A program made the position numbers and the translations under genes. 64,000 nucleotides of DNA from Candidatus Defluviibacterium haderslevense. Lineage in GTDB: Bacteria; Bacteroidota; Bacteroidia; Chitinophagales; Saprospiraceae. The stretch's first letter is position 1; every line of letters starts with the position of its first letter. Shown piece by piece: positions 1 through 64,000 of this stretch. Under the pieces are notes generated by a model that was not told the DNA's origin, made no database searches, and saw only the letters and a list, made by a program, of their open reading frames with translations. The stretch is from assembly GCA_016712225.1 (NCBI GenBank), contig JADJRL010000003.1, forward strand, positions 2,559,831 through 2,623,830, in the 5' to 3' direction.

Positions 1-1784
1 ATTTAGTAGATTTTGATCAACGGATTAAAAAACTTTGTGAATTGAATCCAGATCAAGATTTGGAATATATGGTGGAACCAAAATTTGATGGTGGAAGCCT
101 GGCCGTTATTTATGAAAATGATCACTTGGTTAGGGCTGCTACCCGGGGCGATGGCGAGAAAGGAGAGGAAATGACTGCTAATGCCAGAACCATAAAATCA
201 TTGCCATTAATTGCGCCTTTTTCAAGACTAGGAATTAAAAAAGTTGAATTGCGAGGAGAAGCTTTAATTAGAAAAGATATTTTTCAAAAATTAAATCAAC
301 AACGAGAATTAGATGGACTTCCATTACTTGCTAATCCAAGAAATGCAGCTACTGGAGTCCTCAGAGTTAAAGACCCTGCCGAAACGGCAACCAGACAATT
401 AGATATGTTTATTTTTCAATTTGCACATGCTGAAAATGAACAAGGTGAGATGATTTTATCCCAATATAAAACGCAGGATGAATTAATCAGTATGTTGCAT
501 GATTTGGGTTTTAAGACAGCTACGATTGAAAAGAAAATTTGTAAAAACATACGAGAAGTACATTCATTCATTGAATCATGGTCGACCAAGAGAGATTCTT
601 ACCATTTTGAATTAGATGGTATGGTTGTTAAATTAAATAGTCTTGCATTACAAGAACAATGTGGATTTACATCTCATCACCCAAGATGGGCAGTCGCCTA
701 TAAATTTCAAGCCAAACAAGCTACTTCAAAATTAATAACGGTAGAATTCCAGGTAGGAAAAATTGGATCCATTACGCCGGTTGCAAAAATAGAACCAGTA
801 CCATTGGCTGGAGTTATTGTATCTTCTGTTTCATTACACAATGAAGATTTTATCCGGTCCAGAGATATTTTTTATGGAGATACCGTACTTGTGGAACGTG
901 CAGGAGATGTAATCCCTTATATAGTTAAATCATTGCCGGAATACAGGGAAGTAGGAGCCCAAGCGATCGTTTTTCCAAAAACATGTCCATCTTGTAATAC
1001 AACTTTAATACGTGAAGAAACGGAGTCAGCTTGGCGATGTACTAATGAGCATTGTCCAGCACAATTAGTTCAAAAATTGATTCACCATGTGGGTAAAGAC
1101 GCAATGGATATTGATGGTATGGGGGCATCTTTAGTAGAACGCTTTTATGAATTAGGTATGATTCGTACTATGGCAGATATTTATGAATTGGATTATTCCA
1201 CTATTTCAAAATTAGAAGGCCTTGGAACGAAGTCTGCCGACAACTTAAGAAAAGCCATTGAGAAAGCTAAGCGAAATCCAATTCACCGTTTGCTACATAG
1301 TTTATGTATACATCATCTTGGAAAAAAAATAAGCAAGCTCATAGCTGAGCATTTAAAAAATGTATTCGATTTGTCAGAATGGTCTCTTGAGCGCTTTAAA
1401 GAAATCAAAGATGTTGGGCCTGTAGTTGGACAAAATGTTATCGATTATTTTTCAAATCCTGAACATATTGCCATTCTGAAACGCATGGAATCTCTTGGTG
1501 TTAATATGAATCAAACGGATGAGGACGCACCGAAAAAATTAAATGAGGATGGTGTATTCTCAGGTAAGAGTATATTATTCACAGGTACTTTAAGCAAGAT
1601 GGGTCGCAAAGAGGCACAAGACTTGGCAGAAAAGGCCGGTGCCAGACTGATTTCCGCAGTTAGCAACCAATTGAATATATTAGTAGTTGGAGCAGACGCT
1701 GGATCCAAATTAGCTAAAGCTCAAAAAATCGGAACTGTTGAAATTCTAACCGAGGAAGAATTTATAGACAGAATTGGTCTTTGA
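1..1784 (+). CDS. ligA: NAD+-dependent DNA ligase LigA, 5' end lies outside the window
   Basis: The frame is open from base 3, with no stop before the TTG at 42. It has the adenylation motif EPKFDG (KxDG), a four-Cys zinc finger (CPSC...C.NEHC), an HhH region and a C-terminal BRCT-like segment (GKSILFTGTL). Confidence 0.95.
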   Translation, partial: LVDFDQRIKKLCELNPDQDLEYMVEPKFDGGSLAVIYENDHLVRAATRGDGEKGEEMTANARTIKSLPLIAPFSRLGIKKVELRGEALIRKDIFQKLNQQRELDGLPLLANPRNAATGVLRVKDPAETATRQLDMFIFQFAHAENEQGEMILSQYKTQDELISMLHDLGFKTATIEKKICKNIREVHSFIESWSTKRDSYHFELDGMVVKLNSLALQEQCGFTSHHPRWAVAYKFQAKQATSKLITVEFQVGKIGSITPVAKIEPVPLAGVIVSSVSLHNEDFIRSRDIFYGDTVLVERAGDVIPYIVKSLPEYREVGAQAIVFPKTCPSCNTTLIREETESAWRCTNEHCPAQLVQKLIHHVGKDAMDIDGMGASLVERFYELGMIRTMADIYELDYSTISKLEGLGTKSADNLRKAIEKAKRNPIHRLLHSLCIHHLGKKISKLIAEHLKNVFDLSEWSLERFKEIKDVGPVVGQNVIDYFSNPEHIAILKRMESLGVNMNQTDEDAPKKLNEDGVFSGKSILFTGTLSKMGRKEAQDLAEKAGARLISAVSNQLNILVVGADAGSKLAKAQKIGTVEILTEEEFIDRIGL

Positions 1785-1849
1785 ATTGGATTTCTAGTAA
1801 AAAATCTACAACTATTTAAGGTATATCCTCGTTATACTAGCTTATTTTA

Positions 1850-1857
1850 TAATTTTG
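1850..1857 (+). promoter_or_regulatory. Bacteroidota-type -7 promoter box TAATTTTG upstream of the moxR-like gene
   Basis: Exact match to TAnnTTTG, 26 nt upstream of the ATG at 1883. Confidence 0.5.
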
Positions 1858-1882
1858 CGATCATATTAAATTTAAGATATTC

Positions 1883-2845
1883 ATGCAATATAAATCTGAT
1901 GTTGAAGCAGTCGATGCATTAGCCCAATCCTATAAAGATCTTAGTGCTGAAGTAGCAAAAGTCATAGTAGGTCAAAATGATGTTGTAAGAGCGGCAATTA
2001 TTTCATTATTCAGTAATGGCCATAGTTTGTTGGTTGGAGTGCCGGGATTGGCTAAGACATTACTTATTAACACCCTGGCTCAGGTTTTGGATTTAAGTTT
2101 TAAGCGTATTCAATTCACTCCGGATCTGATGCCTTCAGATATCACAGGGACGGAAATCCTTGATGAGGACCGACATTTTAAATTTAACAGAGGTCCATTA
2201 TTTGCCAATATTGTATTGGCTGATGAGATTAACAGGACCCCTCCCAAGACCCAAGCTGCCTTGCTTGAAGCCATGCAGGAACGTATTGTAACAGTGGGAG
2301 GCCAACGCCATATATTACCTAGTCCATTTTTTGTTCTAGCCACTCAGAATCCTATTGAGCAGGAGGGTACCTATCCATTGCCTGAAGCCCAACTGGATCG
2401 ATTTATGTTTAATATCCCTTTAGATTACCCGAGTTACTCGGAAGAATTGGATGTAGTTAGACAAACCACAACGCATCAAGATGTCGTATTGAGAAATATC
2501 CTTAATGCTGAACAAATTCTTACTTTCCAGAAGGTCATTCGAAAAATACCAGTAGCTGATAATGTCCTGGAGTATGCTGTTGGCCTTGTATCTAGAACCA
2601 GACCAAATACAGAAAGAGCAACAAAAGAAGTTAATCAATATGTCAGCTGGGGTGCTGGACCTCGTGCTTCACAGAACCTAGTGTTAGGAGCAAAATGCTA
2701 TGGAGCATTAAGGGGTAAGTATTCACCTGATATTGAAGATGTTCAGGCTATTGCTGGTTTGGTTTTAAGACATCGGATTGTAGTAAATTACAAAGCAGAA
2801 GCCGATGGATTAAACGTCGATAAACTGATTAAAACACTGATGTAA
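1883..2845 (+). CDS. MoxR-family AAA+ ATPase
   Basis: 320 aa with Walker A GVPGLAKT and Walker B VLADEINR. The RTPPKTQAALLEAMQE segment is typical of MoxR/RavA-like ATPases. Confidence 0.9.
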   Translation: MQYKSDVEAVDALAQSYKDLSAEVAKVIVGQNDVVRAAIISLFSNGHSLLVGVPGLAKTLLINTLAQVLDLSFKRIQFTPDLMPSDITGTEILDEDRHFKFNRGPLFANIVLADEINRTPPKTQAALLEAMQERIVTVGGQRHILPSPFFVLATQNPIEQEGTYPLPEAQLDRFMFNIPLDYPSYSEELDVVRQTTTHQDVVLRNILNAEQILTFQKVIRKIPVADNVLEYAVGLVSRTRPNTERATKEVNQYVSWGAGPRASQNLVLGAKCYGALRGKYSPDIEDVQAIAGLVLRHRIVVNYKAEADGLNVDKLIKTLM

Positions 2846-2899
2846 AGCAAAATTTTCAATAAAAAATCAATATTTTAGCTATTTAGTATAGAAAAATAT

Positions 2900-2907
2900 T
2901 ATCTTTG
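2900..2907 (+). promoter_or_regulatory. -7 promoter box TATCTTTG upstream of rpmE2
   Basis: Exact TAnnTTTG match, 25 nt upstream of the ATG at 2932. Confidence 0.5.
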
Positions 2908-2931
2908 CACTCCAATTTTAAAAGCATTGAA

Positions 2932-3189
2932 ATGAAAAAAGATATTCATCCAGCAAATTACCGTTTCGTTGTATTCAAGGATTTTTCTTGCAATGAAGCT
3001 TTTTTGACCAAGTCATGTACTGCATCAAAGGAGACTATCCAATGGGAAGATGGCAATGAATATCCCTTAGTACGCCTTGAGATTTCAAATAAGTCTCATC
3101 CGTTCTTCACCGGTAAAATGAAATTTATCGATACTGCTGGAAGAATTGATAAGTTCAATAAAAAGTTTGGAAAATTCGCAAAGAGTTAA
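2932..3189 (+). CDS. rpmE2: 50S ribosomal protein L31, type B (no CxxC zinc motif)
   Basis: [17 protein letters not shown]... is the canonical L31 N-terminus, and the HPFFTGK motif is present. The paired CxxC motifs are absent, so this is type B. I prefer the ATG at 2932 over the ORF-track start at 2905. Confidence 0.9.
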
Positions 3190-3195
3190 ACATAT

Positions 3196-3221
3196 AGCCC
3201 CTAAATTGGGGCTTTTTTATT
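3196..3221 (+). terminator. Rho-independent terminator after rpmE2
   Basis: Stem AGCCCC/GGGGCT with loop TAAATT, followed by a T-run. Confidence 0.8.
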
Positions 3222-4451
3222 TTGGAACAGACAACTTTTATATTAATTGATCCATTGGACACTAGACCCTTATGGCCTTTAACTCAGACCAGGCCTGTAG
3301 GTGAATTAAGATTGGGTATTATGACCCTTTTCGAAAAGTGGAAGCGTATGTTAAATTGTACTGGATCGCATTTGACGCAACCATATCTTAGTCACAAATA
3401 CCCTAGTAATTGTTCTAACCAGAATTACTTAATTGATGGATCATTAATTCCAGATTTACCATTAGTTGAATCTATCCTCAATTTAGACCTTGGGCAATGC
3501 CTTGTAAATACCGAAGGAAAGTTTCTTGGAGCGTTTTTGAATCTAAAAACAATGGTGGATTTAATTCATTCCAAAAACTTAAACCAACATTTAGACCTGA
3601 CCACTTACTCAAACCAGATTTTGGTTTACAAAAATAGCATAATTAAAAACCTAAGCAATACTTGGGAGGTTTTTCAATGGAATGAAGAAGAATTGATTAA
3701 GGATTATCAGTTATTAACAAAAGATCGCATTTCAGAGCCTATTGATCCAAGTAATAGAATATTTGGAACTCAAGTATTTATTGAGGCGGGAGCCAAAGTC
3801 CGAGGTTGTATGATTAATTCAGAAACAGGTCCTGTTTATATTGCCAAAAATGCTGAAATCATGGAAGGCAGTATGATACGTGGACCTTTTGCATTATGTG
3901 AAGGTTCCACAATAAAAATGGGGGCCAAAATTTATGGTGCAACTACCATTGGTCCTCATTCCAAAGTTGGTGGAGAAGTGAACAATAGTGTTATTTTAGG
4001 AAATTCAAATAAAGCGCACGATGGTTTTCTTGGGAATGCAGTGGTTGGTGAATGGTGTAATATAGGAGCTGATACCAATAATTCTAATTTGAAAAACACT
4101 TATCAAGAAGTCAAATTATGGGATTACAGTAAGGAGGGATTTAGAAAGACAGGGACTATTTTTTGTGGGTTGATATTAGGTGATCATGTTAAATGTGGAA
4201 TAAATACTATGTTTAATACGGGTACAGTTGTTGGATTCGGTGCCAATGTATTTGGATCATCGTTTCCACGACAATTTATTCCTGATTTTGCCTGGGGTGG
4301 GGCAAGTGGATTTGAAACCTTTCCTTTTAATAAATTTTTAGACACCGCCAAGGCAGTGTTTTCTCGTCGCAACGCCATACTAAGTGATCTGGATATTTCA
4401 ATTTATCAACACATATTCCAAATCACGGCACCATTTAGGAGTTGGGAATAG
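3222..4451 (+). CDS. Putative sugar-phosphate nucleotidyltransferase/acyltransferase with a left-handed beta-helix (GlmU-like)
   Basis: 409 aa. The N-terminus (LIDPLDTRPLWPLTQTRPVGELRLGIMTLFEKW) resembles a nucleotidyltransferase fold. The C-terminal half carries hexapeptide-repeat-like segments (IGPHSKVGGEVNNSVILGNSNKAHDGFLGNAVVGEWCNIGADT). Confidence 0.6.
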   Translation: MEQTTFILIDPLDTRPLWPLTQTRPVGELRLGIMTLFEKWKRMLNCTGSHLTQPYLSHKYPSNCSNQNYLIDGSLIPDLPLVESILNLDLGQCLVNTEGKFLGAFLNLKTMVDLIHSKNLNQHLDLTTYSNQILVYKNSIIKNLSNTWEVFQWNEEELIKDYQLLTKDRISEPIDPSNRIFGTQVFIEAGAKVRGCMINSETGPVYIAKNAEIMEGSMIRGPFALCEGSTIKMGAKIYGATTIGPHSKVGGEVNNSVILGNSNKAHDGFLGNAVVGEWCNIGADTNNSNLKNTYQEVKLWDYSKEGFRKTGTIFCGLILGDHVKCGINTMFNTGTVVGFGANVFGSSFPRQFIPDFAWGGASGFETFPFNKFLDTAKAVFSRRNAILSDLDISIYQHIFQITAPFRSWE

Positions 4452-4509
4452 GAGTTTTACCTGATTTTTTGAATAAATTCACTTAATTTTATGGCTGATT
4501 GATTCGAAA

Positions 4510-5568
4510 ATGAATAAAATTTCAAGTCTTTATATTGCATTTGGGAGTTTTGCGGTTTTATTTTTAATGTTCAAGATTTTTTCTCAAAATGGTATTCAAA
4601 ACCAAATAGGTAAGACTAACTATAAAATTTGTGGGGTCACCTTAGTAGCTCCACCTAAACCTTTCCCTATCAATCCCACTCAAGATATAAAAATGGTCCA
4701 TGCGAATTGGGTGGCATTAATTCCTTATGCTTATAGCCCATTGGGAATTCCTGAAGTAAGATACGGTGCCAATTCTTGGCAATGGTGGGGAGAAACTAAA
4801 GACGGCATCATTAAAAGTATTGAATTAGCACAGAAATCCAATCTAAAAATAATGCTAAAGCCTCAGGTTTATATGCATAATGGTTGGACCGGGAGTTTGA
4901 ATTTTGAATTAGAATCTGATTGGATTAAATGGGAGCTCGACTATGAAAAGTATATCATGTCTATGGTGGACATTGCGAGGGATTACAATGTAGATCTTTT
5001 TTGCATTGGGACTGAATGGAATCAGGCTACTGCTAAGAGGCCTATTTTCTGGAAGCAGTTAATTCAAAAGATAAGAACAAAATATCAAGGACTATTGACC
5101 TATTCAGCAAATTGGGATAATTATCATCAGGTTCCTTTTTGGAATGAATTAGATTTTATTGGCATCAGTGCCTACTTCCCATTAGTTGAAACTCACGAAC
5201 CTTCACCGGTAGAATTAAAATCAGCATGGACAAAATACATTTTGGAAATGGATACGTTTTCCAAATCATTAAATAAACCGATTCTATTTACCGAATTTGG
5301 ATATTTGACGGTTCCTGGATGCGGGGGCAAAACATGGGAATTGGAAAAGAAGGTAGATCAATTGCCGATCAACCAACAAGCACAAGCAAATTGTTATGAG
5401 GCTTTATTTCAGAGTTTATGGGATCAAAGATTTTGGGCTGGTGGATTTGTTTGGAAATGGTTTCCAAATGATGAAGGGCACGAAGGATATATAGAAAAGG
5501 ATTATTCACCACAGCATAAACAAGCAGAACAAATTCTTAAAAAATGGTATGCAATTTCTAATCATTAA
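4510..5568 (+). CDS. Putative TIM-barrel glycoside hydrolase (clan GH-A-like), N-terminally anchored
   Basis: 352 aa with an N-terminal hydrophobic segment. Candidate acid/base and nucleophile glutamates sit in IGTEWN and LFTEFGY, the usual clan GH-A spacing. The family was not identified. Confidence 0.5.
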   Translation: MNKISSLYIAFGSFAVLFLMFKIFSQNGIQNQIGKTNYKICGVTLVAPPKPFPINPTQDIKMVHANWVALIPYAYSPLGIPEVRYGANSWQWWGETKDGIIKSIELAQKSNLKIMLKPQVYMHNGWTGSLNFELESDWIKWELDYEKYIMSMVDIARDYNVDLFCIGTEWNQATAKRPIFWKQLIQKIRTKYQGLLTYSANWDNYHQVPFWNELDFIGISAYFPLVETHEPSPVELKSAWTKYILEMDTFSKSLNKPILFTEFGYLTVPGCGGKTWELEKKVDQLPINQQAQANCYEALFQSLWDQRFWAGGFVWKWFPNDEGHEGYIEKDYSPQHKQAEQILKKWYAISNH

Positions 5569-5590
5569 ATGGATCACTATCGAAAATTCA

Positions 5591-5612
5591 GAAGGTTAAA
5601 TGAAGGTTAAAT
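5591..5612 (+). promoter_or_regulatory. Perfect tandem 11-mer GAAGGTTAAAT x2 upstream of the histidine kinase gene
   Basis: Two identical head-to-tail 11-nt copies lie about 60-80 nt upstream of the ATG at 5671. An 11-bp phased direct repeat is the usual geometry of OmpR/PhoB-family binding sites. Confidence 0.35.
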
Positions 5613-5670
5613 TTGGAGAAAAAAAGGCTATAAGGGTGATTAAAATGTTTAAACTTCAGATCATTGGATA

Positions 5671-7146
5671 ATGAATAAAAAGGCTATTTGGATCACTACC
5701 GGGATCATGGGTGTCGCATTGATGGGTACTGTCATATTGCAATTTTATTGGATCAATTGGTCTTTAAAATTGAAAGAAAAGCAATTTGATGATACGATTA
5801 TTGCTGCCCTAAAACGCGTTAGTGATCGACTTGAAAATGAAAATGAGAATTGGGAAATCAACGAAATCAACCGATTTTTTCAAGAGATGGGCAATTCATC
5901 TGCTAATCAAAAGAAAATAATTGAGTATGCCACACGGATTATGAACAATAAAAAAACCGTTGTTTGGGATACCAGTTCGCTGTTGACCATAGGACATTCA
6001 AGAGACAAAGAAATTCAATTCCTGGAGTACATCGATCGTCAAATGAGGATGCATCCAGCTAGTTTAGAACAGCGAATTAGTCCTCAGAAGTTAGCTGCTT
6101 TAATTAAACAAGAATTCAAAGATTTATTAATAGACTTAGAATATTCCTTTGGGATTTATGATAACACTGCGAAGAGTTTTGTAATTCTAAATGATAATTA
6201 CGTTGTTAATTTCGGCGAGAATCCAAAAGTGTCGAATCCAAATTTTGATTTTACGAAGTATCTGATAGAATCCAGTTATCAGGTTGCTGTTTTTCCTAAT
6301 TCAAATGGATCTCCTGGTGTTTTAAAGGTTTTTTTTCCGAGTAAGAAAAGTTTTTTGTGGAGATCTGTATTGCCCATTTTATTATTGTCATTGCTATTTA
6401 CAGTAATTATTTTGGCTTGTTTTTCTTATGTTATTTATGTGGTTTTTAGACAGAAAAAATTGTCTGAAATTAAAAATGATTTCGTCAATAATATGACGCA
6501 TGAGTTTAAAACTCCCATTGCAACCATTTCATTAGCCTCTGATTCGATTCTAAGTCCAATGGTGATTCATGAACCTGATAAAATTAGAAGATTTACAGAT
6601 ATTATAAAGCAGGAAAACAGAAGGATGCTAAGTCAAGTTGAGAAGGTGTTACAAATGGCATTATTGGATAAACATGATTTCCAGTTGAATTTCAAACAAA
6701 TCAATATTCATGAGATTATTGAACAAGCTGTCAAGAATATCAATCTGCAGGTCCAACAACGAGAAGGTCATATTCTGCAGGAATTAAAAGCCACCCATTT
6801 TATATTGAAAGCTGATCAAACGCATATGACCAACATTATTTATAATTTGTTGGATAATGCCAACAAGTACTCGGAAAGTCATCCAGAAATTATTATTTCT
6901 ACAAGAAATGTCCCCAGGGGAATAGAAATTACAGTATCAGATAAAGGGATAGGAATGAAGCGTGAAGATCAGAAGATGATATTTGAGAAATTTTATCGCG
7001 TTCCCACTGGAAATCTTCATAATGTAAAAGGATTTGGACTCGGGTTAAGCTATGTTAAAGCGATGGTCCAAGCTCATGATGGGAGCATTGAGGTTTCCAG
7101 TGAAATAGGTAAGGGAAGCACTTTTATCATTAATTTGCCCATTTAG
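5671..7146 (+). CDS. Membrane sensor histidine kinase (HisKA + HATPase_c)
   Basis: 491 aa with two TM segments, H-box FVNNMTHEFKTPIATI, N-box NLLDNANKYS and G-boxes DKGIGM and GFGLGLSYV. Confidence 0.9.
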   Translation: MNKKAIWITTGIMGVALMGTVILQFYWINWSLKLKEKQFDDTIIAALKRVSDRLENENENWEINEINRFFQEMGNSSANQKKIIEYATRIMNNKKTVVWDTSSLLTIGHSRDKEIQFLEYIDRQMRMHPASLEQRISPQKLAALIKQEFKDLLIDLEYSFGIYDNTAKSFVILNDNYVVNFGENPKVSNPNFDFTKYLIESSYQVAVFPNSNGSPGVLKVFFPSKKSFLWRSVLPILLLSLLFTVIILACFSYVIYVVFRQKKLSEIKNDFVNNMTHEFKTPIATISLASDSILSPMVIHEPDKIRRFTDIIKQENRRMLSQVEKVLQMALLDKHDFQLNFKQINIHEIIEQAVKNINLQVQQREGHILQELKATHFILKADQTHMTNIIYNLLDNANKYSESHPEIIISTRNVPRGIEITVSDKGIGMKREDQKMIFEKFYRVPTGNLHNVKGFGLGLSYVKAMVQAHDGSIEVSSEIGKGSTFIINLPI

Positions 7147-7215
7147 ATCATTTTTTATGAACAAAGCATCTATAAATTGCTTTTTCTAACGTTATCATAT
7201 AATAATTATACGCCA

Positions 7216-7971
7216 ATGTTAGCTACAAGTCCAGATTTGAAGAATAATTCCAAAATACTCCTGGTAGAGGATGACCGTAATTTTGGAGACGTATTGAGGT
7301 CCTATTTAGAAATGCATGGTTATAATGTCGATTTGGCAGTAGACGGGATAGATGGTTTTGAGCATTTTCGTAGAAAAGAGTATGATTTGTGTATACTTGA
7401 TGTAATGATGCCTCGTAAAGATGGATTCGCATTAGCTAAAGACATTCGTTCCAAAAATGCCGATGTGCCTATTATCTTTTTAACAGCCAAGACACTCAAG
7501 GAAGATATCGTTGAAGGTTTTAGAATTGGGGCTGACGATTACGTAACCAAGCCGTTCAATTCTGAGGAATTGCTTTATAGAGTTCAAGCTATATTAAAAA
7601 GATCCAACCGAATTAAGGAGGTCCAAAGTGATGAAGTTAAGGAATTTACCATTGGAAAATATTATTTCAACGTTCCGTTGAGAGTTTTATACCTAAAAGA
7701 TGGAGATGAAATTCATGAAAAAGTCAAATTAAGCCCAAAAGAGTCTTTGTTACTTAAACTATTTTGTGAACACAGGAATGATATTTTACTGAGGTCAGAA
7801 GCTTTATCCAAAATATGGGGTGAGGATAATTATTTTACTGCACGAAGTATGGATGTCTTTGTTACTAAGCTTCGCAAGTATTTAGCAAATGACGAAACCA
7901 TTGAAATAACCAATATCCACGGGAATGGCTTCAGGATGGTTATTCATGGTGAACAGGGTTCAGAGCTATAA
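7216..7971 (+). CDS. OmpR/PhoB-family response regulator
   Basis: The receiver domain has ILLVEDD, the phospho-acceptor context LCILDVMMPRKDG and LTAK. The C-terminal winged helix has LSPKESLLLKLF...DVFVTKLRKYL. I prefer the ATG at 7216 over the TTG at 7177. Confidence 0.9.
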   Translation: MLATSPDLKNNSKILLVEDDRNFGDVLRSYLEMHGYNVDLAVDGIDGFEHFRRKEYDLCILDVMMPRKDGFALAKDIRSKNADVPIIFLTAKTLKEDIVEGFRIGADDYVTKPFNSEELLYRVQAILKRSNRIKEVQSDEVKEFTIGKYYFNVPLRVLYLKDGDEIHEKVKLSPKESLLLKLFCEHRNDILLRSEALSKIWGEDNYFTARSMDVFVTKLRKYLANDETIEITNIHGNGFRMVIHGEQGSEL

Positions 7972-7995
7972 ATCTTCACCTTAAACTGTTGAATT

Positions 7996-8003
7996 TAAAT
8001 TTG
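7996..8003 (+). promoter_or_regulatory. -7 promoter box TAAATTTG upstream of the inositol monophosphatase gene
   Basis: Exact TAnnTTTG match, 38 nt upstream of the ATG at 8041. Confidence 0.4.
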
Positions 8004-8040
8004 TAGAATTGATATTCCCCAAAAGGAATTATTATTGTGC

Positions 8041-8850
8041 ATGAATAAGCAGCAATTAGAACAAATTTGTGCACAAGTTGTAATCAGCGCTAAACAAGCT
8101 GGAGCATTTATTAGGGATGCTATTGGGCAAGTTAAAGATGACGATATACAGGAAAAGGAGTTGCATAGTCTTGTATCCTATGTTGACCTGAATGCTGAAA
8201 AAATGATTGTAGCATTTTTAAGGAATGTAATCCCTGAATCCAATTTTATTACTGAAGAGCATACAACAACTGGTGATGTCAATTCCAATGCAAGGTATAC
8301 ATGGATTATTGATCCCTTAGATGGTACTACTAATTTTTTGAAAGGCATACCCATATTTTCTGTGAGTATTGCTTTAATGTGTGAAGAGGAATTACTCGTG
8401 GGTGTTGTTTATGACATTATGAGTGATGTATCTTATTATGCATGGGCAGGAGGAGGTGCTTATCAAAATGGTCATTCGATTCATGTAAGTCAGGTGGCTC
8501 ATTTAAATCAAGCTATTATAGCTACAGGATTTCCATATGCCCGAAAGAAAATGGAAGCCATTGCCGATTTACTATTATTAATATTAAAAGAAGCGCGGGG
8601 AGTCAGGAGATTGGGTTCTGCCGCCATTGACTTAGCATTTACTGCATGTGGAAGATTTGATGGATATTACGAAACACAAATCAATGCCTGGGATGTTGCA
8701 GCAGGAATTTTGATAGTTAGGGAGGCAGGTGGTCAAGTTAGTGATTTTAAAGGTTCTGGGTATCCGGTTTTTTCTACTCACATATTAGCTACAAATCCGC
8801 AATTATATCCTCAAATAATGAATTTAATCAAACAGGTCGATTTAAACTGA
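8041..8850 (+). CDS. Inositol monophosphatase family protein (SuhB-like)
   Basis: Signature WIIDPLDGTTNF, plus a metal-binding EE motif and the WDVAAG motif. Length is about 269 aa from the ATG at 8041. Confidence 0.9.
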   Translation: MNKQQLEQICAQVVISAKQAGAFIRDAIGQVKDDDIQEKELHSLVSYVDLNAEKMIVAFLRNVIPESNFITEEHTTTGDVNSNARYTWIIDPLDGTTNFLKGIPIFSVSIALMCEEELLVGVVYDIMSDVSYYAWAGGGAYQNGHSIHVSQVAHLNQAIIATGFPYARKKMEAIADLLLLILKEARGVRRLGSAAIDLAFTACGRFDGYYETQINAWDVAAGILIVREAGGQVSDFKGSGYPVFSTHILATNPQLYPQIMNLIKQVDLN

Positions 8851-9257
8851 GATTTTTGAAAATAAGTCGTTTGGAATACTTGTGGACCACAATGATTTAT
8901 GATGTAGTAAAAGTGCATGTGTTGATTAGGATTTTGTCATTAGTATTCTTTTTTAAGTCATATTTTTGATTACCTGACTTTATACCCAATTGAATAGAAG
9001 TTATGTGACTGATATGGAGTATAACAATTATAAATTTGAGATCTTATTGTAAATGTTATTAACGATATAGCCATGTTAGTTGCAAAGTGACGGCTTGTTT
9101 TGGAATATACTGAATAAATGATTTGTATTTTACAACAATTGTTGGATATTTGTCTGTAATAAATTGTTATCCGTCTAGTTTAATAAATGTTTAAAATATA
9201 TTATATCTTTTATTGTAAAGTCGGAACCTTTACTTGTTAATAATAAAAAATTATATC

Positions 9258-9668
9258 ATGAAAAAATTAGGTGTTATCGTATTTCTATTACTGATCATAG
9301 TATTTAGCGTGATTTGGTTTTTATGGAATAAACCATTTAAGGATATCTCATTAAGTAATTCTTTCGCCAGGCTCTCTGCAGTAGAATTAGTTAAGGAGTT
9401 TGATGATAATGAGGAATTAGCTACAAAAAAGTATTTGAATCAAATTGTTGAAATTTCTGGAACAGTATCTGCAACAGAAACAAATGATGCGGGAGTAACT
9501 AGTGTAACTCTTGATGGTGGAGGTATGAGTGGAATAATCTGTGAATTAGATACAAAAACTACGCATAAACGATTGTCTTTTACTGCTGGTGAAATTGTTC
9601 AAATGAAAGGAATATGTACGGGAAAATTAATGGATATCGTTTTAAGTCGATGTGTTGAAATAAAATAA
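9258..9668 (+). CDS. Membrane-anchored OB-fold (tRNA_anti-like) protein
   Basis: N-terminal TM segment followed by the pattern ...ELVKEFDDNEELATKKYLNQIVEISGTVS...VQMKGICTG, typical of the OB-fold tRNA_anti-like family. The ATG at 9258 gives a sensible signal anchor. Confidence 0.55.
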   Translation: MKKLGVIVFLLLIIVFSVIWFLWNKPFKDISLSNSFARLSAVELVKEFDDNEELATKKYLNQIVEISGTVSATETNDAGVTSVTLDGGGMSGIICELDTKTTHKRLSFTAGEIVQMKGICTGKLMDIVLSRCVEIK

Positions 9669-10072
9669 TCTTTTTTTGATAGCAATCCATTTATATATTT
9701 AATAATTCTAATTTCAAAGGCTTAGTTTTTACATATTGGGTTGCTGTAATTATTACAATAGTTATAATTTTAAAGCTATATTTGGGCTTAATAAATGTTC
9801 ACATTTTTTGCGTGAGAATTTAGATAAATCAATTCAATTTTTTGGATTAAAAATGAGCTTTTATACTATTTAATTTTTTTTAATTGATACGGTAGATACG
9901 ATCTTTAAAACGCCTCTAAAATTATAATTAATGTACTGTTTAGTGTTCTAAAACCATCTTGTTTTTTGTCAAAATAATGGGGACAGCAAGTTGAATGATG
10001 GCTAAGTGAATGGAAAGATTAAGTAAAGGAATTTACAAAAATTGAGTAATATTGTGTTCTTTATCATTGAAT

Positions 10073-11341
10073 ATGTCTTCGATTCAAATTCGATTTATAG
10101 TAATACTTGGAGCATTAACAATCATCGGTATTTTTGTTATGCAAGCCTATTATTTATTTAAAAATTACAATAAAGAGGAATCAGAATTTCACCAATCCGT
10201 GAGTATTGCATTAAGAAATACGGCCAAAATCATAGCTAATTATGACAAGGGCACATTACCTGAAAAAGGACTTTTAATCCGTGAAGCTTCCAATTTCTAT
10301 AAAGTTAATGTAAATGCACATATAGATCAATCTAGTCTCCTCCTTACACTAAAGAATGAATTTGCGAAACAAGAATTGGTCATACCTTTTGAGTATGGAA
10401 TTTATGATTGCGGCACAAATGAACTGGTATACAATGAAATATTAAAAGATACCACTAAAGTTAAAAGCAAATCAAACAGGAAAGCCAAATCTAAAAAAAC
10501 GGAGGAGAACTCTTATTTTATAGTTCGATTTCCAAGTAAGGCATCCTATATGTTTGTTGAAATGAAATCATTAATTATATCCTCAACTTTGTTGTTATTA
10601 GCCTGTGGTATTTTTACTATGGCTATGTTTATGACTTTAAGGCAAAAGCGATATTCAGAATTAATGCGCGATTTTGTGAATAATATGACTCACGAATTTA
10701 AAACACCGATATCGTCTATAAAAATATCTGCTGATGTGCTTTTGCACCATCCGACAGTTGAAGAAGATAAACGTCTATTTCAATATGCTCAAATTATCAG
10801 AGACCAGAATCAAAGACTTAATGATCAAGTTGAGAAGGTGCTACAAATTGCAAAAATGGAATCTTCTTCATTCAATATTAAGAAAGAGCCCATTGATCTA
10901 CACGAGATCATTCGACAAGTAAGTAGTCAATATGCAATCAGACTGGATGATTCCGGAGGCAGTTTGACCTTATCATTAGAAGCCAAATCCCATAATTGTA
11001 TGGCAGATCGGTTTCATTTTATGAATATCATCTCTAACCTGATAGATAATGCCATAAAATATAGTAAAAACGATCCAGAAATTGGTATTTTTACACATAA
11101 TCTAAAAGATAAGCTAATTTTGGAAGTAAGGGACAAAGGTATTGGGATACAGGAGGAGGACATTTCAAAAATATTTCAGAAATTCTTTCGGGTTTCTACA
11201 GGCGATGTTCATAATGTAAAAGGATTTGGGATTGGCTTGTATTATGTCAAAAGAATCTGCGATGCACATGGTTTTGATGTAAATTTGCAGAGTGTTTATG
11301 GTAAAGGAACAAGTATATTTATTCAAGTAAAAACAGTATAA
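10073..11341 (+). CDS. Membrane sensor histidine kinase, paralogue of 5671..7146
   Basis: H-box FVNNMTHEFKTPISSI is nearly identical to the first kinase. It also has N-box NLIDNAIKYS and G-boxes DKGIGI and GFGIGLYYV. The stop overlaps the start of the next gene (TAATG). Confidence 0.9.
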   Translation: MSSIQIRFIVILGALTIIGIFVMQAYYLFKNYNKEESEFHQSVSIALRNTAKIIANYDKGTLPEKGLLIREASNFYKVNVNAHIDQSSLLLTLKNEFAKQELVIPFEYGIYDCGTNELVYNEILKDTTKVKSKSNRKAKSKKTEENSYFIVRFPSKASYMFVEMKSLIISSTLLLLACGIFTMAMFMTLRQKRYSELMRDFVNNMTHEFKTPISSIKISADVLLHHPTVEEDKRLFQYAQIIRDQNQRLNDQVEKVLQIAKMESSSFNIKKEPIDLHEIIRQVSSQYAIRLDDSGGSLTLSLEAKSHNCMADRFHFMNIISNLIDNAIKYSKNDPEIGIFTHNLKDKLILEVRDKGIGIQEEDISKIFQKFFRVSTGDVHNVKGFGIGLYYVKRICDAHGFDVNLQSVYGKGTSIFIQVKTV

Positions 11342-12030
11342 TGAAACGAGCTAGACTTTTATATGCAGAAGATGATGAAACATTAAGTTTTATTACTAAG
11401 GATCACTTGGAACTTCAAGGTTACGAAGTGGTTCACTGTGTTAATGGGGCCTTAGCCTATGAAGCATTTAAAAATGAAAAATTTGATCTTTGTATATTTG
11501 ATGTCATGCTTCCTGAGATGGATGGATTTACATTAGCGGAAAATGTTAGAAAAAAAGATCAACAAATCCCCATTTTGTTTTTAACTGCAAAGTCTTTAAA
11601 AGAAGACCGTATACATGGATTAAAACTCGGAGGGGATGATTATTTGACCAAGCCGTTTAGTATAGAAGAGTTGATACTTAAAATTGAAATATTTTTAAGG
11701 CGGAGCCGAGTATTTGAATCCCCAAGTTTAGAGGTTGAATTAAAGGTAGGTATTTACACTTATCTGCCATTGGAATATCAATTAGTTAATGAAACCAATG
11801 TAAGAATTCTAACACAGAGAGAAAGTGAATTATTGGATTTTTTGCTTAAAAACAAAAACAGAGTCATTAAAAGATCTGTAATTCTTGAAAGTTTATGGGG
11901 CGAAGATGATTATTTTATGGGTAGAAGTTTGGATGTATTTATATCTAGATTGAGAAAATATTTAGGGGATGATCCTGCTATAAAGATAGATAACATTCAT
12001 GGAATAGGATTTAAATTTATGTGTCCCTAG
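11341..12030 (+). CDS. OmpR/PhoB-family response regulator, paralogue of 7216..7971
   Basis: Receiver motifs LLYAEDD, LCIFDVMLPEMDG and LTAK, with a winged helix LTQRESELLDFL...DVFISRLRKYL. Confidence 0.9.
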   Translation: MKRARLLYAEDDETLSFITKDHLELQGYEVVHCVNGALAYEAFKNEKFDLCIFDVMLPEMDGFTLAENVRKKDQQIPILFLTAKSLKEDRIHGLKLGGDDYLTKPFSIEELILKIEIFLRRSRVFESPSLEVELKVGIYTYLPLEYQLVNETNVRILTQRESELLDFLLKNKNRVIKRSVILESLWGEDDYFMGRSLDVFISRLRKYLGDDPAIKIDNIHGIGFKFMCP

Positions 12031-12054
12031 TCAAGGGCTGGGATAGCTTTATAT

Positions 12055-12999
12055 GTGTTTATTTACTTTGTATCGCAACCATCGCGTGTGAATAAATTAA
12101 AATATCAATTTTTTTCGACTTTTGTATTATTTGCTTTGTATTGTTCTGAAATACAAGCTCAAAACCCTTTTGAAATAAGAAGGACAAAAGTGGATACATC
12201 AAAAGTAAATGCAAGCCCAACCGATACTTTTAAGAGGGTAATTGTCAATCCTTTTGAATTGAAACCAGCAGTCCAAACAATAGGAATACAGTCAGAATCC
12301 CTAGCAGCCGACTTACTAAAACAAAAAACAAAGGAGTGGTCTGGTCATCCTACCAGTATGTTAGAAATCAAGAGTGCATTATTTTGGCTAATGCTACTTT
12401 TGACTTTTTTACTAGCCATAGCCTTAAATTTGAACCGGGCCATAATACTTAAACTCTACAAGAGTAGTTTTAACTTAAATCACTTATCACTTTTATATAG
12501 AGAAAGTAAGGAGGAGAATCGAATTATCTTTCCACTATTATACGGTCTGTATTTCATAGGTCTCAGCTTGTTTGTTTATCTAACCCTGGTCAATTTTTAC
12601 AAACCAATACATATTATAAATTTATTATATTTATCTATGTGTACCAGTATCATTTATTTAATTCGCCATATCAGTTTAAAAATATTTGGATTTGTTTTCA
12701 AAATAGATCGGGAAATAGACCGCTATTTGTTTAGTATTATCGCATTTGGCTGTTTGATGAGCATTATTTTAATACCTGCTGACTTTTTAATTGCATTTAC
12801 GGACCACGAATGGGCTAAAAAAATAATATATACTTTGGGCATTTTCTTAGTCGTAGCGTACGTTTTCCGCCAACTTAAAGAAATATTAATTAGTTCAAAT
12901 CTTTGGAGAGAATCAATTTTTCATTTTTTATTGTATCTTTGCACCTTCGAAATAGCACCGTTTATATTGCTCTGGACTTTTCTCGAGCGTTTAAGCTAA
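12055..12999 (+). CDS. Polytopic membrane protein, DUF4271-like
   Basis: Signal-like N-terminus followed by about 6 TM segments. The position directly upstream of a hemD-like gene is the usual Bacteroidota arrangement for DUF4271. The start is uncertain; the GTG at 12088 gives a cleaner signal peptide. Confidence 0.55.
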   Translation: MFIYFVSQPSRVNKLKYQFFSTFVLFALYCSEIQAQNPFEIRRTKVDTSKVNASPTDTFKRVIVNPFELKPAVQTIGIQSESLAADLLKQKTKEWSGHPTSMLEIKSALFWLMLLLTFLLAIALNLNRAIILKLYKSSFNLNHLSLLYRESKEENRIIFPLLYGLYFIGLSLFVYLTLVNFYKPIHIINLLYLSMCTSIIYLIRHISLKIFGFVFKIDREIDRYLFSIIAFGCLMSIILIPADFLIAFTDHEWAKKIIYTLGIFLVVAYVFRQLKEILISSNLWRESIFHFLLYLCTFEIAPFILLWTFLERLS

Positions 13000-13025
13000 G
13001 TGCAATATCAAAAAAGCCGCAGTTA

Positions 13026-13814
13026 ATGCCGACAAAAACGACTAGCATTGCGCTAATTAAAGACTCTCGGTTGAGAAAAGTTAAGTCAATTTTAATTTCT
13101 CAACCAAAACCTGAGCGATCTCCATATTTTGAGATTGAGACGAAGTACAATATTCAAGTTGATTGGAGGTCATTTATCCAAGTGGATGGTCTTACTGAAA
13201 AGGAATTCCGTAAGCAGAGGATTCGGCCCGATGAATTCCCTTGTGTAGTTTTTACAAGTAAAAACGCCATAGATCATTTTTTTAGGTTAACAGAAGAAAT
13301 GAGGGGTAAGGTCTCAGAAATGACCAAATACTTTTGTACTACTGAGACAATAGCCAACTACCTTCAAAAATTTATTATCTTCAGAAAAAGAAAGGTGTTT
13401 CATGGGACCAAGTCGATATCTGACCTTGCCAATTACTTTAATAAGCACAAAGATGTAGGGACCTTCTTAGTTCCTTGTTCAGATACAGGGAATCACGATG
13501 TAGCTGAATTCCTTAAATCTACTAAGGTGAAATTTCAAGAAGCCATAATGTATCGAACCGTAAGTGCGGATTTATCCGATTTGAAGGATATTAAGTATGA
13601 TATTTTGGTATTTTTTAGCCAGCTGGATATTAAATCATTATTTGACAATTTTCCAGATTTTGAGCAAGGGAATACGCGAATTGCAGCTTTTGGAAATACT
13701 ACTGCAAAAGCAGTTTCAGATGCACAATTATTAATAGATATTCAGGCACCAACGGTTGAAACGCCTTCTATGACAATGGCTCTAGAAATGTATTTGAAGA
13801 AAGCCAATAAGTAA
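13026..13814 (+). CDS. hemD: Uroporphyrinogen-III synthase-like protein (HemD family)
   Basis: About 262 aa from the ATG at 13026. It shows HemD-family patterns (ILISQPKP..., VVFTSKNAIDHFF, IAAFGNTTAKA). The ORF-track start at 12903 overlaps the preceding gene and is unlikely. Confidence 0.7.
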   Translation: MPTKTTSIALIKDSRLRKVKSILISQPKPERSPYFEIETKYNIQVDWRSFIQVDGLTEKEFRKQRIRPDEFPCVVFTSKNAIDHFFRLTEEMRGKVSEMTKYFCTTETIANYLQKFIIFRKRKVFHGTKSISDLANYFNKHKDVGTFLVPCSDTGNHDVAEFLKSTKVKFQEAIMYRTVSADLSDLKDIKYDILVFFSQLDIKSLFDNFPDFEQGNTRIAAFGNTTAKAVSDAQLLIDIQAPTVETPSMTMALEMYLKKANK

Positions 13815-13834
13815 TATATACCCATCTCATTCAA

Positions 13835-14473
13835 ATGGAAATTCCATTTATTGATCAGTTAGCCACTCAATTGACGAATGGCTTGCCTGGCAGAAAAGCT
13901 CATATTCGTATGGCTCCTTTTCCCGGAAGGTTTGATGAATTGCCGACTCAAGAAACTAAGAATGCTGCAGTTATGATTTTGATTATGGGGGACTCTGATA
14001 ATCTGTATTTTCCACTGATAAAAAGAAACCCAATCAGTGTCCGAGATCCACATAAGGGCCAGGTTAGCTTACCTGGTGGACGGCAAGAGGTATCTGATTA
14101 TAATCTACTTTTTACGGCATTGCGTGAAACTCAGGAAGAAATTGGAATACCAGCCGATCAAATCAAAATAGTTGGAGCATTATCTCCTTTATTTATTCCA
14201 GTTAGTAATAATTTAGTTCATCCTTTTATAGGATGGTTCGAGGGGCATGGTACGTTTGTACCGCAAGTATCTGAAGTGTTTGATATTATTAAATGCTCCT
14301 TGGCTCAATTATCTATTGGAAATTTACGTGCGCATCAAGTGATCAACACAAGTTATGCAACAGATCTTAAAGTTCCAGGATTTAACTTGAATGAACATTG
14401 GATTTGGGGTGCAACAGCCATGATTTTGGAAGAATTCAATGAAGTACTGGAACAAGTTATTTCCAGAAAATAA
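13835..14473 (+). CDS. NUDIX hydrolase, CoA-pyrophosphatase-like
   Basis: Nudix box GGRQEVSDYNLLFTALRETQEEIGI (Gx5Ex7REUxEExGU), preceded by a KGQVSLPGG-type motif seen in CoA pyrophosphatases. Confidence 0.85.
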   Translation: MEIPFIDQLATQLTNGLPGRKAHIRMAPFPGRFDELPTQETKNAAVMILIMGDSDNLYFPLIKRNPISVRDPHKGQVSLPGGRQEVSDYNLLFTALRETQEEIGIPADQIKIVGALSPLFIPVSNNLVHPFIGWFEGHGTFVPQVSEVFDIIKCSLAQLSIGNLRAHQVINTSYATDLKVPGFNLNEHWIWGATAMILEEFNEVLEQVISRK

Positions 14474-14858
14474 TTTTTAGTAATTTTATATTACAGTAAT
14501 CATACGATAAGTTGCATTTTAGGTCCTAACCTAGGTGGAAAATATAGCATCATTTTTCTAACCCTGCAGCATTTAGTAGTATTAAATAATAATAAATATA
14601 TTTTGTTAAACATGATAATGTTAGCATCATTTATTTTTATTTAAATACTTTTTTTGTATAATAAAATAATAAATGTCATGGTTGTGGAGATAAATAGAAT
14701 GAAAAAAAATCAGATGTAATAGATCATTGTTCTTATAATCTATCTTTGACTCAATGATAAATAGATCTTAATTTTTCGAGTTGTAAAATTTTAAGGTATA
14801 ATACTCAAAAATAGTTGGTAAAACCTTCATAAGTATATTGAAAATCAATAAATTATAA

Positions 14859-14892
14859 AGAGTTAATTGAAAGTGGTTTCAATTAACTCTTT
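14859..14892. repeat. Perfect 14-bp-stem palindrome AGAGTTAATTGAAA-GTGG-TTTCAATTAACTCT just upstream of the transposase ATG
   Basis: Read directly from the sequence. It is followed by TTTTTG, so it could be a terminator or an element-end structure. Confidence 0.5.
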
Positions 14893-14898
14893 TTGTAT

Positions 14899-15877
14899 AT
14901 GAAAAACTCAAAAAAAAAGATGTTGGGCATGTGGATTTTTAGACACTATTAAATGGGGAAAACAGGCTGGAAAGCAGAGATATAAATGTAAGAATTGTGG
15001 TGTTTTATCAACTGGTTCTAATAGCCCTGTAAAGTCAAATAATGAATTAGTTTGGTTTCGAAAATGGGTACTAGAAAGGTTAACATATCGATATCTTCTT
15101 GATGATAGTGGATACAGTAAATCAACACTTGAACGCAAGTTTAAGAGCTATTTATCAAATGCTCCTGCTTTTCAAATAAAAGCTCATGATAATGCTCATT
15201 TAGTGATTGATGGCACATATTTTAAGGGAGAGCTGTGTTTGGTTTTGTATTATGATTTTGATATTAAATATTGCCAATTTTACCGATTCACCACTAAAGA
15301 ATCTTATTCTGAAATCAAAGAGGATATTGAAAATGTATTATTGTTGGGAATCCAAATAAAATCAATTACATGTGATGGCCATCCTGCAATTATTAAGGCA
15401 ATACATAAAGCTTGTCCAGATATAATCATTCAAAGGTGCTTGGTGCATATTCAAAGAGAGACAAACATTTGGCTTAGACGAAAACCTGTAATTGAGTGTA
15501 GTATTGAGCTTAAAAGAATAGTAAGCACGCTTCATTTAGTAAAGAATAATAACGATCGAATTTATTGGATCAACCTATTCAATAATTGGTTTGACCAAAA
15601 CAAAATATTCATAAATGAACAACAAATAAGTCCAGATACTGGAAGAAAATGGTATCGACACAAGGACTTAAGAAGAACAGCAATTATGATTCGAAGAGCA
15701 ATACCTAATATGTTTCATTATTTAAACAATGCGCAAATACCAAATAATACGAACTCCATTGAATCGTTTTTCGGACATTTAAAAGACACATTAAGTATAC
15801 ATAGAGGATTGTCCAAAAGTAACCGGAAATCATTTATTAAATGGTACTTACATTTTAAAAATGCATCACGAAATTAG
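14899..15877 (+). mobile_element. DDE transposase gene with an N-terminal zinc ribbon; reading frame interrupted in an A9 run (element ends not defined)
   Basis: The ATG at 14899 (MKNSKK) runs into the A9 tract at 14910-14918 and stops at 14950. The next frame is open from 14903 to 15877. That frame encodes CWAC..x17..CKNC (GKQRYKCKNCG, as in IS1/IS1595-type zinc ribbons), then IDGTYF, TCDGHPA, QRCLVHIQR and NSIESFFGHLK (DDE-like). Removing one A gives a continuous 325-aa product. Confidence 0.75.
14910..14918 (+). other. A9 homopolymer at the frame junction of the transposase (candidate slippage site or frameshift mutation)
   Basis: Nine consecutive A lie between the ATG-proximal frame and the zinc-ribbon/DDE frame. 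Confidence 0.6.
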
Positions 15878-15906
15878 GTTTTTTTAAGCCATAAGGCAAA
15901 CCTGTA

Positions 15907-17085
15907 TTAATATATTAAGTGGTCCATATTCGAACCACTTAATATTACAGTATATGCATCAACTTTATTGCTAGTAGGTTGCTCCTCAGCAGAGCCTAAT
16001 TCCTCTTCAAGTTGATGGCGGAAATTTAATAAATCACATAGAAAAAACCACCAACTATATTTGACGACATTACCAATTTTAATGCCATCTGAATCCAAGT
16101 GAATTAATTTCTCATCTTTAAATTCGGTCAAGGTTCTAATTAATGTTTCTTTGGCAACACCACAATATGAAGCAAGGTCTTCTCGCCCAATGTTAATGAT
16201 AGGCGGGTTAAATTGTTTAGAAAGTTCTACAATGTGATAAGCTATTTTTTCTCTGACATTACCATAAGAATTGATTGCTAATCTAAATGTAAATTCTTTG
16301 GTTAATGAAAAAGTAAATTGCTGAAAAGACATTAATAAATTATCTTTAAGTATTATGTCTTCAAGTGTTTTTTTAGATATCATTTTTATGACAACGGGTT
16401 CGATCACTTCGGCATATCCATTATGATTGTTTTGAAATAAATAATGCATCCCAACAAATCCTGAAGATTGATAGAGTTCAAGTACCAATTCTTTTCCTCC
16501 AATGGTTTCTAGTGCCTCTTTGATAATGCCAGATTGAATGAAGTATATATGGTTAACACGATCACTATCATTCCATAACCTTGTTTTTTTTCCGTAACTT
16601 TTGGTTTGAGATTCTTGAATTAAGTTAGCGATTTTAGGGTGTTTTTCAAATTCTTTAATAGATAAAGTATTCAATATTTGTTTTGAAGTTCGAGAAGCAT
16701 CTAGTTCTTTATATTTTTTTAATTTATTTTCTACGATTTGCAATAAATCAGAATCTTCAAACGGCTTAACCAAATAATCTTCTGCACCAAGATTCATGCC
16801 TTTTCGAAAATCTTCTTTTTCAGATTTAGCAGTTAGAAAAATAAAAGGTAAATGTTTTAGGGATTCGTCCTGTTGAATGATTTTTAGCACGCCAAAACCA
16901 TCTAGATTAGGCATCATAATATCACAAAGAATGATGTCTGGCCGAAATTGGCGGGCATATTGAATACCAATTAGTCCATCTTCAGCTGATTTGACATCAT
17001 ATTCTGCTAATTCGAGAATCTCAGTTAGATTTTCTCTCATTTCTGCATTGTCTTCAATGAGTAGAATTTTTGATTTATTTTGCAT
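15907..17085 (-). CDS. Response regulator with receiver domain fused to a cNMP-binding/Crp-FNR-type HTH domain
   Basis: REC motifs ILLIEDN, ILCDIMMPNLDG, LTAK and YLVKPF. These are followed by a Crp-like effector domain and an HTH (REDLASYCGVAKETLIRTLTEFKDEKLI). The last 45 aa or so look atypical. Confidence 0.85.
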   Translation of the reverse strand: MQNKSKILLIEDNAEMRENLTEILELAEYDVKSAEDGLIGIQYARQFRPDIILCDIMMPNLDGFGVLKIIQQDESLKHLPFIFLTAKSEKEDFRKGMNLGAEDYLVKPFEDSDLLQIVENKLKKYKELDASRTSKQILNTLSIKEFEKHPKIANLIQESQTKSYGKKTRLWNDSDRVNHIYFIQSGIIKEALETIGGKELVLELYQSSGFVGMHYLFQNNHNGYAEVIEPVVIKMISKKTLEDIILKDNLLMSFQQFTFSLTKEFTFRLAINSYGNVREKIAYHIVELSKQFNPPIINIGREDLASYCGVAKETLIRTLTEFKDEKLIHLDSDGIKIGNVVKYSWWFFLCDLLNFRHQLEEELGSAEEQPTSNKVDAYTVILSGSNMDHLIY

Positions 17086-18358
17086 TTATTGGTATTTTAA
17101 CATGAAAGCTTGTACCTATATTTTCTTTAGAATGGAATGATAAATTTCCATGAATGGCTTCAAGATATTTTTTAACAATATTTAAACCGAGACCGGTTCC
17201 TTGAATATTAAGTACATTGGAACCTCTATAGAAAATATCATAAATAAATTTTTGTTCTTTTTCGGGAATTCCAATACCATGGTCTACAACATCTATAATG
17301 TAATGATCTTTTTCTTCATCTAAATTAATATCAATTATAGCACCTTCTGATGAGTACTTTATAGCATTCGTAATAAGATTATTGAGAATGTGTCGTATAC
17401 AGGTTTTATCAGAATTCATATTAAATTTCAATAATTTGTCGAAATTCAAATTTAATATTTGATTGTTTTTTTTAATAAATTCAAAATCATCAATAATATC
17501 TTGTAACAATTCAGACAAAGAAAAATATTCTAGTTTTATCTCATATCGGCCTTCTTCAATTCGAGTTAAATTTAAGAATTCGTTTAAGATTCCATTGAGA
17601 TAGTGAATATTGTTTTTGATTTTGCCGATATGTTTTTTTCTTTTCTCTAAAGTTTCTAAATCTTCATATTTATCTATTAGATTTATTGAACTTAAAATAT
17701 TGGCAAGTGGTGTTCTGAATTCGTGCGATGCGATAGAAACAAATCTTGATTTTAATTGATTGATGTCTCGTTCTTTTTCCAATGCATTAATTAAATTAAT
17801 CTCATTTTCTTTAAGTTTATTTTCAACTATTTTCCGTTGGCCAATTTCAATTTCAAGAATGTTATTCGCATTACTTAATTGGTTGATACTGTCTTGCAGC
17901 TGTTTTGTTCTGGAGTTTACTAGATTTTCAAGTGATTTATTGAGTACTTGTAATTTTTCTTCAATTTGTTTTTGTTCTGTCAGATCATGAATGACTCCGG
18001 TAAAGAATGTTTCTTCATGAATAATAAACTTACTAACGGCTATTCTCAGTGGAATAGTTAGTCCTTGTTTAGTCAGTCCATTAATTTCACGACCTTTGCC
18101 CATTATTTTTTTTGGGTGAGGTCCTACATGATTTAAAAGATAATGATCGTGTACCCTTTTATCATGTTCAGGCATCAACATATTGATTTTTTGATGTATT
18201 AAATCAATCTCATCATATCCAAAGAGATTACAAGCACTTTCATTCGCAAGTACTATTAATCCATTTGTATCAATAATGATAATTCCATCAATGGCAGTGT
18301 CCAAGATAGATTTAAAAAAACTTTTATCGTGATCCGTTTGTTTAGATTGATAAGGCAT
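17075..18358 (-). CDS. Cytoplasmic PAS-domain sensor histidine kinase
   Basis: PAS region (FKSILDTAIDGIIIIDTNGLIVLANESACNLFGY), a coiled coil, H-box SIASHEFRTPL, N-box NLITNAIKYS and G-boxes DHGIGI and GTGLGL. The 3' end overlaps the regulator gene by 11 nt. I prefer the ATG at 18358 over 18403. Confidence 0.9.
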   Translation of the reverse strand: MPYQSKQTDHDKSFFKSILDTAIDGIIIIDTNGLIVLANESACNLFGYDEIDLIHQKINMLMPEHDKRVHDHYLLNHVGPHPKKIMGKGREINGLTKQGLTIPLRIAVSKFIIHEETFFTGVIHDLTEQKQIEEKLQVLNKSLENLVNSRTKQLQDSINQLSNANNILEIEIGQRKIVENKLKENEINLINALEKERDINQLKSRFVSIASHEFRTPLANILSSINLIDKYEDLETLEKRKKHIGKIKNNIHYLNGILNEFLNLTRIEEGRYEIKLEYFSLSELLQDIIDDFEFIKKNNQILNLNFDKLLKFNMNSDKTCIRHILNNLITNAIKYSSEGAIIDINLDEEKDHYIIDVVDHGIGIPEKEQKFIYDIFYRGSNVLNIQGTGLGLNIVKKYLEAIHGNLSFHSKENIGTSFHVKIPINAK

Positions 18359-18360
18359 GT

Positions 18361-18382
18361 ATTGATTTTGAGTACAATCAAT
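18361..18382. promoter_or_regulatory. Inverted repeat ATTGAT-N10-ATCAAT in the divergent kinase/CBS promoter region
   Basis: Read directly. It lies upstream of the kinase only if the kinase starts at 18358. Confidence 0.3.
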
Positions 18383-18447
18383 TAAATAGATGACAAAGAT
18401 CATTAAATAACCGTTAATTATTATTCAATTTTACAAAAATTATTAAT

Positions 18448-18855
18448 ATGAATGTAAAAGAACCTATTAGTACTATTATGACTAAAAATTTAGTCACCTT
18501 AACTCCTGAGGATAGCCTTATGGAAGTTAAAAATATATTTCAAAACAACGCAATACATCACATTCCTGTGGTCCATTTTAGGGATTTGGTCGGATTGGTT
18601 AGTAAGTCTGATTTTTTGTTATATGCGAACTCTCTATCTGATTCTTCAAACATAGAAATTCAAGTGGATCAGAAGCTTGAGTTTACAAAAGTTAAGCAAA
18701 TTATGGTAACCAGACTTGGTAAACTTGAGCCAGATGATCGGATTGAGGTAGCTATCGATGTTTTTTTGAAAAATTATTTTCATTGTCTTCCTGTTGTGAA
18801 GGATGGGGAATTAATGGGATTGGTAACACCATTTGATATTTTGAGACAGTTATAA
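18448..18855 (+). CDS. CBS-domain pair protein
   Basis: 135 aa with two CBS motifs (IMTKNLVTLTPEDSL...HHIPVV and IMVTRLGKLEPDDRI...HCLPVVKDGELMGLVT). Confidence 0.85.
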   Translation: MNVKEPISTIMTKNLVTLTPEDSLMEVKNIFQNNAIHHIPVVHFRDLVGLVSKSDFLLYANSLSDSSNIEIQVDQKLEFTKVKQIMVTRLGKLEPDDRIEVAIDVFLKNYFHCLPVVKDGELMGLVTPFDILRQL

Positions 18856-18890
18856 AGCAGATCATTGAAATGTATAACTCTTAAATGTTT

Positions 18891-18904
18891 TTGATCAATA
18901 TCAT
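18891..18904 (+). promoter_or_regulatory. FNR/CRP-type box TTGATCAATATCAT upstream of the usp-hsp20 genes
   Basis: TTGAT-N4-ATCAt, 9 of 10 matches to TTGAT-N4-ATCAA, centred 75 nt upstream of the ATG at 18973. The same 13-mer occurs at 21502..21515 in the same orientation relative to its gene. Confidence 0.6.
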
Positions 18905-18972
18905 GTTTCCTAATGATGAGCGTCATTGGAGTGTTAAGTAATATGTGTTAACTTCGTTTAAAATAAATACAA

Positions 18973-19428
18973 ATGAAACCGTTTAATGTAATATTGTGTC
19001 CCTATGATTTTTCCAATTTTGCTGATAAAGCTTTGGACTATGCTGTAAGGCTCACGCTGTCTAGTGGACAGAGATTGGCTTTAGTGAATGTAATTGTTAA
19101 TCCATTTTTATTTGAAGGGGGAAGTCCGGTACTTAATAATAATTTATTGGCACTTGATTTATTACAACAGATTAAAGATGAAGAGAATGCTAAATTAAAT
19201 GAACTTAAATTAAAATTGCAACAAGATCACCCGACGTTGGAAGTTGAATATATCTTAGAAGAGGACAATGATGTTGAGGCTTGTATTCTTGCAGCTCAGG
19301 CTAAGACAAAAGCTGATCTTATAGTTATGGGTTCTCATGGCCGAAAAGGAATAAAACGTGTACTTCTTGGAAGTGTAGCCGAAGGTGTACTTAGAAATGC
19401 AGCTTGTCCAGTATTAATTGTAAAATAA
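18973..19428 (+). CDS. Universal stress protein (UspA family)
   Basis: 151 aa with the C-terminal ATP-binding motif MGSHGRKGIKRVLLGSVAEGVLRNAACPVLIV. Confidence 0.9.
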   Translation: MKPFNVILCPYDFSNFADKALDYAVRLTLSSGQRLALVNVIVNPFLFEGGSPVLNNNLLALDLLQQIKDEENAKLNELKLKLQQDHPTLEVEYILEEDNDVEACILAAQAKTKADLIVMGSHGRKGIKRVLLGSVAEGVLRNAACPVLIVK

Positions 19429-19456
19429 TTTTTTAATTCATTTAAATTTATTAATT

Positions 19457-19897
19457 ATGAGTAACTTAATCAGATTTAGAAACAGGTTTCCGTATTTTAG
19501 CAATTTTCCGGTTTGGAATGATGACTTTTTTGAAAAGGATTTATTTTCTTCCAAAGAATTATCATTTCCACCCGTAAATATTCTAGAGTCCATTAGACAT
19601 TATACATTGGAGATGGCAGTTCCGGGAAAAGCTAAAGGTGATTTTAAAATTGAAGTCGACGACAATAATGTAATGACCATTTCTTTGGAAAGTAAGCATG
19701 AAAAAAAAGAAGAAGAATCAAAAGAGATGAAAAGAATGGAATTTAATTATTCATCTTTTTCTAGAAGTTTTTCATTGCCTTCCATGATTGACAAGGCGCA
19801 CATCACAGGTGCTTATGAAAATGGGATATTAACAATAAACCTACCAAAATTAGAAGAAAGTGCTAAGACAAATTCAGTTAAAATCAATATTTCTTAA
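19457..19897 (+). CDS. Small heat-shock protein (Hsp20/alpha-crystallin)
   Basis: 146 aa alpha-crystallin domain: PPVNILES...YTLEMAVPGKAKGDFKIEVDDNNVMTIS...FSRSFSLP...AYENGILTINLPK. Confidence 0.9.
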   Translation: MSNLIRFRNRFPYFSNFPVWNDDFFEKDLFSSKELSFPPVNILESIRHYTLEMAVPGKAKGDFKIEVDDNNVMTISLESKHEKKEEESKEMKRMEFNYSSFSRSFSLPSMIDKAHITGAYENGILTINLPKLEESAKTNSVKINIS

Positions 19898-20000
19898 TTT
19901 TAACACCGTTGGTCAAGTCATTATGATTGCACCATTGGGGTTAAATGTTTAGGAAATAAGTCATATTAACCTAGCGTAAATTGGAATTTGATTTAGAAGA

Positions 20001-20040
20001 AGTTTTAAATGAAGGCAACATTTAAGACTTTTTCTTTTTT
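20001..20040 (+). terminator. Rho-independent terminator downstream of hsp20
   Basis: 11-bp stem AGTTTTAAATG/CATTTAAGACT (one G-U pair) with loop AAGGCAA, followed by TTTTCTTTTTT. Confidence 0.7.
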
Positions 20041-20176
20041 ATAATTTAAGTTTCACAAATCTTAGATAATGATGTAATATGGGTATAACGATAAATCACT
20101 ATTGAGTGGGTATATACATTAAGTCCCTATTGAATTAGATGTTGAGTGTGTCGGGATGGGTATCTGTTTTTTGATC

Positions 20177-20581
20177 TTATATAGGTGGGTTGGGATCATT
20201 TCTTTTTATGCTTTCCATTTCTTGATAAAATGATTCTGCTTCATCATTTTGTTTGGCAAAAGTCCAATCATCAGTTACTGTTGTTTCGATCCATACATTT
20301 CCAGATTTACGAAATACCTGAATGTATAATCCAAATATTTCCTGAAATTGTCTTTCAAGTTGTGCTACAGTTGTTTCAGGTTCAAGCTCTATGGTTCCTT
20401 CGTTATGCTTCTTTCGACAATCTTTTAATTGTAGGTTCGCTGGAATTAAATTCTCTTTCCTTGAACCAACATGAATATCATGGGGTTGACTAAAGAATTC
20501 TATTTTTAGAAAGGGATATTTTTTTGAAAACTGGTCTTGAATTTCAAAGATAGAGATCGTGTCATTGATGATTAATTTCAT
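20177..20581 (-). CDS. Hypothetical protein, co-transcribed with the tandem Usp gene
   Basis: 134-aa ORF lying 11 nt downstream of 20593..21441 on the same strand. No domain recognised. Confidence 0.6.
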   Translation of the reverse strand: MKLIINDTISIFEIQDQFSKKYPFLKIEFFSQPHDIHVGSRKENLIPANLQLKDCRKKHNEGTIELEPETTVAQLERQFQEIFGLYIQVFRKSGNVWIETTVTDDWTFAKQNDEAESFYQEMESIKRNDPNPPI

Positions 20582-20592
20582 AATTCTTAATT

Positions 20593-21441
20593 TTAGTCGT
20601 GATTGACCAATAAAGGAAGGTCAAAATGGAAAGCTAAATCTTTGCTCGCACTATTAATAAAAAGTTGAGAGAATATATTGTGTTTTCTTGGAAATATAGT
20701 TAATAAATCAATCTCATGGGTTTGTGTTTTAATAAACTTTTCAATGCCTGAAATCAAATCAGAATTTGTAATCGTATGATACGATGTATTCGAATTTACT
20801 AAAGAAGGTTTTAAATATTTAGCTTCAAGCATTTCATTCATTTGAGTTAATTCCTCTGCTTTATCTGTAATATTCAAAACATGAATATGGGAATGGAAAA
20901 AGTGGCTCAAATCAACCAAGGGTTTTAAAGCGTGATCGTTTTCAAATGGTATCATATCATAACTAAATAATATATGTTTGAATCCCTTAAATTCATTATG
21001 TTTGTGTATACCAAGTACAGGTATTTCTGATTTAGTAAATAGTTTTGCCGTTGTACTTCCCAAAATATGGCGAGCTACAAATCCTAATCCTTGAAGTCCC
21101 ATGATGATTAAGTCATAAGATTGTTTTTTGGAATACTCTTTGATTTCTTCGAACGGAATTCCGGAAACGCAAGCGGCTTGGATGTTTTTGACCTGAGGAT
21201 TATATTGCTGAATTTCTTTAATAATAAGTTCTAACTCTGCAAGATGGGCTTTAGTAATTCCATCTATTTCTTCCTGATCGGGGATATATACGTAAGAATC
21301 AGAAACGGATACGGGTATTTGAAAAACATGAAGAATATCGATTTGGGCACCAAGTGCTACGGCTAAATCCGCACCATATTTCAAGGCATTTTTGGAAGTT
21401 TCCGAAAAGTCGGTAGGAATAAGTATTTTTTTCATTAACAT
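20593..21441 (-). CDS. Tandem-domain universal stress protein
   Basis: 282 aa with two Usp-like halves (KKILIPTDFSETSKNALKYGADLA... and FKHILFSYD...). The first half has GLQGLGFVARHILGSTT. Confidence 0.85.
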   Translation of the reverse strand: MLMKKILIPTDFSETSKNALKYGADLAVALGAQIDILHVFQIPVSVSDSYVYIPDQEEIDGITKAHLAELELIIKEIQQYNPQVKNIQAACVSGIPFEEIKEYSKKQSYDLIIMGLQGLGFVARHILGSTTAKLFTKSEIPVLGIHKHNEFKGFKHILFSYDMIPFENDHALKPLVDLSHFFHSHIHVLNITDKAEELTQMNEMLEAKYLKPSLVNSNTSYHTITNSDLISGIEKFIKTQTHEIDLLTIFPRKHNIFSQLFINSASKDLAFHFDLPLLVNHD

Positions 21442-21501
21442 ACCTTTTTATATGAAATAATAGGTAGAACACAAAGTTAAAAAGTGCCTACTTAGGAAGT
21501 G

Positions 21502-21515
21502 ATGATATTGATCAT
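21502..21515 (-). promoter_or_regulatory. FNR/CRP-type box (ATGATCAATATCAT on the gene strand) upstream of the tandem usp operon
   Basis: Perfect palindrome ATGAT-N4-ATCAT centred 67 nt upstream of the start at 21441. It shares the 13-mer TGATCAATATCAT with 18891..18904. Confidence 0.6.
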
Positions 21516-22038
21516 GATTCATAATGACAGATATCAAAATTAAAACAAGAAGGAGATCTAAATGGTTCCAGATCATTGATTAGGCCTTAAGATATTATGG
21601 TATCCTTAAAATATACAATTTTATTTGCATTGACCATTAAGTTGAATTAGAAGGTTAATTTGAATTTATTTTTCAAATAAAAATAGCTAGATTTATAACA
21701 GAATAATCATGAGATTATCTGGATTTGGTAAAAATGCATCCAAAAGTTCAATGGAATTGAACTACCATAGTTGAATTGTTTTTTGCATCTAATGGAATGA
21801 AAGATTTGAATGATATTCAGAGTTGAGACTATTGTACTTATTTCTTTGACAGTAAGTATAATGAATAGGTATTATTAATTAATCGATCATGTTGAGTTGA
21901 TTTAATTATTTATCACTGGATATTGTTAATGGGGTGACTTGTTGTTTGTAAAAAATTGATGAGAGCATAATATGGTTATTTGAATAAAATAAATAGCTTT
22001 ATTCTATTTATTGTACAAGTTGAGTAAATGAATTCATT

Positions 22039-22046
22039 TACATTTG
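22039..22046 (+). promoter_or_regulatory. -7 promoter box TACATTTG immediately upstream of 22051 (near-leaderless)
   Basis: Exact TAnnTTTG match ending 5 nt before the ATG. Confidence 0.35.
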
Positions 22047-22050
22047 TGAT

Positions 22051-22641
22051 ATGATTGCAATACAAGATAAATTGGTTAGTGAAGACATATTGGATCATTA
22101 TTTTTTATGCAAACTTGATGCCTGTAAGGGCGCATGTTGCTGGGAAGGTGATTTGGGTGCTCCTTTAGATTTGAGTGAATTGAAGATCATTGATCAAGTT
22201 TTACCTATTGTTAAAACTTATCTTTCTGAGGAATCTATACATAGGATTGAAACGCATGGTGCGTATGAAAACTATGAAGGTCAGGATTCTTTTAGCACCC
22301 AATTATTATCTCATGGTCCATGTGTATTCATGACTACTGATGATAATGGAATAGCAGGATGTGCTTTTGAACAAGCCTTTCGGGATGGCAAAACGGATTT
22401 TAAAAAACCGATATCTTGTCATTTATATCCAATTCGTGTTATTGAAAGACCGGAACAAGGATTTACAGCAGTTAACTATGACCGATGGGATATTTGTAAT
22501 CCTGCGTGCCAGGAAGGAAAAGATAAACAATTACCGTTGTATCAATTTTTAAAGGAAGCTATCATCAGAAAATTCGGTGAAGCTTTTTATGAAGAATTAT
22601 CTTCTGCAGCTGATTATGTTAAAGCTAATCCTAATTCCTGA
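22051..22641 (+). CDS. Cys-rich protein, DUF3109-like
   Basis: 196 aa. The N-terminal CKLDACKGACCWEG motif and further conserved Cys residues (CVF, GC, CHLYP, CNPAC) resemble the DUF3109 family as I recall it. This is an unverified memory. Confidence 0.45.
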   Translation: MIAIQDKLVSEDILDHYFLCKLDACKGACCWEGDLGAPLDLSELKIIDQVLPIVKTYLSEESIHRIETHGAYENYEGQDSFSTQLLSHGPCVFMTTDDNGIAGCAFEQAFRDGKTDFKKPISCHLYPIRVIERPEQGFTAVNYDRWDICNPACQEGKDKQLPLYQFLKEAIIRKFGEAFYEELSSAADYVKANPNS

Positions 22642-22710
22642 CTCTTCAATTAAGATAACAGATACATCTATCAACTAATTGTATTATTTTAGCGCTCTAA
22701 ATTTATAAGT

Positions 22711-24900
22711 ATGCAATTCATTACACGAGGTTTTAAGTTTGGTTTATGGGTCATTATTGTTGTGGCTTCTTTAAGGAACAACGAAATGAGTGCCCAAAAC
22801 TGGTCATTAAAAGGTTCTGTTATGGCTTCTGTTGAGATTAACGAAGCAAAACCCTCCATACTTTTAAAATGGTCACCGGAAAGCACAGCAACAAAATACA
22901 CCATTTATAGAAAATTGAAAGATGCCAAAGCCTGGGGTTCTCTTAAAGCTACATTAGCTGGTACAGAAGTATCTTATTTAGATACGACCGTTCAAATTGG
23001 TCAAACTTACGAATATAGAATTACTAGGGCTGCATCAGATATCCCTGCAAATGGTTACTTGTATGCTGCTATTAAAGGTCCAGCAATTGAATCAAAAAAT
23101 GCTGTTCTTTTATTAATTGATAGCCGAATTCAAGATAGTCTGAAAACTTCAATCAATAGGCTAAAAAATGATTTATACAATGAAGGATGGGATGTAATGC
23201 AAGTAGTTGTTGATAAAAATGCAACAGTTCCTCAAGTGAAGGATTTAATTTTAAATCAAAAAGCTTTAAATCCTAAACTTAAAACCTTGTTCATTATCGG
23301 TCATGTGATCGTTCCATACGCTGGAAATGATGCCTACGATGGACATCCGGATCATATTGGTGCATGGCCAGCTGATTCCTATTATGCAGATTTGGATGGA
23401 ACATGGACTGATGATTCTGTAGACAATACAGATGCCGGAAGAACAGAAAATAAAAATTCAATTGGAGATGGAAAGTTTGATCAGGCTTATATTCCTTCTG
23501 ATCTTGAATTGGAAGTAGGAAGAGTTGATTTTTTTAATATGCCTGCTTTTTCAAAAAATGAAATTCAATTATTAAGACAATATTTTGAGAAAGACCATAA
23601 GTTTAGAACTGGTCAAATCAAAGCAAGACGCAGGGGTGTTGTCTTGGATAACTTTAATTTTCAAAATGAAGGATTTGCTCAAAGTGGTTATCGAGCTTGT
23701 TCGGCTTTTTTTGGACCAGATAGTACATCAACTGCAGACTATAGAACATCACTGTTAAATGGTTCTTATTTATGGTCTTATGGTGCTGGTGGAGGTTGGT
23801 ATGAAGGAGCTGGTGGGATTTCAACTACCCAAAACATGGCAGTAGATTCACTACAAGGTATTTTTACTTTTTTATTCGGCAGTTATTTTGGAGATTGGGA
23901 TAGTCCTAATAATTTCATGCGTTCAGCTTTAGGTAGTGGTACCATTCTAACATGTGCTTGGGCTGGAAGACCAGGATGGCAAATGCAACATATGGCTATG
24001 GGAGAACATATTGGGTTTAGTTCTTTGTTAAGTCAAAATAATAACACCTTATATATAAATAGTCCTAATGGAAAACGTGGGGTTCATGCTGCTTTAATGG
24101 GTGATCCTACTTTAGTCATGTATCCTATGTTGCCTGTAAGTAATCTTACTATTAAGGAAGTTGCAGGTCTGGTTGAATTGAATTGGGGTGCTTCTACTGA
24201 TGCCTCAGAGGGTTATTTGATTCAAAGAAAAAAATCCAGTGAATCTAACTTTCAAACCATTGCAAGAAATTTTGTGGGTTTAAAATATTTAGATAAATGT
24301 TTAAATAAGGACACGACCTATGAATATAGAGTTTGTGCCACGAAGTTGGAAAACAATGCCAGTGGTAGTTTTTATAATGTTTCGGCTGGGCTTATAAGCA
24401 GCATTAAAATAACTCGTCCAGATCTAGCCATAGATTCGATTATGACTAAGGATGAAAATGCAGGATTTAACCAGGGTAAATTTCTAGGAGCCCAAGTAAG
24501 TGGAGGAACGGCGCCATTTACCTATACAATTAAAGGTAATTTGGACCCTAATAAACTGAGCGCGGGAACTTATACATTAATAGTAGAAGATGCTAATGGG
24601 TGTAAAACCGAAAAAGAGTTTATTATCAGATTGAATACTTCAAATCATGAAATCAACATTGATCATGTAATCATATACCCTCAACCAGCGGATGATTTTT
24701 TGTACATCAATACAAATTCTAAATGGGAATTAAATGAAGTGAGATTAATCAATCCAATAGGTACTGAATCTAATGTAAAAGTTGAGCGAACTTCTCAAAA
24801 CTTAGGTAGGATATTAGTCCAAAAATTGAAACCAGGATGGTATATGATTAAAGGGACTAATGGAAATAAACATTTTGAAATCCCGTTTATCAAGCTTTAA
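22711..24900 (+). CDS. Secreted T9SS cargo protein: FN3-like + large C25/gingipain-like region + SprB-type repeat + C-terminal sorting domain
   Basis: 729 aa with a signal peptide and an FN3-like segment (KWSPESTATKYTIYRK...YEYRITR). A central region resembles peptidase C25 (LFIIGHV...). It also has an SprB-like repeat (GGTAPFTYTI...AGTYTLIVEDANGCK) and a T9SS type-A CTD (IIYPQPADDFLYINT...WYMIKG...FIKL). Confidence 0.7.
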   Translation: MQFITRGFKFGLWVIIVVASLRNNEMSAQNWSLKGSVMASVEINEAKPSILLKWSPESTATKYTIYRKLKDAKAWGSLKATLAGTEVSYLDTTVQIGQTYEYRITRAASDIPANGYLYAAIKGPAIESKNAVLLLIDSRIQDSLKTSINRLKNDLYNEGWDVMQVVVDKNATVPQVKDLILNQKALNPKLKTLFIIGHVIVPYAGNDAYDGHPDHIGAWPADSYYADLDGTWTDDSVDNTDAGRTENKNSIGDGKFDQAYIPSDLELEVGRVDFFNMPAFSKNEIQLLRQYFEKDHKFRTGQIKARRRGVVLDNFNFQNEGFAQSGYRACSAFFGPDSTSTADYRTSLLNGSYLWSYGAGGGWYEGAGGISTTQNMAVDSLQGIFTFLFGSYFGDWDSPNNFMRSALGSGTILTCAWAGRPGWQMQHMAMGEHIGFSSLLSQNNNTLYINSPNGKRGVHAALMGDPTLVMYPMLPVSNLTIKEVAGLVELNWGASTDASEGYLIQRKKSSESNFQTIARNFVGLKYLDKCLNKDTTYEYRVCATKLENNASGSFYNVSAGLISSIKITRPDLAIDSIMTKDENAGFNQGKFLGAQVSGGTAPFTYTIKGNLDPNKLSAGTYTLIVEDANGCKTEKEFIIRLNTSNHEINIDHVIIYPQPADDFLYINTNSKWELNEVRLINPIGTESNVKVERTSQNLGRILVQKLKPGWYMIKGTNGNKHFEIPFIKL

Positions 24901-24919
24901 TGTTAAAATTTTCTTAAAT

Positions 24920-24935
24920 TACGAATAAATTCGTA
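24920..24935. promoter_or_regulatory. Operator-like palindrome TACGAA-TAAA-TTCGTA (distal site) upstream of blaI-like gene
   Basis: Perfect 6+6 inverted repeat with a 4-nt spacer. Confidence 0.6.
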
Positions 24936-24953
24936 GGGATTAGTTTATTGTTA

Positions 24954-24961
24954 TATATTTG
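24954..24961 (+). promoter_or_regulatory. -7 promoter box TATATTTG of the blaI/blaR1-like operon
   Basis: Exact TAnnTTTG match, 24 nt upstream of the ATG at 24985 and flanked by the two palindromes. Confidence 0.5.
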
Positions 24962-24964
24962 CTT

Positions 24965-24980
24965 TACGAAAGAATTCGTA
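24965..24980. promoter_or_regulatory. Operator-like palindrome TACGAA-AGAA-TTCGTA (proximal site) overlapping the predicted transcription start of blaI-like gene
   Basis: Second perfect copy of the same dyad, 45 bp centre-to-centre from the first. Confidence 0.6.
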
Positions 24981-24984
24981 CCTT

Positions 24985-25380
24985 ATGCAAAAAATAGTAA
25001 TAAAACCCACTGAAGCGGAATTAGACATACTACAGATATTGTGGCGATTTGGACCTCAGACTGTTAAACAAGTCAATGAAATTCTGAATAAGAAGAAAGA
25101 AACAGGCTATACCACAACTTTGAAGTTCATGCAGATTATGACTGAAAAGGATTTGTGTACTCGCGAAGCAGAAGGCAAATTACATATTTACAAAGCTAAT
25201 ATTAAGGAAAACCAAGTAAAAAGATCCGCAGTTTCGGCAATAATTGACAAAGTTTTTGAAGGTTCAGCAATGGAATTAGTGATTCAAACACTTGGAAATT
25301 ATAAAGCAACAGACAAGGAATTATCTGAATTAAAGTCATTGATCAAATCAATGGAAGAAGAATCAAAAAATCAAAAATAA
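24985..25380 (+). CDS. BlaI/MecI/CopY-family transcriptional repressor
   Basis: 131 aa winged helix (PTEAELDILQILW..GPQTVKQVNEIL...TGYTTTLKFMQIMTEKDL) with a C-terminal dimerisation helix. Confidence 0.85.
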   Translation: MQKIVIKPTEAELDILQILWRFGPQTVKQVNEILNKKKETGYTTTLKFMQIMTEKDLCTREAEGKLHIYKANIKENQVKRSAVSAIIDKVFEGSAMELVIQTLGNYKATDKELSELKSLIKSMEEESKNQK

Positions 25381-25406
25381 ATCAAGCGATTTAAAAGTAA
25401 GTTTTA

Positions 25407-26933
25407 ATGATGGAATGTGGTCAAGTACAGTTTGTGTCAATAGTTCAAGAGTCCATAGCATGGACATTATTGCACTCTATATGGCAAGGAACTGTACTTG
25501 TTTTTATTATTTTATTATTAGAAAAAATACTTAGATTTAGAAATAAAGAAGTAATCCATTTAATTTCAAAATTAGCTTTACTTAGTTTTTTGTTTTGTGT
25601 ATTTATAACCTTTGGATTGATGTTGGATCACCCAAATCAAAAAATCAATTTACATATTTTGAGTTTACCAGGTATTCCTGAGTATCAAGTAATTTTGAAA
25701 TGGGTCAACGGGTTATGGATCGTAGGATTGTTGATTACATCAGTAAAATATGTATTTTCATTGAATTATTTGAGTAATATCAGAAGACAAGTAGATTTTG
25801 AATTTCCACAGGAATGGATCCAAACTTTTTCCAGGATTAAAGAGGCTTATTCATTGAATGCGAATGTACTTTTAGCTCACTCAGATCATGTTAGTTCAGC
25901 ATTTGTCACAGGGGTTATAAAACCAATGATCATTATTCCCACTTCTTGGATTAATCAATTAAATGTGGATGAAGCAGAATGTATAATAGCACATGAATTA
26001 GCTCATATTTTACAATTTGATCATTGGATGAATTTAGTTTGTAATATAGCAGAAATCATTTTTTTCTTCAACCCTGCAGTTTATTTTATTAATCATAGAA
26101 TTCGATTTCAGAGAGAATTGTGTGCAGATGCAAGAGCTATACAATTAATCAAGCGATCATTGGAATATGCTTCCTTGATTTTAAAATTGGAATCTAAATC
26201 AAGTGTAAAAAATCCATTTGTTTTGATTGGATTCAGTGCGATCAGACATCAATTGAGTCATAGAATTAAGCAGATATTGAATATTCATGAGACAAACACT
26301 TATACGCACAGTATTAATTATTCATATGTAATCATTTTTTGTATTGGATTAATAACATTATTTAATATCCATCCTACTCAAAACATTACAACAGACCATC
26401 TCGTCAGCAAGGATCTTCAAAAACAACCAGGTATGACAACTAGCATTGAGCGTCACACTTTAAAGATTAATGGCAAGACGAGTTTAGTTAGTATACGTAA
26501 AACAAATTTGGATCGGTTACAGTCCATTTCAAATTTTAAGGAAGATCATAATAGTCAGCAAACTACTATTCATCAATTGCCAACAGATGAAATTAAGACT
26601 ACTAATGATCAATTGGATCAGGTTAATACTATGCAGACTGGTGAGTTTGCATTGAACTATACCTATAATTATGATACCATGTTTATCGTTGATTCAAGGA
26701 ATACTAATGACTGGCAATCCATGTCAGTACAACAATATATTGATTCTATTGGAGTAGGTTTATGGAATGAGAAATTCCACAATGCCAATAGATATAAGCA
26801 ATTAAAACATATTCTATTCCTTCAAAATCAAGAATATTATTATAAAGTTATATTAAGTCAAAATATACCTTTCGGTAGTACGAAATCAAGCACGCCAAAA
26901 TTGCATATCATCGAAGATGCTCAAATTAATTAA
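25407..26933 (+). CDS. BlaR1/MecR1-like M56 peptidase signal transducer with a divergent C-terminal domain
   Basis: 508 aa. The N-terminal TM segments carry LLHSIWQG, and the zinc motif is HELAHI (HExxH) with FFFNP downstream. The C-terminal 200 aa or so are not recognisable. Confidence 0.8.
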   Translation: MMECGQVQFVSIVQESIAWTLLHSIWQGTVLVFIILLLEKILRFRNKEVIHLISKLALLSFLFCVFITFGLMLDHPNQKINLHILSLPGIPEYQVILKWVNGLWIVGLLITSVKYVFSLNYLSNIRRQVDFEFPQEWIQTFSRIKEAYSLNANVLLAHSDHVSSAFVTGVIKPMIIIPTSWINQLNVDEAECIIAHELAHILQFDHWMNLVCNIAEIIFFFNPAVYFINHRIRFQRELCADARAIQLIKRSLEYASLILKLESKSSVKNPFVLIGFSAIRHQLSHRIKQILNIHETNTYTHSINYSYVIIFCIGLITLFNIHPTQNITTDHLVSKDLQKQPGMTTSIERHTLKINGKTSLVSIRKTNLDRLQSISNFKEDHNSQQTTIHQLPTDEIKTTNDQLDQVNTMQTGEFALNYTYNYDTMFIVDSRNTNDWQSMSVQQYIDSIGVGLWNEKFHNANRYKQLKHILFLQNQEYYYKVILSQNIPFGSTKSSTPKLHIIEDAQIN

Positions 26934-26951
26934 TTCTTAAAATTTAAATTT

Positions 26952-28064
26952 ATGAAAAATTTATTATTGACTTTCATTTTATTAATTTCATTTCAAAGTT
27001 TGTCTTTTAGTCAAACTAATAATACCCAATCCAAATCAGAACGCACTGAACGTAAAATTATCATTAAGAAAATTGTAACAGAAGGAGATGAAAAAGTGGA
27101 TGAAATTGCTATTCAAAAAATGGTTGATTCAATACTACTAACTCAAGGTATCGAAGATAAAGGAAATAAAAAAATAAAAGTTATTATCAATAAAAAGGAT
27201 GGTAGTCAGCAGGTAGATGTCAAAGTTGATGACCTCGAAAAGGAAATTGAAATCAAAGAGCTTGGTGGTCAACCGATGCGATACCATATGATTGAAGAAG
27301 AACAATTGAACCATGAACCTGAAAATAAAGCAGTTTTGGGTTTAATGTTAAATGAAGTTGGAGGTAATAATGGTGCTTCAATATCTGAAATCATCGAAGG
27401 AAGTGGAGCAGCTCAATCAAATCTAGAAGTTGGCGATATCCTTTTAAAAATTGATGGCAAAAAAATGAAGAATTATTCAGATGTTATCGAATATCTTTCT
27501 GATAAGGAAGTAGGTGATGTCGTCAAAATTAAATATTTACATAACGGAGAAATAGAATCAACAAAAGTGAAGCTTGGCAAAAGAACAACTAATTCGGGAT
27601 TTTCTAAAAGTAAATCATGCTGTCAATCTAAAAGTAAATGCTATACCATAAATTCAAATATGAATAAGGATTCCGATAATAGTAATGAAACAATAGTTAA
27701 AGAAATCCAATTAGATCAATTAAGAGATCTAGAAAACTTGGAAGTGATTCAAAGTCCTGATCCAAATGATTCCAATGACAGTGATATCCTGGATCGAGAT
27801 AACCAATCTTCACTTGCCATAGAATATTTATCCAGTACTCCTAATCCGAATCAAGGTCAAATGAAAGTTAATTTTCAAGGTAAAAAGGGACCTACAACCA
27901 TTAGATTAGTAGACATGAATGGCAAGGAACTTTTTGAAGAGAAGATTGAAAATTTTGATGGAACATATAATAAAGACATAACGGTTACAGATGCAAAAGG
28001 TACATTGATCTTATATATTACTCAAGGGAAAAAAATTATATCAGAAAAAATTATAGTTAAATAA
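26952..28064 (+). CDS. Secreted PDZ-domain protein with T9SS C-terminal sorting domain
   Basis: Signal peptide, a PDZ domain (GLMLNEV...ISEIIEGSGAAQSNLEVGDILLKIDGKKM) and a CTD (STPNPNQGQMKVNF...LILYITQGKKIISEKIIV). Confidence 0.75.
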   Translation: MKNLLLTFILLISFQSLSFSQTNNTQSKSERTERKIIIKKIVTEGDEKVDEIAIQKMVDSILLTQGIEDKGNKKIKVIINKKDGSQQVDVKVDDLEKEIEIKELGGQPMRYHMIEEEQLNHEPENKAVLGLMLNEVGGNNGASISEIIEGSGAAQSNLEVGDILLKIDGKKMKNYSDVIEYLSDKEVGDVVKIKYLHNGEIESTKVKLGKRTTNSGFSKSKSCCQSKSKCYTINSNMNKDSDNSNETIVKEIQLDQLRDLENLEVIQSPDPNDSNDSDILDRDNQSSLAIEYLSSTPNPNQGQMKVNFQGKKGPTTIRLVDMNGKELFEEKIENFDGTYNKDITVTDAKGTLILYITQGKKIISEKIIVK

Positions 28065-28090
28065 AGCCAATATTTTTAAAACAAAAAAGA

Positions 28091-28124
28091 AAAGCTTCAT
28101 TATTAAATAATGAGGCTTTTTTAT
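28091..28124. terminator. Bidirectional hairpin terminator between convergent genes
   Basis: Stem AAAGCTTCATTA/TAATGAGGCTTT (one G-U pair), with an A-run upstream and a T-run downstream. Confidence 0.7.
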
Positions 28125-28934
28125 TTAATCAGTATGTTTATTTAATTTCTTTTCTATCTGCAACAAACTTTTCTGAATATCTGATAATTTATCATCCTGC
28201 CATTGATCATAATTTAATTTGGGATCATGATATGCAATATGAGCTTGGTATTGCCATATTTCAAATACTTCATCATAACTTATTTCTACCATTGGAAATA
28301 TGGTATTATCTGAATGAAGCGCTAATTTCTTAGTTTTATGATTGGGAACAATTCTTTTGTATACGATACCATTTTCTTTGGTTATCAATACATAAGTATT
28401 CCCTGCAATAATATCTTCAAATTTAGGAATAGATACACAAATGACTATAGTACCGGACTCAATGGGTAGCATGCTGTCGCCTCTGATTTCAAATCCTCTA
28501 AATGGACCTTTTTTAAGTTTTGGAATCGAAAATCTGGGCAACTCTTTGATGTATTCAGGGTCCTGCAGACTTTCAATGTAACCTGCTTCAGCAAGAACAG
28601 GGACCAATTCTACATTGGGAGTAAATGGTTCTGACAATGTATGATCCTGATCTTCGCGATTTAAATAAGATTGAATCAAATCATCATTTAATTTTTTCTT
28701 GACTAAATGTTCAATAGAAATATCATAGAGATTGGCAATTTGAATCAGTGTGTCCAAATTCGGTTCTGTGTGTCCTCGTTCATAATCCCCCAGTGTTGTG
28801 CGTGGGATGCCTAATTTTTCCGATATTTGCAGTTGTGACAAACCAGCTTTTAAACGTAAAAATTTAATATTATCAGCAAAATTCATATTAAGATTTGGTT
28901 GCAAAGTTAAGTCAGTCGAATTATTCGGCATCAA
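28125..28934 (-). CDS. XRE-family HTH repressor fused to an S24 (LexA/CI-like) self-cleaving peptidase domain
   Basis: HTH_3 (LRLKAGLSQLQISEKLGIPRTTLGDYERG) with S24 catalytic motifs RGDSMLP (Ser) and VYKR (Lys). The start may be the internal ATG at 28886 (MNFADNIKF). Confidence 0.85.
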   Translation of the reverse strand: MMPNNSTDLTLQPNLNMNFADNIKFLRLKAGLSQLQISEKLGIPRTTLGDYERGHTEPNLDTLIQIANLYDISIEHLVKKKLNDDLIQSYLNREDQDHTLSEPFTPNVELVPVLAEAGYIESLQDPEYIKELPRFSIPKLKKGPFRGFEIRGDSMLPIESGTIVICVSIPKFEDIIAGNTYVLITKENGIVYKRIVPNHKTKKLALHSDNTIFPMVEISYDEVFEIWQYQAHIAYHDPKLNYDQWQDDKLSDIQKSLLQIEKKLNKHTD

Positions 28935-28969
28935 TAATTGGGTATTATTTAAAATAATATTTTGAATTC

Positions 28970-30151
28970 ATGAATTGGAAACGAACTTATATGCAGTTTT
29001 GGCATCGTCATCCTTGGGTGACCTGTTCGTTTTTTATATTCATGATCATTGCTTTTTTATTATCTTTTATCATTGGGTCTCATCCTTTTTATTGTAAATT
29101 CAAAGGTGAAAGTTATTTTCTAGTTTGGTCTAAAGAAGCTCCTATTGGTTCAAATCTTCAGGAAGCATTGCTTGAACATCAATTCAAATGGGAGGAAATT
29201 GATTTTGATTTAGCATGTTGGCCAATTTTTCATATAGATCCCTATAAGACTCATCAGGAATTGTCTTGGTTGCCACCAGGGACTTTTAACTCAGAAGCCA
29301 AGTTTATTTTGGGCAGTTATGAATTGGGAAGAGATGTTTTAACTTCATGTTTGGTTGGATTACAGCAAGCTTTGTTTCTTAGTTTTTTAAGTATCTGCAT
29401 AGCATTAATTCTGGGATTACCTTTAGGATTAGTAGGAGCATACTATCAAAAAACCGGAATCAGATTATCCATGTGGAGTGCTATGGGCTTCCTTCTTATT
29501 TTAGGAATAAGTTGGTATCTGATACTGTTACTTATAAGTTTTAAAATACTAAATGGATTTATTGGAATTCTATTTATTCTCATTTTGATCGCCTTGATTG
29601 GTTTTAGTTTCAATGTATGGAACCGAAAACCGGACTTAATCATTTATCCGGATTTTTATGTTGTAAAAAGTATTGAGTTTATTAAATCCTTACCATTGCT
29701 TATGATCATGTTAATTTTATTACAATGGATAAACAAACCTAATCTTCTTTTTTTAAGTTTGTTTATAGGATTATTTTATGCTTTTAGTATTGCAAAATAC
29801 ACCAGATATATTGTAAGGTCAGAAAAGGAGATGACTTATATCTCTGTGTGTAAATCGTTGGGTTATTCAGATGTAAGAATTATGCTCAAGCATTTATTAC
29901 CTGCTGCTTTTCAAACTTTATTGCCATACATTGCATTAGGTATGGGGAGTGTGGTATTATTGGAAGCCAGTATATCTTTTTTGGGTTTAGGCTTACCCGT
30001 TGAATCCATAAGTTTAGGTCAAATGATGCATAGTGCGCGGTCCTATCCCTCGGCATGGTGGGTGGTTATTTTTCCCGGAGCATGTGTTTTTTGGATCGTT
30101 TATTGTTTTCAGACTTTAGGTACTGGATATACATCAAAATTTAATGAATGA
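28970..30151 (+). CDS. ABC transporter permease (DppC/OppC-like), with no cognate ATPase or binding protein nearby
   Basis: 393 aa, multiple TM segments and the EAA-type loop LLEASISFLGLGLP. Confidence 0.8.
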   Translation: MNWKRTYMQFWHRHPWVTCSFFIFMIIAFLLSFIIGSHPFYCKFKGESYFLVWSKEAPIGSNLQEALLEHQFKWEEIDFDLACWPIFHIDPYKTHQELSWLPPGTFNSEAKFILGSYELGRDVLTSCLVGLQQALFLSFLSICIALILGLPLGLVGAYYQKTGIRLSMWSAMGFLLILGISWYLILLLISFKILNGFIGILFILILIALIGFSFNVWNRKPDLIIYPDFYVVKSIEFIKSLPLLMIMLILLQWINKPNLLFLSLFIGLFYAFSIAKYTRYIVRSEKEMTYISVCKSLGYSDVRIMLKHLLPAAFQTLLPYIALGMGSVVLLEASISFLGLGLPVESISLGQMMHSARSYPSAWWVVIFPGACVFWIVYCFQTLGTGYTSKFNE

Positions 30152-30230
30152 GATATTCACCTTGCGTTTATTCGTAAAGCTTTGAAAAATGAAATGATTT
30201 TGATTATTTTAATAAATTAAATGGAGAAAA

Positions 30231-30662
30231 ATGGAAGCATTTAAAAAATGGATTTACACGGGTACATTTGGAATTAGAATTGATTTTGTATTGATGCTTT
30301 TGAGGGTCGTATTCGGTGCTTTGATGATGATGCATGGATATCATAAGTTATTAAATATAATTTCTGGTCAAGTGGAATTTGCTGATCCAATTGGGATTGG
30401 GGAAAGTCTATCTTTATATTTGACTGTATTTGCAGAATTTTTTTGTTCCATTTTGTTGATTGTAGGATTGATGACACGTCTTGCGCTTATCCCATTGATG
30501 ATAACGATGCTGGTAGCACTTTTTATCGTTCATCAACATGATCCATTGGGAGAAAAAGAAATTGCCATATTGTATTTGATAGGATTTTATGCTATCTATT
30601 TAGCTGGACCCGGAGGGCTTTCAATGGATGCCAAATTATTTAAAACCAAAACAAACGAATGA
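30231..30662 (+). CDS. DoxX-family membrane protein
   Basis: 143 aa with four TM segments and the typical DoxX pattern (LLRVVFGALMMMHGYHKL...FAEFFCSILLIVGLMTRLA). Confidence 0.8.
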   Translation: MEAFKKWIYTGTFGIRIDFVLMLLRVVFGALMMMHGYHKLLNIISGQVEFADPIGIGESLSLYLTVFAEFFCSILLIVGLMTRLALIPLMITMLVALFIVHQHDPLGEKEIAILYLIGFYAIYLAGPGGLSMDAKLFKTKTNE

Positions 30663-31480
30663 TAAATTTAGAAAAGGATTTAGTGTTTTTTGATGTAGAA
30701 ACTACGGGATTACACGTTATTCGGGATCGAATTCTACAATTGGCTATGATCAAATATTCCAAGAAGAATGGCCCAGTAGAAGAAATGATGATGTTAATTA
30801 ATCCGGGGATACCCATTTCAGAGGAAGCCATGAGGATACATGGGATAACTCCTGCAGATTTAGTTAATAAACCTGTTTTTGCACAAGTGGCTCAAAAAAT
30901 CTTTGATTTTATTGGAGATGCCGATTTGGCTGGTTATAACTCTAATCGATTTGATATTCCGATACTCATGGAGGAGCTTGCCAGATGTGGATTTGATCTG
31001 GAAATTGAAAAGCGCCGACAAATTGATGTGCAGCGGATATTCTATAAAATGGAACCCAGAACTTTGAAAGCCGCCTATCAATTTTATTGTGGAGCACCAT
31101 TAGAAGGGGCGCATGACGCTTTGGAAGATGTTCGTGCAACGATTAAAGTATTGGAAGGCCAATTAGAAAAGTATGAATCTACACCCTTTGAGAATGAAGA
31201 TGGAACGGTCATTGAACAAGCCATTAAAAATGATGTACAATCCTTGCATGACTTCACCAATGATATGAAAACGCTAGATGCGACACAGCGTTTGAAATTC
31301 AACGAAAAAGGAGAAATCGTATTTAATTTTGGAAAATATATAGGACAGGTGGCTGACAAAGTACTCTATGAGGATAGGAATTACTACCATTGGATCCAGG
31401 AGAAAGAATTTTCATTTCAATTAAAGAAAATAGTTAAACAGTTACTCAAAGATTACGAGCAGAAATTAGCTAAAAAATAG
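30659..31480 (+). CDS. DnaQ-like 3'-5' exonuclease (DEDDh)
   Basis: Exo I FFDVETTG, Exo II LAGYNSNRFDIPIL and Exo III HDALEDVRAT. It overlaps the preceding stop by 4 nt. Confidence 0.85.
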   Translation: MINLEKDLVFFDVETTGLHVIRDRILQLAMIKYSKKNGPVEEMMMLINPGIPISEEAMRIHGITPADLVNKPVFAQVAQKIFDFIGDADLAGYNSNRFDIPILMEELARCGFDLEIEKRRQIDVQRIFYKMEPRTLKAAYQFYCGAPLEGAHDALEDVRATIKVLEGQLEKYESTPFENEDGTVIEQAIKNDVQSLHDFTNDMKTLDATQRLKFNEKGEIVFNFGKYIGQVADKVLYEDRNYYHWIQEKEFSFQLKKIVKQLLKDYEQKLAKK

Positions 31481-31554
31481 ATGTTAGAAGATTCATACTA
31501 ATGGAGAACTTTTAAAGTATTTAGTTCGTTAACTTATTAAATTAAATTGTCGAT

Positions 31555-32298
31555 ATGAGATTGATTTTATTATTATTTATGGTGGTTGGTGGTTCATTTT
31601 TGAGATGCAGTATGCCGCATCATCAGGATGAGTTTTTTGGAGATGTTGAGTTTGTTTTTAAAGGAAGGTATGTTAATGAACCTTTGGTCATGGGTAAAAA
31701 TTATTCTTACTTCGATCAATCACTCATCAATTTTACAAAATCTGAATTTTTCATCAGCCAATTAAAACTTAAGAGTGCAAGCCATGAACACCTTCTTACT
31801 GATATTGCCTTTATTTCTTTAACAGAAAGTCATGCGACAATTGAGCTATCTGAAGCTGGATATAAACTTAAATTTAGTCATATTCCGGTAGATCAATATA
31901 GTGTATTGAGTTTTGGTATTGGCGTGCCATCCAATTTAAATTCAAAAAACCCTTCACAATTTGATATAAATCATCCATTGGGTGAGGGAAGTCATTATTG
32001 GTCTGGATGGAAGAGTTATATTTTTTCAAAAACTGAAGGTGTTATGACTAATGGTACAGATGCCACCAATTTTGCCTACCATTCCGGATTTGATTCAGCT
32101 TATCGCTCTTTTGAATTCCAAAAAAATATAACCGTTAAAGCAAATGAGACCACTCAAATAGTTGTAGAAATGGATCATCAAAGACAATTCGGGACTTCGA
32201 CACAGTTTGTAAATATTGCTCAGGATCCGATTTTTCACGATGGGGGGCCGTTTATGATTACGTTTATGAATAACTATCAGTCTAGTATTCATTTATAG
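31555..32298 (+). CDS. MbnP-like periplasmic protein (partner of a di-haem peroxidase)
   Basis: 247 aa with a signal peptide. The assignment rests mainly on size and its position 5 nt upstream of an MbnH/CCP-like gene, the known MbnP-MbnH arrangement. Confidence 0.45.
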   Translation: MRLILLLFMVVGGSFLRCSMPHHQDEFFGDVEFVFKGRYVNEPLVMGKNYSYFDQSLINFTKSEFFISQLKLKSASHEHLLTDIAFISLTESHATIELSEAGYKLKFSHIPVDQYSVLSFGIGVPSNLNSKNPSQFDINHPLGEGSHYWSGWKSYIFSKTEGVMTNGTDATNFAYHSGFDSAYRSFEFQKNITVKANETTQIVVEMDHQRQFGTSTQFVNIAQDPIFHDGGPFMITFMNNYQSSIHL

Positions 32299-32303
32299 TT
32301 TAT

Positions 32304-33404
32304 ATGTTATTTAGGAATTATCATTTAGTGTTGTTGCTGGTTATGGGGATTGTATTTTACAATTGCCATGAAGATAAACCCTTAGATCATGATGATTTGA
32401 CCCAAATAACATATGATCCTAAGGAATATGTTGTCCAGATTCCATATGGATTACAAGAATTGCCAAAGATATTAGATAATCCAATGACCTATGCAGGTGT
32501 TCAGTTGGGTAGACATTTGTTTTATGATCCTATCTTATCATCAGATTCTACGTTATCATGTTCTAGTTGTCACAATCCAAGATTAGCCTTTACTGATGGT
32601 CAGGCTTTTAGTAAAGGGGTTAATGGTCAGATTGGTACAAGAAGTTCGATGTCTTTATTGAACGTCGCCTATTTTACCAAAGGATTATTTTGGGATGGCA
32701 GATCAAAGACACTTGAAACTCAGGCTTTAGAACCGGTTAAGAATCCAATTGAATTGCATGAAGAATGGCCAAATGTGATTCATAAATTTAAGCGACATCC
32801 TGATTATCCTAGGATGTTTCGTGAAGCTTTCGGGATTAGCTCTAAAACAGAAATCACCCAAGAATTGGCTGCTAAGGCCATAGCCCAATTTGAACGAATA
32901 TTATTGACCGGAGGAAATAGTCTTTATGCCAAGCAACTTAGGGGCGAGATATTTTTTGATTTAGATCAACAACAAGGTATGGATATGTTTTTTAACAGTG
33001 ATCCTTCATTACCTGATGCTCAGTGTGGTCATTGTCATTCAGCACCAACCTTCTCTGCTAATGATTATTTCAACAACGGGTTGGATACGGTAAACAATCT
33101 AGCAGATTTTAAAGATAAGGGAAGGGGTGCGGTTACCGGAATATTATTGGATAATGGCAGATTCAAAGCGCCAACATTATTTAATATAGAATTATCGGCT
33201 CCATATATGCATGATGGAAGATTCAAGACTTTAGATGAAGTCATGGATCATTATACAGGACAAGTTAAGCGGGTTGCCAATATTGACCCTAATGTTGCCA
33301 ATCTCAGGATAAATACGCGTCAGCGAAAACAGGTGATGGCTTTCATCAAGACCTTGGTTGACACTACTTATTTACAAAATCCGGATGTTTTGAGCCCTTT
33401 TTGA
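32304..33404 (+). CDS. Di-haem cytochrome c peroxidase family protein (MbnH/CCP-like)
   Basis: Two haem motifs, CSSCH and CGHCH, plus the conserved PYMHDGRFKTLDEVMDHY segment. Confidence 0.85.
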   Translation: MLFRNYHLVLLLVMGIVFYNCHEDKPLDHDDLTQITYDPKEYVVQIPYGLQELPKILDNPMTYAGVQLGRHLFYDPILSSDSTLSCSSCHNPRLAFTDGQAFSKGVNGQIGTRSSMSLLNVAYFTKGLFWDGRSKTLETQALEPVKNPIELHEEWPNVIHKFKRHPDYPRMFREAFGISSKTEITQELAAKAIAQFERILLTGGNSLYAKQLRGEIFFDLDQQQGMDMFFNSDPSLPDAQCGHCHSAPTFSANDYFNNGLDTVNNLADFKDKGRGAVTGILLDNGRFKAPTLFNIELSAPYMHDGRFKTLDEVMDHYTGQVKRVANIDPNVANLRINTRQRKQVMAFIKTLVDTTYLQNPDVLSPF

Positions 33405-33687
33405 TTTTTTTTCATCTTTTTTTCAATTTTTTTCAAAATAAATGGACCTAAAAAATAGTTTTTTGGGAACATTCAAGTAGGTATTTTTAAATTGTATTAT
33501 TTTATAATATTGAAATACAGTATTTTATATATTATTATTTAGTAATATTAAAATAAATTATATATGATACAAGCCTTTTTTTGTACTTGTGGGCGGAAAA
33601 ATAATGTCGGATCATTGTACTGTGATTGTAGACAAAGGGAAGAAATACAATCAAAATGCTGGTAAAAGTATCAGCGACCGTAAATTC

Positions 33688-33710
33688 GGATATGTTCATG
33701 GGATTATAAT
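33688..33710 (+). repeat. Copy 1 of the identical 23-mer GGATATGTTCATGGGATTATAAT, immediately followed by a 17-bp-stem hairpin (33711..33756)
   Basis: Read directly; the 23 nt are identical to 33819..33841. Confidence 0.8.
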
Positions 33711-33818
33711 TTGTTAATAGGAAGTTGCGCCAAGATTGTGCAACTTCTATTAACAAATTTTCACAGAGCATCTAGATTGATTAAAGATTCATGAGATTTA
33801 TAAAAGTTAAGCTAGTTT

Positions 33819-33841
33819 GGATATGTTCATGGGATTATAAT
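33819..33841 (+). repeat. Copy 2 of the 23-mer, immediately followed by a 9-bp-stem hairpin (33841..33867)
   Basis: Read directly; it lies 131 nt downstream of copy 1. Confidence 0.8.
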
Positions 33842-33924
33842 AGCCAGTTGTTGCCTTCAACTGGCTATTTCCTTTAAAAAGAGTTAATTTTTTCGGATAA
33901 ACCTATTTCAAAACGAAAAACAGA

Positions 33925-33956
33925 AGTCCTGCCTTAAACGGCGGGACTTTTTTTTT
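33925..33956 (+). terminator. Strong rho-independent terminator in the mbnH-prc intergenic region
   Basis: Stem AGTCCTGCC/GGCGGGACT (one G-U pair) with loop TTAAAC, followed by about eight T. No protein gene ends nearby, which implies a non-coding transcript. Confidence 0.75.
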
Positions 33957-34023
33957 GGGAGGTATTTAAAGACCTTTTTTCATCTATGTAAATACATAAG
34001 CTTACAACAATGAATAAATAATC

Positions 34024-34039
34024 TACGAAATACTTCGTA
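34024..34039. promoter_or_regulatory. Third copy of the TACGAA-N4-TTCGTA palindrome (TACGAA-ATAC-TTCGTA), upstream of the prc promoter
   Basis: Perfect dyad lying 18 nt upstream of the -7 box at 34057. Confidence 0.55.
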
Positions 34040-34056
34040 ACAATAAAATAAAATCA

Positions 34057-34064
34057 TACTTTTG
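34057..34064 (+). promoter_or_regulatory. -7 promoter box TACTTTTG upstream of prc
   Basis: Exact TAnnTTTG match about 100 nt upstream of the first ATG. Confidence 0.45.
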
Positions 34065-34164
34065 CACCAACATTCAGGGTTTATAAAGATAAACGATGCA
34101 TTTTGGTTAAATAATTCAAAAATGTTAAGATTCGGTGTAATCGATTTCTTTAAATGAATGTTAT

Positions 34165-36285
34165 ATGTCTTATTCAATAAAAATGGAAAAAAAAATGAAT
34201 TCTAAAAAAAGTTGGTTTTTGTTAATACCCCTCATTGTATTCGTTGCGTATTTCTCTGGCCACTGCAAGCAAATAGGCGAACCTACTACAAAAGAAGCTG
34301 CCATATTGCAATTGATTTATAAGCAATCTCAGAATTATCATTACAATCCGCCTATTGTTGATGATAAGTTTTCTTCAAAAGCATTTGATGAATATATGGA
34401 AAATTTGGATCCGGGAAAACGTTTTCTTACTAAAAAGGATATCAAAACCCTTGAACCCTATCGAGAATTAATAGATGATCATTTTAAAGAAGGCAACATT
34501 GAATTTTTTGAAAAATCATTAACATTGATACTTGATGCTACTGCCCGATCAGAAAGTTATTATAAGGAATTTATAGATCAACCAGTAAGTTTTGACAAAG
34601 AAGAATCCCTTGAGATCGATCCTGAAAAACGCAAATGGCCTGAGAATGAAAGTGAATTAAAAGATTATTGGAGGAAATCCATTAAATATGAATTATTGAG
34701 TCGGTATTATGACGATCTGAAGACTTTAGAAAAGGATAAAAAAACCAGATCTGTAGATTCGATTCTGTACGATGCCCGCAAGGACGTGAAAGAAATGATG
34801 GATGCATGGTATAAGAGAATGGCAAGTTTACAGCGGTTAGATCGTTTTGAAATTTTTGCAAATACCCTTATACATTTATATGACCCGCATACTGACTATT
34901 TAACACCAAAACAAAAAGAAGATTTCAATATAAATATGTCCGGGAAATTAGAAGGCATTGGAGCACGCCTTCAAACTGAAAAAGAATATACCAAGGTGAG
35001 TTCTATCGTCCCTGGTGGTCCTGCCTGGAAGCAAAAGGAATTGGAAGCTAATGATATCATCATGGGCGTACAACAAGATAAAATGGAAATGGTCGATATT
35101 AAAGGGATGGTAATCGATGATGTGGTAAAACAAATTCGTGGAAAAAAAGGAACTAAAGTTACGCTGAAGGTTAAAAAATCAGACGGTAATATTAAAGAAA
35201 TCACGATAGTACGAGATGAAGTCATCATGGATGAAGGATTCGCACGTTCTGCATTTATAGATGTAGATAGTGTATTATCCAATGTAGGATATATTAAATT
35301 ACCAAAATTCTATGCTGACTTTGATAATCCTAATGGCACCAGCTGTTCCAGAGATGTCGCTAAAGAATTGAAGAAATTAAAAGCGGAAGGAGCAACAAGT
35401 GTGATTCTTGATCTTCGATATAATGGGGGAGGTTCACTTCAGGAAGTTGTAGAAATGTCCGGTTTGTTTTTTGAGCAAGGTCCTGTGGTTCAGGTACGCG
35501 ATAGGACAAATACAAATCCATATTCAGATAATGATAGCTCGGTTGATTTTGATGGTCCGGTAGTGGTCCTGGTCAATAGCAATAGTGCATCTGCATCAGA
35601 AATAATAGCAGCTTGTCTTCAAGATTACAAACGTGCCGTTATCGTTGGTGGTGAACCAACATTTGGAAAAGGATCTGTACAACGATTCATTAATTTCGAT
35701 CGGATTCCTGGTAATGATCAATTTAAACCATTGGGAGATATGAAAATCACCATTCAAAAATATTATCGGGTCAATGGTGGGTCAGTACAATTGAAAGGTG
35801 TAGAACCAGATGTTATACTACCTGATATTTATTCTGAAATTGATAATGGTGAGAAGGAATATGAGCATCCAATGCCTTATGATGTTATAGACAAGAAAGA
35901 GGTCAATCAGAATACCTATGTTATCTCAAATATTGAAGAAATTAAGGCTAAAAGTAAACAGAGAATCAAGTCAGATTCTACGTTTACACTGATCACAGAA
36001 CAAGCTAAAAAACTAAAAGAAATGCGTGACCAGACGGTGTATTCCTTAAACTTCAATACCTATAAATCTACTATGGATAAGCGCAAAGAAGAGGCAAAGA
36101 AATTCGATAAAATAGGAACCGGAGAATTACCTGATTTGAAATCAAGTAATATCAAAGAAGACATGGCTTATATTAATGTAGATTCGTCCAGAATCGGAAG
36201 AAATGAAGATTTCTTAAAAAACATTCGTAAAGACTTGCAGATCTATGAATCTGTTAGAATCTTAAAAGACGTTCAGAAAAAATAA
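34165..36285 (+). CDS. prc: Tail-specific (C-terminal processing) protease, S41 family, with PDZ domain
   Basis: 706 aa with a PDZ domain (GIGARLQTEKEYTKVSSIVPGGPAWK...) and an S41 core (LDLRYNGGGSL, NSNSASASEI, GEPTFGKGSVQ). Alternative starts are at 34183 and 34195. Confidence 0.9.
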   Translation: MSYSIKMEKKMNSKKSWFLLIPLIVFVAYFSGHCKQIGEPTTKEAAILQLIYKQSQNYHYNPPIVDDKFSSKAFDEYMENLDPGKRFLTKKDIKTLEPYRELIDDHFKEGNIEFFEKSLTLILDATARSESYYKEFIDQPVSFDKEESLEIDPEKRKWPENESELKDYWRKSIKYELLSRYYDDLKTLEKDKKTRSVDSILYDARKDVKEMMDAWYKRMASLQRLDRFEIFANTLIHLYDPHTDYLTPKQKEDFNINMSGKLEGIGARLQTEKEYTKVSSIVPGGPAWKQKELEANDIIMGVQQDKMEMVDIKGMVIDDVVKQIRGKKGTKVTLKVKKSDGNIKEITIVRDEVIMDEGFARSAFIDVDSVLSNVGYIKLPKFYADFDNPNGTSCSRDVAKELKKLKAEGATSVILDLRYNGGGSLQEVVEMSGLFFEQGPVVQVRDRTNTNPYSDNDSSVDFDGPVVVLVNSNSASASEIIAACLQDYKRAVIVGGEPTFGKGSVQRFINFDRIPGNDQFKPLGDMKITIQKYYRVNGGSVQLKGVEPDVILPDIYSEIDNGEKEYEHPMPYDVIDKKEVNQNTYVISNIEEIKAKSKQRIKSDSTFTLITEQAKKLKEMRDQTVYSLNFNTYKSTMDKRKEEAKKFDKIGTGELPDLKSSNIKEDMAYINVDSSRIGRNEDFLKNIRKDLQIYESVRILKDVQKK

Positions 36286-36337
36286 TATTCCTTTAATAAA
36301 ATATTGGATTACAAATCAATTCCAAAATCAGTAAAGA

Positions 36338-36378
36338 GAAGGTCGTATGTTGTAAAATATACGGCCTTCGTTTTTTTT
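36338..36378 (+). terminator. Rho-independent terminator after prc
   Basis: Stem GAAGGTCGTAT/ATACGGCCTTC (one G-U pair), followed by GTTTTTTTT. Confidence 0.75.
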
Positions 36379-36853
36379 AAAAAGAAATGATTGAGTTTGG
36401 TTATACTTTAGAAAAGAGTTATTTAAGGCTCATTTATGATAACAATTTAGTTCTGTATTATTGATTATAATTTTTCATTTTTATTATTAGGATTTCAAAA
36501 TGAAGGATGAATGAACAACTTCAAATTATTTTCAAAGTTATAAACGACCAGTCATTTATTAGGGGTAGTTCCTCTCACTAACCATTTTTTTGATAAAAAC
36601 CTTGGCCTATCTTGACTATTGGGCTGATATTCCATACTACGTCATTCCGGATGGTTTACAAGCAGTCGGGATAGTGGTTCATGTAGTATCTAAGATATTT
36701 CAAGGTACTATGACTTGATGTAGTTTATTTCCATCAGTTTAAAGCTTATTTTAGTTAGTGTATTATTAATGATTAGTTAGATAATCCATATACTAAAATT
36801 CATAAGTAAGTTCCCACAGCTTAACTCGTCATGGACGAAACATGTTCCAGGGC

Positions 36854-36895
36854 TTAACCACGACTTATCCACGGCTTATCCACGACTTATCCACG
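36854..36895 (+). repeat. Four head-to-tail 11-bp units carrying DnaA-box-like 9-mers (TTAACCACG, then TTATCCACG x3)
   Basis: The 9-mers start at 36854, 36865, 36876 and 36887. Three of them match 8 of 9 positions of TTATCCACA. Confidence 0.7.
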
Positions 36896-36900
36896 TTTGT

Positions 36901-36921
36901 TGTCTTGTCCTAAAATAGCTA
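36901..36921. repeat. Extra, solo copy of the IS3-element terminal repeat (TGTCTTGTCCTAAAATAGCTA) abutting the element
   Basis: Identical 21-mer repeated in tandem at 36901..36921 and 36922..36942. Confidence 0.7.
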
Positions 36922-37014
36922 TGTCTTGTCCTAAAATAGCTATACAGGTTAATAAATAAATCCTAAAATGACTATGCAAATATAATTTTTAATCCTAAGT
37001 AAGGTATACAAGGT

Positions 37015-37929
37015 TTAAAAATAGTATTTATTATAGTTTTTCCACCTTTTGGGTAATGTTTCAAATTGCAGATGAGCTTGATCAGGAGTCAAATAATCAC
37101 AACTTCCATGAGGCCTTAATTCATTGTAGGCTTTAATGGAATGTTTAACAAGATTATAAGTTTGATCAAATCCCAAATGAGTTTGATGAAGATTAAATTC
37201 AGTTTTGATAATACCATTTACTCTTTCCGCTAATGCATTTTCATAAGGATCTCCATTGTCAGTCATACTAATTTTAATATTATGTTGATTAAGTAAATGG
37301 ACATATTGATGTGAACAATATTGAGAACCTCTATCCGAATGATGAATAATGGGATGGTCATAAATTCTATTATTTAATGCCATTCGTAAGGCCTCAACAC
37401 ACCCTTCTGCCTGTAAATCATTACGAAAACAGTAACCAATAATTTTTCTGGAAAAAGCATCTGTAATCAAACTGAGATAGCCCCAATAGTTAGTTAATCT
37501 AATATAGGTAATATCACTTACCCAAACTTGTTCGGGTTTAGTTATAGTAATGTCTTTAATGAGATTGCAGTATTTTTTCATCCAGTGTTTTGAATCCGTA
37601 GTAATGGCTTTTCTTTTTCGTTGTCTTATCATTAATTTGCATTCTGAAAGTAAATCAAATAGATAATCTCTACCAATTTTTATATTGTGAGATTGAAGAG
37701 TTGGTTTTAATAAATGAAATAATTTTCTTGTACCTAGCCTAGGAAGTTGTTTCCTAATGGAAATAACTTCTTGAAGAATTATATCATCACGAATACTAAT
37801 TTTTTGCTTAGTCCACAAATGGTCATAAAAAGCATGTCTAGTTTTGCCAAACAGTTTGCAAAGCCTTCCGATCCCTATTTTAGGATTGTCTTGTTTTGTT
37901 TTAAGGACTGCTTGGCACCAGACTTTTTT
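37015..37929 (-). CDS. IS3-family transposase OrfB (rve/DDE integrase domain), expressed as an OrfAB fusion by -1 frameshift
   Basis: DDE triad contexts WVSDITYI, HHSDRGSQY and ENALAERVNG. The -1 frame is open from the slippery site (..KKVWCQAVLKTKQDNPKIGIGRLCKLFGKTRHAFYDHLWTKQK..). Confidence 0.9.
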   Translation of the reverse strand, partial: KKVWCQAVLKTKQDNPKIGIGRLCKLFGKTRHAFYDHLWTKQKISIRDDIILQEVISIRKQLPRLGTRKLFHLLKPTLQSHNIKIGRDYLFDLLSECKLMIRQRKRKAITTDSKHWMKKYCNLIKDITITKPEQVWVSDITYIRLTNYWGYLSLITDAFSRKIIGYCFRNDLQAEGCVEALRMALNNRIYDHPIIHHSDRGSQYCSHQYVHLLNQHNIKISMTDNGDPYENALAERVNGIIKTEFNLHQTHLGFDQTYNLVKHSIKAYNELRPHGSCDYLTPDQAHLQFETLPKRWKNYNKYYF

Positions 37930-38447
37930 CTAATATCAATGTTGAGTTGTTCTTCTGCAAGATCAATAAGTGTATTAAGAGCCTTGATTTTAAGCTCAGC
38001 TTCTTCTAGAGCCTTTTCCAAAGCTAGTTCGTTTGAGCCTATATTTTTAGTTAGATTTTTAGACATCACTTGTCCATTTAACTCACAAAGTTGGTCATTT
38101 TCATTTTTAAATTGAATAATCCAATCTCTAATTAATTTACTGTTTTTAATCCCATATGCATCTTGAACTTCTTGGATGCTCATTCTGCCTTGCTCAATGG
38201 CGCTTACAATAGTACGTTTTTGGAGCTTCGAATAGCTTTTCCGCTTGATATTGTCCTTGTAGTGAATTGATCCGTAATCTTTCATCCATCTATCAATAGA
38301 TCTTTTTCCTAATCCATATAGGTCTTGCATTTCCTTCCGTGGGTGTCCGGATTCAATATCGCTAACGATCTTTAAGATTAAACGCTTGTCATATCGACCT
38401 TGCTTTTTCCTGGTTTGGGCATTAAATTCCTGATCCTTTTGTACCAT
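37875..38447 (-). CDS. IS3-family transposase OrfA (HTH + leucine zipper)
   Basis: 190 aa with HTH segments and a coiled coil (LEKALEEAELKIKALNTLIDLAEEQL). It ends shortly after the A6G site. Confidence 0.9.
   Translation of the reverse strand: MVQKDQEFNAQTRKKQGRYDKRLILKIVSDIESGHPRKEMQDLYGLGKRSIDRWMKDYGSIHYKDNIKRKSYSKLQKRTIVSAIEQGRMSIQEVQDAYGIKNSKLIRDWIIQFKNENDQLCELNGQVMSKNLTKNIGSNELALEKALEEAELKIKALNTLIDLAEEQLNIDIRKKSGAKQSLKQNKTILK
37923..37929 (-). promoter_or_regulatory. Programmed -1 ribosomal frameshift heptamer A AAA AAG
   Basis: The minus strand reads aga-aaa-aag in the orfA frame. This is the classic IS3/IS911/IS150 slippery motif, 46 nt before the orfA stop. Confidence 0.85.
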
Positions 38448-38802
38448 AAACAGTTTTTTTGTGTATAGTTTTTTTAGGACGGGTCACTATAATGCAGCCA
38501 GGCAGATCAAGAGCATCTCACAATGAATGATTAAGTTGACAAGCCTATACCTTGACAAATGGAAAAGAGAATGGAAAAGATATCTTTCAGTTGGATATGA
38601 CAAATGTTCTTTTGGGCTTAGATTTTAATAAACCTAATTAAATCATCGCCAATCCAAAATCAAATTTTAATTGGTCTATACATAATTGAAAAAATTATAC
38701 TCAATTAAATTAAATAGGACAAAATGAATAGAATTCTTGTATATTTGAAGAAATTGGTTTATTAAATAGATGGATTGTTATTTTGAATCTATAAAATATA
38801 AA

Positions 38803-40338
38803 ATGTATACTATTGCAAGAATAATCGCTATTAATGTATTTATAGGAATTCATACATTATTTGCGCAATTCTATGATGCCAATTGGATAATAGGATGGGG
38901 AGGGAATAGTACAGACAGTATTGTTTTTGTAGGATTGATGCAAATAAATTTTAATAAGGGATTAAAGATTAGTTACCCACTTAAAGATAATCCAATCTGT
39001 AATACTGGATTTTGTCCATCTGCTGTATCAAATGCAAAAGGTGAATTATTATTTTATTCAGATGCATTTCATATATATAATAGAAATCATGATATTGTTA
39101 AAGGTGGCGATCACATTAATCCTGGACCATATTGGGATGCATATATTGGAGCAACTTATCCCATGCAAAATGGTGCACTTTTTTTGCCATGGCCAAATCA
39201 TCTGGAATTTTTTTTTCATTTTCATAAATCCTTTGGTGTTCTAAAAGATGATCCAGAACGTGAGGTGGCTGCTGGCTGTGATAAATTATATTATACATTA
39301 CTTGATCTAAATGGGGATAATGGAATGGGAGAAGCAATAAAGAAGAACGTTATGCTTCTGGAGGGTGAAATCAACACAGCCAATATGTCTGCATGTAAAC
39401 ATGCCAATGGTAGGGATTGGTGGCTTATTCAAAAGACTTCAGGACATAATGAGTATTTCTTTTATCTTTTAGATCCTTCAGGAGTACGGTTACATCATAA
39501 ACAATTTATTGGCCCTAATGGAGCAAAATTTGATTGGAATGGTAGGGACTGCTTTAGTGAACAGGGTGACAAGTATATTCAAGTGAATCATGTAGATCAC
39601 CTTATAATTATGGACTTCGATCGGTGCAATGGTGAATTGTCTAATCCCTTACAAATTATTAATCCAGTAGCTAAACTCGATAGTCAACCATCTGTTAGTA
39701 TAGCCATCTCACCATCAGGTCGGTATTTATATTTCTGTAATATTACTAAGATATGGCAGTATGACTTACATGCAAAAGATGTAGCGCAAAGTGTGATACA
39801 AGTTGCTAAATATGATAGCTTCTTATATGAAAAATATTTTCCGACTACTTTTTTTAATATGCGTCTTGCTCCTGATGGAATGATATATATCTGCCCTTTC
39901 AGTAATAACAATGCCTATCTACATCGGATTAATTTTCCAGATCGTAAAGGATTGGCTTGTGAAGTAATACAACATGCTGTGAGGATGCCAGCAGAAATGG
40001 GTGGGTCATTACCAGTCATGCCTAATTATCGGCTGGGGCCTTTAATTGGAAGTTCGTGTGATAGTATTTATGATATTAATTCCAATGCCAAGTTTAATGT
40101 ATTTCCTAATCCTGTTGTTGATTATTTGTATATAACTACCAATATTTCACAGCTGTTTAAACTATCATTAAATATCCAGGTTTTTGATTTATCTGGAAAG
40201 GAGGTATTGGAATTCTCATTTACGAATCAAGATCAAATGATTAAAATTCCTGTATCGCATTTAACTCAAGGAATGTATGTTTATAAGATTATTTCTAATG
40301 AAGCTGATTTAGGTTTTGGTAAATTTATAAAAATTTAA
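38803..40338 (+). CDS. Secreted protein with T9SS C-terminal sorting domain (N-terminal region unrecognised, possibly beta-propeller)
   Basis: Signal peptide from the ATG at 38803 (MYTIARIIAINVFIGIHTLFAQ). The CTD reads FNVFPNPVVDYLYITT...GMYVYKIISN...GKFIKI. Confidence 0.7.
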   Translation: MYTIARIIAINVFIGIHTLFAQFYDANWIIGWGGNSTDSIVFVGLMQINFNKGLKISYPLKDNPICNTGFCPSAVSNAKGELLFYSDAFHIYNRNHDIVKGGDHINPGPYWDAYIGATYPMQNGALFLPWPNHLEFFFHFHKSFGVLKDDPEREVAAGCDKLYYTLLDLNGDNGMGEAIKKNVMLLEGEINTANMSACKHANGRDWWLIQKTSGHNEYFFYLLDPSGVRLHHKQFIGPNGAKFDWNGRDCFSEQGDKYIQVNHVDHLIIMDFDRCNGELSNPLQIINPVAKLDSQPSVSIAISPSGRYLYFCNITKIWQYDLHAKDVAQSVIQVAKYDSFLYEKYFPTTFFNMRLAPDGMIYICPFSNNNAYLHRINFPDRKGLACEVIQHAVRMPAEMGGSLPVMPNYRLGPLIGSSCDSIYDINSNAKFNVFPNPVVDYLYITTNISQLFKLSLNIQVFDLSGKEVLEFSFTNQDQMIKIPVSHLTQGMYVYKIISNEADLGFGKFIKI

Positions 40339-40358
40339 TTCGATACAAACGATTTATA

Positions 40359-42212
40359 TTACGCGAATTTATTTTTTTTAACCCTTTTTGCTGATTTATA
40401 ATCAATCTGACTTGATAATTTATTTACTTTGCAAAAGTCAACTATTGCTTGAAGGAAGGCTGGGCCATATTTTTTGATTTTGAATTCACCAAATCCGGAA
40501 ATTTTTAGAAGATCATCCATGGTTAATGGCAAGTAGGTGATGAGTTCTTGTAATGTAGCATCAGAGAATATAATGTATGGTGGAACTTTTTCAGTAACGG
40601 CTAATTCAAATCTTACTTTTTTTAAAATCGTAAATAAGGTAGGATTTTGTTCATGAGTAGATTGAGGGAATTGTTTTTTTACAACGGGTTTTGGTGGAAC
40701 TTCAATCTCGCGAATTTTGATGATGACTTTTTTATGGTCAAATAAAACATTATGGCTAAGTGGACCTAAATGTAAAACCGGATATTCACCTTCATTCATT
40801 TGAAGTATGGATTGCTGATTTAAAGCGGCAATGTATTGTTTCCAAATATCCTTGGAAAGATGTTTGCCAATGCCATAGGTTTTTATTTCTTTGTGTTCTT
40901 CTCGTGTCGTTTTACTACCTCGGAGAAAATCAATCACATAGTTGATACCAAATCGTTCATTTAATCTACTCACCGCACTGAGTACTTTTTGGGCATCAAT
41001 CGTAATATCTTTTTCGGTAAATGAAGTCAAACAATAATCACAATTACCACAATCATCAGGAGCGGACTCATCAAAATAATTAAGCAAAAATTTTCTTCGG
41101 CATGCATGTATTTCACAAAACCGAGACATCAGATCTAATTTCTGAAGCATGATTTTACTTTGTTCCGGATTGCCTTCTATACGTGCGAAATGTTGTAACT
41201 TAAATACATCACTTTTGCTGTAGAAAAGTATAGCCTCACTGGGTAATCCATCACGTCCTGCTCGACCCGTCTCTTGGTAATATCCTTCTATATTTTTGGG
41301 TAAGTCTACGTGAATGACAAAGCGTACATTACTTTTGTCGATACCCATTCCGAATGCAATAGTAGCCGTGATTAATTTAACCCGATCTGTCAGAAAATCA
41401 TCTTGTCTCTGTTCACGAATGTCTCTGGGCAATCCTGCATGATAGGCCTGAGTTGGGAATTGATCCTTGGATAATTGTTGGGCTAATTCTTCTGTGCTGT
41501 TTCTGGAAAGACAGTAGATAATGCCGCTATCATCCGGATGATTTTTTAAAAAACTAATGAGTTGGGTGTAATAATTTGTTTTCGACTTTATGGTATATTT
41601 TATATTCGGACGATTGAAAGAATTTTCAAAAGTAAGGTGATTAACAAAATTTAATTTGGCGACAATATCTTGTTGTGTAATTCGATCCGCTGTAGCAGTT
41701 AAGGCCATGATGGGGACATTAGGAAAATGAACTTTTAAATCACCTAACATGAGATATTCTGGTCTAAAATCATGACCCCATTGGCTAATACAGTGCGCTT
41801 CATCAATGGCAATCAGAGAAATAGAAAGTGACTTCAAAAATTGTAGAATAACAGCATCATTGAGCAAGCGTTCAGGGGCTAAATAGAGTAATCTGAGTTG
41901 ATTGGATTTAAGTTGATTAAATATCCGTTCGTGTTCAGATACTTCTTGTGTTGAATTGATAAAAGCTGCCGGAATTTTATTTTGATTCAAGGCATCTACC
42001 TGATCTTTCATAAGTGCAATCAAAGGTGAAATGACTAGGGTTAATCCTTGATTAGCCAATGCAGGAATTTGATAACACAATGATTTTCCACCACCTGTTG
42101 GCATGATAACCAAGCAATCTTTTTTACTTAAAGCTGCCTGAATAATATCTTCCTGATTATGACGGAATTGATCAAAACCGAAGTGTTTTTTTAAGAGTAG
42201 GGTGGGTGTCAT
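40359..42212 (-). CDS. recQ: ATP-dependent DNA helicase RecQ
   Basis: 617 aa with Walker A PTGGGKSLCYQ, DEAH box IDEAHCISQWGHDFRP, the RecQ zinc-binding Cys cluster (C..C..C..C) and a C-terminal HRDC region. Confidence 0.95.
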   Translation of the reverse strand: MTPTLLLKKHFGFDQFRHNQEDIIQAALSKKDCLVIMPTGGGKSLCYQIPALANQGLTLVISPLIALMKDQVDALNQNKIPAAFINSTQEVSEHERIFNQLKSNQLRLLYLAPERLLNDAVILQFLKSLSISLIAIDEAHCISQWGHDFRPEYLMLGDLKVHFPNVPIMALTATADRITQQDIVAKLNFVNHLTFENSFNRPNIKYTIKSKTNYYTQLISFLKNHPDDSGIIYCLSRNSTEELAQQLSKDQFPTQAYHAGLPRDIREQRQDDFLTDRVKLITATIAFGMGIDKSNVRFVIHVDLPKNIEGYYQETGRAGRDGLPSEAILFYSKSDVFKLQHFARIEGNPEQSKIMLQKLDLMSRFCEIHACRRKFLLNYFDESAPDDCGNCDYCLTSFTEKDITIDAQKVLSAVSRLNERFGINYVIDFLRGSKTTREEHKEIKTYGIGKHLSKDIWKQYIAALNQQSILQMNEGEYPVLHLGPLSHNVLFDHKKVIIKIREIEVPPKPVVKKQFPQSTHEQNPTLFTILKKVRFELAVTEKVPPYIIFSDATLQELITYLPLTMDDLLKISGFGEFKIKKYGPAFLQAIVDFCKVNKLSSQIDYKSAKRVKKNKFA

Positions 42213-42519
42213 AGCGGTAAAGATATGTTGGTAACTTGGCTTTAGCCAACAAACAAAGATACAATCTTGAACCTAAAAAACAAATACACAACATTTAGTC
42301 CAATTTGTTTTACGTATTAAGATTTGTTTTGTGTAAAGTAAGCTATCGCGGCTTGAATAAATGGGATATTCATTTTAACAATCGTAAGCTAAATAAGGAA
42401 AATTTCTACGCCATTTATTATCCCATTCTATTCATTTCTATCTTACCCCATCAATTTTAAAATGATCCAATTCAAACATACCTATTAAATTTACATTCCT
42501 ATTATAAGTATTTTATCCT

Positions 42520-42852
42520 ATGAAATCGAATTGGATATTTTATCTCGGAGTCATCATTAATGCAGGTGTACTATTGTTCGCCATTTCAAATGGTTTGATG
42601 ATGCACAAGAATTTTGATGGAATAGATGGGAAAAGTATAAGTCCGATTGAAGGCATGCCATTATGGAGTCAATACATGATTTGGGTGATTCCAATAGCAT
42701 TGATTTTATTGATCATCACAGCATTTTGGTTAAAGTCCATAGGGAAAATGATGGGTGCTCATATATTGTTATGGATAACAGGCTTACCTATGCTTGTAAT
42801 GTTTATCTTATGGGGCGGTTTAGCTTTGTTGTTTATTTTATTTGGTAAATAG
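42520..42852 (+). CDS. Small polytopic membrane protein, unknown function
   Basis: 110 aa with 3-4 hydrophobic helices. It is the first gene of a same-strand run. Confidence 0.55.
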   Translation: MKSNWIFYLGVIINAGVLLFAISNGLMMHKNFDGIDGKSISPIEGMPLWSQYMIWVIPIALILLIITAFWLKSIGKMMGAHILLWITGLPMLVMFILWGGLALLFILFGK

Positions 42853-42876
42853 CATTCCAAAAGCTTTGGACTAAAC

Positions 42877-44283
42877 ATGTTAGAAATAAAAGAAATTAAG
42901 ATCATTCAGACTATCGGCGATCAAAAGAAAGAGTGGTCCATTCAAGAATTACTTGAAATTCCCGACCCACTTTCAGGTGAGCCATTAGAACCTCGAAATG
43001 CTGCTATGTTTAAAGTAGTTGAAATGGCTGAGGTACTATATAATGAACTTTCAAAAACTGCTCTATTGCGTTATGATTTTTGGAAACAATTCAAACCTGA
43101 CAGGATCGTTGAGCAAAAATTTCAGTATACTACAAAAGTCACCCATACTTATCAATGGGAATTAACGATTGATTCCAAAGGATTACATTATAAAGATATT
43201 TCCGGGGATTACACACCACAATTAGGAGCTGTAACTGACCAATTGTTTAGTGATTTTTGGTTTTATGGTCCGTTGTTGCCCATTCCAGATTTATTCTTGC
43301 GTAAGCTATTGGTCGCCACTATTCGCAACGCATTTATACAAGCAGGAAGCCCGGCATCGTATAAACATTTTGAATTATTCGAATATCCTGAGGTGAATGA
43401 TTCGAACCATTATTGGCAAAATGGAGATTACGAGGCAAGTGATTTTGTCTGTGTTCGGTATTACGGAATTGAGATTGGAGCTACCAATTGGCGTGATGGT
43501 TTGGCATATCAATGGTTTCTCTCTTTTGAATATTTTTTAACAAAACCATATCAAGAAGACACTGTATTGACTCCTGAAATCAGAGCAGAAATCGAACTAT
43601 TGCTCGGACGTAAATCAACACAAAAAAGATTGGAAGACATTACTAATCCAGAAAAAAATGCCGAATCAAAACGTCTTTTCATGGACAATGGTGGTCAAAT
43701 TCATTACATCCATCTTCATGGTTTTGGTGATGACTACAAGGCTACTTATAGTGAAGAAGCTGCTTGGCGGGCAGAATTGATCGAACAATACATCAAAAGA
43801 CTTTCTGAAGAAGAAAATGAATTTACATTGATTCATATTGCCAAAGGTTTGGAATTGAATGGTGTTAAAAATGTTGGGGAGTTGATTTTTACAGCTACCA
43901 AAAGTGCTAATCCAAAAGGTAGGCAGGCGCTCACAAAAATTCTCATTGACCAATATGATGCTGAACTTGGCGCAGTAGCGTTGATTTCATTACTCGAATA
44001 CGAGCGTTTTACTGATTATTGGCGTAATTATGTTTTTAATTCGTTGTTCAAATTGCGAGATAATATAACCGTTCAACATTTTATCATTGAGAAACTAAAA
44101 GGTGACCATAAAATTCATTTTGAAAAATCAGTTAACGTACTTCGTGCTTGGAATTACCGCGGCGATGAAGACCAATTAGATAGGAATTTACTAAACGAAT
44201 TGAATTGGGAAGATGCCACAGCTCATGATCCGAATTTTCGTTCTGCTCTCGATAAAACAATCAAAATCATTCAAAAAAAATGA
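42877..44283 (+). CDS. Hypothetical cytoplasmic protein (468 aa), no recognisable domain
   Basis: Long ORF lying 24 nt after the preceding gene. It has no signal peptide or TM segment, and the C-terminal third is helical-repeat-like by eye. Confidence 0.65.
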   Translation: MLEIKEIKIIQTIGDQKKEWSIQELLEIPDPLSGEPLEPRNAAMFKVVEMAEVLYNELSKTALLRYDFWKQFKPDRIVEQKFQYTTKVTHTYQWELTIDSKGLHYKDISGDYTPQLGAVTDQLFSDFWFYGPLLPIPDLFLRKLLVATIRNAFIQAGSPASYKHFELFEYPEVNDSNHYWQNGDYEASDFVCVRYYGIEIGATNWRDGLAYQWFLSFEYFLTKPYQEDTVLTPEIRAEIELLLGRKSTQKRLEDITNPEKNAESKRLFMDNGGQIHYIHLHGFGDDYKATYSEEAAWRAELIEQYIKRLSEEENEFTLIHIAKGLELNGVKNVGELIFTATKSANPKGRQALTKILIDQYDAELGAVALISLLEYERFTDYWRNYVFNSLFKLRDNITVQHFIIEKLKGDHKIHFEKSVNVLRAWNYRGDEDQLDRNLLNELNWEDATAHDPNFRSALDKTIKIIQKK

Positions 44284-45557
44284 AAATCATTCTACTTTTA
44301 ATCGCATGTATTATCATAATCTTTTTACTTTACTCATTTGCCAAAAACAAATATGAAGAAGTGAAACTTTCAAAAGAAATCCAATATGGTCCATTTACTA
44401 TTCAGGCAAAAGTTTCAAAAACCAAAAGTTTTAATATGAACTATGGCCGTATGACGAATAATACCAATGTAGCATATCATGTTTTGTTTAATGGCAAACC
44501 TATTACGTATTCAAGTGGTTTGCAAAACAATACCGGATTGCCATTTTTGTGGGCAGTTTATGCGCTAAAAGATGCACCGGATCCCACCCTCATTGCGGGC
44601 AGCCAAAGTCTTTATATGATCTATATTAAAGACGGAGTACCCAAAGTTGAACCATTACTTATTCAAAGTACAGATTTCGCATCGCTACAATTTTTAGATC
44701 GTAAGAATGGTCAACCAGGTGATTATTCTGAGGTTTTTATGAAAAGTGAGACAACTCAATTGGAAGAATTGGATCGTCTTGAAGGAGGACGATTTCTCAT
44801 GGTTAGTGAACATGCAATTCTAGATGTTCAGACCCGCAAAATATGGCCTATGAACAAAGACAATAATCCAGTAGAAAATTATTCATATCCTTCACCACAC
44901 GGGGCGTTAGCTTTTTCACCTGATCAAAAAAGTATTGTTTTTCATGCTGAATTTCAAAGTTGGAATACTCAAGATGAAAATTTGCCAGACTCGGAACACG
45001 CACTTGTCGTTTATCATTTTGAGAAAGATAGTGGCTATGCAGTTAAATATGATGATACAGACACACGAATGACGAATGTAAATGACATCAATTATGAATG
45101 GTTTAATACTTATTTTGAATGGAAAAAATTTCCTGAAGGAGATCGATTGGAATTGAGATCATTTAAACAATTACCCTATTGGTCCGGCAAATTTGATCCC
45201 AAGGATCATTATTACACCCTTTATCCAGTAAAGCCAGAGATGTTAGCTGTTTTTTTGAATTTTGTTTTTGAGCAAATGGCTTGGACCAAGAGTAATATTA
45301 TTAAAGATGAGACCGGTGAATATACAGGACATAGTTATACCATTGGTTCCGGAGATTTAAAATTAGACATCGGATTTAAAGAAGATGAGCAAAAACTAAC
45401 TTTCAGTAAGTATCTTTATGACGATAAAAATACTGAAAGCGATGCTGTAGTGAAAAAAATAGCTCTAGCCTTTAATGCAGAACTTAATGAAGGAAAACAT
45501 CAAGAGCTATTTGGGCGAATTTTTAGTGAGACAAAAAAAATCCGAGGTGTAAAATAA
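44280..45557 (+). CDS. Hypothetical membrane-anchored protein (425 aa)
   Basis: Its start overlaps the previous stop (ATGA), and it has an N-terminal TM helix. One segment resembles a PD40/TolB-type propeller blade (ALAFSPDQKSIVFHAEF). Confidence 0.65.
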   Translation: MKIILLLIACIIIIFLLYSFAKNKYEEVKLSKEIQYGPFTIQAKVSKTKSFNMNYGRMTNNTNVAYHVLFNGKPITYSSGLQNNTGLPFLWAVYALKDAPDPTLIAGSQSLYMIYIKDGVPKVEPLLIQSTDFASLQFLDRKNGQPGDYSEVFMKSETTQLEELDRLEGGRFLMVSEHAILDVQTRKIWPMNKDNNPVENYSYPSPHGALAFSPDQKSIVFHAEFQSWNTQDENLPDSEHALVVYHFEKDSGYAVKYDDTDTRMTNVNDINYEWFNTYFEWKKFPEGDRLELRSFKQLPYWSGKFDPKDHYYTLYPVKPEMLAVFLNFVFEQMAWTKSNIIKDETGEYTGHSYTIGSGDLKLDIGFKEDEQKLTFSKYLYDDKNTESDAVVKKIALAFNAELNEGKHQELFGRIFSETKKIRGVK

Positions 45558-45634
45558 TAAGATAAAAAAATATTTAAAGCACAATCTATTTCTTTAAAAA
45601 CTTGCAACTTTTCAGATCACAATATGAACGTAAG

Positions 45635-45760
45635 TTTTTGTCATCATTTTTGCAAAAATCATGCAAAAATGCCAATAAAAACATTTTAAATTTACCTTTT
45701 ATGACGGATTTTATCCGTCGTAAAAAATTGACCGCCAATACTGGGCTCAAATCTGAATAG
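45635..45760 (+). repeat. Non-coding repeat 'A' (about 125 nt) related to 54061..54190
   Basis: Shared colinear blocks: TTTTTGCAAAAA, TCATnCAnAAAT, ACATTTT, the hairpin ACGGAT-nnn-ATCCGTC, ACCnCnAAnACTGG and TGAATA. Confidence 0.6.
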
Positions 45761-45780
45761 TTTCTAAAAACCCAAAACGT

Positions 45781-46146
45781 ATGATGCGATACTTACTTGG
45801 TCCTGAACTCTTTTGGCTCCTGCTTTACATAGGTGCTATTTTACTTGGAAAAGCCAATACACCACCTTCAAAAGACATTGACAATATCATTGAATACTTG
45901 TGGTTTTGGATTCCAGTAATTTCACTGTTAGTATTTGGTCTATGGTGGCTACCGGCTCCAGAGAAAAATGGACTATTGCTGCGGGTTTGGATTTTTGGTT
46001 TGATCGGTGGACATTTGGTTCTTGAGAAAGCATTGAGTGCTTATAGTAATCAAGGTCCTGGAATTGGGATGGGTTATCTTGCAGGGCTGATTTTGATTTT
46101 TATATTTCTCATCTTGGGAAGTATCATTGTGAGTATTAAATTTTAA
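45781..46146 (+). CDS. Small polytopic membrane protein, unknown function
   Basis: 121 aa with four hydrophobic helices. Confidence 0.55.
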   Translation: MMRYLLGPELFWLLLYIGAILLGKANTPPSKDIDNIIEYLWFWIPVISLLVFGLWWLPAPEKNGLLLRVWIFGLIGGHLVLEKALSAYSNQGPGIGMGYLAGLILIFIFLILGSIIVSIKF

Positions 46147-46290
46147 AAAATAGTAAAATAATTTGGTGGCATTTTTTTTGAGAACTGAAATATTGATTAA
46201 TGATTTTATGTGTTGACTAAGAAATTTTAAAAATGATTTGATCATAAATATTAGTGTCAAATTGATTTGGTTTAATATATATTAAATAGG

Positions 46291-46779
46291 ATGGAACAGC
46301 GAACTAAGAATACTTATGGTGTTCAGATTTACGAATTTGTGAAGGATATTCTTGTGGTTTGTCCAAAGTGTGAAGGACAGGCAGTGGTACATAGTGGTGA
46401 TTTTCACACCTTGAAATTCGCACATACTGATGTTAAAGTTGTTTGTTCACATTGTGGTTTCAATAAATTGATGGAACGGGTTTCTCCCCGAAAAGATGAC
46501 AAGCAGAAGCGAGGAAATGTTCTGATATTTGGAGCGCCCATAGATCCGTTTTTTCACTTGCCTGTGTGGTTGTGTACTGAATTTGATGGAGAGCAATTAT
46601 GGGCATATAATTTGGAACATCTTGATTTTTTGGCTGCACATATTGGGGCAAAACTTAGGGAACGAAATGTACTGAAATTTAATGTTAAGAGTATAGGAGC
46701 CAGACTGCCTAGATGGATGACTTCTGCGCATAATCGTGAAGCCATTCTGAAAGCCATTGAAAAATTAAAGAGTAAATAA
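46291..46779 (+). CDS. Hypothetical zinc-ribbon protein
   Basis: 162 aa. CPKC...x24...CSHC forms a four-Cys ribbon near the N-terminus. No other domain recognised. Confidence 0.6.
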   Translation: MEQRTKNTYGVQIYEFVKDILVVCPKCEGQAVVHSGDFHTLKFAHTDVKVVCSHCGFNKLMERVSPRKDDKQKRGNVLIFGAPIDPFFHLPVWLCTEFDGEQLWAYNLEHLDFLAAHIGAKLRERNVLKFNVKSIGARLPRWMTSAHNREAILKAIEKLKSK

Positions 46780-46806
46780 ATATCTTGTATTCGCAATACT
46801 GCCATT

Positions 46807-47820
46807 ATGAAACAAATATTCTTACTTATTATGTCGCTATTCTCTATATTATTTGGGTGTAATACTAAAAAGAAAACTTCCAAGGTAGATTCATGGCCTT
46901 TATTTCCTACAACTGATAATCCCAATTTGGTTGTAAAGGAAATTCCTTTGGCTGATGGTTTTTCGATTAGGTCATTTTATATCATGCCTGACAAAGAAAG
47001 TGTTTTGGTTCTCGGGAGTCGAACCCCAAAGCAAGAAAGCCAACAAGAAATGGAAGAAAGACAGCCCGGTGATCCGCAGTATATGGACCATCGATTACTA
47101 TGTTTGGATGCAAAAGGAAACACAAAATTCCACAAAGATTTGTTGCATACAGATTGGATGTATGGTGGGACTTTTGGTATGTTAAAAGGAGAATTGATGT
47201 TGCGTATTGGAGATTGGTTCTTGGTTTTGGATCCTAAGACATTTAATATTATAGAAAAAATTCCAGTACATAATTCGGAATATATCTCTTGGAAGGAAAC
47301 TGAAATGACGCGAGATGAGCACCAAGCCGATTACCAGAAAAAATTCGACGCATTGTTAAATAGCAGTAAGTCATGTAAATTCTTGTATTGGGCGCCCGGT
47401 CGAGAATATTTGGTTTTTGAACAAGCAGCTATTGGCAAACGTTCAGCTTGGTCCCCAATCTCAATTGAAGACGAACTATTAGTTGATTTAAAACAACGAC
47501 TCGAAACTTTCGATGTAGATCTAAATCTGCATAACTTAAATCCAGAAAACAACACCATTGAAATAACAGATGATTCAGTGAAACTCCGTGAAGTGGAATA
47601 TATTTCTGCCGGAACACAATTCGATTATCCAAATTATAAATCACGTAGGATATTGCAGGATGAATTGATGATGAATGACCAAAAAGTACATTTCTCAACT
47701 ACAGATAGAGATCGGCATTATTTGACATTGCAATATTCGGATAACTTGATGTTGACTACGGCAGATGGATCGATTTGGGTGGTGTATGAAAAGACTTTAT
47801 ACAGGATGATTATGAAATAG
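46807..47820 (+). CDS. Hypothetical lipoprotein (337 aa)
   Basis: Lipobox signal MKQIFLLIMSLFSILFGC. No domain recognised. Confidence 0.6.
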   Translation: MKQIFLLIMSLFSILFGCNTKKKTSKVDSWPLFPTTDNPNLVVKEIPLADGFSIRSFYIMPDKESVLVLGSRTPKQESQQEMEERQPGDPQYMDHRLLCLDAKGNTKFHKDLLHTDWMYGGTFGMLKGELMLRIGDWFLVLDPKTFNIIEKIPVHNSEYISWKETEMTRDEHQADYQKKFDALLNSSKSCKFLYWAPGREYLVFEQAAIGKRSAWSPISIEDELLVDLKQRLETFDVDLNLHNLNPENNTIEITDDSVKLREVEYISAGTQFDYPNYKSRRILQDELMMNDQKVHFSTTDRDRHYLTLQYSDNLMLTTADGSIWVVYEKTLYRMIMK

Positions 47821-47851
47821 GGTAAACGTAAAAAAAGATATATGGCTTAAA

Positions 47852-48442
47852 ATGAAAGGTATTTGCTTTTTGAAATTAATGGTAAAAAAGAATGTTGGTC
47901 ATAAATTTATTGTTGGATTATTCATATTTGTATGTATACTTTTAATACAGTGTAATGAAGATTGTTTAATAATAAAGTATCCAGTGCGATTAATGGATGC
48001 AAAACTTTGTATTCCCTATATTTCAAATTGTCGTGTTAAAATAAGTTCCTGTGATGATTTTGAGGGAGAATATTGCAATTATCATGTAGATTCTTGCAAT
48101 GACCTTTTCATTGAAATAAAATTATCATTTTATATGGGAAATTTGGTTTGTTCCAAAAATAATATGGATGAGAGTTTAACCGAATTAAATGAAGAAAATT
48201 ATGAATTCTATAATCCAATGTATGATTATTGTGACGAAAACTATAATTTGGAATATGAAAAATATATAGACAATTCAAATTGCTCTAAAGGTATTAAAAT
48301 ATGGCAGAGAAATGTTAATCGTTCCAGGGCAGTAATATGGATGCACCGAGACAATTATATTGCAAGTATATTCATTAGTTTTAAGCATTCTGAAATAAAT
48401 AAAATCAAAAAATTGTTCAACAAAATTAAAATAATATATTAG
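47852..48442 (+). CDS. Hypothetical Cys-rich lipoprotein
   Basis: Signal with a lipobox-like LLIQC and many Cys in the first 100 mature residues. The gene is very AT-rich. Confidence 0.5.
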   Translation: MKGICFLKLMVKKNVGHKFIVGLFIFVCILLIQCNEDCLIIKYPVRLMDAKLCIPYISNCRVKISSCDDFEGEYCNYHVDSCNDLFIEIKLSFYMGNLVCSKNNMDESLTELNEENYEFYNPMYDYCDENYNLEYEKYIDNSNCSKGIKIWQRNVNRSRAVIWMHRDNYIASIFISFKHSEINKIKKLFNKIKIIY

Positions 48443-48491
48443 TTTGAAACATAGGAAAAGTAAATTAATGTCCCCCAATGCAGCTTAAATT

Positions 48492-49238
48492 ATGAGCCAG
48501 CTAAAAATAAATAAAAATATAGTTTCCTCTTTTGTCCTGAGTTTGAAAAATTTGCATTGTATGCCTTGTTTTAAATTGGTATTAATTGCATTATTAGGTA
48601 TATGTTGTAATAAGCAAAATAAAATAACTAATTCTCAAATTATCAACAATTGTGAGTTAATTAATTCAATTCCAATTTGTACTGATTTGAAAACTATATT
48701 TGGCGCAGAATGGTTACTGTATTATGAAAAAAATCCATTATATATAATTCAGTTTGAGGATTCAGCACTTGCAAAATTTTATATACCAAAATCCAGCGAT
48801 TCAATAAATACTGAAATTAGATTTCTTTATTGCACTCATTTAATAAAAGATATAAATGCCCAATATCCTTCAAAAGATTTAACTTCTCAAGCAGCCTATT
48901 CAGAATTTGGCAATCATGGATTGGTTGTTAATTATATTGATACTTCAAATAATCGAGACATTACATTAAGCTATATATATGTAAATCAAGATTCTCTAAA
49001 ACTAATTTCAGGTGCAATATATTTCAAAGACTTCCAACTAATAATTTATGTGTTTACACATTCTAGTGAAACTTTTTCAGTTAACAAACTTCAAGATTTT
49101 TATTGTTTCATCAATAGTTTTAATATTACTAAATACGGTATTTCGCCTCCCGATTGTAGACCAATGTTTAAAACCGAAAGAGAATATTTGAACTATTTAT
49201 ATGGACCAAATAATATTTATAGGAGAAAGGAAAAGTAA
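48492..49238 (+). CDS. Hypothetical lipoprotein
   Basis: The internal ATG at 48561 gives MPCFKLVLIALLGICC (lipobox). The gene is AT-rich. Confidence 0.5.
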   Translation: MSQLKINKNIVSSFVLSLKNLHCMPCFKLVLIALLGICCNKQNKITNSQIINNCELINSIPICTDLKTIFGAEWLLYYEKNPLYIIQFEDSALAKFYIPKSSDSINTEIRFLYCTHLIKDINAQYPSKDLTSQAAYSEFGNHGLVVNYIDTSNNRDITLSYIYVNQDSLKLISGAIYFKDFQLIIYVFTHSSETFSVNKLQDFYCFINSFNITKYGISPPDCRPMFKTEREYLNYLYGPNNIYRRKEK

Positions 49239-49242
49239 ACAG

Positions 49243-49305
49243 TCGATCATCGCAGTTTTCAACTGCGATGCCGCTAGAACTATTTTTGAAGCTTAGATAG
49301 CATCC
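49243..49305 (+). repeat. Structured repeat 'E1' directly after the 48492..49238 stop codon
   Basis: TCGATCATCGCAGTTTTCAACTGCGATGCC...GAAGCTTAGATAGCATC matches 51137..51198 at roughly 85% by eye. It contains the hairpin ATCGCAGTT-TTC-AACTGCGAT. Confidence 0.7.
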
Positions 49306-49359
49306 AAAAATAAATTAAAAAAATAGTTTTAAAATAAATTAAAAGGCTAACTTTGTCAT

Positions 49360-50160
49360 ATGACATTAACTGGTAAGGTTCATACAGGTAAAGTTGATTT
49401 TAAAGTTGTGTATTTTTTAGGGTTTTTAATGGCCCTCATACAGTTTTTTTCTAAAAACAAACAACGTTATAATGTCTTAGTGATTTTGTCCTGTATTATG
49501 CAGTTATTTTGTTGCAATTCAGTAGATAACCCTGTAAATAATATTAGAATTGAAAAAGTTGAAATATTGAAGGGGTATTTTAGAAAAAATTATCCTTTTG
49601 CTATAAATTTTAGATTTGATACCATTAATGAATATCATTTTTTATTAAGAAATGAAAAATCAAGAATCAATCTGGTAATTCCTGAATATTTTAATTTAAA
49701 AAATCGCATAATTAGTAAAAGAATAGTAGATAAATACGAGGGTGAACTTTCAACCTACTCTTTAAATACATCAATTACAAAATTTGAAATACAAAATAGC
49801 GAAAATATTTATTACAACGCAAAACTTTCCACTTGCGTGAACTATTTGGATGAATTATGTAAAATGAATGATTTTTTGCCAGGGAGAAATTACATGCGTA
49901 AAGGTGACAAAGAAATATTGTTTACAACTGGCCTGATTAAAATTGGAGATACTTATATAAGTTCATCCGTTTTAAATGATACAATAGACAATTTTATGGT
50001 ATTTATTTATAAATCGTTCAATATGTCCAATAATCAAAGATTAGAAATTGAAATTCGTACAAATGACTCGATAAAAATTTATAACAAAACAAAATATTAT
50101 GAATACTATCAGACATTATTTAATAAATATTTACCTAATAATTATCTACCTTATTTATAG
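49360..50160 (+). CDS. Hypothetical lipoprotein, paralogue of 50353..51039
   Basis: Lipobox-like QLFCC. It shares sequence blocks with the next gene: EIL..NYPF, LVIPEYFN/LIIPDNFN, YYNAKLSTC..LDELC/YFKAHLFDC..ISDLC, LFTTGLIK/LFSTGILK, NMSNN..IEI/NLSNN..IEI and YYQTLFNKYL/YFQNLFLKHL. Confidence 0.55.
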   Translation: MTLTGKVHTGKVDFKVVYFLGFLMALIQFFSKNKQRYNVLVILSCIMQLFCCNSVDNPVNNIRIEKVEILKGYFRKNYPFAINFRFDTINEYHFLLRNEKSRINLVIPEYFNLKNRIISKRIVDKYEGELSTYSLNTSITKFEIQNSENIYYNAKLSTCVNYLDELCKMNDFLPGRNYMRKGDKEILFTTGLIKIGDTYISSSVLNDTIDNFMVFIYKSFNMSNNQRLEIEIRTNDSIKIYNKTKYYEYYQTLFNKYLPNNYLPYL

Positions 50161-50352
50161 TTAAAACTTTGGAGTTTAACCTTATTATATAAAATGTACT
50201 ATTGTTACCAAATGTCAAAATTGAGTCAAAATTATAATTCAAACGATAAAGGACCTAATATTATGAATACTATTCCGTTAAAATAAAAACAATATGATAT
50301 AATTTATGCAATTTATTAAATTCATTAGAATAAAAATCAGATCGCTATCTAC

Positions 50353-51039
50353 ATGAAAGGATTACTTTCGTTTATTTACTTTAATATGTTACTCATTCAC
50401 ATTAATTGTAACAAATCAATATCTGATGCAGATATTATTAACCAAAAGATGGAAATTTTACAAAAGGAAGATGTTATAAATTATCCATTCCCTACACATA
50501 AATTAATTAATTTGTATTCGGAATTTAGATTCAAAATATTTAATAATTCTCTAACATACATCTTGATAATTCCTGATAATTTTAATCACAATTTAATTAA
50601 TACTGATAGTCTTAAAAATACTGGACAAGAAGATCTTTTTCCACCCTCATCTTTTAATTCATCAATTAAAAGAATATCATTAATAGGAGATCGAGATAGT
50701 TATTTCAAAGCACATTTGTTTGATTGCGAGAGAGTGATCTCTGATTTATGTCAATTGATTCTTGATTCTTCCCCCAATTACATGGTAAACCGGGAGATAT
50801 ATTGCCGTCTGTTATTTTCCACAGGTATATTAAAAACTCAAAATAAATATATTAATTCACATATTTTAGAAGATACAATGAATTGTTCTTTAAAATATAG
50901 ATTTACTTCAGTTAATTTGTCTAATAACATGAAAATAAATATTGAAATAGGCTCAAAACATTCGCTGGATTTGAACGAAATAAAGTTACATTACTATTAT
51001 TTTCAAAATTTGTTTTTGAAACACTTAGCTGAAAATTGA
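50353..51039 (+). CDS. Hypothetical lipoprotein, paralogue of 49360..50160
   Basis: Signal MKGLLSFIYFNMLLIHINC, with the sequence blocks listed for 49360..50160. Confidence 0.55.
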   Translation: MKGLLSFIYFNMLLIHINCNKSISDADIINQKMEILQKEDVINYPFPTHKLINLYSEFRFKIFNNSLTYILIIPDNFNHNLINTDSLKNTGQEDLFPPSSFNSSIKRISLIGDRDSYFKAHLFDCERVISDLCQLILDSSPNYMVNREIYCRLLFSTGILKTQNKYINSHILEDTMNCSLKYRFTSVNLSNNMKINIEIGSKHSLDLNEIKLHYYYFQNLFLKHLAEN

Positions 51040-51136
51040 TTTAATTTGACAGACTAACAAAGTATTTCATTTTTTTTGAAATATTTAAATTAATTTATTT
51101 TGTTGAGTTAAAGCTCTAAAAACATTTAAAAACACT

Positions 51137-51224
51137 CGATCGTCGCAGTTTTCAATTGCGATGCTACGAATACCATTTTTGAAGCCTAAATAGCATCGAA
51201 GTCAAAGACTTCGACGATCGTAGG
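51137..51224 (+). repeat. Structured repeat 'E2' (full-length copy; closing helix plus three internal hairpins)
   Basis: A closing 9-bp helix CGATCGTCG/CGACGATCG encloses three hairpins: CGCAGTT-TTC-AATTGCG, GATGCTA...TAGCATC and GAAGTC-AAA-GACTTC. Confidence 0.7.
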
Positions 51225-51601
51225 AGAAGTGAGATTGCTATTTTTAAAAAATAACATTAAGCAATTTATGAAACTATCGTTTGAATATAACTATCATGAA
51301 TTTGTAAATTCTAAAACTTTGAAAAGCATGGCAATATGTCTAGTTGGTTTAGACGTTTTGTCATAGAGGAAAAATATTCTGTTAAGACTTATATCATGTA
51401 TATTATTTTAAATAATGTTTAAAATATTTATAATCAATTCAATGAGTGTAAATATTGTACAATAGCCTCATAAGAATTGGAATTCAATTAATTAGATGGC
51501 ACAGGTCTTGAACTAAGGACCTTTACAGGTAATCTTTTATAAATTAACTAATAAGGCTGTCAAGGAGGCATATTCCTTAAACAGTTATAAATAACAGAAA
51601 A

Positions 51602-54019
51602 ATGACGATAAATCCAATATATTTTAATGAAGGGCTTAATGAGGATCCGGAAATGATTCCTTTCGTAGCGGTAGCTGAAGACGAAGAACCATCAAAAGAT
51701 GAAAACTTCGAAGACATACTACCCGTAATGCCTCTTAAGAATACCATTTTGTTTCCTGGAGTGATTATTCCAATCACTGTGGGCCGAAATAAATCTATGA
51801 AGGCGGTTTCCAAGGCTTATGAAAAAAACAAATTCATTGCGGTATTGACACAACGGGATAGCAGAACGGAAGATCCAACATTTAAAGATCTGTACGAGAC
51901 TGGAACAATAGCCAGAATCGTGAAATTATTAACCATGCCTGATGGCACACAAACGGTCATTCTTCAAGGGAGAAAACGTTTTACCATCAATGAACAGCTT
52001 AAGGAAGATCCCTTCTTGGAAGCTAAAGTTACTTTGAGATCTTATGTTGTGCCGGATAGAAAGTTGGAATATGACGCTATGATTAAATCCATTCAGGAGC
52101 AATCAAGAAGAATCATTGAATTGTCACCTCAGATTCCAAATGAAGCACAATTGATGTTGAAAAACATTAATAATGATCGATTTCTATTGAATTTTATTTC
52201 ATCTAATTTGAATATTCCAATCGATCAAAAACAAGAATTATTAGAGACGGATAAATTATTCAATAAAGCTGAAACACTCATGGTTCATATGAGTGGAGAA
52301 TTAAAATTATTAGAAGTCAAAGATCAAATTGAATCCAGAGTAAGAGGAAATTTAGAAAAACAACAACGCGATTATTTTCTCAACCAACAGTTAAAAACAA
52401 TTCAGGAAGAGTTAGGTCAGGATCCACAGGAACAAGATGTCGAGGAACTTAAATTAAAAGCCGAAAAGAAAAAATGGATTCCATCAGTCAAGGAACATTT
52501 CGAAAAGGAACTTGGAAAATTGACTAGAATGAATCCGCAAGTTGCAGAATATTCTGTTCAAATGAATTACCTGAACTTGATGGTCGATTTACCATGGCAA
52601 GAATATACTGAAGATCAATATGATCTGGATAAAATAAAAAAGATCCTTGATAAGGACCATCACGGTCTTGATAAAGTGAAGGATAGAATTATAGAGCACC
52701 TGGCTGTACTCAAGCTCAAAGGTGATATGAAAGCACCCATACTTTGTTTGGTAGGTCCTCCTGGAGTAGGTAAAACATCACTTGGAAAATCTATTGCCAA
52801 AGCGCTGAATCGAAATTTCATCAGAATGTCACTTGGTGGATTGCATGATGAGTCAGAAATACGAGGACATCGCAAGACTTATATCGGAGCGATGCCTGGA
52901 AGAATCGTTCAGTCTATTAAAAAAGTTAAATCTGATAATCCAGTATTTATATTAGATGAGATTGATAAAATCGGAAAAGATTTTAGAGGGGATCCTTCAT
53001 CCGCATTGTTGGAAGTATTAGATCCGGAACAAAATTCTACATTTCATGATAATTATTTGGAATTAGAATATGACTTATCCAAAGTTTTGTTTATCGCCAC
53101 TGCCAATTCATTGAGCACCATCCAACCTGCTTTATTGGATAGAATGGAAATTATTGAATTGCAAGGCTATTCTACTGAGGAGAAAAAAGATATTGCAATA
53201 AAACATCTAGTTCCCCAACAATTAGAAGAACACGGATTAAAGTCTAAGCAGGTTAAACTAAGTGAGGACTTTATTGAGCGCATCATAGAAGATTATACCC
53301 GAGAATCAGGTGTCAGATCACTGAATCGGCAATTGGCATCGGTGATGCGTCGTGCTGCACGCAAGGTTGCTATGGAAAAAGCCAAAACCGTTTCTTTTAA
53401 ATCTTCTGATCTCAAAGATATCCTTGGCGTACAGCGATACAACAATGACCAATATCAAGAAAATTTACCTGCTGGTGTTGCGATTGGTTTAGCATGGACC
53501 CGAGTAGGTGGAGATATATTATATATAGAAACTACATTATCAAAAGGCAAAGGAAAATTAACTTTAACTGGTAATTTAGGTGATGTGATGAAAGAGTCAG
53601 CATCAACTGCATTGAGTTTTATCAAATCTCATACGGCGGAACTTGACATCGATCCTGATTTTTTTGAAAATAATGATCTTCATGTACATGTACCTGAAGG
53701 TGCCATTCCTAAAGACGGACCATCCGCGGGGATTACTATGTTAAGTGCAATAGCCTCATCTATTAAGAAGAAACCCATCAGACCATTTTTGGCCATGACC
53801 GGTGAAATTACATTGCGCGGAAAAGTATTACCTGTCGGTGGTATTAAGGAAAAAGTTTTAGCTGCTAAAAGAGCAGGATTGAAAACGATTATGCTGTGTA
53901 TTGAAAATAAAGATCACATCGATGAGATTCCAGCTGATCATTTAAAGGGAATGGAATTTATTTATGTAAAAGATATGCAGGAAGTATTGCATCATGCGTT
54001 AGGTATTTCTGCTTTTTGA
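51602..54019 (+). CDS. lon: ATP-dependent Lon protease
   Basis: 805 aa with a Lon N-domain, Walker [10 protein letters not shown], Walker B FILDEIDK and the catalytic Ser in PKDGPSAG, plus the catalytic Lys region. Confidence 0.95.
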
Positions 54020-54060
54020 TATTCGATAATTTGTAACTAATCAAGTAACAACAATAAGGG

Positions 54061-54190
54061 TTGTTTATGTCCTATTTTTTGCAAAAAAAATCATCCATAA
54101 ATTTCACCAAAGACAATTAACATTTTCTATATTTAACGGATAGTATCCGTCTGCAAATAGATTACCCAAACTGGTTATTGATTTGAATAA
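54061..54190 (+). repeat. Non-coding repeat 'B', related to 45635..45760, in a convergent intergenic region
   Basis: Same block order as repeat A, including TTTTTTGCAAAAAAAA and the hairpin ACGGAT-AGT-ATCCGTC. Confidence 0.6.
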
Positions 54191-54240
54191 TTCCTATAGT
54201 TTTATTTAGATATGTATCCATTCTAATTCTGAACGAAATT

Positions 54241-55539
54241 TTAAAATCGATACTTCAAGGAGACGTTCAAGTGATCCAATTTTTTATATGCAATACCGAA
54301 AGCAGATGAATTAGGACTTGGCGAAGATGTATTGGGAACGGCCTGTTGCTGAGCTTTTGTATTTTGAAATCCATAAGCATAATCCAGTCCGATTCCCCAA
54401 GAATTATTGATGTAATAATCAGCACCTATCAATAGAAAATAATCGATAGGTTGGGCTCTCCAATGTTGAATTGTTTTGGAATTGTATTGAATAAAATCAT
54501 TGCCTTGGTTTGAAGATAATTGGTTTAATGAAATATTTAATTTAGTGCCTATGTGTCCTTTCCAATGACGATTGAAGGTATAAGAATAATAAATTGGAAT
54601 TTGGAATTGGAATAGATATTTTTTGTAAATCACTTGAAAAGAATCTGAAGTTTGTTTTGAATTTTTAAATGCATCTTCAAAAACTTTCAATTCGTTTTGA
54701 GCAAAGTTATTGATGATATAATTTAATGGTTCATTTTGTGCTCCGTCAAAAACCAAGAAATTATTTTTTTGGACATTTAAACCAGGATTTACAACAATGC
54801 TATGATTATTATGAAGAGGTATGTTTATAAAAAGACCCGAATTGAAGCTTAATTGATGTAGTTGTGTGTATGTATTAAAACCCAATTGAATTCCGAATTG
54901 AATTTTTGGTTTTGATTTATTTATTGTGCTCGGTAAAATATCAAGAGCGATTTTAGCAGAAGGTAAAAAGCGAGAATTGTTGTTCGATGAAGTTAATTCA
55001 ACAGTCTTCATGGGTAAAATATGCCATTCAAAATTTGATCTGTTTTCTAATGGTTGGATGGCCACAGTTACAATGCTATCATAGGTCAAGGATTTGGTAA
55101 ATGTGTTATGCGTTTCATTATAGGAATTTAACAAAGCATTATTTTGGCTTGCACTCTGGCGATCTTTGTTCAGACCTGTTTTTGATATTTGACCCGCTTG
55201 TCTTGAATTATTTTTTTCGGAATAAATATTATCTGTCGTCCCTGAATGGTTCTTGAGATTTGAGTGACCAGATGGTTTTGCATTTTCGTTTGAATGATAG
55301 GCTATGATTGCTTTTGAATTGAGATTTGTATTTTTATTAATGGTTTCAATGTTTTTATTATCGTTAATTACATTTGAAGTGGACAAGTATTTGTAAGTAA
55401 TGCTTGAACCAATAACTAAGGGTATCCATAACCAAAGCCAAACCAATCTTTTAGATTTTTTAACAGGCATTTTCTGATCGAGCAAAGCATGCATTTTTGT
55501 CCAGCCTTCATGTTCCAAATCGGTGATATGATTATTCAT
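54241..55539 (-). CDS. Membrane protein co-transcribed with the ECF sigma factor: short cytoplasmic N-terminus + TM + Asn/Ser-rich linker + beta-barrel-like C-terminal domain
   Basis: It overlaps the sigma gene by 8 nt and has a single TM segment (LVWLWLWIPLVIGS). The C-terminal half shows alternating-pattern strands and ends ...NVSLKYRF (aromatic terminal residue). Confidence 0.5.
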   Translation of the reverse strand: MNNHITDLEHEGWTKMHALLDQKMPVKKSKRLVWLWLWIPLVIGSSITYKYLSTSNVINDNKNIETINKNTNLNSKAIIAYHSNENAKPSGHSNLKNHSGTTDNIYSEKNNSRQAGQISKTGLNKDRQSASQNNALLNSYNETHNTFTKSLTYDSIVTVAIQPLENRSNFEWHILPMKTVELTSSNNNSRFLPSAKIALDILPSTINKSKPKIQFGIQLGFNTYTQLHQLSFNSGLFINIPLHNNHSIVVNPGLNVQKNNFLVFDGAQNEPLNYIINNFAQNELKVFEDAFKNSKQTSDSFQVIYKKYLFQFQIPIYYSYTFNRHWKGHIGTKLNISLNQLSSNQGNDFIQYNSKTIQHWRAQPIDYFLLIGADYYINNSWGIGLDYAYGFQNTKAQQQAVPNTSSPSPNSSAFGIAYKKLDHLNVSLKYRF

Positions 55540-56071
55540 GGTTCATTTTAATTTTGTGTTGTAATAATTCGCGCGCCTGCGAAATATGCCATTTGGATGT
55601 GCCAATACTTATATTTAGTTTTTCTGCGATTTCATGATGCGAATATCCTTCGTTAGCAAATAATGAAAATGCCCGGGCAGTAGCAGGAGGTAATTGATGA
55701 ATGAGTGAATCCAGATCTTCTTTAAAAAGTTTTTCTAAAGTAAAATCATGATGTTCAGCATCGTTGTGTTCAAGTTCAATATTTGGTTTAGTCCTTTGTT
55801 TTGTTTTTATTTCTGAAATCATAACATGGTAGATGACGGTTCGAATCCAACCTGCTAAACTACCTTCATGTCTGAATAATTGAATTTTTTGAAAAACCCT
55901 CAGAAATCCAGAATTGAGAATTTCCATAGCATCTTCTTCATTGGAGCAATAAAAGTGTACCATTTGAAACATTGGACTAAAGTGTTGTTTATACAATTGT
56001 TCCTGGGCAATACGATCATTGGCTATACAACCTTTGATGACATCTTCCTCTGAACGAATGGGTTTATTCAT
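55532..56071 (-). CDS. ECF-type (sigma-70 family) RNA polymerase sigma factor
   Basis: 179 aa. Region 2 has EDAMEILNSGFLRVFQKI..F....SLAGWIRTVIYH, and region 4 has the HTH GYSHHEIAEKLNISIGTSKWHISQARELL. Confidence 0.85.
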   Translation of the reverse strand: MNKPIRSEEDVIKGCIANDRIAQEQLYKQHFSPMFQMVHFYCSNEEDAMEILNSGFLRVFQKIQLFRHEGSLAGWIRTVIYHVMISEIKTKQRTKPNIELEHNDAEHHDFTLEKLFKEDLDSLIHQLPPATARAFSLFANEGYSHHEIAEKLNISIGTSKWHISQARELLQHKIKMNHE

Positions 56072-56087
56072 GAATAATACCTATGGG

Positions 56088-56837
56088 TTAAATTTGTATC
56101 CCAATTCTAAATATAAATCGTTTATAGTTGTAAAAATACTGATCTTTTATTTCACTCCATGGATAAGTTACTTTATAGTTTGTTTTTTGCATTTGCAAAC
56201 CCACATCCAGACATACATTAAAGTGTTTTTTACCCCCAAATCGAATCCCTAAGGCAGGATGTAACATTAAACCTCCATTTAAATCATATAAGTTATTCTT
56301 ATTTGAAGTTGAAGCAAACCCATAGCCTGCAGCCACAGTCCCATAATATGCTGTTTGTTTTCCATAGAAATAAGATCTTATTTCTGAATAAATCGGAAAA
56401 AAATTAATGGGAATATCCTGTGCGTAATGATTCATGCCTAGGCCTATTCCTAATCCAAAATATCTTGAGTACATATATCCAAAGAGTGTGTTGAATCCAG
56501 CACCCACAGCAACTTCATTGTATTCATTACTTCCACCAAAAGCACTTAGATAATTAATTTGGTACCAACCTTTTTCTTTAAATAGATAAGGTGCGACTTG
56601 TCGTATTTTAGGATAGTCTTCTAATTGGATGATTTTTTTTATTGTGGATATGGGAATACTAAGTAGTATTCCTTCTCTAAGTAGAATGTTTAAACTCGAA
56701 TCTGAATATTGAAGAATCTGTCCGACATATATTGAACCTTCCTTAATATAGACTTTACTTAAAAATGGTTCTTGTTTACTTTCTTGAGCCATTAGTGAAC
56801 CTAAAGACATCCATAGTATAAGCAATATGTATTTCAT
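56088..56837 (-). CDS. Putative outer-membrane beta-barrel protein
   Basis: 249 aa with a signal peptide (LGSLMAQE). The C-terminal half is Gly/aromatic-rich with alternating strands and ends FIFRIGIQI. Confidence 0.5.
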   Translation of the reverse strand: MKYILLILWMSLGSLMAQESKQEPFLSKVYIKEGSIYVGQILQYSDSSLNILLREGILLSIPISTIKKIIQLEDYPKIRQVAPYLFKEKGWYQINYLSAFGGSNEYNEVAVGAGFNTLFGYMYSRYFGLGIGLGMNHYAQDIPINFFPIYSEIRSYFYGKQTAYYGTVAAGYGFASTSNKNNLYDLNGGLMLHPALGIRFGGKKHFNVCLDVGLQMQKTNYKVTYPWSEIKDQYFYNYKRFIFRIGIQI

Positions 56838-56838
56838 A

Positions 56839-57300
56839 TTATTTTATTAATTCAGGTAATGATTTTTTCAATAAATCAAAGTAATCATTTATTTCATGAG
56901 GAATTTCAAAGGGATCTACAAACCACTTTCTATTCTGGTTACCATTATTTATTTGCAAATAAAAGGCTCCTTGATCAACGCAATCAGGACAACCATACGT
57001 GGACTTACTATTCTTGAGAAGAAACTCCGGGAAATTTTTTTCGAGCTCAAAAGCGATATTGTATTCTTCAATGCTTAAAGGTGTTTTGGAAAAATTTATT
57101 TCACGATCATATGGAAAATAATTTTCTTGATCCGGATAGAGTTTGTTATTCTCAATTTTATAAATTGTGGAACAATTTGTATTACATTCTCCGGCAAGGA
57201 AACCAAAAATAAAAGAGTTGTCTTTATCAGCTTCTTTTTGGCATGCACAAAATATAATGATTGTGAAAAACATTGAACCAAATATTTTTAATGGATACAT
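56839..57300 (-). CDS. Hypothetical lipoprotein (153 aa)
   Basis: Lipobox FTIIIFCAC. It lies 1 nt from the downstream gene. Confidence 0.55.
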   Translation of the reverse strand: MYPLKIFGSMFFTIIIFCACQKEADKDNSFIFGFLAGECNTNCSTIYKIENNKLYPDQENYFPYDREINFSKTPLSIEEYNIAFELEKNFPEFLLKNSKSTYGCPDCVDQGAFYLQINNGNQNRKWFVDPFEIPHEINDYFDLLKKSLPELIK

Positions 57301-57306
57301 TTGAAA

Positions 57307-58569
57307 CTATTGTTTTAATAGGCTTGACAATTGTTTTAAATGTCCTGGTACAGTAGCATCATATTGAAATATTCCAGCTTCGGTCACTAATATAATGACT
57401 GAACTATTTTCCAGTGCAATGAGATCGTAAGGGTTGAGATGCGTGACTTGTTCAATCAAATGAATGTCGTCAATATTTTTTGCATTAAATGCTTTTAGAT
57501 TTTTATCACAGATGTACAATGTTTGATTCAACATGGTTAGACCATATGGATTTTCCAAGGGGTACGTTTTTAAAAGTTTGGGATTAAAAATGTCCTTGAC
57601 ATCTACAACATCTAATTGATTGGTATAACCTCCACAGGCGGTACCACCGTGTAAGGTTACATATGCTATATCATCCTGAACGATAACCGGATCACATGAT
57701 CTAAAATGTTCCATTTTGCCGGCAAGGGTTGGTGTGGCTGGATTTATTAAAGTATAGATGTACATACCTGAAGTGGAACCTATAAATAGATTATTATTAT
57801 ACGGAAAAATGGTTTCAATATTCCAGCCAATTTGAATTTTAGAATTTAAAACAGGGCATTGTTGTTCTACATTAAAGCTATACAAATGGCTTAAATCTAT
57901 AGTATATAAAAAGTTTTCTGTAGCTGTGAATTTTGCAAATGAACCGCCAATTCCTGAGATACCCGTGAAGCTAGGTGAATTACTATTAGGACCTGACCTT
58001 TTACTGTCACTTGAAGAAAAGATCACATCTCCTTCCCAATAAATTTCTCTACCATAATATTCTGAATTGCATGGAATTTCGACCGTTGTTTTATTCTGAA
58101 TATAATCCACCAAAATACCATTTAGGGGATCGACTAATATTGGTGAAAAAACATTTTCATTTCTACAAATTATTTTAGGATTTGTTGGATCTGATATATC
58201 AATGCTTAATAAGTCTATATAGTTGTCCGCATACAGGATATTATTATGAACGGACATATCCACATTTCCGGGAATTTCGATAAAGTTTATTTTAATGGGA
58301 TGCGCTGGATCTGTGTTATCAAAAATGTGAATTCCGACTTTTATTTCATTGACCAATAGAAGTGACCCATAAACATAAATTTTTCCTGGGTGATTTAATT
58401 CATGAGTTGCATTTAATTTTACACTCAAACGGATGTCAGAAGTCGTCATATAGACCGGATCGTATCTAAAGTAAGTTCTTTTGAGGTTGCAATCGTCTTT
58501 GAAGCAAGAACTGAATGTTAGGGTTACACAAAATGTTAGCGATAAAAGAAGGCGAGTTGTATGTTTCAT
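57307..58569 (-). CDS. LVIVD-repeat-like beta-propeller lipoprotein
   Basis: Lipobox TLTFSSC. It has repeated segments of the form ...NILYADNYIDLLSIDISDPTNPKII... and DIAYVT...LDVVDVKDIFNPKLL, typical of LVIVD repeats. Confidence 0.55.
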   Translation of the reverse strand: MKHTTRLLLSLTFCVTLTFSSCFKDDCNLKRTYFRYDPVYMTTSDIRLSVKLNATHELNHPGKIYVYGSLLLVNEIKVGIHIFDNTDPAHPIKINFIEIPGNVDMSVHNNILYADNYIDLLSIDISDPTNPKIICRNENVFSPILVDPLNGILVDYIQNKTTVEIPCNSEYYGREIYWEGDVIFSSSDSKRSGPNSNSPSFTGISGIGGSFAKFTATENFLYTIDLSHLYSFNVEQQCPVLNSKIQIGWNIETIFPYNNNLFIGSTSGMYIYTLINPATPTLAGKMEHFRSCDPVIVQDDIAYVTLHGGTACGGYTNQLDVVDVKDIFNPKLLKTYPLENPYGLTMLNQTLYICDKNLKAFNAKNIDDIHLIEQVTHLNPYDLIALENSSVIILVTEAGIFQYDATVPGHLKQLSSLLKQ

Positions 58570-58756
58570 AATTAATATTTTATTTATAATACTTGTATAG
58601 ACTGATCAGTTCATATAAATGGTTGGGTATAGATTATAAAAATTCCTAAAAAATTCATAATTTAAGCTAATGGGCTAAAACCAACCATAGTTATTGAGGT
58701 TTATAATATGTGACTTTAGATCTCATTTTAAGTTTTGAATTACCAGTATACTGAGT

Positions 58757-58764
58757 TATTTTTG
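58757..58764 (+). promoter_or_regulatory. -7 promoter box TATTTTTG upstream of gcvP
   Basis: Exact TAnnTTTG match, 19 nt upstream of the ATG at 58783. This supports that start over the TTG at 58735. Confidence 0.5.
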
Positions 58765-58782
58765 CGACCTAAATATAAAATT

Positions 58783-61677
58783 ATGAATATTTTTCCTCGA
58801 TTTGATCAATTTGAACATAGACATATAGGAAGTTTGGGCTCCGATTTGGGCATCATGTTGCGTACAATAGGGGTTGCAAGTTTAGACCAATTGATAGAGC
58901 AAACGGTCCCTGCATCGATACGACGTAAAGACAAAATGGCCATTCCACCTGCTCAATCCGAGTTTGATTTTTTGAATGATTTACAAAAATTAGCTGACGA
59001 AAACGAGCTGTATCGAAGCTTTTTGGGTCAAGGATATTACGGTTCTATAACACCTAATGTCATTTTGAGGAATGTATTCCAGAATCCGGGTTGGTATACA
59101 CAATACACACCCTATCAGGCTGAAATAGCTCAAGGCAGACTTGAGGCTTTATTAAACTTTCAGACCATGATCTCAGATCTAACAGGACTGCCTATTGCGA
59201 ATGCTTCCCTTTTGGATGAGGGCACGGCTGCAGCAGAAGCGATGCTTATGTTTTACCATTCTAAAGAAAAACGAAATAAAGAAGAATCGCCCAATTTATT
59301 TTTTGTAGATGAACAAGTCTATGACCAAACCATTGATGTCTTAAAATCAAGAGCATGGCCACAAGGAATAGTACTTAAAATTGGAAATTGGAGAACTGAT
59401 GAATTACCAGCTAATTGTTTTGGAGCTTTAATTCAGTATCCGGATAAATTAGGTGAAGTATCAGATTATAGCCAATTCATTGAAAAAGCTAAATCAGCAG
59501 GTGTATTGGTAGCCATGGCAACGGATTTAATGGCCTTATGTTTACTCAAATCACCAGGAGAATTGGGAGTGGACATTGCCCTAGGAAATAGTCAGCGATT
59601 TGGTGTTCCAATGGGATTTGGAGGTCCTCATGCGGCATTTTTTGCAACAAGAGATGAATTTAAAAGGATCATTCCAGGTCGTATCATTGGAGTGTCAATA
59701 GATGAACAAGGCGATCGAGCCCTTAGAATGGCTTTACAAACCAGAGAGCAACATATTCGCAGAGAAAAAGCCACTTCAAATATCTGTACCGCTCAAGCCT
59801 TATTGGCAATCATGGCATCCATGTATGGAGTTTATCACGGACCTGCAGGAATTTACGCTATTTCGAGGCGCATACATGACATGACCTGTAGTCTTGCCAA
59901 TGCTTTAGTATCTATGGATTATAAGTTAAAAACGGAACATTTCTACGACGCGATATCCATAAAGGCGGATCATGATTTAATCCAAGAAGTTAAAAAATTA
60001 GCAAAGGCAGAAAAACTTAATTTCTGGTATTCAAAAGATTGTATTGGAATCAGTTTAGATGAAACGGTCACTGAAGAAGAATTAACGAGCATTCTTCATT
60101 TGTTCTCTAAAACTTCGAATAAACAACAATCTGCTATGATTATGCCCCCTACAAAGTTGGGATTTCCTAGCAGTTTGATTCGTACTTCAGAATATCTAAC
60201 ACACCCCGTATTCAATACCCATCATACGGAATCAGCTATGATGCGTTATATTAAACGATTGGAAAATAAAGATTTATCATTAGTACACTCCATGATTTCT
60301 TTAGGCTCATGTACTATGAAGCTGAATGCGGCATCAGAATTAATACCTGTGAGTTGGCCGGGTTTCAGCAATGTACATCCATTCGTACCGGCGGAACAAG
60401 TCAAAGGGTATTTAAAAATGATCCATGAATTAGAAGCTTATTTATGTTCAGTGACTGGTTTTACGGCTTGCTCATTACAACCCAATTCAGGTGCACAGGG
60501 TGAATTTGCTGGATTATTGACGATAAAGGCATACCATGAGCATCATGGGAATCCTAAGCGAAACATTGCTTTGATACCAGCATCAGCACATGGAACCAAT
60601 CCTGCGTCTGCAGTGGTAGCAGGAATGCATGTTGTCGTTACGGCATGTGATGACAATGGTAATATCATCGTTCAGGATATACTGGATAAAGCCAATGAAT
60701 ACAAGGACCAATTGGCCTGTTTAATGGTTACTTATCCATCAACACATGGTGTTTTTGAAACCACTATCCAGGAAATTTGTCAAATCATACATGAACACGG
60801 GGGATTGGTTTATATGGACGGTGCCAATATGAATGCTCAAGTAGGTTTAACTAGTCCTGCAACTATTGGGGCAGATGTTTGTCATCTTAATCTGCATAAA
60901 ACATTTGCCATTCCACATGGTGGCGGAGGACCTGGTATGGGACCAATCTGTGTAAATGATAAACTTAAACCTTTCTTACCAAACCATCCTTATTTGACCG
61001 TTAATGATTCGAAAACAGCTGTTGCTGCTGTTTCTGCGGCCCCATATGGTTCAGCGAGTATTTTGATTATCTCTTATGCTTATATCAGGATGTTGGGTGC
61101 AGAAGGTATGACTAAATCAACTAAGCACGCCATTTTGAATGCCAATTATATAGCTGCTAAACTGTCGCCTAAATATAAAGTACTTTATACCGGCGAAAAC
61201 GGTCGAGTTGCCCATGAATTGATTATTGATTTGCGCCCTTATAAAACGGCCGGAGTCATTGCTGAGGATGTAGCTAAGCGATTGATGGATTATGGATTTC
61301 ATGCACCGACATTGTCTTTTCCTGTTGCAGGTACCATAATGATTGAGCCTACCGAGTCTGAAAATCTGGATGAACTGGATCGATTTTGCGATGCCTTGCT
61401 TTCCATCCATGAAGAAATAGATGAAGTGGCTCGTGGAGAATATCCTGTTGAAAACAGTGTATTGCATAATGCGCCTCATACAGCTAATGTAATTACGGCT
61501 GATGAATGGACAAAACCTTATTCAAGACAAAAAGCAGCTTATCCATTGCCATATTTGAAACATGGAATGAAATTCTGGCCAGCAATAGGTAGGGTAAACA
61601 ATGCTTTTGGAGATCGTAATTTGGTTTGTACTTGTCCGCCTATGGAATCCTATATGTCGGATTCTAATGATCTTTAA
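58783..61677 (+). CDS. gcvP: Glycine dehydrogenase (decarboxylating), glycine cleavage system P protein
   Basis: About 964 aa, single-chain P protein. It has FEHRHIG, the N-terminal motif NPGWYTQYTPYQAEI.QGRLE and the PLP-lysine context HLNLHKTF. Confidence 0.95.
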   Translation: MNIFPRFDQFEHRHIGSLGSDLGIMLRTIGVASLDQLIEQTVPASIRRKDKMAIPPAQSEFDFLNDLQKLADENELYRSFLGQGYYGSITPNVILRNVFQNPGWYTQYTPYQAEIAQGRLEALLNFQTMISDLTGLPIANASLLDEGTAAAEAMLMFYHSKEKRNKEESPNLFFVDEQVYDQTIDVLKSRAWPQGIVLKIGNWRTDELPANCFGALIQYPDKLGEVSDYSQFIEKAKSAGVLVAMATDLMALCLLKSPGELGVDIALGNSQRFGVPMGFGGPHAAFFATRDEFKRIIPGRIIGVSIDEQGDRALRMALQTREQHIRREKATSNICTAQALLAIMASMYGVYHGPAGIYAISRRIHDMTCSLANALVSMDYKLKTEHFYDAISIKADHDLIQEVKKLAKAEKLNFWYSKDCIGISLDETVTEEELTSILHLFSKTSNKQQSAMIMPPTKLGFPSSLIRTSEYLTHPVFNTHHTESAMMRYIKRLENKDLSLVHSMISLGSCTMKLNAASELIPVSWPGFSNVHPFVPAEQVKGYLKMIHELEAYLCSVTGFTACSLQPNSGAQGEFAGLLTIKAYHEHHGNPKRNIALIPASAHGTNPASAVVAGMHVVVTACDDNGNIIVQDILDKANEYKDQLACLMVTYPSTHGVFETTIQEICQIIHEHGGLVYMDGANMNAQVGLTSPATIGADVCHLNLHKTFAIPHGGGGPGMGPICVNDKLKPFLPNHPYLTVNDSKTAVAAVSAAPYGSASILIISYAYIRMLGAEGMTKSTKHAILNANYIAAKLSPKYKVLYTGENGRVAHELIIDLRPYKTAGVIAEDVAKRLMDYGFHAPTLSFPVAGTIMIEPTESENLDELDRFCDALLSIHEEIDEVARGEYPVENSVLHNAPHTANVITADEWTKPYSRQKAAYPLPYLKHGMKFWPAIGRVNNAFGDRNLVCTCPPMESYMSDSNDL

Positions 61678-61693
61678 TCGAGCCTATCATTAT

Positions 61694-62299
61694 ATGTTTA
61701 AAGCCGAACATTGTATCAACATTTTCAATCAAGCTATAGAAGATTACCATCGGTTTGATGATGTTGATGCAATATTGGTTTTACCAGAATTTAATTCAAT
61801 ACAGGACCAAGAACTCTATAAAAAATGTTGGATTGACACGGTCCAATGGCACTTAGAAGATATCATTCGAATACCTTCATTATCTGCTGATAAATTTATT
61901 GAAACAAAGCGTAGAATTGATGTCTCTAATCAATGGAGAACAGATATGGTAGAACGTATTGATCAATGGTTTGTAGATCAATACCTTTCGGTTAAAGTGC
62001 TACCAAATGCCCGAATGAATACTGAAACACCAGCATGGGCAATAGATCGTTTATCCATATTGTGCTTAAAAATATACCATATGCGCGAACAAGTGGAACG
62101 AATTGATTCAACAATGGAACAGGTGGATCAATGCAAAACCAAACTTGATATATTGATGATGCAGCAAGAAGATTTGGTACAAAGTTTAAATGCTCTGATC
62201 GAAGAAATTTCACAAGGAAAAACATTAATGAAGACCTATCAACAGATGAAAATGTATAATGATCCAAAGTTGAATCCACAGCTGTACGCGAAGCCATAA
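61694..62299 (+). CDS. DUF4254-like protein
   Basis: About 201 aa from the ATG at 61694. It has the motif CWIDTVQWHLEDIIR and sits directly upstream of a GT9 gene, as is usual for DUF4254. The ORF-track start at 61601 overlaps gcvP. Confidence 0.55.
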   Translation: MFKAEHCINIFNQAIEDYHRFDDVDAILVLPEFNSIQDQELYKKCWIDTVQWHLEDIIRIPSLSADKFIETKRRIDVSNQWRTDMVERIDQWFVDQYLSVKVLPNARMNTETPAWAIDRLSILCLKIYHMREQVERIDSTMEQVDQCKTKLDILMMQQEDLVQSLNALIEEISQGKTLMKTYQQMKMYNDPKLNPQLYAKP

Positions 62300-62301
62300 A
62301 T

Positions 62302-63375
62302 ATGAAAATTCTTGCGATACGATTTTCAGCTATGGGTGATGTTATATTAACCATGCCCGTATTGAAAGCCGTTCTACAAGCTCATCCAAAGTATCAAATA
62401 GATATATTAACGAGAAGATCGTTTCAAGTTTTTTTTAAGCACATTGAACGACTGAACATCAGAGAAGAAAATATTGATGTAGAATATCAATCGTTTGTAG
62501 GTCTGTTTAAATTATTTTTTAAATTAAGAAGTGAAAAGTATGATTTAGTAATTGATCTACATGGAAGTTTGAGATCAAGGATATTGTGTTTTTTGTTTCA
62601 ATTATCGGGTGTAGCATATGCAACCATTGATAAGGGGCGTACTGATAAAAAAAAATTATTGGGAAATATAGGGTCCAGAACATTACCCCTGAAACATACC
62701 ATAGAACGATATGCAGATGTATTTCGAAAATGTAATATTCCAGTTGACATAGAGCATTTAAATCAATCTGGTTTTAAATCTTCACAAGTTGAAAAAAATC
62801 AAATAGAGAAAACTATTAACGAAAATTTTTGGGAGTCATCTATTAAAATTGGTATAGCTCCTTTCTCACAACACCAACTCAAATCCTGGCCAATTGAACG
62901 TATTCAAAAATTAATTGATTGCTTGGTTCAAGAATACCAACAACGAATCCAAATATTTTTATTTGGTGGAGGGCATTCTGAAATGAAGATTTTATCGACG
63001 CTACGGAATTTGAATTCAGAATCCATTCATATTGCAGGAGATTTGTTTAATTTGGCAGAACAAATTGAGTTTATGAATCATTTGGATTTGATGATCACTA
63101 TGGATTCTGCGAATTTGCACTTGGCAAATCTTACTCAATGTAAAAATGTTATTTCTTTATGGGGTCCAACACATACCTATTTGGGATTTGGTCCATTGGT
63201 ACCTTATAAGAATGTCATTATTGAAATTTCTACTTCGAAATTAATTTGTCGTCCTTGTTCGGTTTATGGAAATATTCCTTGTTCGCGAGGAGATCACGCT
63301 TGTATGGAATGGATTTCGGTTGATAGTGTTTTGGAAAAAGTAAAATCTGTATTGTCCATATCCAATGAAAAATAA
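62302..63375 (+). CDS. Glycosyltransferase family 9 (heptosyltransferase-like)
   Basis: 357 aa. It has MKILAIRFSAMGDVILTMPVLKA at the N-terminus and DSANLHLA..L in the C-terminal Rossmann domain. Confidence 0.85.
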   Translation: MKILAIRFSAMGDVILTMPVLKAVLQAHPKYQIDILTRRSFQVFFKHIERLNIREENIDVEYQSFVGLFKLFFKLRSEKYDLVIDLHGSLRSRILCFLFQLSGVAYATIDKGRTDKKKLLGNIGSRTLPLKHTIERYADVFRKCNIPVDIEHLNQSGFKSSQVEKNQIEKTINENFWESSIKIGIAPFSQHQLKSWPIERIQKLIDCLVQEYQQRIQIFLFGGGHSEMKILSTLRNLNSESIHIAGDLFNLAEQIEFMNHLDLMITMDSANLHLANLTQCKNVISLWGPTHTYLGFGPLVPYKNVIIEISTSKLICRPCSVYGNIPCSRGDHACMEWISVDSVLEKVKSVLSISNEK

Positions 63376-63410
63376 ATGATATATCGAAACATAAAATATA
63401 ACAATAATAA

Positions 63411-63445
63411 AAAAAACCACTTGAAATGAACAAGTGGTTTTTTAT
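63411..63445. terminator. Bidirectional rho-independent terminator between convergent genes
   Basis: AAAAAACCACTTG-AAATGAA-CAAGTGGTTTTTT, a perfect 13-bp stem that includes the A and T tracts. Confidence 0.8.
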
Positions 63446-63460
63446 TCTATTAGGGGTCTA

Positions 63461-64000
63461 CTATTTTTTTGAATTGAATCCCAATGATATTCCGATTCGT
63501 GGACTATCTTTTTTCAACATGGCATAAGCGTTAACAGGGAAATTTACATTGCCACTTCTGAAAGATTTTCCTAAAGCAATTAATAATCCACCTTCGATCC
63601 CAAACTCACCACGTCGATCTATTTCTTTAGAGACATTGCCATTATTGTCAAGATCATTTTTGGCAAGTACCCATTTACCGTTTTCATCATAGTAACCTAG
63701 ACTTCGTTTGGTTACGACTAAACTTGGACCAATGGAAAATTCAAAACCGGTTTTATTGGATCGAACACCATGGAGAAAGGTAACACTTGGAATAAACAAA
63801 CCATGTTCAATACCTGAAATATTGGGTATAACTTCAAACAAGCCTTGAATATTTCCTTTGTTCATATAAGCAATTTCAAATTGGTATCCAAATTGGGATA
63901 ATATGGGTATAGCTGCCATTCCACCTTGGTTTTCTGGTCTTCTAATGGATTTTCCATCAGGACCAAGTGTCATACTAAATCCAAATCTGGGACCGCTTAA
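63461..64000 (-). CDS. Hypothetical protein, probably outer-membrane beta-barrel-like; 5' end may lie outside the window
   Basis: The frame stays open to base 64000 upstream of the ATG at 63973. The sequence is Gly- and aromatic-rich with alternating segments and ends ISLGFNSKK. Confidence 0.5.
   Translation of the reverse strand, partial: LSGPRFGFSMTLGPDGKSIRRPENQGGMAAIPILSQFGYQFEIAYMNKGNIQGLFEVIPNISGIEHGLFIPSVTFLHGVRSNKTGFEFSIGPSLVVTKRSLGYYDENGKWVLAKNDLDNNGNVSKEIDRRGEFGIEGGLLIALGKSFRSGNVNFPVNAYAMLKKDSPRIGISLGFNSKK

Follow-up and report, generated by a model that had tools for sequence, protein, structure and literature searches.

Between recQ and lon in Candidatus Defluviibacterium haderslevense lie ten plus-strand open reading frames (o1 to o10), and the question that they raise is whether these make up one system, perhaps a cassette array with recombination machinery of a new kind, as the initial annotation of this DNA proposed. 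All ten are present where that annotation placed them in the window (the whole 64-kb stretch that was analysed). Its description of them as lacking recognisable domains also stands, with 0 of 10 reaching a curated threshold in Pfam, NCBIfam, PADLOC or PHROGs, and so does its division of the interval into a packed o1-o2-o3 group (intergenic gaps of 24 and -4 nt), o4/o5/o6, and the AT-rich o7-o10. The interval is nevertheless two unrelated, juxtaposed features and not one system, since GC steps from 0.34-0.39 in o1-o6 to 0.25-0.26 in o7-o10 at 47.85 kb and sister strains carry o1-o6 without o7-o10. Nor is it a new cassette machine. The best explanation, with a probability of roughly 0.55, is a conserved o1-o6 block beside an array of polyimmunity type that was acquired horizontally, is decaying and lies in a recombination hot spot. 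The features are collected in Table 1; the flanking genes were identified from precomputed Pfam domains on an identical contig (L001).

Table 1. Features of the recQ-lon interval and its flanks, in window positions.
Feature	Position	Strand	Description
recQ	40359-42212	-	left flank, outside both features; Pfam DEAD, Helicase_C, RecQ_Zn_bind, RQC, HRDC
o1	42520-42852	+	110 aa, three hydrophobic segments; first gene of block
o2	42877-44283	+	468 aa, cytosolic; N-terminal alpha/beta and C-terminal helical-repeat domain; block anchor
o3	44280-45557	+	425 aa, N-terminal membrane anchor; variable slot of block
Repeat A, copy 1	45600-45740		two hairpins 3' of o3, terminator-like
o4	45781-46146	+	121-aa polytopic membrane protein; second most conserved o2 partner
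o5	46291-46779	+	162 aa; Cys4 zinc ribbon and small conserved C-terminal domain
o6	46807-47820	+	337-aa lipoprotein, canonical lipobox LFGC; last gene of native GC
o7	47852-48442	+	196 aa, Cys-rich, lipoprotein-like; first gene of insert; GC 0.254
o8	48492-49238	+	248 aa, lipoprotein-like; this strain only; GC 0.262
E1	49237-49307		partial E (5' hairpin and spacer); abuts o8 stop codon
o9	49360-50160	+	266 aa, lipoprotein-like; paralogue of o10
o10	50353-51039	+	228 aa, lipoprotein-like; paralogue of o9
E2	51130-51225		full-length E; long imperfect palindrome with two small hairpins; right edge of insert
lon upstream region	51288-51601	+	kept in all four spacer states (alignment, probe mapping)
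lon	51602-54019	+	right flank; Pfam LON_substr_bdg, AAA, Lon_C
Repeat A, copy 2	54030-54170		downstream of lon, outside the island; only other copy in window

All sister strains have the first six genes at 93-100% identity and with unchanged order, and o5 and o6, compared with L004, give a dN/dS of about 0.11. About 35 genomes of Saprospiraceae, Lewinellaceae and Haliscomenobacter have the block, though not always with the same members, and its location is not tied to recQ and lon; recQ adjoins it in close relatives only, and both genes are its neighbours only in the closest. Its members occur in 36 (o2), 22 (o4), 14 (o1), 12 (o3) and 10 (o5) loci, with the same strand and order in all. The genes o1-o6 form a neighbourhood that is inherited vertically and is specific to the lineage of Saprospiraceae and their relatives. 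Conserved order across the family had been named in the initial annotation as the finding that would make these genes core rather than accessory, and for o1-o6 that is what was found: the order is kept in sister strains, GC is native, and a family-wide core recurs at loci with neither recQ nor lon nearby.

Homologues of o2 fall into 109 clusters, nearly all from Saprospiraceae and relatives. Foldseek matches its confident AlphaFold2 model (pLDDT 86) to nothing in PDB or BFVD, and the family profile has no sequence match in PDB. Within the species o2 is dimorphic (98% vs 83-84% identity), with the divergence mostly in residues 161-400. Homologues of o1, a protein with no match in Pfam, NCBIfam, PADLOC or PHROGs, lie immediately 5' of o2 in all 14 loci, and o4, at 53-79% identity, is downstream of o2 every time. 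The slot of o3, which has no sequence match in PDB, is filled in 7 other loci by an exported protein of about 317 residues, c8, unrelated to it (hhalign probability 3%). The 213 homologue clusters of o5 (54-96% identity) all keep both Cys pairs of CPxC...CxxC, with further motifs DPFFHLP, LWAYN.EHL and KLRERN; its model (pLDDT 79) retrieves only generic zinc ribbons by Foldseek, with E values of at least 0.56. Among the loci compared, o6 homologues occur in this species and L004 only. Block members are duplicated in L006 and L014.

The core order is o1, o2, an exported-protein slot (o3 or c8) and o4, often followed by c3, o5 and others. Predicted locations are cytoplasmic for o2 and o5, inner membrane for o1 and o4, and periplasm or outer membrane for o3 and o6; o2, with its helical-repeat domain, may be scaffold-like. 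An envelope-associated multi-protein function is a guess from these predictions. A conflict-related role would also fit the slot swap, the L006 and L014 duplications and the o2 dimorphism. In its conserved order across a bacterial family, purifying selection and lack of any family or fold match, the block resembles other lineage-specific 'dark matter' operons. It differs from them in the slot that alternates between non-homologous exported proteins, in the duplicated members and in the two o2 forms, a flexibility that is unusual for a fixed complex.

The second feature begins where homology to sister strains stops, at 47814 in the final codons of o6; homology restarts at E2, and no other strain of the species that was examined has o7-o10. 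Relatives of three of these genes exist elsewhere. The products of o7 and o9 are 56% and 63% identical to genes of L041, another Bacteroidota genome (dN/dS 0.33 and 0.32), and o10 is 58% identical to the gene next after the o9 homologue in L041-L043 (dN/dS 0.42). In contrast, o8 has no homologue in any locus compared or in the plasmid collection. Only three homologue clusters of o9 were found among 5.8 billion protein clusters, and three matches among 1.84 billion representative proteins; its paralogue o10 is 31% identical to it (E 4e-22). Given dN/dS of 0.32-0.42 and a probability of p < 1e-8 that DNA so composed contains reading frames of 196-266 codons by chance, o7-o10 are real genes, fast-evolving under purifying selection. 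The N-terminus of each is hydrophobic and ends in Cys, with putative lipoboxes that depart from the canonical form in having Q, I, F or N at position -1. In searches of Pfam, NCBIfam, PADLOC and PHROGs none of the four matches a family, whether one described for immunity or any other.

The initial annotation had suggested comparing the recQ-lon interval across relatives, and the comparison did turn up variable content: mapped on 13 contigs, the spacer between o6 and lon has four states within the species, beside a Lon protein that is 100% identical in all strains compared. S1, in the window and L001, holds the four-gene insert. S2, the commonest and empty state (L172, L173, L177-L180), has a 5' stub of o7 of about 45 nt and no E; relative to S1 the stretch from inside o7 to beyond E2 is missing, and the stub may be a deletion remnant or native sequence. 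S3 (L003) has a solo short E. S4 (L038-L040, L176) carries Ea, a 53-nt 3' stub of o7, a minus-strand gene for 230 residues, Eb and Ec. The S4 gene belongs to the Imm11 family (28.8 bits on Pfam Imm11, gathering threshold 22.1). Its alleles in L038 and L039 are only 57% identical (dS 1.3), with flanks, untranslated regions and both gene ends about 100% identical. This pattern, with the S2 breakpoints, argues for turnover by recombination and not by cassette swap.

A further link to immunity comes from L041-L043, where the gene order is o7-like, Imm11, o9-like, o10-like, the Imm11 gene being 63% identical to that of S4. Two genomes that are only distant relatives share this order, at 72-78% nucleotide identity. 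In L041 it sits within a 12-gene AT-rich block of GC 0.21-0.30; GC is 0.37-0.41 upstream and 0.38 in the final interval scored at the locus end. Lipoprotein-like proteins occur in this block alongside cytosolic ones, and immediately upstream of it is the gene for a 1460-residue protein with CUB and T9SS type B sorting domains. The array of about 12 genes is anchored by one Imm-family and one DUF1963 gene only. DUF1963 is a family that has been linked to immunity loci; PMC3482391 does not use the term. Neither the surroundings of the L041 array nor any part of the 64-kb window showed a recognisable toxin domain.

By this association o7-o10 are most likely orphan toxin-immunity genes. Together with E1 (about 47815-51130) they would be the remnant of a horizontally acquired, AT-rich, heterogeneous polyimmunity-type array, and the o6-lon spacer would be a recombination hot spot. 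The products, as exported lipoproteins, may neutralise periplasm-acting toxins of competitors. No dedicated integrase would be involved: gene content would change through illegitimate deletion and through ordinary homologous recombination, in some cases with crossovers in E copies or within the conserved ends of genes. The reading draws on the four site states, Imm11 in S4, the o7-Imm11-o9-o10 synteny and strain specificity. The orphan-immunity array suggested by the initial annotation therefore survives, indirectly, for o7-o10 (strain-specific and AT-rich, with Imm11 at the same spot and in synteny) and does not for o1-o6.

Three rival explanations have a lower probability. That all ten genes are one functional system, co-expressed between recQ and lon, might be read from the common strand, the short spacers and the lack of a recognisable domain in any of them; it is very improbable and contradicted by the data, as o7-o10 are lacking in every other strain and genome bearing o1-o6, GC breaks sharply at the boundary, and L041-L043 have o7, o9 and o10 but none of o1-o6. 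A rather unlikely alternative holds that o7-o10 are ordinary fast-evolving surface or periplasmic lipoproteins (adhesins, phage-receptor decoys or substrate-binding proteins), horizontally acquired and unconnected with toxin immunity, and that the neighbouring Imm11 gene just happens to be carried along in AT-rich accessory DNA. It would suit the lipoprotein-like N-termini in 4 of 4, the absence of any family or motif match to immunity proteins, and the position of the L041 array after a T9SS-secreted CUB-domain giant that is more adhesin- than toxin-like. However, the order o7, Imm11, o9, o10 is kept in the two distant genomes, and linkage at that nucleotide identity makes purely coincidental neighbours unlikely. 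The DUF1963 protein in the L041 block, with its putative immunity connection, also speaks against it, as do presence and absence among strains with identical housekeeping genes and extremely divergent alleles, both typical of conflict genes.

Distinctly unlikely, though suggested by the repeats, is an integron- or rAID-like cassette system in which E is a folded recombination site 3' of each cargo block, and a recombinase encoded elsewhere (e.g., Xer-type) moves blocks into and out of the o6-lon spacer. The E1/E2 repeat reported by the initial annotation is real: 49237-49307 and 51130-51200 are 83% identical, and a 29-nt degenerate E pattern gives 2 matches against 0 expected. E1 folds at -21.6 kcal/mol (z -4.4) and E2, with arms at 51137-51166 and 51191-51220, at -33.2 kcal/mol (z -4.5). 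In favour of a cassette system are this long imperfect palindrome, the E copies at cargo 3' ends (after o8 and after o10) and on either side of Imm11 in S4, the likeness of S3 to a solo site left by E x E excision, the confinement of E to this locus in all sequence searched, and AT-rich, co-directional cargo as in rAID-1. But there are at most three copies per locus, not one between every gene, and the homologous L041 array has no E. The commonest state, S2, also lacks E, its deletion ending inside o7 and to the right of E2, and the Imm11 allele-swap breakpoints are inside the gene, not at E. E has neither an Rfam match nor an attC core motif (GTTRRRY or RYYYAAC), and its variants are too few to reveal compensatory changes. 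The absence of integrase or recombinase noted initially for the interval extends, for tyrosine and serine types, to the whole window and to the 10-kb flanks of the sister strains, which hold IS transposases only; in the window an IS3-type pair (rve and HTH) lies at 37015-38447, 2 kb past recQ. The proposal of new recombination machinery with structured repeats is not supported, given the sparseness of E, its lack of an attC core, breakpoints often off E, and the terminator-like nature of repeat A.

Among known systems, polyimmunity loci consist of genes that share one orientation, are separated by short spacers without toxin genes among them, and vary from strain to strain within a species (Zhang, de Souza, Anantharaman, Iyer and Aravind 2012, Biol Direct 7:18, PMC3482391). 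The insert is alike in its small, tandem, co-directional and closely spaced genes with no toxin among them, in content that varies between strains of one species, in the Imm11-family gene at the same site in sister strains and within the L041 array, and in the array's mixture of exported and cytosolic proteins. It is unlike them in that its four genes (about twelve in L041) lie outside all described Imm families, in having no adjacent XerC/D recombinase, and in its activated-sludge Saprospiraceae host and T9SS context, which are not among the described examples. The rAID-1 arrays of Bacteroidales (Ross et al. 2019, bioRxiv 10.1101/471110), from the same phylum Bacteroidota, share low GC, co-directional putative orphan-immunity genes and a structured non-coding repeat at the ends of gene blocks. 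Their defining 5' XerD-like tyrosine recombinase is missing here, however; the repeat, present two or three times, does not separate every pair of ORFs, T6SS immunity families are matched by none of the genes, and the insert occupies a spacer of the chromosome flanked by housekeeping-type genes, where nothing points to a mobile element. Integron arrays (IntI, attI, attC) likewise place an imperfect palindrome of about 70-95 nt after a gene block, and have an 'empty' state with the element alone. Here there is no IntI, E is without R'/R'' core motifs, cargo blocks are two genes or a reverse-oriented gene, and breakpoints are often outside E.

The second repeat, A, had been taken with E as punctuation of the island. 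It is real and strongly structured, copy 1 folding at -30.9 kcal/mol (z -5.4) and being 82-96% conserved at the same position in sister strains. Since the other copy follows lon, outside the island, A is not island-specific punctuation. The two copies are about 70% identical over about 140 nt and have an ACGGAT-N3-ATCCGT hairpin in common; repeat A is a terminator-like element.

The DNA comes from an activated-sludge MAG of Candidatus Defluviibacterium haderslevense, a member of the Saprospiraceae, and o2 and o9 are identical to MBK8243791 (IPK88_10230) and MBK8243798 (IPK88_10265), both encoded on a 5.16-Mb contig. The ten plus-strand ORFs (o1-o10) between recQ and lon have exactly the position and strand given in the initial annotation; the two flanking genes are recognized by their Pfam architecture on the identical contig L001. 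In Pfam, NCBIfam, PADLOC and PHROGs all ten products stay below threshold, in agreement with the description of these ORFs as lacking a recognizable domain. The GC content is 0.34-0.39 for o1-o6 and 0.25-0.26 for o7-o10. Overall, the interval combines a conserved 'dark-matter' gene block (o1-o6) with what is probably a decaying immunity-type accessory array (o7-o10). The initial annotation had regarded all ten ORFs, with their repeats, as one candidate cassette array. For o7-o10 that idea survives in spirit, as an accessory array of immunity type, but it does not apply to o1-o6. No tRNA or tmRNA genes were found as a potential integration target, and scans for sigma-70 promoters, Bacteroidetes-type promoters and intrinsic terminators did no better than on shuffled sequence.

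Coordinates of the features discussed, in the window or in the contig or locus named
Feature	Sequence	Position	Strand
MbnP-like protein and di-haem cytochrome c peroxidase gene pair	window	31555-33404	
IS3-type insertion sequence	window	37015-38447	minus
522-aa Por_Secre_tail protein	window	38770-40338	plus
recQ	window	40359-42212	minus
Conserved block o1-o6	window	42520-47820	plus
Repeat A, copy 1	window	45600-45740	
Insert o7-o10	window	47852-51039	plus
Repeat E1	window	49237-49307	
Repeat E2	window	51130-51200	
lon	window	51602-54019	plus
Repeat A, copy 2	window	54030-54170	
OMP_b-brl_2 protein	window	54241-55539	minus
ECF sigma factor	window	55532-56071	
Three unannotated genes	window	56088-58569	minus
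Imm11 gene	L038	15133-15825	minus
Imm11 gene	L039	15136-15828	minus
Shorter o3	L038	11485-12585	
Block with duplicated members	L006	10001-19728	
Block with additional partial o2	L014	10001-15338	

The block is found well beyond this species. Homologues of o2 form 109 clusters, nearly all from Saprospiraceae and their relatives, and a genome scan with the o2 family alignment returned 35 loci with their flanks. Synteny analysis of the block genes showed a same-strand neighbourhood that recurs with flexible membership (o2 at 36 loci, o4 at 22, o1 at 14, o3 at 12, o5 at 10 and o6 at 3); other recurrent members are the protein families c3, c6 (multi-TM), c7 (DUF3592) and c8. Only in the closest relatives do recQ and lon adjoin the block, and locus L004, which has neither, keeps the order o1-o6. 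Between o2 and o4 stands either o3 or the unrelated exported protein c8; homology between these two occupants of the same slot was ruled out with hhalign (probability 3%). The o5 family has 213 clusters at 54-96% identity in which Cys pairs and several polar residues are invariant, and dN/dS values against L004 are about 0.11 for both o5 and o6. Among same-species contigs Lon is 100% identical, RecQ 97-99%, and o1-o6 mostly 93-100%. Judged by these sequence comparisons, o1-o6 are conserved core and not cassettes. Comparing the recQ-lon interval across relatives, which had been proposed as a check on the cassette array, gives a divided answer, with o1-o6 kept as core and o7-o10 strain-specific. 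The six-gene block can be flagged as conserved family-wide.

Block composition shows some further variation. Locus L006 carries two copies each of o3, c6 and c3, and L014 has one additional partial o2; such duplicated or partial members are unusual for a fixed multi-subunit operon. Four Lewinellaceae-like loci (L009, L014, L015, L024) share a conserved gene set downstream of the block: a GRAS-domain methyltransferase-like protein, a class I/II aminotransferase, two unknown proteins (c18 and c10), the c6 membrane protein and a large sensor kinase. Downstream of the Xanthocytophaga o2 homologue are a small 4-TM protein and a secreted protein that were considered as counterparts of o4, c3 or c8, and BLAST gave no link. 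In contig L038, o3 is called at 366 aa versus 425, with 97% identity across 393 aligned residues; this may be a truncation or frameshift.

The predicted locations of the block proteins are the cytoplasm for o2 and o5 and the inner membrane for o1 and o4, with o3 anchored there, while o6 is a predicted lipoprotein. An envelope-associated function for o1-o6 is suggested with low confidence. The AlphaFold2 model of o2 (pLDDT 86) has two domains, alpha/beta at the N terminus and helical-repeat at the C terminus; that of o5 (pLDDT 79) has a zinc ribbon and a small domain. The initial annotation had called for structure searches. Foldseek searches with the o2 model gave best E-values of 0.08 in the PDB and 0.03 in BFVD, with TM-scores <0.25 and no meaningful match, and the o5 model gave only generic zinc-ribbon matches in the PDB. 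Family profiles of o2, o3 and o5 likewise found nothing among PDB sequences. With a confident predicted structure unlike anything solved, o2, the central protein of the block, is a reasonable target for work on Saprospiraceae envelope biology.

The spacer between o6 and lon is a hot spot, with four states (S1-S4) at one site among contigs with 100% identical Lon. State S1, seen in the window and L001, consists of o7, o8, E1, o9, o10 and E2, where E1 and E2 are copies of a structured non-coding repeat, E. In S2 (L172, L173, L177-L180) the window's left junction and the first ~45 nt of o7 are followed by the lon upstream region; one endpoint falls within o7 and the other right of E2. S3, found in L003, has a different ~60-bp junction and then one short E. 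In S4 (L038-L040, L176) the S3 junction is followed by one copy of E (Ea), 53 nt left over from the 3' end of o7, a minus-strand gene for a 230-aa protein, a partial Eb and a full Ec. The S4 gene is AT-rich (GC 0.258) and its product belongs to Imm11 (PF07791), with a score of 28.8 bits in L038 against the Pfam gathering threshold of 22.1. The Imm11 alleles of L038 and L039 are just 57% identical (dS 1.3) in contigs with identical Lon. Their divergence is limited to the ORF interior; the gene ends, untranslated regions, o7 remnant and E are ~100% identical. Since the divergence stops inside the gene ends, homologous recombination within conserved ends is indicated, and not exchange at E. The site provides a clean natural example of array turnover as well as of extremely divergent alleles between identical flanks.

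The insert genes o7-o10 all lie on the plus strand, with a GC content lower than that of their neighbours and gaps of 31, 49, 121 and 192 nt at the insert. ORFs of this length in DNA this AT-rich are not due to chance. The products of o9 and o10 are paralogues (31% identity, E 4e-22) of very limited distribution: o9 has homologues in three clusters only among 5.8 billion, and a profile of both found three proteins only among 1.84 billion representatives. The two non-self o9 homologues occur on L041-L043, from another Bacteroidota genome, where the order is an o7-like gene (56% identity), Imm11 on the minus strand, an o9-like gene (63%) and an o10-like gene (58%). This Imm11 is 63% identical to the S4 gene, and the 231-aa L041 copy scores 29.4 bits against the threshold of 22.1. 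Between the window and L041 genomes dN/dS is 0.32-0.42 for o7, o9 and o10, which indicates real, fast-evolving genes. The short ORFs (29-30 aa) that were called in L001 and L041 between o9 and o10 are mutually unrelated and were treated as spurious. Neither o8 searched against plasmids nor the whole insert against phages gave a match, so a plasmid or phage origin is unsupported.

The L041 array itself has ~12 genes with a GC content of 0.21-0.30, compared with 0.37-0.41 upstream of it and 0.38 in the terminal segment of the locus. It mixes lipoprotein-like and cytosolic proteins, including a DUF1963 protein above the Pfam threshold and one paralogue pair. The array lies directly downstream of a gene for a protein of 1460 aa that combines a CUB domain with a T9SS type B sorting domain; no toxin domains were recognized in that protein or in other genes beside the array.

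Heterogeneous polyimmunity loci are tandem, co-oriented immunity genes with short spacers and no interrupting toxin gene; their products neutralise cognate toxins, and their content varies between strains of one species (Zhang et al. 2012, PMC3482391). An adjacent XerC/D-type recombinase is present in several cases and is not obligatory (Zhang et al. 2012, PMC3482391). The o7-o10 genes resemble these loci in their co-directional close spacing without any toxin domain found between genes, in their strain differences beside a 100% identical Lon, and in their linkage by synteny to an Imm11 gene. No recombinase domain was detected in any window ORF or within ±10 kb of the locus in sister strains; the only such genes are transposases of the IS3 type (rve) and the DDE type, located beyond recQ. 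From the fit to these features, o7-o10 are probably of the polyimmunity, or orphan-immunity, kind, an immunity function being ascribed by association.

The rAID-1 arrays of Bacteroidales are defined by a 5' XerD-like recombinase (Ross et al. 2019, bioRxiv 10.1101/471110); further criteria are at least two co-directional downstream genes with skewed low GC, repetitive intergenic sequences between ORFs, and homologues of known immunity proteins (bioRxiv 10.1101/471110). The insert is similar in low GC, gene direction and phylum, but it has no such recombinase. Its own genes match nothing in Pfam, Imm families included, and give no Imm11 hit; Imm11 is present only as an alternative gene in sister strains. 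In the insert, E follows o8 and o10 only, and the o6-o7, o7-o8 and o9-o10 spacers share no repeat. Integrons were also considered. An integron has an IntI tyrosine recombinase and an attI site beside the array, and an attC site of R''/L''-L'/R' architecture with a GTTRRRY core at the 3' end of each cassette. The window has no IntI, E1 and E2 contain neither GTTRRRY nor RYYYAAC on either strand, and E follows just two of the four genes. With neither the recombinase or IntI nor the attC core present, membership in rAID-1 or integrons was rejected.

The repeat E is real, with two copies in the window as initially annotated. E2 is predicted to fold as a long imperfect palindrome around two small hairpins (-33 kcal/mol, z -4.5), and E was found only in the o6-lon spacer, both in the 64-kb window and in every locus retrieved for this species. 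REP/BIME-like repeats are present in many copies genome-wide, typically at the 3' ends of genes. It is conceivable that E is an undescribed Saprospiraceae gene-capture site at which a trans-acting recombinase (Xer-type or other), with no linked integrase, loads and unloads immunity blocks beside lon; the solo-E S3 and the E-flanked Imm11 of S4 would then be products of site-specific events. A cassette-like role is best argued from the 3'-terminal location of E relative to its cargo (behind o8 and o10, and flanking Imm11 on either side) together with the resemblance of S3 to a solo E. We nevertheless consider this improbable. E is missing from S2, whose endpoints do not coincide with it, and from the L041 array, where no E-like repeats were found; it lacks attC core motifs; and the breakpoints between the L038 and L039 Imm11 alleles fall inside the gene ends. 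Nor does E match an Rfam family, and Rfam found nothing at gathering thresholds over the window or in a permissive search of 49150-51650. A 27-nt E pattern had 0 matches in JGI metagenome contigs, and a 19-nt core had >120 metagenome and 5 viral matches, all just 19-29 nt long and attributable to chance. The new repeat-based recombination system initially envisaged is therefore not supported, and turnover of a polyimmunity-type array remains the preferred account of o7-o10. The second proposed boundary repeat, A, is a pair of hairpins. Each of its two window copies follows the 3' end of a gene (o3 and, outside the island, lon), and sister strains keep A at its place. Its behaviour is that of a terminator-like 3' element and not of a cassette boundary.

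If the polyimmunity reading is true, orphan-immunity arrays reach beyond gut Bacteroidales, with a case on record in an abundant Saprospiraceae species of activated sludge, where the setting is T9SS and not T6SS. Three near-orphan protein families (o7, o8 and o9/o10) would be added as candidate immunity proteins. Neither the insert nor the block overturns current understanding.

Allelic variation also occurs inside the block. The o2 protein is dimorphic within the species, at 98% or 83-84% amino-acid identity, the lower value applying to the L003, L039 and L040 strains; the genes beside it are 95-100% identical. Most of the divergence falls in residues 161-400 (dS 0.61, dN/dS 0.16). Recombination is implied, since the o2 allele type and the hot-spot state do not vary together.

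Other genes in the window vary between strains as well. An outer-membrane beta-barrel protein (OMP_b-brl_2) just beyond lon shows 87-90% identity, its neighbours being 97-100% identical; its gene has as neighbours an ECF sigma factor gene and, on the minus strand, three unannotated genes. On the opposite side of recQ is a second variable spot, encoding a 522-aa protein whose sole domain is a T9SS C-terminal sorting domain (Por_Secre_tail). This protein is 81-91% identical in L003 and L038; L039, L040 and L177-L180 lack it and have recQ immediately after an S41 peptidase gene. The IS3-type insertion sequence consists of an orfA with an HTH (190 aa) and an orfB with an rve domain (267 aa). The window, L038 and L176 carry it, and L003, L039, L040 and L177-L180 do not; L038 and L176 have an extra DDE_Tnp_1 transposase beside it. 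Farther upstream, the gene pair for an MbnP-like protein and a di-haem cytochrome c peroxidase (CCP_MauG) is kept in sister strains.
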